Below are positions 1 through 64,000 of a stretch of DNA of 64,000 nt, one piece after another. Both the position numbers and the translations under genes were made by a program. Each line of letters starts with the position of its first letter. The stretch's first letter is position 1. Location: contig NC_133620.1 in assembly GCF_048593235.1 (NCBI RefSeq), positions 441,283,261 to 441,347,260 on the forward strand, written 5' to 3'. A model generated the notes under the pieces. That model had not been told where the DNA came from. It searched no databases and saw only the letters and a program-made list of their open reading frames with translations. This stretch comes from Sminthopsis crassicaudata (taxonomy: Eukaryota).

Positions 1-13906: not shown

Positions 13907-14324
13907 GTTTGGGGGTATCACGTGGCTCGGCAGAACGACCATCACCCCTATTTGCAGGCAGGAAACCTTGGGACTGTTCTTGTGGTCTTGGGATTGGGGT
14001 AGTCTTTCTCCTCTCTACTGCAGCAGAGTGCCTAAAGAGAAAAGATTTAGTGAAGGAGAAAGTCAGTGACTGATCCGAAGTCCTGTGTGCAGATGTTGAT
14101 TGATCTTGCTGTCAGGAGAACCTACATTCTTGTAAGCAGAAGGCAAACACTCGGAAGTCTGGAGATCGATTGGTTGGATCTAGGGAGACCTGAGGAGAGC
14201 CTCTCACATAAATTGTGAGGTGAAACGGACTGCAAAAGACCCTGGGTGTGGGGGGGGGGGGGGAGAGAAGGACTCTGATAATTTGGAGTACAGAGGAGTC
14301 TGTAAGGACGGTCCTCGTCAAATT

Positions 14325-14870
14325 GTGGGGAAAGCGCAGTCCAAACCCCCAAATCAGGAGCAATGTGAGGAGGTGCCGGTTAAGAGCCCCCTAGGGAATA
14401 GGTTGCAAAACTGGAATGAGTTACCAAAATATAAGGAAAAAGAAAAGAAAATGATACAATGTTTTGTATGGGGTGGCGAAAATATTGGCAAAGGAGTAAT
14501 TTGGCCAAGATATGGGTCCGCTGAGGGTTGGGTCTGCCAACAATTGAATTTATATGTAAATGAAAAAGATCCCTTTAATCCAGAGGAAGCAATTTATGCA
14601 AGTCTCTGGCTTTCAGGGACTGACACTCCATTATTTTTGAGTCAAAAGAAGGAGGTGAATAAGCCACTGGTGAGAAAGCTGAAGATTCCACCTCACCCCT
14701 GGGATCCCCCCCTTGTTATCCTGTCTCCTTGTGCTCTGCCACCCCCAGCACCTCCAGTGGCAGTGGTGCTCCCACAGGCTCCCCCAAAGGAACAGTCTGG
14801 ACCAACCGAGCCCTCTCTTAATGATCTGGGGACCCTGGGAGTCGCAGAAACTAGGGAGGGACACATTGAG
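14325..14870 (+). pseudogene. gag: Class I (HERV-I/ERV3-like) gag, MA and p12-like region; start codon mutated to GTG
   Basis: (M)GKAQS myristoylation motif; SPLGNRLQNW...WPRYGSAEGWVCQQLNLYVNEKDPFNPEEAIYASLW resembles HERV-I-type MA; Pro-rich region follows. Confidence 0.75.
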
Positions 14871-14874
14871 GAAG

Positions 14875-15205
14875 GAATGTGCAGATCTGAATTTTGTTGT
14901 AGTTGTTGTTGTTGTTGTTGCAAAGGAAGAATTGGATTCGGAAGGTAAAAAATAATCTGGGGAGAAAAACAAAAAAAAATGCTAACAGTTTACACTCATT
15001 TCCCAGTGTTCCTTTTCTGAGTATAGCTGATTCTGTTCATCACTGATCAATTGGAATTGGATTAGCTCTTCTCTATGTTGAAGATATCCACTTCCATCAG
15101 AATACATCCTCATACAGTATCATTGTTGAAGTGTATAATGATCTCCTAGTTCTGCTCGTTTCACTCAGCATCAGTTGATGTAAATCTCTCCAAGCCTCTC
15201 TGTAT
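14875..15205 (-). mobile_element. LINE-1 3' fragment, truncated at both ends
   Basis: Close match to 33020-33290 of the L1 in this window; no poly(A) tail. Confidence 0.9.
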
Positions 15206-17150
15206 CTTAGAACAAGTATTAAATGAAGTACAGAAAGAACTAGAATACCACAGTTTAAAAATTGCCCCAGAAAAAATACAAAGACAACTACCTATACAGT
15301 ATTTAAGCCACATTATATCATATAAAAACATACAATTGAAATCTCCTAGAATCAGCAAAATCAACATATTAAATGAATTCCAAAAATTCATAGGTGAGAT
15401 ACAATGGGTAAGGAATAAAATAGGGATCCCTACTGATCAATTACAACCTTTATATGGCTTATTGAAAGGACCCAGTGAGTTGAATTCAAGGACATGGACT
15501 CCTGAAGCAATAGAATGTATCACCACTCTAGAAAAGGAGCTAGCAGAACAATTCACTACTAGGATAATGAAAGAAAAACCAGTCCTAGGAACGATTCTGA
15601 CCACAAGGAATTTATTCACAGGGATTATTCACTAAGAGGAAAGGATTTTAGAATGGGTCCATCTGTCTAAAATTAAAAATAGGTTATGCACTAGTCATCA
15701 CATCCTAATAACTATAACCATAAGAAAATTATGGGAAAAGACAGTTTGATTAACAGGACAGGATCCTGAGGTCATATACTTTCTATATACCAATGACCAA
15801 ATTTAGGAATGCATACAAACATCAACTGAATGGCAAATTATTGCAAATCTGAATTTACAACAGGGAAACATTTTGAGATTCGAGTGACAATGGACCGAAT
15901 GCCCCTGGATTTGGGCTACAATATATATGGAAGTGTCAGTCACAGGGATAAACATCTTCACTGATGCCGTTAAAGATAAAAGGGCCACAATGTATACAGC
16001 AGCAGGTCACAATTATACAAATTTCAAACCTGTTTCACTTCAACCCAGCAGAATGAATTGTGGGCAGTTATCAAGGTTTTAGAAATTGACGAACCTTCTA
16101 ACATTGTTACAGACATTTCTTATGTGGCAGGTCTCATATCTCAGCTTTAGACAGTGTATATTTCAGATAAGCAAGACAATATAACACAATTATTACAACA
16201 ACCACAAAATACTATCAGGAAAAGACGGTCTTGTTTTTATATTTGTCATCTCAGGTTTCACACTCACCTCCCTGGTCCAAAAGTGGAAGGAAACAATATC
16301 AAATAATAAATGTATCCCCTACACACAAGCCATGAGTATTAAAAATACACTGGCTGCACAAGGCCACAATAAACACCACTTCTCTGCAAAATCATTAAGG
16401 CAATTATATGGAATCTCCAAAGAACAGGCCAGACAGATAGTAAAACAATGCACAAATTGTGTCCCTTTTCTTCCATCACCAAAAGTTGCAGTTAGAAACC
16501 CAAAAGGAGACGCTCCCAATGACATTTGGCAGATGGATAGTCCTCATTATAATTCCTGTGGAAAGAGCAAATATATTCACTTATCTGTAGACACTTTCTC
16601 TGGTTTCTTGATGGCTTCAGCACAAACCAGAGAATCATTTAAACATGTCACTAGTGATTTAATGTGTTGTTTTGCTAATCATGGCATTCCCTGAATATTA
16701 AAAACAGACAACAGTCTTGCTTATGTTTCAAAACCTTTCCAACAATTCTGTTTCAAATACTCTATTAAACAAATAACAAGGATCCCCCATAATCAGACAG
16801 GCCAGCCCATTGTTAAATGGAATAATCGAACTCTCAAGGTCTACCTCGAAAAACAAGAAGTTGTTCATGGATCCATTCGTAACAAATTACAAACAGTAGT
16901 TTTTACAATAAAGTATTTGAAATTTGATGACAAAAGTCTGTCTCCAGCCATGAAATATCAATTACAAAATTTGAAAGTAAAAAAAAAGAGAAAAGAGAAG
17001 TCCACAACAGGAGTGAGGGTCATGTGGAGAGATCATGAAAAACAGTGATATGGGCCACATACAGTACTAATATGGGGAAAAGAGTATTTTTGTATTTCCA
17101 CAGGAGAAGGAGAAAAGTGGGTTCTAGTGAAAAGAATCTGTGTACTGCAG
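15206..17150 (+). pseudogene. pol: Betaretrovirus-like pol remnant (RT thumb, RNase H, integrase); element 1
   Basis: LKIAPEKIQ, LNEFQKFIGEIQWVR, NIFTDA, SLRQLYGISKEQARQIVKQCTNC, WQMD, VDTFSG; many stops and frameshifts. Confidence 0.9.
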
Positions 17151-18870
17151 GATGGGGAAGAAGTCACAGGGAAATAGGCAGCATGTGAAGAAGAGAAAAA
17201 AGCATCTAACAGAACTGATCAAAACTAGCAACATACAAAAGGAACATTGTCATCAGAATAATCAGCAGCAAGCTGATAATGATAGGAAGAGCTCCCATCT
17301 TAACATCTGGAAGAATCAAGCAGACACACAAATGGGCTTTCATCCCATCCCCACCTTGGCTAAAAATCCTCACATGGACAGAGACTATGCCAGAATTTTT
17401 TTTTTTTGCACAATAACCTGCCCCATATGTTTAAAGAGGGTGGTTTTAAATGGGACTCAGACAACAATCAATGACATTCAAAAAGACATTTCATTTTACA
17501 GGACTAACCAAGGGGCTACCATTATGCATCCAGAAAGTGATGGGGGAGTTTGGACAGGGGATAAGTGGGAGTACAGGGAGTACAGGCTTGGTGGGTTGAT
17601 GTGCTTCACTAAGGGAAGGTGTCATGTATCTAAGGGACACATCCCTAAGAGCAGAGGCGGGCACTTTATCCATTAGCATTCGCTGATATCACTTGTACAC
17701 ATGGAGACTAGAAGGTCACGATATTCTCAGCAAATCTAATAATTGGTTGAACAACAGGCATAGCGAATTCTGTAATAGCATCCTTCCTCACAACCTATCA
17801 ATAATGTACCATTATCCAGGGTTTATGCCTTTTAAGGAGCACGTCACACATCAGTGTGCACAAACCACTTTAAGGCAGGAGAACTATACTGAGTCTTTGG
17901 TCTCTTGTCATAACACTACCATGTACATATGGGCATGTAGGGGCAAGAGAATATCCAAGACTGAAATACATTCATAATTCAGGGCTGGAAATAAAAGGTA
18001 TAGAGAAAGCAGTCTCTGCTGTGGGAGGGATGACAGTACAAGGATGCCAAAATAGTGAGAATTGACCTTAGGAATAATATTACAAGCAATGTTATTCTGA
18101 CTGCTAGAGTTTGTCTAGGAAAAAGCTATGCATTTCTTGTAGATAAAAACATGTCTAAAATCACAACATATAGAGAAGGAGTCTTCAATTTGACATGTAT
18201 TAGATATCAGGTAGAAACTTGCATTGGGCCAAAATTCAAGGGAAGAATGTACATAGTCACTTGTCCCCACTACGCTTTTACTGTTGTGAAAGCAAACTCT
18301 TGGTATCGTACCTGTAGTGATAATATTTTTGTTGAGGCTATTGTAGCCTCCACAGCATTGGCTTTTATCTATATCTAACACTAAAAACCAAATAACAGAA
18401 GCCCAGGAAAAATCTATCAGCCGGATTTAGGATACAATTAAAGGTTGATGAGGAATTTTATGAAGCTATACATCGATTACAAAAGGTAATACACTTTGTA
18501 AGAGAAGAGATGCAATATTTAGAATTACAGCAAAAATTATGATATGATTATACATATGATCAATATTGTTTAACGGATGCACTATATAACAAAACACAAA
18601 TACAATGGGAGATAATTAGGGCTCAGTTACATGGATTAAATTGGGAAAATGTGACTTATGAATCAAGTAGATTGACTCAAATTGCAGATAGTAGATCAAG
18701 CCGCTGACCAAAGAATTAGACTCAGTGATGTTACAGAAAAAATCATCTCATTCTTTCAACAAGCTGACCCATGGAGTCAGTTGAAACAATTTGGAATCAC
18801 TCTAGGAGCAATTATGTTGCCAGTTGTAGCAACCCTATATTTACTACCAATGGTTTGAGACCTGTATTAA
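17150..18870 (+). pseudogene. env: Beta-type env remnant (SU and TM)
   Basis: WAFIPSPPW..LTW SU N-terminal motif ~17335; TM KL*YDYTYDQYCLTDALYNKTQIQWEIIRAQLHG ~18535 (decayed CX7C loop). Confidence 0.75.
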
Positions 18871-18926
18871 CTTCCATCTAGTATGCTTTCAATACACAAA
18901 AATTTAAACTTGCAGAACTGTCACAT

Positions 18927-19025
18927 AAAAACAAAAAGGGGAAATTGTAGAGGACTTGCCAACCCCCCCTACCAGCCTTGGACATTGCACAAGGTGCAGC
19001 TCAGGTAAACTGAGGGTAGCCTTGT
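18927..19025 (+). mobile_element. PPT and truncated 3' LTR start of element 1
   Basis: AAAAACAAAAAGGGGAAAT followed by TGTAG at 18946. Confidence 0.75.
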
Positions 19026-19029
19026 AAGG

Positions 19030-19850
19030 GTGAACAAGATGTCATTGGGAGGAAGGGGTCCCACTGGAAAAGCAATGTGGCAGTTCCAGGATGGGAGAAC
19101 AATACCCACATACCTTATTAGGAAAGGAATGCTCACTTTGACTTACATATAGCTTTCCTGGAGATCACCATATAAGGAATTATATATCTGCTATTATAGG
19201 CTAGAATGTGCTTACGCTAAGCTATAGGAACTAGAGGCATATACTGAGAAGATAGAAGGGCCTGCTGGTTTTGTAATAAATGGAGTCTTTCAACATCCTG
19301 GCTCTCATCCCTCATTACTCACAGTCTTTGCCATTCAGGTGACCGGGAATTGCTGGTCATACACAACTCGCATCACTCAGGAGTTTGGGCTGAGAACCCA
19401 GACAGGACTAAACTTCGGAAGGATATTGGATTGTCACCTTATGAACTCCTATGTGGACATCCATATCCTGGAAGAAGAGGACAAAAAGATATAGGACCTG
19501 TATGGGACACCAAAGACTTGTTTATTAGACAACATATTTTACAACTTGTTAAGCATTTATATGAATTGCAATTAAAAGGACTTATTGCTCAGACCCCACC
19601 TTTAGAATTTGCTGTACACAAATACCAGCCTGAGACTGGGTCCTGATCCGAACCTAGAAAGAGGAAAAATTGACCCCAACCTGGAAAGGACCCTTCCAAG
19701 TCCTTCTAACCTCAGACACTGCTGTAAGAACACAGTAACATGGTTCGACTCATTACACCTGGGTAAAAGGACCAGTTTCTCCTCCTGAGGAATGGACAGT
19801 AGAATCTGAGCCCACAGATAGACTCTGTGTCCGCCTGAGGTGAGTCTGAA
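19030..19850 (+). pseudogene. pol: Class I ERV integrase region remnant
   Basis: WQFQDGR; KDIGLSPYELLCGHPY; KGLIAQTPPLEFAVHKYQP; KLTPTWKGPFQVLLTSDTAV (HERV-I-like IN C-terminus). Confidence 0.85.
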
Positions 19851-19921
19851 AAAAGATTAATGAACACCTTGTGTGTTAATCTGGGGCACTATAATTTGAT
19901 TTAGATAAAATAATACCCTTT

Positions 19922-20898
19922 GTGATGGTGGGGGGGATGGGAGGAGGGTTCATTGGGTATTTGACTTTACTGGTATTCTCCCTGCTGATCTCTAGGCTGA
20001 TTCCTGATGCACCATGGGAGGGCAACACCTTTCAGATTCTAATACAAACTATAGCTAGTACTTTTAATGTAACTGATTGCTGGATTTGTGGAGGGCCCCA
20101 AGTTGGTCCCATACCTCTCATACCTGAGTGGTTAGTAAGCAATTTTTCTTTAACTCATAATGGCACTGGATTCTGGGAGTTAAAGAAAGACATTACCAAG
20201 AGTTAGCAGTTGAAGAATTAGGAGAGTATTGCTTAAAGGAGGAATTGGACAGGCCTAGAAAGAGCATAGATACCTCTACTACTCAATGTGGAAAAGCTAA
20301 AGGATGGGGAGATTTGTGGCCACCTGAGAGAATCATTAAGACCTATGGGGCTACAACTTGGAGCTCAAGATGGGAGTTGGGAATATAGGACCCCTATATA
20401 TATGCTAAATAGGATAATTAGGCTACAAGCAATAGTAGAAGTTATCACCAACCAAACAGCTAAGATTCTTGACCTGTAAGCCACTCAGACCTGAGAAGCA
20501 GTATTACAGCATAGATTGGTACTAGACTATCTTTTAGTTGAGGAAGGAGGTGTATGTAGAAATTCAATTTATCCAATTGTTGCATGAGAATAAACAATAA
20601 CAGGGCTGTGGTAAAAGAAATTGCGCAAGACATTAGGAAGTTAGATTGGGTCCCTGTACAAACTTGGCAGTCATCTTTTAATAGGTCTTGGTGGTCCTGG
20701 TTTGGAAGTAGTTGGGGGAAACAGGCCTTGTGGTTCCTGCTTGTAGCCATTAGTGGAATTATATTGATTCCTGTGTGCCTCCCATGCATGATCAAATTGA
20801 TCACGAATATAGTGCAAACTGCCATAGCCAAAATGAACAGATTAGAGACAAAAACTATGCAAGGAATTAGACTGATGGTTTTAAAAGGGCAAGGATGA
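19922..20898 (+). pseudogene. env: Class I ERV env remnant (ERV3/HERV-I type), internally deleted
   Basis: TFNVTDCWICGG; [26 protein letters not shown]; decayed ISU and CX6CC; TM anchor LWFLLVAISGIILIPVCLPC. Confidence 0.88.
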
Positions 20899-20949
20899 GA
20901 ACCAGTACCTACAACCACAAAGAATGAACAGTAAGGAAATCTCACTCTT

Positions 20950-22200
20950 CAGCACCAAGATGAAGGATGAAGGATCTTTAGCACCTTTTGGAAAGGATAT
21001 TCCAGTTGCCCTTGGAAACAACATATGTTAACAACACATGATCTCCTTTTGTCTGGAAAGAAAAGGAAAGAAGTGCCTTATTAAACTTTTGGGGCACCCA
21101 GGGTTTGAGAGTTTTACCTAAATAATTACAATTTGTGGAGAGAGAGGTTAGTATTTGGTTTAGATATTTAATTAGTGAAGGAAGAAGGAAAATCAGCCCT
21201 GAGCAAGTTCAAGGAATTATTCACCTTCTCTTACCCCAACTAAGCAGAAGTTTAGGAAATTCCTGGGATTTATTGGGTATTGCAGATTATGGATAAACTC
21301 TTATGCCCAAATGACTAAAGGGTTATATAAGAAATTATTAGCAGAAGAACCTGAGGCCCTAACATGGAAGATGCAAGAAAAAGAAAGTGTCCAAATTGGT
21401 GCACATACATATGACTGTTCCAGTCCTGGCCCTCCCCACTCCAGACAAACCATTTCATCTGCTTGTCATTGTGGGAAAGGGAGGAGTGTAAACTCAGTCA
21501 TGGGCCAAAGGCCAGTTGCCTTCTTGTTAAAATCACTAGAACCCAGTGTTTCAGGGATGGCCCAAATGTGCCCAAGTTATAGCAGCCACAGCCATATTAG
21601 TAGGAGAGAGTAGAAAATTGTGGTTTTGGGAAGTATTACTTCCAAAGTTAGGACAATTCTAAACAAAAAGGCAGGGAGATGGCTGACTGATCTAAGGATC
21701 TTAAAACATGAGTCTATATTAATGGAAAAGGATGGTCATTGATAATGATGTCAATCCTGCAGCTTTTCTGCAAAAAGAAGGGATGAATCAAAATGAGCTA
21801 GAACATGATTTTTTGGATCTGATGAACTTTCAAACTAAAGTGAGGAAGGAATTAAAGGATATTCCTTTCAAAACAGGGAGAAGATTGTTGATGGGTCTTC
21901 CAGGGTAGTGGAAGGAAAGTATAGAAACAGCTATACAATAATAGATGGGGAAACCTGGCAAGTGATAGAATTAGACGTCTTGCCAAAACAATAATCCATT
22001 CAAACATGTAAGTGGTATTCCGGAAGTCATGTACTTAAGGCCCTAAAAGAAGGGGTTGAGACTTTTCTACACTGACTCTAAATATGCTTATGGTGTGATA
22101 CATAGTGTTGAAAAAATGGGAAGAAGGGCAGGAACTAGTCCATGGAGAGCTGATTAAGCAAATGTTAGTGTTGAGTGCTGGATAATGGGTCATAGCCAGC
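20950..22200 (+). pseudogene. pol: Class I ERV RT-connection-RNase H remnant, lying downstream of env
   Basis: Decayed YVDD region (..DLLLSG ~21050), RKFLGFIGYCRLWI, KGLYKKLLAEEPEALTW, RNase H YTDSKYAYG ~22070. Confidence 0.85.
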
Positions 22201-23079
22201 CCCCCCCCGCCCCCCTTCCTTGCCATTAGGACTGGGAGAATTGAATTTTTAAAAAGAACCCAGGAAAATCATTGAAGCTCCAACCACCTTTACATACCAT
22301 TCCTTACTATTGGCTATTAACACAAAGGCTACCATGGGCCAGGAAAAGTTGCACCAAATGTTTGTTACTTCCTTCACAACTTTTGAAAGCTAGGTAAAGG
22401 ATAAGTAATACATAAACAAACTCAGAGCTATTTCTCAAAGGAGATACTGAGAGATGACTAACAATGTCCTGTGGTAGCCCTAAACTGGGCTTTGAAGAAA
22501 ACAGTATGTTACAGAAAGGCTGGGAGGAAGTACATTGTAGATATGGGAGACTGCTTAGGCAAAGATAGAGAAGATGGATTATGGAATGTAGAATTTTGTG
22601 TATAAAGAAACTAGTATTCTTATTGGTTGAAATAAAGAGACATAAAGGAGAGTAATATTGGAAGGGTATGGAGGAGTCTGAGAGGGCGTTAAATGCTAGG
22701 ATGATAATTTTATTTGTATTATAGAAGCCAAAAGAACCAATGAAGAGTTTTGGAAAGAGAAATTGCATTAGTCACAGATATTTTAGACATATCACTTTGG
22801 TGGTTTTGTGTGGGAAAGATCAGAAAAGAGAAAGAATAAAAAATGTAGACATTTACTATGTTCTGTATTTTATCACCATATCACTAGGCTTTCCTTTTAA
22901 TTACTAATTTGTTCCTGTTGAACTATGGAAGCAATCATACTTTTGTATCTCTTTCCAGATAAAGTCTTTAAGATCTTTAAGACCCCAGTAAGGTCCTGTG
23001 TTAGTATGGACTCATTATTTTTCTAAATAAAGTCCTACTAGGATCTGTCATTATTTTTCTGAATTAAGTCCTACTAGGA

Positions 23080-23427
23080 TGTCCGTCCAGCGGGACTCAA
23101 TTATTTGGGGGAAGGGGTCGAGGGGAACCCAGCCTGAAAGAGAATCAGGCGAGAAAGAAGAGTGAGACCAAGCAAGTTCTTGTCAAGGTCTATTTTAATG
23201 TTCTCAGGCACGGCTTATATAGCAAAAAGCATGAGGAAGAGAAGTAGGGTTGGGCCTGGGAAGGGAACATGGGCAATGGCTGGTTCAACGCACAGGAACA
23301 TATTGCAATTGGGACATACAATGTTGGAACATTCTGTGGTCGGCCAATTCTCAGAACTGTTTGCCTAAGGGTGTGGTTCCCATGCAGGGGAGAAGGGCAC
23401 CTGGGCCGAAGCTGTTGGCTCTCAACA
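23080..23427 (-). repeat. 3' LTR of element 2
   Basis: TG...CA termini on -; TATATAAG and ATTAAA; differs from the 5' LTR by 3 substitutions and 1 indel. Confidence 0.97.
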
Positions 23428-23445
23428 TTTCCCCCTTTTCTCTTT
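23428..23445 (-). promoter_or_regulatory. Polypurine tract
   Basis: AAAGAGAAAAGGGGGAAA on - abutting the LTR TG. Confidence 0.92.
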
Positions 23446-23486
23446 AGAAGGCAAAAAGATTTTTCTACACAAGGGCTGGTGAAAGG

Positions 23487-23727
23487 CCTGTCTTAGGCTA
23501 TGTGGCTTGCACCCATGCTCCGTACCTAGATAACCAGGCCCTCAGGGCCAAGAAGGGTAGGGCCCCTGTCTTAGGCTATGTGGGTGGCCCCGCCCCCAGC
23601 ATCTTCACCAAAATTGGCTGAAGCGTGTCTCTGGGAGCGGACCCACAATAATTGGACATTGGGTGTCCCTGCAGCCATAAAAGGTATACTTCCGGGTCAT
23701 GGGGCCACAATATTCCCGTCATTGGCT
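23487..23727 (-). promoter_or_regulatory. CTE-like RNA export element
   Basis: Exact 19-nt direct repeat CCACATAGCCTAAGACAGG (23487-23505, 23565-23583) and AGCCAATGACGGG (23715-23727) between env and PPT; resembles the type-D CTE as I recall it. Confidence 0.7.
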
Positions 23728-23771
23728 CTTTCACAGCAATAGCCGTACTTTTGCAACTAAGGTCGTGTCCC

Positions 23772-24410
23772 TCAGAGGTACCCCCATACCCTTAAGTACC
23801 ACAGGGACTGAATCTCTGTGGCAAGGGTAGAGAATCGAAGGCTCTCATGGGCAATGGTAGAAGGGAGGTCATCACAGGATCCATTGGCACTAAGCTGATG
23901 ATAAAGAACAGCGACAGGTTTTTGCAGGGCAGAATCGACCTGTGACTTGATGAAACTAGTCAGTTTGTTGAAGGCCCATGGGCCGAAGGAGAGAAGCAGC
24001 AAAACACCTACAAAGGACCCTAAAAGACTGGGGAGTAAAGTGGTAAGCCAGGGGGATGTAGAGAACCAATTTTGATACCAGGATTTGTTCTGCTCTCTGT
24101 CTCTCTTTCTTTTTTCTAGGCTTTCTTTGACCTTTTTCAGACTATCTTCTACAAGGCCAAGCTTATCAGTATAGAAGCAACATTCTTCTTTTAATGCAGC
24201 ACAAAGGCCACCCTGTTCCAAAAAGAGGAGGTCTAAGTCTCCTATTCTGCAGGACTACTTCAGCCAGAGAGGCGACAGAGTCTTTAAGGTGCTCCAGGCC
24301 TGACTACAGTTCCTGAAGATTTTTGTCAATAGCTGCACTGAGCTGAGCATACTGCAAGTTGGAAGTAACTAAGGAGGCAATTCCTGTTCCTGCACCCACT
24401 GACCCCAGGC
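23772..24410 (-). pseudogene. env: Gammaretroviral-type env TM only (SU absent)
   Basis: GLGSVGAGTGIASL fusion peptide, SLAEVVLQNRR-LDLLF ISU (frameshifted), GGLCAALKEECCFY (CX6CC), SPWLTTLL, membrane anchor; one stop and one frameshift. Confidence 0.93.
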
Positions 24411-24436
24411 CTGGTGTGCAGGAGGATCAGTGGCCC

Positions 24437-25290
24437 TTATGAAAAATGGTCACAGAAGCCTAAGCCTGTATGGTCTGTCTTAGGGGTGGTCGTTATGGGT
24501 ATCAAGCTTCCCTGTCCATCTCTACCTAGGCCCTGTCCAGGAAGGAATCCTTGGGAAAGCATTTGCTGGGCAACGACCGCATTGGGGCTACACATAAGGA
24601 TTCCCATTTGGGATAAAATATCTCTCCCCCACAAGTTAACAGGCAGGCCGGGAAGGACAAATGGCCGCACAGTGCCTGAATTTCCTTCCCCATCCTTCCA
24701 AACCAATAGTTGTGAGCTCTGCAGGGTGTTTTTGGACTGTCCGATGCCCTGCAAATGAATCATGGAAACCTGTAGGGGCCAGCTAGAGGGCCAGGCATCT
24801 TGTGAAAGGACAGTGGAATTGGCCCCAGAGTCTAAAATGCCTTTAAAAAAACTTTCCTTGTATAGTAAGTTTAAGAGTGGGACGCTCCTGAGTTAATACT
24901 CTGAACCCAATAAAGATCCGATGAACTGGGCTGAGACGCTACACGCCTGGCTAAAGCATTACCCCTTCTCCTAAATATCGGGTAGTCAGTATTTAAAGGG
25001 AGGGGCAACGCCTGAGCCATGCGCTGTCCCCGTGTGATGGAAACTGGGCCATAGCGGGCAGTAACTAACAACTTGATCTCACTGGTATAGTCATTATGGA
25101 CCAGAGAGGGGTGGATGGACAGACCATTAAGGGTAGAGGAGGCGCGACCCAAAATCAAAAGATAAGTAGTGGGTGGAGGGGTGGCCGAAGACACCCGTTG
25201 AAAGAATCTGCACTCCATCCTCCGGATTTAATATTGCTGAGGAGGAGGCACCTAAGTCCACCCCTGCGCTGCCTAGGGTTGCTCGGAGGA
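24437..25290 (-). pseudogene. pro: Betaretroviral pro: dUTPase, protease, G-patch
   Basis: RATLGSAGVDL, NDYTSEI, GQRMAQ (dUTPase); ILDSGA, NLWGRDIL (protease); QGFLPGQGLGRDGQG (G-patch). Confidence 0.92.
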
Positions 25291-25339
25291 GGGAGAGTGG
25301 GTTTTCGGGCTGCTCCCCGAGGCCCGGACAAATGGTATG

Positions 25340-38206: not shown

Positions 38207-39389
38207 ATTACAGTTGGTCATGATTACAGATTTAAAGTTGGCAGACTCCATCAAGATTATCTCATCCAAATCAAGGGAAACAGTCAGCTAGAGGGTTCAC
38301 TGAAGACTGGCAAATGCCAGCCTGAAACTGGATACCACAAACTGTTTAGGTGTAGAGGACATGATAGTCTATGAAAATTACTAACATAAAATTTTTCTAA
38401 CATCACTGATATAAGCATGTTTAGACTTGCTAAAAAAGGCTTCCCAAGTAAATTCCTTGAACCCAGATAATCACATTGATGTTTTGACTATTTCTGTGTT
38501 CAGAAGTTTCTGTGGCTAGGCTACTATCTAAAGACATTGTTTCTAACAACCACTGCATTTCTATATCAATTTTAGAATTTCTAACTATTACTTAAGCCAG
38601 ATTTATGGTATATAAGCATTCTTCCCCCTGATTCTAATTGTCAGTTAGTTACCCATGCTTTTGCCTGCCTGCTTTTGTAAAATCAAGTTTTGAATGAAAG
38701 AAAATCCCATGTGAGTGTTCTCATTCTAACTCCAAACCAAAACACTCTCCCATGGCATAGGTGTCCACAAATATTTACCAAGATTCTTTTAAAATCAGAA
38801 ACTATGTCTAAGTAACAAGAAAAGAGCATTTTATGGTGGAATAAAAGATCTGTGAGAGTTGTAATATAAATATCAAAAATCAGTAGCTCCAGATCAGAGT
38901 CCATGATCTGGATTATGGATTTCTCTGTCCTAAAATTTTGGACAAGTCACTAATCTTCACCTGATCCCCAAAAGGGCTAGATGTCACTAAAGTCCCTTCT
39001 GGTTAGAAATTCCATGATTTATAAGATCGATAGTGTTCCCTTTCCTTGAGTGATGTGCAGTATAATCCTCTTCCCCTTATCAATAAAAACTTTATCTCTT
39101 GTGAGATTTGTCAGGGAATAGATAAAACAATAGGGTTTCTGGAAACATAAAAAAAGTCTACTTTTCCTTACTATAAATCAGGCTTTCAGCTGTATGATTT
39201 CTACTCAGTGAAATGGAAAGCTAACTGTTGTAAAATGGAAAGAAGACTGAATCTGGAATTAGAAGACCTGGGTTCAAATTTCCCTCTGCTGTTTATTTTC
39301 TGTGTGACTTTAGGCCAATTCCCTGGAGCTTAGTCTCCTTACCTGTAAAATGGAGTAGGTGGCTTCTAGTATTCAGTTCTAGGTGTCGA

Positions 39390-39622
39390 ATTTTTAAGAC
39401 ATGAATTGATATTTTTCCAGAGGAAGACAACCAGCCTGGTGATTCATACCTTAGGAATATTGGATAATTAGCCTCAAGAAGAAAAGAATGGGATGGATTG
39501 GAAAAATATAATAAAATCTTTAAGTAATTGAAGGACTATTGAAAAGAAGGAATAGGGTTGCTTGTGACTCCTTCAGAGGAAAAAACCAGGAGCATTGGGG
39601 TAAATAGAAGTTGCAAAGAAGG
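39390..39622 (+). mobile_element. CR1/L3 3' ORF2 remnant
   Basis: ttccagaggaagacaaccag...ttagcctcaagaagaaaaga...tctttaagtaattgaagg resembles QRRAT..FSLEKRRLRGD..FKYLKG. Confidence 0.55.
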
Positions 39623-39993
39623 TGTAGTGTTCTAGGTTAGTTTTCTGGAGCAACCTTTGTTTTAGTAATCACAAGAATAGCCAGGTTTTAAAGGAAAAAT
39701 TCGTTATTGTCTCCATGCCTGAGGCCCGGTTACTGACTTGAAGCCCTTCAGACTGGCCTTAGTCTCAGTGGGGGGAGCAGGAGGACAGGCCAGCCACCAT
39801 GAGGCTGAATGAAGATGGAATGAATGTTTCTCCTTGGCTCTGGGAGCTGTGGCTCCTGCCTCCAGTCCTCTGTCTTCTTTGGCTCTGACCCTGGCTGAGT
39901 TGTCTCAGTTTATACATTCTATTCTAATTACATTATCATAGGTGTGAATCTTGTGGAACTATATTAAGTACTAAGTATATGTGTTGAACTACA
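39623..39993 (-). mobile_element. Solo LTR
   Basis: TGTAG...CTACA termini; similar to the LTR at 58280-58812; no TSD. Confidence 0.65.
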
Positions 39994-40004
39994 GAACTAT
40001 TGAA

Positions 40005-40666
40005 TGTAAGGGGAAACTGAGGACTTCCCAAGAATAGTCATTTGATAATTCTGAAGGGAATCCCAAAACCTAAACCTCATCAATTCCAGACCCAGTTTCA
40101 AGGGTCTGTTAATCATTAAGGCTCTGGGAAGGAGAACAAAAGACCTCTTCCTCTAGTAGAAATATCTGGTCTTCTGGACCTTTACTTAACTTCTTAGAAG
40201 CAGTTAACTAATTAATGAACTGGAGACATTCTAAGGGATCTGTAAACTGATATCTATTTTAGGTAAATCAAATCTCCTTGGTTACCCTAGTTTAATGGAT
40301 TACTTACCTCTAAACAAATCTTTCTGAGGGGATTATATGGTTTCTTATAAAATCATTAAGTAAGGTAGATTGATATTTAGTTTATCTGGAGAAATGAAAT
40401 AGGGTAAATAGTTGTAAGCAGTTGCAAAACTGACTTAATAAAGTCATAAAATTCAGATCAAAATTTAACAAGTTTTTATTATTTCCAAGCATTATTCTTG
40501 TGGTCAGGACTATATCACTCATTTTAATCTCTGTGGAAATTAACCTCTCTAGACTGGTTTGGAGTCCAGTCTGGAGAAGTTTGCTTCTTGCAAGATTCTA
40601 AGAATAAATACTTCTATTCTTCATGAGATAACCCGAGTATTTGTAAATTGGATTTGCTGTACCACA
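40005..40666 (+). mobile_element. Probable solo LTR
   Basis: TGTAAG start, AATAAA ~40604, ends CCACA; no TSD. Confidence 0.45.
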
Positions 40667-40669
40667 CAC

Positions 40670-42030
40670 TTTTAAAATAAAATATTCCCAACAATTGGAA
40701 CTCTGCACGAGATGATCTCATCCCCAGTGTTATTTGATATACTTCCAAAAATGTTAGCTAGAGCAACAAATTGGGAAAATGAACTTAAGGCGTGAGTGTC
40801 TCCCTGTTTACAGATCAAATGATGGTTAACTTGAAAAAATCCAGAGAATCAGTAAAAAAAATTAAATGATCAATATATTCATGAAAGTTACAAGATTTAA
40901 GAAATACAGAAAACAGCATTTCTATACATGAAAATAAAGGTTGCTGAAAAGAGAAGTTCCACTCAAAATAATCTATTAAATAGAGGCTTATATAAAGACA
41001 TTATTAAAATATGTTTTGTTTCAACAGTTATAAAGGAAAACTGAAAATTGGAAAAGAATTGTTCTTCACACTTTATTTATGCTAATATAGTGAAAATGAC
41101 TGTGCTACCTAAATTAATTTTCAGATTTTATATAATATCAATAAAAATTCCAATGAAGGACACTTGAAAAAACTAGATAAAATTATGGAATATATTTAGG
41201 ATAAAAAATGTCTAGATTTGGGGCAGCTAGGTGGTGCAGTGGATAAAGCACCAGCCTTGAAGTCAGGAGGACCTGAGTTCAAATCTGATCTCAGACACTT
41301 AGCACTGCCTAACTGTGTGACCCTGGGCAAATCACTTAACCCCGATTGCCTCAGCAAAAAAAAAAAAAAAGAAGAAGAAGTCTAGATTCATGACAGGAAA
41401 TATTAGTTTAAAAAAAAAAATAATGAACCTATAAGTAGCTTTCAAACTGTTTCAAAGCACTATTTGGTTTTACTTAAAAATATTGAAAAGTAAATCAGAA
41501 GAAAAGATGACATAAGCAAAGACCAAAAGTAATCCAGCATATCATTCTTGGGGGGAGAATGAGGGCACAATTGTTGACCAGCAACAGGGGGAAAAAAAAA
41601 AAAAAAACAGGAGGAAGGTCTCCATTTTAGATAGAAACTGAAAGGAAACTTTTCAGCAGAAATTCAAAAAGGGGCAGCAATTCTATCAGATATCAGAATA
41701 CAGCCCATGTGGATACTTCACCTCTATTTGAAAGGTCACTACATTTAAAAAAAAAAAATAGAAGAGAAAGTATGGAGGTACTTTGCATTATCCTGGGTAG
41801 GAATGGGAAAGTCCTTCACAAATGAAGGTAAAAGATTATAAAAGACAAAATATAACACACAAAAAGACAATCTGAATTATATAAAATAAAAACAAAATCA
41901 AAGCAACTAGGACAAAGAGAGAAAGAATAAAGTGGTGAAAAAAAAATCTGTCCCCATAAGAGTCTGATATGTCTGATAACTAGGATACATGAGGAATTGA
42001 TACAAATCTATAAGACTAGGGGAATATTCA
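40670..42030 (+). mobile_element. Old LINE-1 ORF2 remnant
   Basis: ccagtgttatttgatatacttcc..ctagagcaacaa; tcttcacactttatttatgctaatatagtgaaaatgactgtgctacctaaattaa (KM.ILPKLIY). Confidence 0.65.
41219..41379 (+). mobile_element. WSINE1-type tRNA-derived CORE-SINE with TSD
   Basis: GGGGCAGCTAGGTGGTGCAGTGGATAAAGCACC...GAGTTCAAATC...A-tail; TSD GTCTAGATT at 41210-41218 and 41380-41388. Confidence 0.92.
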
Positions 42031-44116
42031 AATCAAAAGGCCGATTTGAACTCTGGTCTTGCTGGCAGTGCTGGTCCAGGAGTTGTCCACTCTGTCACCA
42101 ACTGCCCAAGAAAGTTGCCTGAGGGAATATTGACTATAGAAGAGCCTTTTTGGAAAGGGAACTCTCTCTCCACCTCTCCAAGTGTAAAGGAGACATAATC
42201 AGATCCATTTGTCATCACAGTGAGAGCAAGGTGTGTGTCTCTTCCAGTGGGCCTCTGCCTTGGCCCAGGATTTGTGCAGTCTGCCTTGGGCAAATACTGG
42301 GCCCTCTAGAGGGTTGACCAGCCTGGACTTCCAGGGAAATGTGTCCATGAGGGTCTGCCCTAGATCCTCCTGCAGCTTCGACTCGGTCCTCCTCTTCACC
42401 TCAGCTGCTGGTTGTCCAGAGGGCTGGTGGGAATGAGGCTGGTGCCTCTTTCCAGGGCACCACGTCCATGGACACCGTGGGTAGGCCTTGTGTTCTGTGT
42501 TTTAGTGCTGGGGACTATGGATCCCACATCACTCAACAGAGCCGAATCTTTCACCCTCAATGTGGTCACAGGATGGGAGGGTTAAAGGGTAGAGTTAAGA
42601 GCTGTGAGGAGACCTCAGAGGCCATTAAGGGCTGAGTCCTTCATTTAAGGAGGGAGGGAAGAGAGGTCAAGAGAAGTGACCTCGGTCCAGTAAGCGGCTA
42701 CAGTGGGACTGCTGCCCAAATCCTCCTGGCTCCCAGCCCAGAATTGAAACCGCGCCCCCCCCCCCCATTCCTCTTGGGATGTTGGCACCTGGTCAGGGAG
42801 AGACAAAGGCTTCTTTAGTGGAGCAGAGAGGATTCAGGACCAGGGGGATCTGATATCTTGCTAAGGTTTTAGCCAGAGAGCAAAGGGAGGGGGATTCTTC
42901 CTGGGGTGTGAGGGGGTTGGAGGGGCAGACCCCCCGCCCCTCCCCCACCCCACAGTGGACCCTGACCTCTCTGCAGGTAGCCAATATACTCAAATCCCTT
43001 TCTGTCTGACTGAGCACAAGCAGTCACAGGCACAGTCTGTGAGGGGATTGTGTTTCACAAACACAAGCAGATTTAAAAAAGATCTAAAGGGATGGAGTCT
43101 GTCCTGGTCCAGAAAAGGCAGGTTAGCATAAGACCAGGGAAGTCTGCAGATTGTTTGTTGAAAAACAAACGTAGGTTTGGAGGTGCCGTGGGTTACTCTC
43201 GTCCCTGCCTGGCTCCTGACACTCTAACCTGTGGCTAGTGGCTCTGCAAAGGAGGTTTGTTGACAATACTTGTAACAAAGAAAGCCTGGAGATTCTTGTG
43301 GCAACAGTTGCCAGTTTGTTGATCCGGGAGTTCAGCAGTTACTGTCTTTACAACCCCTCCCAGATCTCTTCGGAATCGGAGGAAGAAGCCGGGAGATGAA
43401 GTGCAGCCGACCCCGTCTGGCCTTTCTAACCTCTGCCTGTGTGGGGGTCAGCAGTCTGGCGGCTGAATCTGGGGGGTGGGAGAGGGAAGGGAGGCGAAGT
43501 TGGAGTGCTCGGTGGGGGGAGGGGAGAGGAAGGAAGGGGAGAGATCCTAGGAGATAGTTCGGTCGGTTTGCCTAATTATTTCTCAGATCTATTTTTAGGA
43601 GTAAAAGATCAGCGAAGGAGCTCCCTCACAAAGTAGTGTGGAGAAGCAGGATGGGGAGGATGGAGATTAACCCCAGTGTGCAGGATACAGGGTGCGGGTG
43701 AGAGACCAAGCAGGTAGAGCTGCTGCACATAATTATGAGGGGAGAAAGGAGGTCTCTGGGGATAAGGCTCTAATTTTGACTTTCCCCATGAGTCCCTAAG
43801 TCTCTCTCAGCACTTTAGGGGAAACGGGAGGCCCGGAGGTGAGAGGGGACGGGTTGACTTGGGGGGAGAAACACTTCCTCCCATCAAGTTTTAGCGGTGA
43901 CCATCCCAGCAGGCAGTTGCCCAGGTACCCTTAATCTCTGCTGTCCCTCTCCTCCCCTGTCTCTGGAGGAGTGCACTCATCCATTCTTGTCCAAGCCAAA
44001 CCTGGAGTTGTCCAGTGAATGCTAAGCTCTAATTACGGTGAGGCATATTTCTCTCCCCTCCCCCCACCCACGGCCACCCCAGCTTTTGAATTTTTAATGA
44101 AAGACTTCGACAGGGC

Positions 44117-44146
44117 TGGTGGTGGTGGTGGTGGTGGTGGTGGTGG
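44117..44146. repeat. (TGG)n microsatellite
   Basis: About ten tgg units. Confidence 0.95.
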
Positions 44147-45942
44147 GGTTTCCTCTGTTAAAAACAAACACTCCAGAAACACGAGATCTATTTGCTGTGG
44201 TGAGAGCAGGTAGGCTTTCCAGATGCTCCTTGGTGTCAGGAATAGAGACTCGAAGGTCATCTCTTGTGGTGCTTCCCATTCAGCCATGAATTAGGTTGGG
44301 GGACAAATTAGGTGTGCGCCATTTCCTTTGCTGTGAAGGTCTGAGAATAAAAGGATTATGTGGAACGTACTGTGTGGTCCTTGTGGACACTGGGACATTC
44401 ACCCACACTCTAAAGGGTTCTAGACTAAAGGGAGCGTTCAGAACTGCTTAAATTAAGCAAGTCGGAGTGGAACCCGTAGTATTCTCTCCGACTTCACAGC
44501 TCAGCCTTTCATTTATCCGAGAGTTTTCGAGTAATTTTTATTGGGCCTGGCAGTTGGAAATTAGAAGTTAAAACCGTCCGCGCAAGCTCTCCTGGACATC
44601 CCTGCTCCCTTCTCCTCCTTCCGGGGCGTGGCTGATGTGTCCGGTGCTCCTCCTAAACGCTGGATCCTCACAACCCGGATTTCTATATGAAAAAGGAGAG
44701 TTGCTAATTCACGTTTTTTAGTCCCTGTCAATGGTGTCTCTACTGTGTGACCCACCCTTGAAATTTCCTTGGAACTGGCGTCCCAATACTGGGGGGGTGG
44801 GGGAGGGGAAGGGAAGGGAGAGGGGAGAAGAAAGGGCGATTTCAAAGTACTCTTCGCGGTTTCAGGCCTCTGCTTAGGGACCCGGCCGTGGGCCCGAAGA
44901 AAATAGAAGTGGAGGGTTCCCCCTCCCCCCGCCCCCGGGCAGCCGAGTCCTCCACCGACGGCTGCGCGCCTTTGTCTCTCCAGCTCAAACCGCAGGCGCC
45001 CTGCCTGCCCTCCCCTTGCCCAAAGACCAGGTTACCAAGAGGAAAAAAGGCAGGAGGAAGAGTGACTGGGCCCCTTTAGGAGTCGCAGCTTTGGCGGGAG
45101 CAACTACAGAGACCCCAGTTCGGGGCGTTCCTTCCTTCCCCTGGCGTGCCCCGCCATAGTGCTGTCCGGACCGAGGCCCTGCAGAAGCCTCTCCTCCTCT
45201 CTCCCGCAAAACTTCACCCCTAGAGTCAATCTCGAACTCGCCCCTCAAGGGTGGGAGGACAATCGCAGGTCATCTAATTGAGACCTAAGTGGCCACTTTC
45301 CCACCGCATCTGTCGTTCTCCGGCTTGAGCAGAAATCCTCGGAGTTGAATTCTACTGTTCCTACTCAGCAGTTTCTAGATTAGTCGAGTTTGGGGACCAC
45401 GGCAGCCACTCCAATCCCCCCCCCCCCCCCCCGGAGCTCTAGAACGCAGCCCGCTCAGAAGGTGGAGGAACCTCGGGCTACTTTCAGGAAAACGATCGAG
45501 GGAGGGGGAGAGGAAGTGGGAGAGGGGCCTCAGCCTAGTCGAGTGATTAAAAAAAAAAAAACCCAACCCAAACTGTCCCTCAGCCACTGAAACGCGAACA
45601 CTGCTAGTCCAGAAACGGAGTCTGTAACTCGGTCCAGACTACCAAAAATTGACAAGGAACTGTTCCCCCCCCCACTCCCTGTCCCCCCCTCCCCCCCCCC
45701 GTAGGTTAGCAAAGCGTCGTCTCCTATGGGCTGGAATCCTTGGCGCGGAGGGTGGGGTGCAGGTTGAGTTTCTCTCCGGCAGCGGGCTTCTCCCTCTCGC
45801 GTTCTCCCCGCCTCCCGTCCCCCGGGTGGCCCCTCCCTCCTCCCTTCTCCATTTTCTGCTTTTTGCACGCTTCCCCAGCAGAGGCCGGAAGCGATCGGAG
45901 CCATTTTCCTTCCTTACGGGCGAGGAGGGCTGGGGCAGCGCA

Positions 45943-45974
45943 CCAATCACGGCGCAGCCCTTACCTATATATAA
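45943..45974 (+). promoter_or_regulatory. H1 promoter CCAAT and TATA
   Basis: CACCAATCACGGCGC (CCAAT 45943-45947); TATATATAA 45966-45974; G-rich box upstream. Confidence 0.9.
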
Positions 45975-46063
45975 GTGGGTCAGCGCGGAGCTCGCTTATT
46001 CGCGAGTCCGCGGCGTCCTCTAGTGACTTCTCGCTGTCGCTGCTGTACGGTCCCTTCGCTGCC

Positions 46064-46723
46064 ATGTCCGAGACGGCCCCCGCCGCTCCCGCTGCCCCGG
46101 CCCCCGCGGAGAAGGCTCCGGCCAAGAAGAAGGGCAAGCGGGCTTCGGCCGCCGGGGGAGCGCGGCGCAAGGCCGCGGGTCCGCCCGTGTCGGAGCTGAT
46201 CACGAAAGCCGTGAGCGCCTCCAAGGAGCGCAATGGCGTGTCCCTGGCAGCCCTGAAGAAGGCGCTGGCGGCGGCGGGCTACGACGTGGACAAGAACAAC
46301 AGCCGCATCAAGCTGGGGCTCAAGAGCCTGGTGAGCAAGGGGACCCTGGTGCAGACCAAGGGCACCGGCGCCTCGGGCTCTTTCAAGCTGAACAAGAAGG
46401 CCCCGACGGCCGACACGAAGACTAAGGCCAAGAAGCCGGCCTCGGCCAAGACCAAGAAGGCTGCCGGTGCCGCCAAGAAGCCCAAGAAGGCGACGGGTGC
46501 CGCAGGCGCCAAGAAGACGGTGAAGAAGAGCCCGAAGAAAGCCAAGAAGCCGGCGGCCGCCAAGAAGGCGACCAAGAGCCCGAAGAAGGCCAAGGCGGCC
46601 AAGCCCAAGAAGGTGGCCAAGAGCCCAGCTAAGCCCAAGGCGGCCAAGGCCAAGAAGGTGGCCAAGCCCAAGACGGCGAAGCCCAAAGCCGCCAAAAGCA
46701 AGAAGGCGACAGCCAAGAAGTAG
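46064..46723 (+). CDS. H1: Replication-dependent somatic linker histone H1, 219 aa
   Basis: GCCATG at 46064; [14 protein letters not shown], globular domain [12 protein letters not shown]...[11 protein letters not shown], Lys/Ala/Pro tail with SPKK motifs; subtype not assignable. Confidence 0.98.
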
Positions 46724-46755
46724 AGAGGTAGCGCTCGAACCTTGACCCACCCAAA

Positions 46756-46797
46756 GGCTCTTTTCAGAGCCACCCACTCGCCTCAGGAAAAGAGCTG
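46756..46797 (+). promoter_or_regulatory. H1 3' stem-loop and HDE
   Basis: GGCTCTTTTCAGAGCC 46756-46771; AAAAGAGCTG 46788-46797. Confidence 0.97.
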
Positions 46798-47551
46798 AAC
46801 CTCTCGACCCCGCCAGTTTCTAGAGAAAATATTGCAATCCTATTAAAATAAAAAACCCACCTAAATGAGCAAATAAAAAAAAAAAAATTCGCAAATAAAA
46901 GTAAGATATCGTAAAAATTATTTAATAATAAGTAGCATATATCCATCCAACCCAATGTTCTTCGCTCCTCCTCGTTTTCCTTGTGCTGATGGCAGTGTTA
47001 AGAAAAAAAAATGTCCCGTCCCCCGTCTGTCTCCCTTGCCCAGTTGGCCAAAGTCTGTGCGTTGAACAAGGAGAGGGGTTTTGCTTTGCTCTTTCCCCCC
47101 TCTTTCTCCCCCAAATCGGAAGTTTACTAAAAAACGTTTAGTTGCCAGTGTGCATGCTCCACTCCTGACTTGTGTGCGTGCGCGCAAGTAAAACCAGCAG
47201 GGAGGGCAGGGAGGGCAAAAGGAATTGGACGCAGCGCCGCCCTCGGCGCATTCACTAGCTAACCATCTGTCTCCGCAGTACGCGGGCACTTGCGGGAGTC
47301 AGTCCTTCGTCATTGGGTCAAGACAGCAGCAGGGACCAAGAGGAAGCTGCCGTTTCGCGGCTACTTCCGCCGAAAAGACCCACCTGCCAAGTTGCCATGT
47401 CATTTGTACAAGAATCAAAACCCTGAAAATCCGCTGACCGTCCAAGGGAAGGCCCATGAATTCCATTTCTATATGCAGCGAAACCCAGAAATAAGTGCCA
47501 GTTGCAAGGTTAGGGGAGGGAGGGAAGGAAAAAAAAAAATGGGCGCGATTA

Positions 47552-47592
47552 CAGCTACTCTCGTGAGATCGTGGGTGGCTCTGAAAAGAGCC
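47552..47592 (-). promoter_or_regulatory. H3 3' stem-loop and HDE
   Basis: GGCTCTTTTCAGAGCC on - at 47577-47592; GAGAGTAGCTG at 47552-47562. Confidence 0.95.
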
Positions 47593-47630
47593 TTTGGGGG
47601 TGTAGACTTCCACGGGCGGAAAGCGGCACC

Positions 47631-48216
<586 letters not shown>

Positions 48217-49403
48217 ACCTCCCGGTTTGCCGTCTCTCCGCCGCCCCGCCCCTCAACCCTTCCCACGCCCCTCCCACCCCACTCTTCCTCCGCCCTTTCA
48301 CTTCGGCCCCACCCCCCACCCCAGCTTGACCCTCGCGGAAAAACCTGAGCCCGCTGAGTAGATCTCGTTTGTTCATCCCTTCTCCCACCACTGGCTTTTC
48401 TGGTAACCAGTCCGTCGAAAAAGTTGTGCAGTCCCTTCCCCGCAAACTCTGGGTCTCCTTGCCTTTCTCCCACCTCCCCCTTTCCTGTTCGCCCTCTCCC
48501 TCTGTTCGGCGGGAAAAGAACACCTCAGACGTTTGTTCGGGGCGCTGACGTGTGCCCGTGCCCGATGGATTCCCCCAACTTTCCACAGTTCGCTGGAATT
48601 TTTGCGCGGCCGGCCACCGACTTGACCCTCCCGCGCTTCTCCAGGGCACGCCCTTGGCTTTTCAGGGCACCCACCCAACGCCCGCTTAAAAAAACACCGG
48701 CCGGCACTCCCGAGACCACAGGGACCAGGAACTTCGGTTTTATTTCCACTTCTCCCTCCTGTTAAGTTACAACAGTAGTCCTAAAGGTGCGGGACGCTAC
48801 TTCCAGCAGCCAGAAACTCTGCCACCACCGCCACCACCGTCTCTTCCTCCCCTCACCAACCCGTTCCTCCCTCCCTCCCAGGGTTCCATTGCGTATGGGG
48901 CTCAGGACTGCGAACGAAAAGCCCGCCTAAGCGGCGGATTGGCCGGGAGTGAAGCTCCCGAGTTATCCGAGGGAAAGTTTGGGCTACGGGCACTTTAGCG
49001 AGTCACTTCCAACGCCCTGGGGGTCATCGCCCCGAGAACGGCAGTCGGCCGGCCACACTGGTCGACGTTCCTGTCAAGTGCAGTACATTGGGGCGCCGGA
49101 CAAAACTTGGTCGCCTTATGTGTCGGGACAAAGTGGCATTGAACGTTGTGACCAACAGCCTTGCGGACTGGGGGGAGGGGAATCAGCTAACTGGGTGAAG
49201 CGAGAGAGAAACGGGGGTCCTGACTCGACCTCGCTAAGGGAAGCGGGGACTTTCCTCCCGTACTCGGGTTGCTGAGTATTGACTGGGGCGACTCCGGTTC
49301 GTGCCGGAACTGAGGGACGGGAAAGGGGTACGTACGCGGCTCATCACGCCGCTTTCGGGCGCCGGCGGCCACCGGGATCGGGAACGAAGCCGAAGTTCGG
49401 AAA

Positions 49404-49446
49404 CAGCCCCTTTTCTCTGACAGGGTGGGTGGCTCTGAAAAGAGCC
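49404..49446 (-). promoter_or_regulatory. H2A 3' stem-loop and HDE
   Basis: GGCTCTTTTCAGAGCC on - at 49431-49446; GAAAAGGGGCTG at 49404-49415. Confidence 0.95.
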
Positions 49447-49491
49447 GTTGGTTTCGGGAGTGAGCCTTTCGGCCCCGGGAGCCGAGTCGGC

Positions 49492-49923
<432 letters not shown>

Positions 49924-49976
49924 TCAATCGCCAACTGGAAAACTACACTGGTGCTTCGGCCCGCCGCGCCGGGGCC

Positions 49977-50178
49977 TTTTATAGCTTGCGCCGGGACTGC
50001 GCGCCGCAGCCTTCTGATTGGTCGGCGCGATGTCTTTGTCCGAACGGCCACTAGGGAGGCTCGCCTCGGATTCCGTTATTTACATGGCCGGCCTCTCCGC
50101 CTATGACGACACTCCTGAGAAGCCGCCAATCGGAGCCTAGCTCTGCCCGAGCCTTCATTTGCATGTGAGCACTATAAG
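49977..50178. promoter_or_regulatory. Bidirectional H2A/H2B promoter
   Basis: H2A TATA 49977-49983, CCAAT 50017-50021 (-) and 50126-50130 (+), octamer ATTTGCAT 50157-50164, variant octamer ATTTACAT 50078-50085, H2B TATAAG 50173-50178. Confidence 0.93.
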
Positions 50179-50263
50179 TAGCGGGGGCCGGCTCGGCGGT
50201 CTTCGTTGTTCGTTTCTCGCAGTCGTTGCTTCTCTGCCTTTCGGCTCTTTTCCTCCTCTCGAT

Positions 50264-50644
50264 ATGCCCGAGCCGGCCAAGTCCGCCCCTGCCCCCAAGA
50301 AGGGCTCCAAGAAAGCCGTGACCAAGGCTCNNNNNNNNNNNNNNNNNNNNNNNNNNNNNNNNNNNNNNNNNNNNNNNNNNNNNNNNNNNNNNNNNNNNNN
50401 NNNNNNNNNNNNNNNNNNNNNNNNNNNNNNNNNNNNNNNNNNNNNNNNNNNNNNNNNNNNNNNNNNNNNNNNNNNNNNNNNNNNNNNNNNNNNNNNNNNN
50501 NNNNNNNNNNNNNNNNNNNNNNNNNNNNNNNNNNNNNNNNNNNNNNNNNNNNNNNNNNNNNNNNNNNNNNNNNNNNNNNNNNNNNNNNNNNNNNNNNNNN
50601 NNNNNNNNNNNNNNNNNNNNNNNNNNNNNNNNNNNNNNNNNNNN
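50264..50644 (+). CDS. H2B: Histone H2B; only the N-terminus is visible, the rest is in N gap 50331-50656 (end inferred from canonical length)
   Basis: MPEPAKSAPAPKKGSKKAVTKA; octamer promoter; stem-loop after the gap. Confidence 0.9.
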
Positions 50645-50692
50645 NNNNNNNNNNNNCCGGAGTCGCTCGCGCCGCCCCCGCCCCGAAACAAA

Positions 50693-50734
50693 GGCTCTTT
50701 TCAGAGCCACCCACCTTTTCTCGCGAAGGAGCTG
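50693..50734 (+). promoter_or_regulatory. H2B 3' stem-loop and HDE
   Basis: GGCTCTTTTCAGAGCC 50693-50708; GAAGGAGCTG 50725-50734. Confidence 0.95.
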
Positions 50735-51699
50735 TCTCGCGCCAAAAGTCCTTTAAAAGTTGCTCGCTCTCACCCACACGTCTGCCCCGCTTCCTTGCTC
50801 GCCCAAAAACTTGGAAGCCCACCTCTTCCCCGCACGCCCCCGGACCGAGGCACTCAAAGGCGGCGGAAAAACACCTTCAGCGCTTGCCGTCCTTTAAACT
50901 TTCCCTGGACCTTTGCCTGGCAACTCTGGCTCCCCTTTGCTTGCTTACTCTCCGCCCTCCATCCCGGACACCCGCAGCTTCGACGCGCATGCTCCTCACA
51001 AGTCCTTTGGGGTTATGAAACCTCCCTAGGGCAAATTCAATCCTCCCTTTCCATTACGGGAAAAAACTATTTCATAATCTCCAGTGTCCCGCCCCTCTGT
51101 TTTCTCGGTTCTAGAATAAACAACTTCACTTCCTTCCATTTAAAGCTCCTGTTTTTAACACTGTCAAGTTATTTTTAGTGTAGTATTCCAAACATAATTG
51201 CTTTCTAATGTGTTTAATAAAAGTTTAAAAATTTTGTTTGCCAAAGATACTAAGTTGAAAGCCAAGTTTTAGAATTGATATTAGAACTTCGAAGTAAGCA
51301 TTGTGTGTCTTTGTGTTTGGAGGCTTTGAGTGGGTAGTAGTTGAGAGTGAAGAAAGGGGAGGGAAAGATGAAATCCCTCCACCTAACATCCACCTCTTTT
51401 TTTCCCTTTTCTTAAATTAGATGATCTATGCTGAAAGAGAGAAGAGGAAGTTTGAAGCCAGATAATGTTTGGAATAACTTCTACAGAGCGTGTAATAGAA
51501 GACCAGTCAGGAAGAATAAAAAGTATTGCCTGCACTATTTTTGTCCATTAGGGACTAGACTGCCTCAATTTGTAGTGAATCCATTTGGCATTCTTTTTCA
51601 TGCCTTCCTCGGTGTTTTCAAAGCAGTTGAGGTATGTTTGGAGCCAGATAGGGGTGGGGGGAGTTTAAGAATTGAGGTTAAGTTAGAATACAAAGTATT

Positions 51700-52600
51700 C
51701 TCTGTATTACAAAGGTGAGAGTGCAAGGTAACAAGAGATTTACTGGTATCTCCAACTATTCAAGTATAATATAAAGACTGAAGGAAATTATTGGAAGAAT
51801 AGCTTTGAAGAGAATGTGATAAAAGCAAAACCAGTTGAAATTCTTTTGAGTAATACCGTGAAATATAGAGAAACCAGTGATTTCTATGAGACAGCAAGAC
51901 TAGAACAAAATAAAAAGATCAAAAAAGTAAAAGAGAATTTAAGATCTCATGTCAAAAAAGAAATGATCTGGTGAAGAGTTCGAGGGAAAAGTATTTCGAG
52001 TTATTTGATCCCCTCAAAGTCATAATAAAAAAAAAAAAAAAGAAAAACTAAACCCATCCACTATATTGCAAGAAATTATAAATGAAATTTGACCAACTTT
52101 ATTAAAATCAGAAGATATAGACGAATCAACCCATTATTTCCTGAAAGGAACCCCGAAAGAAAAAGTTCCAGGAATATCAAAGCCAAAATCTAAAGCATCA
52201 ACATCAAGTAAGGGGGGGAAAACCCACTACTGAAATCATCTAGAAATAAGCAATTCAAGTACTAAGTAATTGCAGTCAGCATCCTACAGAGTTGCCAGCT
52301 TCTAATAAAAATGAGAGATCTTGAAATACAGTATTCCACAAGATGAGATAATTCTTACACAAAAACTCCGCAAAGCTGAGTATTCTATGCTGCAAGGGGA
52401 GAAATGGATCTTGAATTGTCAAGCAACTCTGGTGAAGAGGTCCACAAGAATAAAGGAAAACCAGGAAAGGTGAAGTTTCATTGAGCAATATTGAAGGGAG
52501 TATAAACGTTTTATAGTGCTAATATTTGGAGAGACAAAGTGGGAGGGGGTGTGGGGAGTGTCCTTTCAAAACTTTAATCTTCAAAAAGAATTGAGATCAA
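51700..52600 (+). mobile_element. Old LINE-1 ORF1 remnant
   Basis: Decayed ERNPERKSSRNIKAK, KQFKY and AKLSI-like coding. Confidence 0.6.
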
Positions 52601-53271
52601 AACAGGTTTCAGGATTGAATTAGTTATGCTGTGAATGTCTGAAGAAGAAAGTTAAGGGTGCAAAAAATTATGAATGCACACTAGTTATAGAAGGTAGAAA
52701 GGCAGAGGTGGGTTAGAAATTTTGCTCTCATACTTGGGATATGTGCAAGAATATCAAACATGGAGGATGGGGTGGGGGATTAGGAATTTAGGAACATTTT
52801 TATCTGAAATGGGCAAAGGATGATTGAACACACATGAATTTGGTATTGAAATACATCAAAGCCAACAATACAAATGAGAAGTAGGGAAGGCTGAAAACAT
52901 AGACATATTGGGAAGGATAGTCACAAGTATAACCAACTTCCTGATCCTGATGGAGAGATTAAAAGGGGAGGGTCAAAAGAATAATAGGTACTCCATTAAA
53001 TTCTTAGATTTCTTAGAAAATTGGGAATGATTCAATCAATTGTGTAATATTCATTGAATGGAATGTTTTTTTTGATGTAAGAAATGAGAATTTCAGATAT
53101 GATAGATAGTAGACACCTATAAGTGATAAGTGATATGGAATGAAGATACCCAATTTTATATAAAATCTTTTTTATTGGAGGGGGGGTGAAAAAAAAAAGA
53201 AAGGTATTGTCTTGAAATATAAGTAAAAGGGAGAGAATTTAATACTCTTTAGAATTCCTGGAAATAATCAC

Positions 53272-53586
53272 TGTTAGGGGCCAGGACCGGTCACAGGAAA
53301 ACTCAACGGTGACTGCCTCTGCCTCTTCCAGCTTCCCCGACCCAACGGGGCTTTGGACGTCTCTGGCCCTCCTCGTTGAGACAGGAGGAGGGAATCATCA
53401 GACAGAGAGCCGAGGCGGATAGAACACAGTGATGTTTATTGAAGTTACAAGTCAGCAGTGTCTCCCCTTCAGATGCCTCCCCAGCACCCGCCCAGATCCT
53501 GTCGCGTCAGCAGTGTCACTGTGGCGGGTCCCAACATCAGGCGGTCTCCTTTCCACTCAGGAGGCCTAGGTCCAGAGCCCTTCACA
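53272..53586 (-). repeat. 3' LTR of betaretrovirus-like element 3
   Basis: TGTGAA...CCCCTAACA on -, AATAAA ~53435, preceded by PPT AAACAAAAAGGGGGAAT (53587-53603). Confidence 0.88.
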
Positions 53587-54248
53587 ATTCCCCCTTTTTG
53601 TTTAATGGATAGCGAGCCTCTGCTTTTATAGCTTCGAGGACAGTGCGGATGGCTCTAAGGATTACAGATAGTATGCAAGGTAAAAAGCAAAACATGAGCA
53701 TTAATAATACAGCTCCAATCATTCCAATCACAAGCCAATGAAATATATCTGTTAGATTAATCTTTTTCCACCAATCAATGAAATTTTTCTCCTTTTGTTC
53801 CCAATTATCCTCAAATGTTATAGTAGCATTCTGCATTGCTAATAGTATTTTGTCTAAAGCTTCTAACTCAGAAGTAGCATTTGTCATATAAGTGGCGTTT
53901 TTTAAGATGGTCTCGAGCTCAGAGTATAAAGAATTATTAAAGGGGATGGGTGTCACACATACTGGGTAATATTTATAATGGCATTGCATTCTCATGTATC
54001 TTAACATTAGAGCCTGCTGGTGAACTACATAACCTGAACCACTTCAGTTATCTGGGAGAGTCTAGTCATTAAAACTCTATCTTTTCTTGATGTTGCCAGG
54101 CCGCATTATTTTTTATCATAAATTGTTGGAGACTTTTCGCTAAGAAGGCAACCTCTTGTTGAATCTGGTAGATTTGGACCTCTATTACATTTAGGGCCAG
54201 GTTGAGTACGGAGATGGCTGTGTCTATTGATCCATCCCTCTTATCGCG
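53582..54248 (-). pseudogene. env: Beta-type env TM only (SU deleted), frameshifted
   Basis: RDKR furin site 54237-54248; CHYKYYPVC (CX7C); anchor WLVIGMIGAVLLMLMFCFLPCIL; ends at the PPT. Confidence 0.85.
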
Positions 54249-55763
54249 TTCTTTGGCCTCCCTCTCTGTCAGCGATATGCAGGTTTCTTTGGTGGTCTCG
54301 GGGATTTCTCTCAAGTTTCCCAGAGGGATCCATCGTTCTCCATCTCTTTCGTTTCCTCCTGTGGAGACACAAAGATATCCTTTGCCTCTCACAAGGACCT
54401 TATGAGGGCCCTTCCAATTTCCTCTCTCATCTTTCCACCACACAGTGCTACCCTCCAGGCACGTCTGTGGGTGCAGATCACTCTTTTGTTTTTTGTGATT
54501 TTCATTTCTAATTGGGGAAGTAATATAAAATTTCATGGCTGGTATTGTGCCTTCCTCTCTGATTTGTAAATAGTTCAGAGTAAAAACTGCTTTGGCTACC
54601 TGTGCTCTAGTTAACCTTCCTGCAACTCCCCCTTTTTGTTTAATGAGCGTGCATTTTAGGGATCGATTAGCACGTTCCACTATTGCTTGTCCTGTAGGGT
54701 TATAAGGAATGCCTGTAATATGATGAATGGCAAACTCGTTTAGGAAGGCCTTAAAGCCTCGAGAGGTATATGCAGGGCCATTATCCGTTTTTAGAGTGTG
54801 AGGTACTCCAATGGCTGCAAAGCATTCTAGCATGTGTTGTATCACACTTTTTGTGGCTTCACTGTTCTGTAGAGTTGCCATTATAAAGCCAGAGAAGGTA
54901 TCTACCGTTACATGAAGTAAAGAGGATTGAAAGTGAGTAACATCCATCTGCCAAAGAAAGTTAGGTCGATCACCTCGAGGATTAGAGGAGGGTTCTTGGG
55001 GAGGGGGCTTAAAGGGAATACAACTATTACAGTGTTTGACTATCCAGCGGGCTTGATCCCGGGAAATACCATATAACCGATGTAACGATAGAGCGGATAG
55101 GTGGAACTGAGAATGAGCTAACTCAGGGGCTAAATACCATATAGTAGTTATAGGAGATGCGAGGGAAGAGTCATCTATAGAATTGCCCTGGAATATAGGC
55201 CCACAATGCGAGGTGTGAGATCTGACATGGAGGACATACACAAATTCTTTTCTGGCAAGGAGTAAACTTTGAACTTGTTTAAACAGTTCCTTAATAGAAG
55301 AGCTTGACATATCCAACTCAGCATCAGCTATGTGTTGAAGAGCATTAGCACAATATAGACTGTCAGTGATTAAATTAAAGGGATCATGAGGTAATAACCT
55401 CAATGTAAAACAAATGGCTGCTAGCTCATTCTTCTGAGCAGAAGAGAAAGGGGTCTGCATGACTTCCAGTATTTTCTTCTCAGGGATGTACACAGCAGCC
55501 CTATTAGCCTTAGTGGCATCTGTAAACACGTTTACTCCATCTACTGGGTACTGTGAAAGAGGGCTTCTAGATAAGGTTATGGGCATCTCTTTCCATCCCC
55601 GAATGACGGGGGGAAGAGGTGAAGAGGTGAATGTATGGGTGGTATATATCATAGCCCAAGCTTCATATTCTTGGCTTAACTCTCTGAGGACCTCTTGAGG
55701 AGTTGATGAGTAAATGATTGGGCGTTTCCCAAAAAGTTGTACACATCTTTCACTAGCTTTCAT
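54069..55763 (-). CDS. pol: Open 564-aa ORF: pol connection-RNase H-integrase fused in frame to the env TM N-terminus
   Basis: ATG at 55763; RNase H FTD/NEL/TDS; IN H-X3-H-X23-C-X2-C, WQMD, TDNG, D(35)E; then RDKR and TM heptad. Expression unknown. Confidence 0.7.
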   Translation of the reverse strand: MKASERCVQLFGKRPIIYSSTPQEVLRELSQEYEAWAMIYTTHTFTSSPLPPVIRGWKEMPITLSRSPLSQYPVDGVNVFTDATKANRAAVYIPEKKILEVMQTPFSSAQKNELAAICFTLRLLPHDPFNLITDSLYCANALQHIADAELDMSSSSIKELFKQVQSLLLARKEFVYVLHVRSHTSHCGPIFQGNSIDDSSLASPITTIWYLAPELAHSQFHLSALSLHRLYGISRDQARWIVKHCNSCIPFKPPPQEPSSNPRGDRPNFLWQMDVTHFQSSLLHVTVDTFSGFIMATLQNSEATKSVIQHMLECFAAIGVPHTLKTDNGPAYTSRGFKAFLNEFAIHHITGIPYNPTGQAIVERANRSLKCTLIKQKGGVAGRLTRAQVAKAVFTLNYLQIREEGTIPAMKFYITSPIRNENHKKQKSDLHPQTCLEGSTVWWKDERGNWKGPHKVLVRGKGYLCVSTGGNERDGERWIPLGNLREIPETTKETCISLTEREAKERDKRDGSIDTAISVLNLALNVIEVQIYQIQQEVAFLAKSLQQFMIKNNAAWQHQEKIEF

Positions 55764-56860
55764 TACTATTGCTGCTTGTGATTCCTGGCGCTGTCTCAGA
55801 CATTACTTTATTTCCATTTATCTACTCTAAAACCCCCCATGATTGAAAAAGGACAGCAATCATTCCTTCATTATTAAGTATAATTAGCCCTATAGGTTCC
55901 TCTATATCAACGCGCATAAAGGTTTGTGGAGTTCTTTGTGCAATGATGTCCAGGACCTCTAAGGCATCCTTAGACCATTCTCGGGCGAATTTAGTTGGGG
56001 GTCTCCTTTAAGAATTGCATAGAGGGGTTCCATCTCTTGATCTGTTATAGGAATGGAGGTTCTTATCCACTGGATCGAACCTATTAATTTTTGAAAGTCA
56101 TTAAGTGTTTTTATCTTCTCAGGGGCTAATCTGGGAATTTGCTTAGATACCTGGTTCCCATTAATTTGATGGCCTAAGTACTGAAATTGCGATCCTTTCT
56201 GAATCTTTTCTGGGGCCACCTGAAGGTGGTTATTATTTAATACTATAATAGTTTGTTCCAATATTTCTTCTGTAATTTTTTGTTGTGGATGTGAAATTAG
56301 TACATCATCCATATAATGAATTATTCTCACTGTAGGAAATCTTTTTCTAATAGGATTAAGGATAGTAGCTACAGACATTTGACACAAGGTGGGGCTGTTA
56401 GCCATTCCCTGAGGGAGTACTTTGAATTGGTAAAGCTCTGCGGGGGATTCAAGATTAGTAGAAGGAACAGAGAATGCAAATTTTTCACAGTCATCCGGAT
56501 GTAAGGGAATTGAGAAAAAACAGTCTGCTATATCTATTATGAATATTTTCCATCCCCTTGGGATGGCAGTGGGTGAAGGTAGGCCAGGTTGGAGTGCACC
56601 AAACGGCACTAATGCTTCATTCACTTTCCTTAAGTCTATTAACATTCTCCATTTCCCTGATTTCTTTGGGATGACAAACACTGGAGAATTATAGGGGCTT
56701 GTTGATGGTTCAATATGTTTCTACTTCAATAATTTTTTGACTATCTCGTGGAGGGCTCGCAATTTCTGTTGTGTTAGGGGCCACTGGTCCACCCATATAG
56801 GTTGATTATGTTTCCATTTCAAAGGGATAGCCCTCGCTTCCCAGGTGGCCCCAATCAGTT
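55764..56860 (-). pseudogene. pol: Reverse transcriptase of element 3, frameshifted
   Basis: VIPKKSGKWRMLIDLR, IIDIADCFF, LPQGMANSP, HYMDD; slippery TTTAAAC at 56858-56864. Confidence 0.93.
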
Positions 56861-57450
56861 TAAATGGTGATCTTCAGTGCATAGTTGCGCCCCCATGCTA
56901 TTCAAGGCATCCCGTCCCCATAGATTTACAGGGAGCCCAGTCACACAGAGTGGTTTGAAAACGCCCTGTTTGTCCTCATACTCCCATCTCAAATATCTTG
57001 GCGTTGTATATGCAGCCTGAAGACCACCCACCCCAGTTATTGGCTGAGGCTTCCGTCTCTTTTCCCATTCTAAGGGCCAATCCTCCCTTATTACTGAAAC
57101 ATCTGCTCCAGTATCTAACATGCTCTCTAGATAATGTCCTTCTACCCCTAATATGATCATGGGGCGGTCTGCTGTTATTTGTTGTGCCCAATTTATCAGA
57201 GTTCTAGGAGTTGTCTTTATATAATCCTAATCTACCCACGGGAGTGGAATGGCCTTTGCAATTTCCTTTTCATATGTAATCTCAATTGGCCATGCATGGG
57301 AATTCGTAATCCAGATTTCTCTTTCCCTTGGATTTAATAACTATGTACTATAATAGAAGGAAAATACTCAGACCCAATAACTAAACGGGGGTAGTTTTGT
57401 TCAATTATTTTTTACTGTTATTGTGCTCCACGGGGAGAGCTCAACCAGAG
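56855..57450 (-). pseudogene. pro: Protease with degenerate upstream dUTPase-like region, no G-patch
   Basis: LDTGADVS, VNLWGRDAL; upstream IIVH..LLNPREREI..EIAKAIPLP. Confidence 0.8.
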
Positions 57451-57451
57451 G

Positions 57452-58190
57452 TTAATTTAATGCAATTATTTCTCCTCTTGCTTGGGTCGAAAAGGTTTTG
57501 CTTGGGGGAGGAGTGGGATGGCTCATCCCCCCTTGGCATCCCGGTCTCCCATTTCCCGCCTTCTGTCTCTGTCCTGATCTGCAGTATTTCGCAATATGGC
57601 CGAGTTTTCCACAGGAGTTACATTGTACTCCCCTTTTTGGTTGTGTGCACGCTGATCTAAAATGCCCTGATTTTCCACAGTTATAACATTTTCTCTCTGT
57701 TGGTTGTTCCCTTATTTCTTTCACTATTGCTGTCATTGTTTCCGTAAAAGCACTCAAGGAGTCTCTTTCTGGAATATCTAGGAGTTTATCAATTAACTCT
57801 CCTAGTGTAGGATCTGATGGGAGGCTTGCAAGAACAGGCTTGAACTCTGGTCGGAGTCCCTCCTTTACCAGTTGCAATGTTAACTGAGGGGCAGCCCCTT
57901 GTCTTTCCAAAAGTACTCTCTACTGTCTCTTGTACTCTAGAAATAAATTGTAGAGGCTTTTCATTGTTTTTTTGTTTCAAATCGGATAGTCTTCGGGTCC
58001 CACCTTGAACTCCCATTCTGTCAAGGGCTCTAATATGACAAATCTGCACAGCATTTCTGGTTATTTCGTTGTATCGGATTTGTCTTTCTGGGGCAGCCCA
58101 TTATCCTTCGCCCATAACCATCTGGTACCTATTTTACCTCTAGGACCTCATCTCCTAAATAAACCTACCCTTTGGCAAAGAGAATGGCCA
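57452..58190 (-). pseudogene. gag: gag C-terminal half (CA-CTD and NC), 5' truncated
   Basis: KQKNNEKPLQFISRV (MHR); CYNCGKSGHFRSAC and CNSCGKLGHIAKYC; slippery GGGAAAT 57551-57557. Confidence 0.9.
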
Positions 58191-58279
58191 TTGTGAATTT
58201 GTCACGTTTTATTTCAATCTATGAATTGCTTCCTGACAGCAGCAGTAATGGAAGCAATATAAAATGTAATGTTCTAAAA

Positions 58280-58812
58280 TGTAATATTCTCTGAGGTTTT
58301 CTTGGGGTCTTTGGGAGCAGCCTTAGTTTCAATTCAGTAATCACAAATGCAGCCAGTTAAAAGTCCAAATCCTTTATTATCTCTTTCCAAGTACTATCTC
58401 CTTCACTTGGAGCTTGGCTAGTTTTCTGGAGGCCTCACGGAGTCTTGATTTCAGTGGGGAAGCAAAGGAGGAGATGAATCTGTCTGAGTCCAAGGGTTTG
58501 TGCTCCAGCCTTCAGCCTCCAGCCTCATGTCTGCTTGTCTCTATAAGCTCCACACTGAGTACAAACTAATCATTATATTACTAGTAAACCATTATTTGTT
58601 GTAGGATTAATAAATCAATGCTAAACTAGATTTAACCATAGTCTCCTCAATTCTACTTAGTACCTTGTTTCAAGTTCTGGCCTATGGATTGAAGGATTAA
58701 ATCAATCATAATGAACCATGCTAAAATAGATAACTATTGTCTCTATCCATTCCACTGACTTAGTACCTTGTAAGAATCCTTTGTTTCAAGTTCAGAGTTC
58801 TGGCCCCTAACA
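58280..58812 (-). mobile_element. Solo LTR of a different family from the element 3 LTR
   Basis: TG..CA termini, AATAAA on -, internal U3 duplication, no adjacent PBS. Confidence 0.7.
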
Positions 58813-58829
58813 ATATAATTGGTTAAAAA

Positions 58830-59950
58830 TAACAGGATTCATAGAATGCATTGGGTTCACAATGCACAGGAAAAAAAAGGTATCTAGTTCCCTAGTATTG
58901 GAAAATACAAAGATTCCAGCTATTGGGATAAAGATTCATTATTTGATCTAAACAAGTGGGAAAGGAATATGGGAAAAAAAGATTAAAACCTCATTCTTCA
59001 TACTTAGAATCTTCAAATGTTTTTTTGACCTAGATATAAGAGTTCATATCATAAATGAATTAGAGAAAGATCTCTACAATCTGGTTCTGAGTTATCTTTG
59101 TTTTGTTTGGTGTGATAACTTGGAAAGAAATAGCCTGTCAGATCTATGAATAGAAGAAAAGTTCATGACTCAACATGAGATAAAATAGATCGCAAAAAAA
59201 AGTATGGACAATTTTGAGTACACAAAATTAAAAGTGTTTACACAAATTAAATCAATCTAAGATTAAAGAAGAAACAAATGTAAAATATTTGAAGCAAATT
59301 TCTCTGATAGAAATCTCATTTCCAAGATATATGAAGAAATGATTAAAACTTTTAAGAATAAGAATTATTTTCCAGTTAAATAATGAAGAATTTGAAAGGC
59401 TATTCTCAAAGGAAGACCCAATTCAAGAAATATGCTCCAAATTACTAGAGAAATGTAAGTTAAAGTAATTCTGAGATTCTGCCTCACTCTCTCCAGAATC
59501 GAAAGGATAAAAAGGAAAATGATTAGTGTTGGTTGGAGGAGCTATGAAAAAATAGGCACAATGATGTGTTCTTTATAGACCCATGAAAGAGTATAATCTT
59601 TTTCCATTTTGGGAAACAATTTGGAATTATACACAGAAATTTATTAAATAGGGCTAAGCCTATACCACAGAGATCATGGAAAGAAAAACAGGTTCTTCAT
59701 ACAAAAAAAAAAAATAAAAATATTTCTTTGTGTATTGATGAAAAGCCTGAGAACTAAGTGCATGACCATCAATTGAGGAAAAGCTGATTAAGTTATGTTA
59801 TACCAATGTGATGAAATGCTATTGGGAAATGAGAAATGAAGCAATAAATTATTTCAAAAAACATATGATATCATGAACTAATAAAGAGTGAATAGAATCA
59901 GAACAATTTACAATTAATATAAAAATGAACAATTCTGAAGACTTTTAAAA
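58830..59950 (+). mobile_element. Old LINE-1 ORF2 3' remnant
   Basis: Diverged match to the region encoded by the 33183-34721 ORF (ctgtcagatctatgaa, ctctgatagaaatctcatttccaagatatat). Confidence 0.75.
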
Positions 59951-60387
59951 ACTGATGAGTTGAAGCTGAATAATTTATATAATAATATTTTAAAATGCAG
60001 CAGAGCTTAAATTCATTCAGGTTCTACTGAATCAGAAAGCCTAGGAGTATAGGGCTAGAACCAGGATCTGTGATTTCATCAAGATTGGAAATTGATGGTA
60101 GCAGCTGTTAAATATTCAATATAAACATCTATATTTCAAAAATTAGCAAAAGCTAAAAATCAAGAATTCATAGTATTGGTTTAATTGATTTAACATTTTA
60201 CACAAATAATAATGCAGGTTAACCTGAATGCCATAAATCATTTTTCCTAGAAAGCTTCTTGTTAAACATTTACTTATATACTCCTGGAACTCTCTGAGGA
60301 AATTCTTATCAATGCAGTTCAACTAAAATATTAGAGTTGTCAGGGAGCATCTGTGTTAAATGACTTGCCTAGGGTTACATACACATG

Positions 60388-60743
60388 TGTAAAGTTCTGA
60401 TCGTCTCTCAGTTGTAATCCTTTTCTGTATAATCTTTTCCTCTATTAGCAGGTTTCTTGGGAGGCTTCTGGAGCCTCTAGCCAACCTCTTCTTCTTCCTG
60501 AATCCTGGCTCTGAATCTCCTCCAGCTCTTGTCCTTCCCCAGGCAGACTGCTTTCCAAGCTCAATGTTGCCTCTTTTTATCCTCCCAGAGAATGGGCGTG
60601 GGATAATGCAAGGGCTTCTGGGAAGAACCACTTCAACCAATGAGCTTGCTCCTTCTAGGATTCCTAAGGTGTAAAACTCCCTTTACAGGTCTGAGCCAGA
60701 GAACTGTCAAGTCAACCTGAGTTCTCACCTTGTAATCCTAACA
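60388..60743 (-). mobile_element. Solo LTR with 6-bp TSD CACATG (class II type), inserted in a CORE-SINE
   Basis: TGTAA...TAACA; CACATG at 60382-60387 and 60744-60749; SINE sequence resumes on both sides. Confidence 0.9.
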
Positions 60744-61464
60744 CACATGTATCAGAGGTGGGATTTGAATCCAAATTTTTGGAGTTTTAAAGTTAGTTCT
60801 CTAGTGACTACACCCTGCTGGATTTATAGAAATAGAAGCCTTATTAACAACTATAACCACTGTCCACGGTCCAACCAAGCCAAAACTCCAATTAGCAGGT
60901 TAGCTGATCAGTAATGAATTTTAATGACCCTGTATGAATTTCTTCTACTTCTATTTTAAGGGAAGTAGTATGCAAAGAATCAACATAGAACAATAGAATG
61001 ATGGCCATCTAGTCAAAGGTATGGGGTTTCAATACTGCTTCTGACATTAGCTGTGTGATCTTGAGGAAGCCACAAAACCCCTTGGAGGGCCCTGTTTCTT
61101 CATTTTAAAAGCAGGGGTGGGACTAGCTAACCTCATATGCTAGAGGTCTGTGAATCAGGTGTAGATCATCAACAAAATTTCATTTGACATTGAGGAAATA
61201 TTCCTACTATAAAGTCAATTCAGTTGTCCAGCAAGTTATATGAGTCCTCTTCTTGTTCCTGACAGTCTCACTCTAAGTGGAGTCAAATGACACAAAGAGG
61301 GCAAAGTTAAGTGGAAGGATACCTCACAGGATAGAGTAGTTGATCTTTGAGTCATCCAAAACCCAAAACACCCAAATTCATCATTTCCTGGATTACGTGG
61401 TTATTCCACTTTGCAATATGGAGGAGGTGGATAACAGATAGACCACCAGGGAGGTCAACATCCT

Positions 61465-62329
61465 TGTATTCAGAGATTTTCTTGAGAAGGTGGACACAGG
61501 TACATGGTAGAAAATGGCTAAAGACAGGTGATTAAGAAATGAAAGAGTCCAAAACCTAACAAATTATAAGCTTTGTAGATGTCTCTTGTGAATTCTCCTC
61601 TGTTCAAGATGAGAATATGAATAAATTGAGATATATAAATATAATACAATATAATTTTACTGGAAAAATAGGAAGAATTCAGAGAAATGTAGGAAAGAAC
61701 TGACCAGGATAAAATAAGCATAAGCAGGAAAATCATGTAAAGTAAAAAGAAACTCAAGTAGGAGGCAGTATTGAAAAGGGAACCCCAAAACTGAAAATCC
61801 TTAAAGGAGAAGACCTCCTTCAACTCTGCCTTAGTGAGGGACTCCACCCCAAGCACAGTTTCATCTTTGTTATCTGGGTGGGGTTGGCTCCATCCAGAAA
61901 CCCACTGAATTCAATTCAAATTCTAATCCTAGCTGAAACCCAGTGAGGAGCCAACTTGGGACTCTACCCACGAGCCCCCTTCAGTTTGTAGCCAAAACCC
62001 CCTATTATAAAAGAGCCAAACTAAAACCTTCTCTTTACAGAGGTTCCAAACATGCCAGCTCTATGCTTGACACAAAGGTCTCTGCCCACTGGACTATTGT
62101 TTGCAATGCCCTCTTATCGCTACCTTCACCTATTTCCTTAATAAGACTTAACCTTACTTCCAATCCCCATAATAAACCGCTTTTATCAATCTAGGCTTTC
62201 GGGTCTCATTTAACTCCCTACCCATGTGCCGAATTCTGAGGGGTTGCAGGGAAGCTCCATTTGACTCTCTGAACCCCGAACCTGCCACTAGACATCCTTT
62301 AACTTCCGGACCACCAGAAACCCTAATCA
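61465..62329 (+). mobile_element. Probable solo LTR (left boundary uncertain)
   Basis: TATAAAA ~62005, AATAAA ~62170, ends CTAATCA. Confidence 0.6.
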
Positions 62330-62374
62330 GTATCATGGAACGAAAAAGATGCTGGATGTAGAATCAGAAGACTT

Positions 62375-62740
62375 TATAATGCCAGAGAAACTGAGCAAGA
62401 TAGAGATTAGAGAACATGGGAGAGATTTACTGGGATCAAATGGATCCATGATCTTCAAGAATCCAGCAGTGAATGTCAGATACAAGATTCTTTAGTAGGG
62501 AACAAGAACAATGATATAAGGGGGGAAGTACCTGGATGGGGATGACCTAAGTGGGGGAGGAATTTAGGATGAAGATGACAATGGAGGGAGGTACAGGAGA
62601 GGCTTTTAATGATGTCTTAAATGGATAAAGAGCTTTATCCTATCAAACATTAAGAGGGAATTGTTATAACCTGAGGCAGAGTAACTGAATAGGACAATTA
62701 GGGAAACTGAGTCAGGACATTAAAAGGGAATTGTGGCACA
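62375..62740 (-). mobile_element. Solo LTR, family X copy A
   Basis: Homologous to 63070-63378 and, inverted, to 63379-63852. Confidence 0.85.
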
Positions 62741-62789
62741 ACAGCCTATCTTCTGATTCTAATCCTGCCCACAAAGGCCCACCTGTAGT

Positions 62790-63010
62790 TGAGTGTTGAT
62801 CTCAATGTCAAGAACTAAATTAAATCCAACTTCAGATGCCAACTATATGATTTTGGACAAGTCACCTATCCTCTTCCTCAGTTTCCTTATTTATAAAATG
62901 GGGATAATAATAGCACCTACCTCATAGGGATGTTGTGAGGCTCAAATGAGATAACACTTGTAGAGTGCTTAGTCTAACGGTCAGCACATTAAAAACATTT
63001 AAGTTTTATT
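62790..63010 (+). mobile_element. MIR
   Basis: tttggacaagtcacc..cctcagtttccttatttataaaatggggataataatagcacctacctcataggg. Confidence 0.85.
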
Positions 63011-63069
63011 ATTATTGAAAACAATTAACTTTGAATACAATAACTACTAATGATTCAATGAATAACCCT

Positions 63070-63378
63070 TGTAATGCCAGAGAAACTGAGCAAGATAGAG
63101 ATTAGAAAACAATTTAATATTTTATTTGAAATGGAGAGATTTACTGTGACAAAACGGATCCATGGTTGGTCCCAGGGCTGAATGAGACTACCGTCTCCAA
63201 GAATCCAGCCCTGAATGTCCCATAGCAAGATTCTTTTATAGGGTTACAAGAACAATGACATACTGGAGGAGGTACCTGGATGGGTATAACCAATAATGAC
63301 TATAGCCTAAGGTATCTAAGATATCTTATATCTAAGATATAAGATCTTTATCCTAACATTAGGAGGGAATGGTTATGT
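63070..63378 (-). mobile_element. LTR family X copy B, U3 start cut off
   Basis: TGTAATGCCAGAGAAACTGAGCAAGATAGAG shared with copy A; homology stops where copy C starts. Confidence 0.85.
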
Positions 63379-63852
63379 TGTGCCACAATTCTCTTTTAAT
63401 TCCCGGACCCAGTTTCCCTTATTGTCCTATTCAATAACTCTGCCTCAGGTTATAACCATTCCCTTTTAATGTTAGGATAAAGGTCTTATATCTTAGACCT
63501 TAAACTATATTTATTCCCTCTTAATGTTTGATGGAATAAAGGTCTGTATCCATTTTAGAAATTATTAGAATATTAGGAGCCTCTCCAGTACTTCCCATTA
63601 TGTCATCCTAGGTGCCTCCCCCCAGTTAGGTCAATCCCAACCAGGTTTCCTTTCCCCATTATGTTATTGTTCTTGTTACCCTGTAAAAAAATGCTGTCTC
63701 CGATATTCAGGGCTGGATTCTTTGAGACAATAGTCTCCCTTCAGCCTTGGAACCAACCATGGATCCATTTGGTCCCAGTAAATCACTCCATTAAATAAAT
63801 TCTGTATTGAATACTCTCTAATCACTATCTTGCTCAGTTTTTTGGCACTACA
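63379..63852 (+). mobile_element. LTR family X copy C, 5' LTR of a provirus running out of the window
   Basis: TGTGCCACAATT...GGCACTACA, followed by a PBS-like sequence. Confidence 0.85.
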
Positions 63853-63855
63853 TTT

Positions 63856-63874
63856 TGAAGCTCCCCAGCGAGAT
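63856..63874 (+). promoter_or_regulatory. Degenerate PBS, tRNA-Thr(UGU) type
   Basis: TGAAGCTCCCCAGCGAGAT vs TGGAGGCCCCAGCGAGAT; last 12 nt exact; 3 nt after the LTR CA. Confidence 0.65.
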
Positions 63875-64000
63875 ATTCGCAAATGAGCAGGATTAGAGAT
63901 AAGAGACTTTCCAGTCTCTGCTTGGGCCTGAGTGGCTGAGTATCTTAATTCTTGGCCTGGAGAGGCTGACCCCCTGAATTTTTTTTTTCCAGAGCCTTCG

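Follow-up and report, generated by a model that had tools for sequence, protein, structure and literature searches.

A predicted nested two-loop CTE homologue in a marsupial beta/gamma recombinant provirus family, with one loop in the window copy

Loop motifs of the constitutive transport element (CTE) are not confined to primate viruses: rodent retroelements contain them in CTE-IAP and in related TAP-binding elements. The CTE of type D retroviruses consists of two lobes, each of which binds NXF1:NXT1 (PMC4330390, PMC4330393), and in the model proposed in PMC4330390 an NXF1:NXT1 dimer with 2-fold symmetry serves as the docking platform for the likewise 2-fold symmetric CTE. The half-CTE primers given in PMC4330393 delimit the same two strands that are followed here, which we name Y (the strand ending in GAC) and X (the strand with AAGACA). 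Cellular CTEs are described as one-looped in PMC4338338, which considers it probable that the virus duplicated the loop and states that a single cellular loop requires duplication for a high reporter output; its main text makes no mention of marsupials (opossum, Monodelphis, Macropus, Sarcophilus). Bat betaretroviral endogenous retroviruses (ERVs) have been described to carry CTE (TBE) motifs as well (PMC3621094).

We analyzed a 64,000-nt stretch of DNA from the marsupial Sminthopsis crassicaudata (‘the window’, taken at its full length), for which an initial annotation had proposed that a type-D-like CTE follows the env stop of a provirus and precedes its polypurine tract. Our results support a CTE homologue in this expected position; one loop is predicted, and its core strands agree with those of the outer loop in type D. 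From sequence comparison and modeled folds, the element is very probably a CTE homologue for which a nested layout of two loops in the same direction is predicted in the family and a single loop in the window copy.

The provirus and the element in its 3′ untranslated region

The provirus is defective and located on the minus strand of the window, with the following organization:

23080..27802, minus strand: defective beta/gamma recombinant provirus of 4723 nt, recognized by its LTR pair, 6-nt target-site duplication and Pfam domains
23074-23079 and 27803-27808: target-site duplication of 6 nt, flanking the provirus
27454..27802, minus strand: 5′ LTR, 349 nt, with three substitutions and one single-base indel relative to the 3′ LTR
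27434..27451, minus strand: primer-binding site, presumably for a Lys-type tRNA
24437..27290, minus strand: gag-pro with several stops and frameshifts, in fragments in different frames
24409..24412, minus strand: deletion junction, joining the start of pol to the TM fusion peptide with 4-nt microhomology
23772..24412, minus strand: env TM remnant of gamma type with one stop and one frameshift; env stop at 23772
23428..23443, minus strand: polypurine tract
23080..23427, minus strand: 3′ LTR, 348 nt

The Pfam domains are Gag_p10, Gag_p24, zf-CCHC, dUTPase, RVP, G-patch, and TLV_coat. Gag, dUTPase, protease, and G-patch are betaretroviral; the capsid is closest to betaretroviral PDB chains, and a protein search returned seven capsid matches, of which the one that is named comes from bilby (73%, across one third of the query). 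The window TM shares the motif LCAALKEECCFY with all seven type C contigs and with none of the three type D contigs, and its CX6CC motif shows the same distribution. The identity of the window TM to type C TM reaches 53% at best, and in an unrooted TM tree it sits between the type C and type D groups. The initial annotation was right that pol and SU are lost: relative to another genomic copy, about 4.25 kb are missing at the deletion junction, where two half-matches overlap by 4 nt; of 49 candidates 40 were scored, and none of these other than the window copy bridges the two halves. No RNA run was among the sequencing runs listed for this sequence. Contigs of four sequencing runs cover the provirus (one of 3354 nt with zero differences) and a contig of one further run bridges the deletion junction. 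Coming from runs of unspecified or guessed type, these contigs carry no information on expression.

The provirus borders on a 36-nt tandem duplication (23012-23080), within which the target-site hexamer is located. Elsewhere in the window, a histone cluster (H4, H1, H3, H2A, H2B) is interleaved with retroviral remnants (12881-13252 and 45700-50800), and there are at least three further ERV remnants as well as a LINE-1 accompanied by a partial copy in inverted orientation (14184-18400, 19200-21650, 53580-58100, 31100-34900). One of these ERV remnants is of beta type and has long open reverse transcriptase and integrase frames.

The 3′ untranslated region (UTR) was compared with that of a type D virus contig (L037), of which 101 of 102 TM residues are identical to PDB chain 4jf3, which we take to be MPMV. 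The strands of the element in the window copy are:

23475..23737, minus strand: CTE-like element, predicted to form a long rod; flanked by the env stop (23772) and the polypurine tract (23443)
23715..23727, minus strand: Y1, outer-loop strand, with 13-nt identity to L037; predicted to pair with X2 (P 0.95)
23652..23663, minus strand: Y2, inner-loop strand, broken (4 of 12 positions changed)
23565..23583, minus strand: X1, first repeat copy, without a partner in the window copy; AAGACA predicted to be paired at five of six positions
23537..23549, minus strand: side hairpin at a predicted three-way junction between the loops
23486..23505, minus strand: X2, outer-loop strand and second repeat copy, with 12-nt identity to L037

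The initial annotation had pointed to an exact 19-nt direct repeat and an upstream word on the minus strand, both lying after the env stop and before the polypurine tract. We confirmed these observations. The repeat occurs at 23487-23505 and 23565-23583 with a period of 78 nt and nowhere else in the window, extending to 27 nt at 89% identity, while the upstream word (13 nt, 23715-23727) has a single site within the window. What had been read as a longer spacer before the first loop motif is no mere spacer, since it contains a second Y-type strand that is broken in the window copy. The loop words of 13, 12, and 11 nt are the only exact words of at least 9 nt common to the UTRs of the window (344 nt) and L037 (192 nt). 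These lengths were reached by 0, 1, and 2 of 300 dinucleotide shuffles, respectively, and the opposite strand shares no 8-nt word with the L037 3′ UTR. Scanning viral contigs with the X-X pattern retrieved nine stretches, three of them type D-like (contigs of 8.1–8.6 kb with the same repeat), and the Y-Y pattern retrieved 14, one being the L037 contig. A scan of Rfam gave no relevant family at E-values up to 10.

The folded window region has a z-score of −2.97, and one out of 100 shuffles was equally stable. A fold from the two repeats alone was discarded (z −0.33, no signal), which indicates that the fold needs Y1. The outer loop Y1:X2 is predicted with P 0.95 in contexts of 346 and 481 nt, dropping to 0.32 and 0.74 in contexts of 701 and 1001 nt. 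In the two shorter contexts the AAGACA of X2 is unpaired (P 0.79–1.0), being located in a predicted 6x6 internal loop opposite the GAC-ending strand. The predicted module consists of 3 bp, the 6x6 loop with AAGACA, 3 bp, a 5x3 loop and a helix, and its geometry is identical in the window, L037, L036, and the NXF1 intron of the host. The AAGACA of X1 is predicted to be paired in all four contexts and, with Y2 broken, the outer loop alone is predicted. In the window copy, a single AAGACA is thus predicted to lie in an internal loop.

The element may have worked in the ancestral virus and be inert in the window copy, which is compatible with our preferred explanation of the family and which we consider a serious possibility, if a somewhat improbable one. 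Y1, X1, and X2 are unchanged in the window copy, the outer loop is predicted at high probability, and the two LTRs differ by 0.9%, compared to 3.8–8.1% in six dated relatives (one close relative, L059, has no 5′ LTR in the stretch examined and falls outside this dating). These features argue against an inert relic. On the other hand, Y2 is broken and there are stops and frameshifts in gag, pro, and TM. The interior resembles that of older copies, with 23 substitutions private to it in about 985 nt and a CpG observed/expected ratio of 0.22. In addition, a single loop is weak in reporters according to PMC4338338, and by analogy the window copy would likely be a weak exporter at best. The combination of young LTRs and a decayed interior could reflect either a recent reinsertion of a decayed genome, which would have needed helper proteins, or a homogenization of the LTRs. 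No other LTR with more than 91% identity to the window LTR was found among 40 scored of 308 candidates.

Copies in the host genome, their spread and their origin

The UTR has at least 41 matches in its own genome (40 of 73 candidates scored), and the exact X-X pattern gave 38 matches compared to five for a control pattern. The family has the strand order Y-Y-X-X, in which the two Y strands come first, at a distance of 63–65 nt, and the two X strands second, at a distance of 78 nt; the order in the type D contigs is Y-X-Y-X. We aligned 23 copies, comprising the window copy, 16 dispersed copies, and six copies from an array on C7, with near-duplicates, most array copies, L062, L071, and L072 (all three with a partial element), and L074–L086 kept outside the alignment. 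The array (G000:C7:47.9-49.3 Mb) contains at least 20 copies of the element 3′ end, some of them paired 2.7 kb apart, which suggests a segmental duplication.

In 18 of the 23 rows, all four strands have at most one change. Y2 shows zero or one difference in 21 rows, the 4 of 12 changed positions being restricted to the window and L059, and X1 shows zero or one change in every row. In 18 rows, 3.4% of the cells in motif columns differ compared to 10.4% elsewhere, and subfamily-level changes affect one of 48 motif columns compared to 45 of 206 others; these figures overstate motif conservation, since the X-X pattern itself had served to find five of the rows and the X strands contain no CpG, while Y strands decay at theirs. 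The element is partly or wholly missing in six copies (L062, L072, L074, L076, L077, L081).

The initial annotation also suggested that genomes carrying the element could be packaged in trans. The window copy itself lends this no support, as none of the other scored matches (40 in total) has its deletion junction; for the family the suggestion is plausible. Seven out of 20 relatives examined (L054, L060, L063, L064, L066, L067, and L069), belonging to different UTR subfamilies, have gag joined directly to early reverse transcriptase at one point, with the TM tail and the element kept. These copies point to a defective lineage that spread and recombined, and the shared deletion together with the kept element fits spread in trans. 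The closeness to the polypurine tract could also explain why the element was retained.

Instead of descending from a shared viral CTE, the element might have arisen by convergence or by recent capture from the host NXF1 intron. We regard this as unlikely. The likeness to the type D CTE is confined to the loop strands, and the marsupial viral loops share the cellular Y-then-X direction, as would be expected from such an origin. Within the host NXF1 gene, an intron of about 1.6 kb harbors a one-loop element (L099:7674-7711, minus strand; G000:C6 near 248.90 Mb; fold z −3.84). Owing to its different Y loop, this element was not retrieved by the exact type D spacing patterns, which gave zero matches in the host genome. 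The host loop is AGAGAC, with flanks resembling those of the outer loop in type D; the viral element, in contrast, has the AAUGAC loop of type D between flanks of its own. Such differences argue against a recent capture from host NXF1; they bear on recent, not ancient, capture. An intronless NXF1-like open frame of 663 residues is located elsewhere (L096; G000:C7 near 20.41 Mb) and is probably a retrocopy.

PMC3621094 raises the question whether the CTE arrived with the gamma-type env. None of the seven type C contigs has either loop word within one mismatch in the stretch examined, and in the marsupial provirus the loops lie behind a different gamma-type TM. Taken together, this favors a CTE that belongs to the betaretroviral part, or one captured from the host more than once.

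The predicted two-loop rod

Descent from a viral CTE being our preferred reading, we turn to the structure shared by the copies. RNAalifold on the 23 copies yields a nested rod unprompted, with Y1:X2 outside, Y2:X1 inside, and a side hairpin between them. The flanks of each Y strand fit its own X partner, and in the type D register 96.5% of the inner-loop cells pair, compared to 31–48% in controls with the strands slid. Compensatory pairs are present at columns 45:236 and 46:235 (four rows each) and 83:194 (five rows). The last pair sits in the helix closing the inner loop, which also holds a one-sided change. The three pairs support the rod at the level of sequence; they are confined to one subfamily and hence count as one branch. 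Seven pairs are changed on both sides compared to 5.1 in shuffles, and 59–62 out of 500 shuffles have as many, which is not beyond chance. The covariation score exceeds all 500 shuffles, in a measure that is inflated by kinship.

Among the 23 single folds, the outer closing pair has P ≥ 0.95 in 19 and the inner loop P ≥ 0.5 in four, and forcing both loops costs at most 3 kcal/mol in 11 copies. For scale, one known loop scores 0.41–0.42 in two type D contigs with the same program.

It is doubtful that Y1:X2 is the only functional loop throughout the family, with Y2 and X1 being leftover duplicates that fold locally. The small number of single folds that favor the inner loop would fit this, and Y2 can close a small hairpin of its own; moreover, the window and L059 form a clade (support 99/96) and share the Y2 lesion at different loci, so that a one-loop form has been passed on at least once. 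Against this, Y2 and X1 are conserved in nearly all and all rows, respectively, the helix closing the inner loop contains both a compensatory pair and a one-sided change, and the inner loop emerges from the alignment fold. That the direct repeats serve packaging, dimerization or recombination, the CTE likeness being incidental, is highly improbable: the element adjoins the polypurine tract and the deletion in L081 lies inside the second repeat, but both strands and the geometry of a known protein-binding loop are matched.

Proposed function and comparison with known elements

The 3′ UTR element of the window is likely, by analogy, an NXF1-binding export element of a new layout. As in the type D CTE, each loop would bind one NXF1:NXT1 and license the export of unspliced RNA. 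Given their same direction and spacing of 57/72 nt, the marsupial loops may bind independently, or the three-way junction may bring them together. The two loops would have arisen by a duplication independent of that in type D viruses: when a Y-X hairpin is duplicated once in tandem, the outcome is Y-X-Y-X, whereas Y-Y-X-X would require a nested insertion or two arm duplications. Two-loop elements thus probably have two separate origins.

A broader proposal, in which we place intermediate confidence, is that a marsupial beta/gamma recombinant evolved a second, independent two-loop CTE with one module nested in the other and both in the same direction. Such an element could not lie straight on the 2-fold NXF1:NXT1 dimer; it would either recruit two heterodimers without a dimer platform or be folded back at the junction. 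Defective subfamilies would have kept it while spreading in trans, one lineage with a single loop. If true, a natural same-direction element with twice the spacing would make it possible to distinguish a need for symmetry from a need for merely two binding sites, with natural one-loop and two-loop copies coexisting in the same genome. We found no marsupial CTE and no same-direction loop layout in the literature; the layouts of CTE-IAP, the TAP-binding element, TvERV, and rodent betaretroviruses lie outside this comparison, and the novelty of the Y-Y-X-X topology is thus provisional.

As for the provirus, it resembles MEBrv 1 (PMC11334065), a marsupial endogenous betaretrovirus in which gag/pro of betaretroviral type is combined with an env like that of type C. 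This likeness is drawn from the description of MEBrv 1 only and is tentative on the env side, where the unrooted tree places the window TM between the type C and type D groups. Its LTR has 453 nt, compared to 349 nt in the window provirus, and the main text of PMC11334065 does not mention CTE, transport element, untranslated or export.

The cellular CTE in intron 10 of NXF1 shares the loop module and the Y-then-X direction with the viral element, and has one loop, as predicted for the window copy. In contrast to the cellular CTE, the viral element is closed by pairing over 230 nt rather than by a local hairpin, lacks the GGGUAAG splice-site-like flank, is located outside an NXF intron, and is predicted to have two loops in the family. 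One-loop Y-X hairpins were also observed in two metagenome contigs (L087:569-617, minus strand; L088:601-647, plus strand) with non-viral-looking flanks, possibly representing intronic NXF1 sequence from animal DNA.

The element resembles the type D CTE (MPMV, SRV) in lying downstream of env, in the identity of its loop strands to the L037 outer loop (over 13 and 12 nt), and in the predicted module geometry described above. For the family, two loops are predicted by the alignment fold, with the inner loop favored in four of 23 single folds; for the window copy, one loop is predicted. The type D CTE is organized as Y-X-Y-X with 2-fold symmetry (PMC4330390, PMC4330393), whereas the marsupial family has Y-Y-X-X with both loops in the same direction. 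The marsupial element is also longer (246–288 nt compared to about 130–175 nt), its loops are more widely spaced (30/35 nt in type D), and it has a side hairpin and no stem similarity to type D outside the loops. Differing in both symmetry and length, it is set apart from the members of the type D CTE group.
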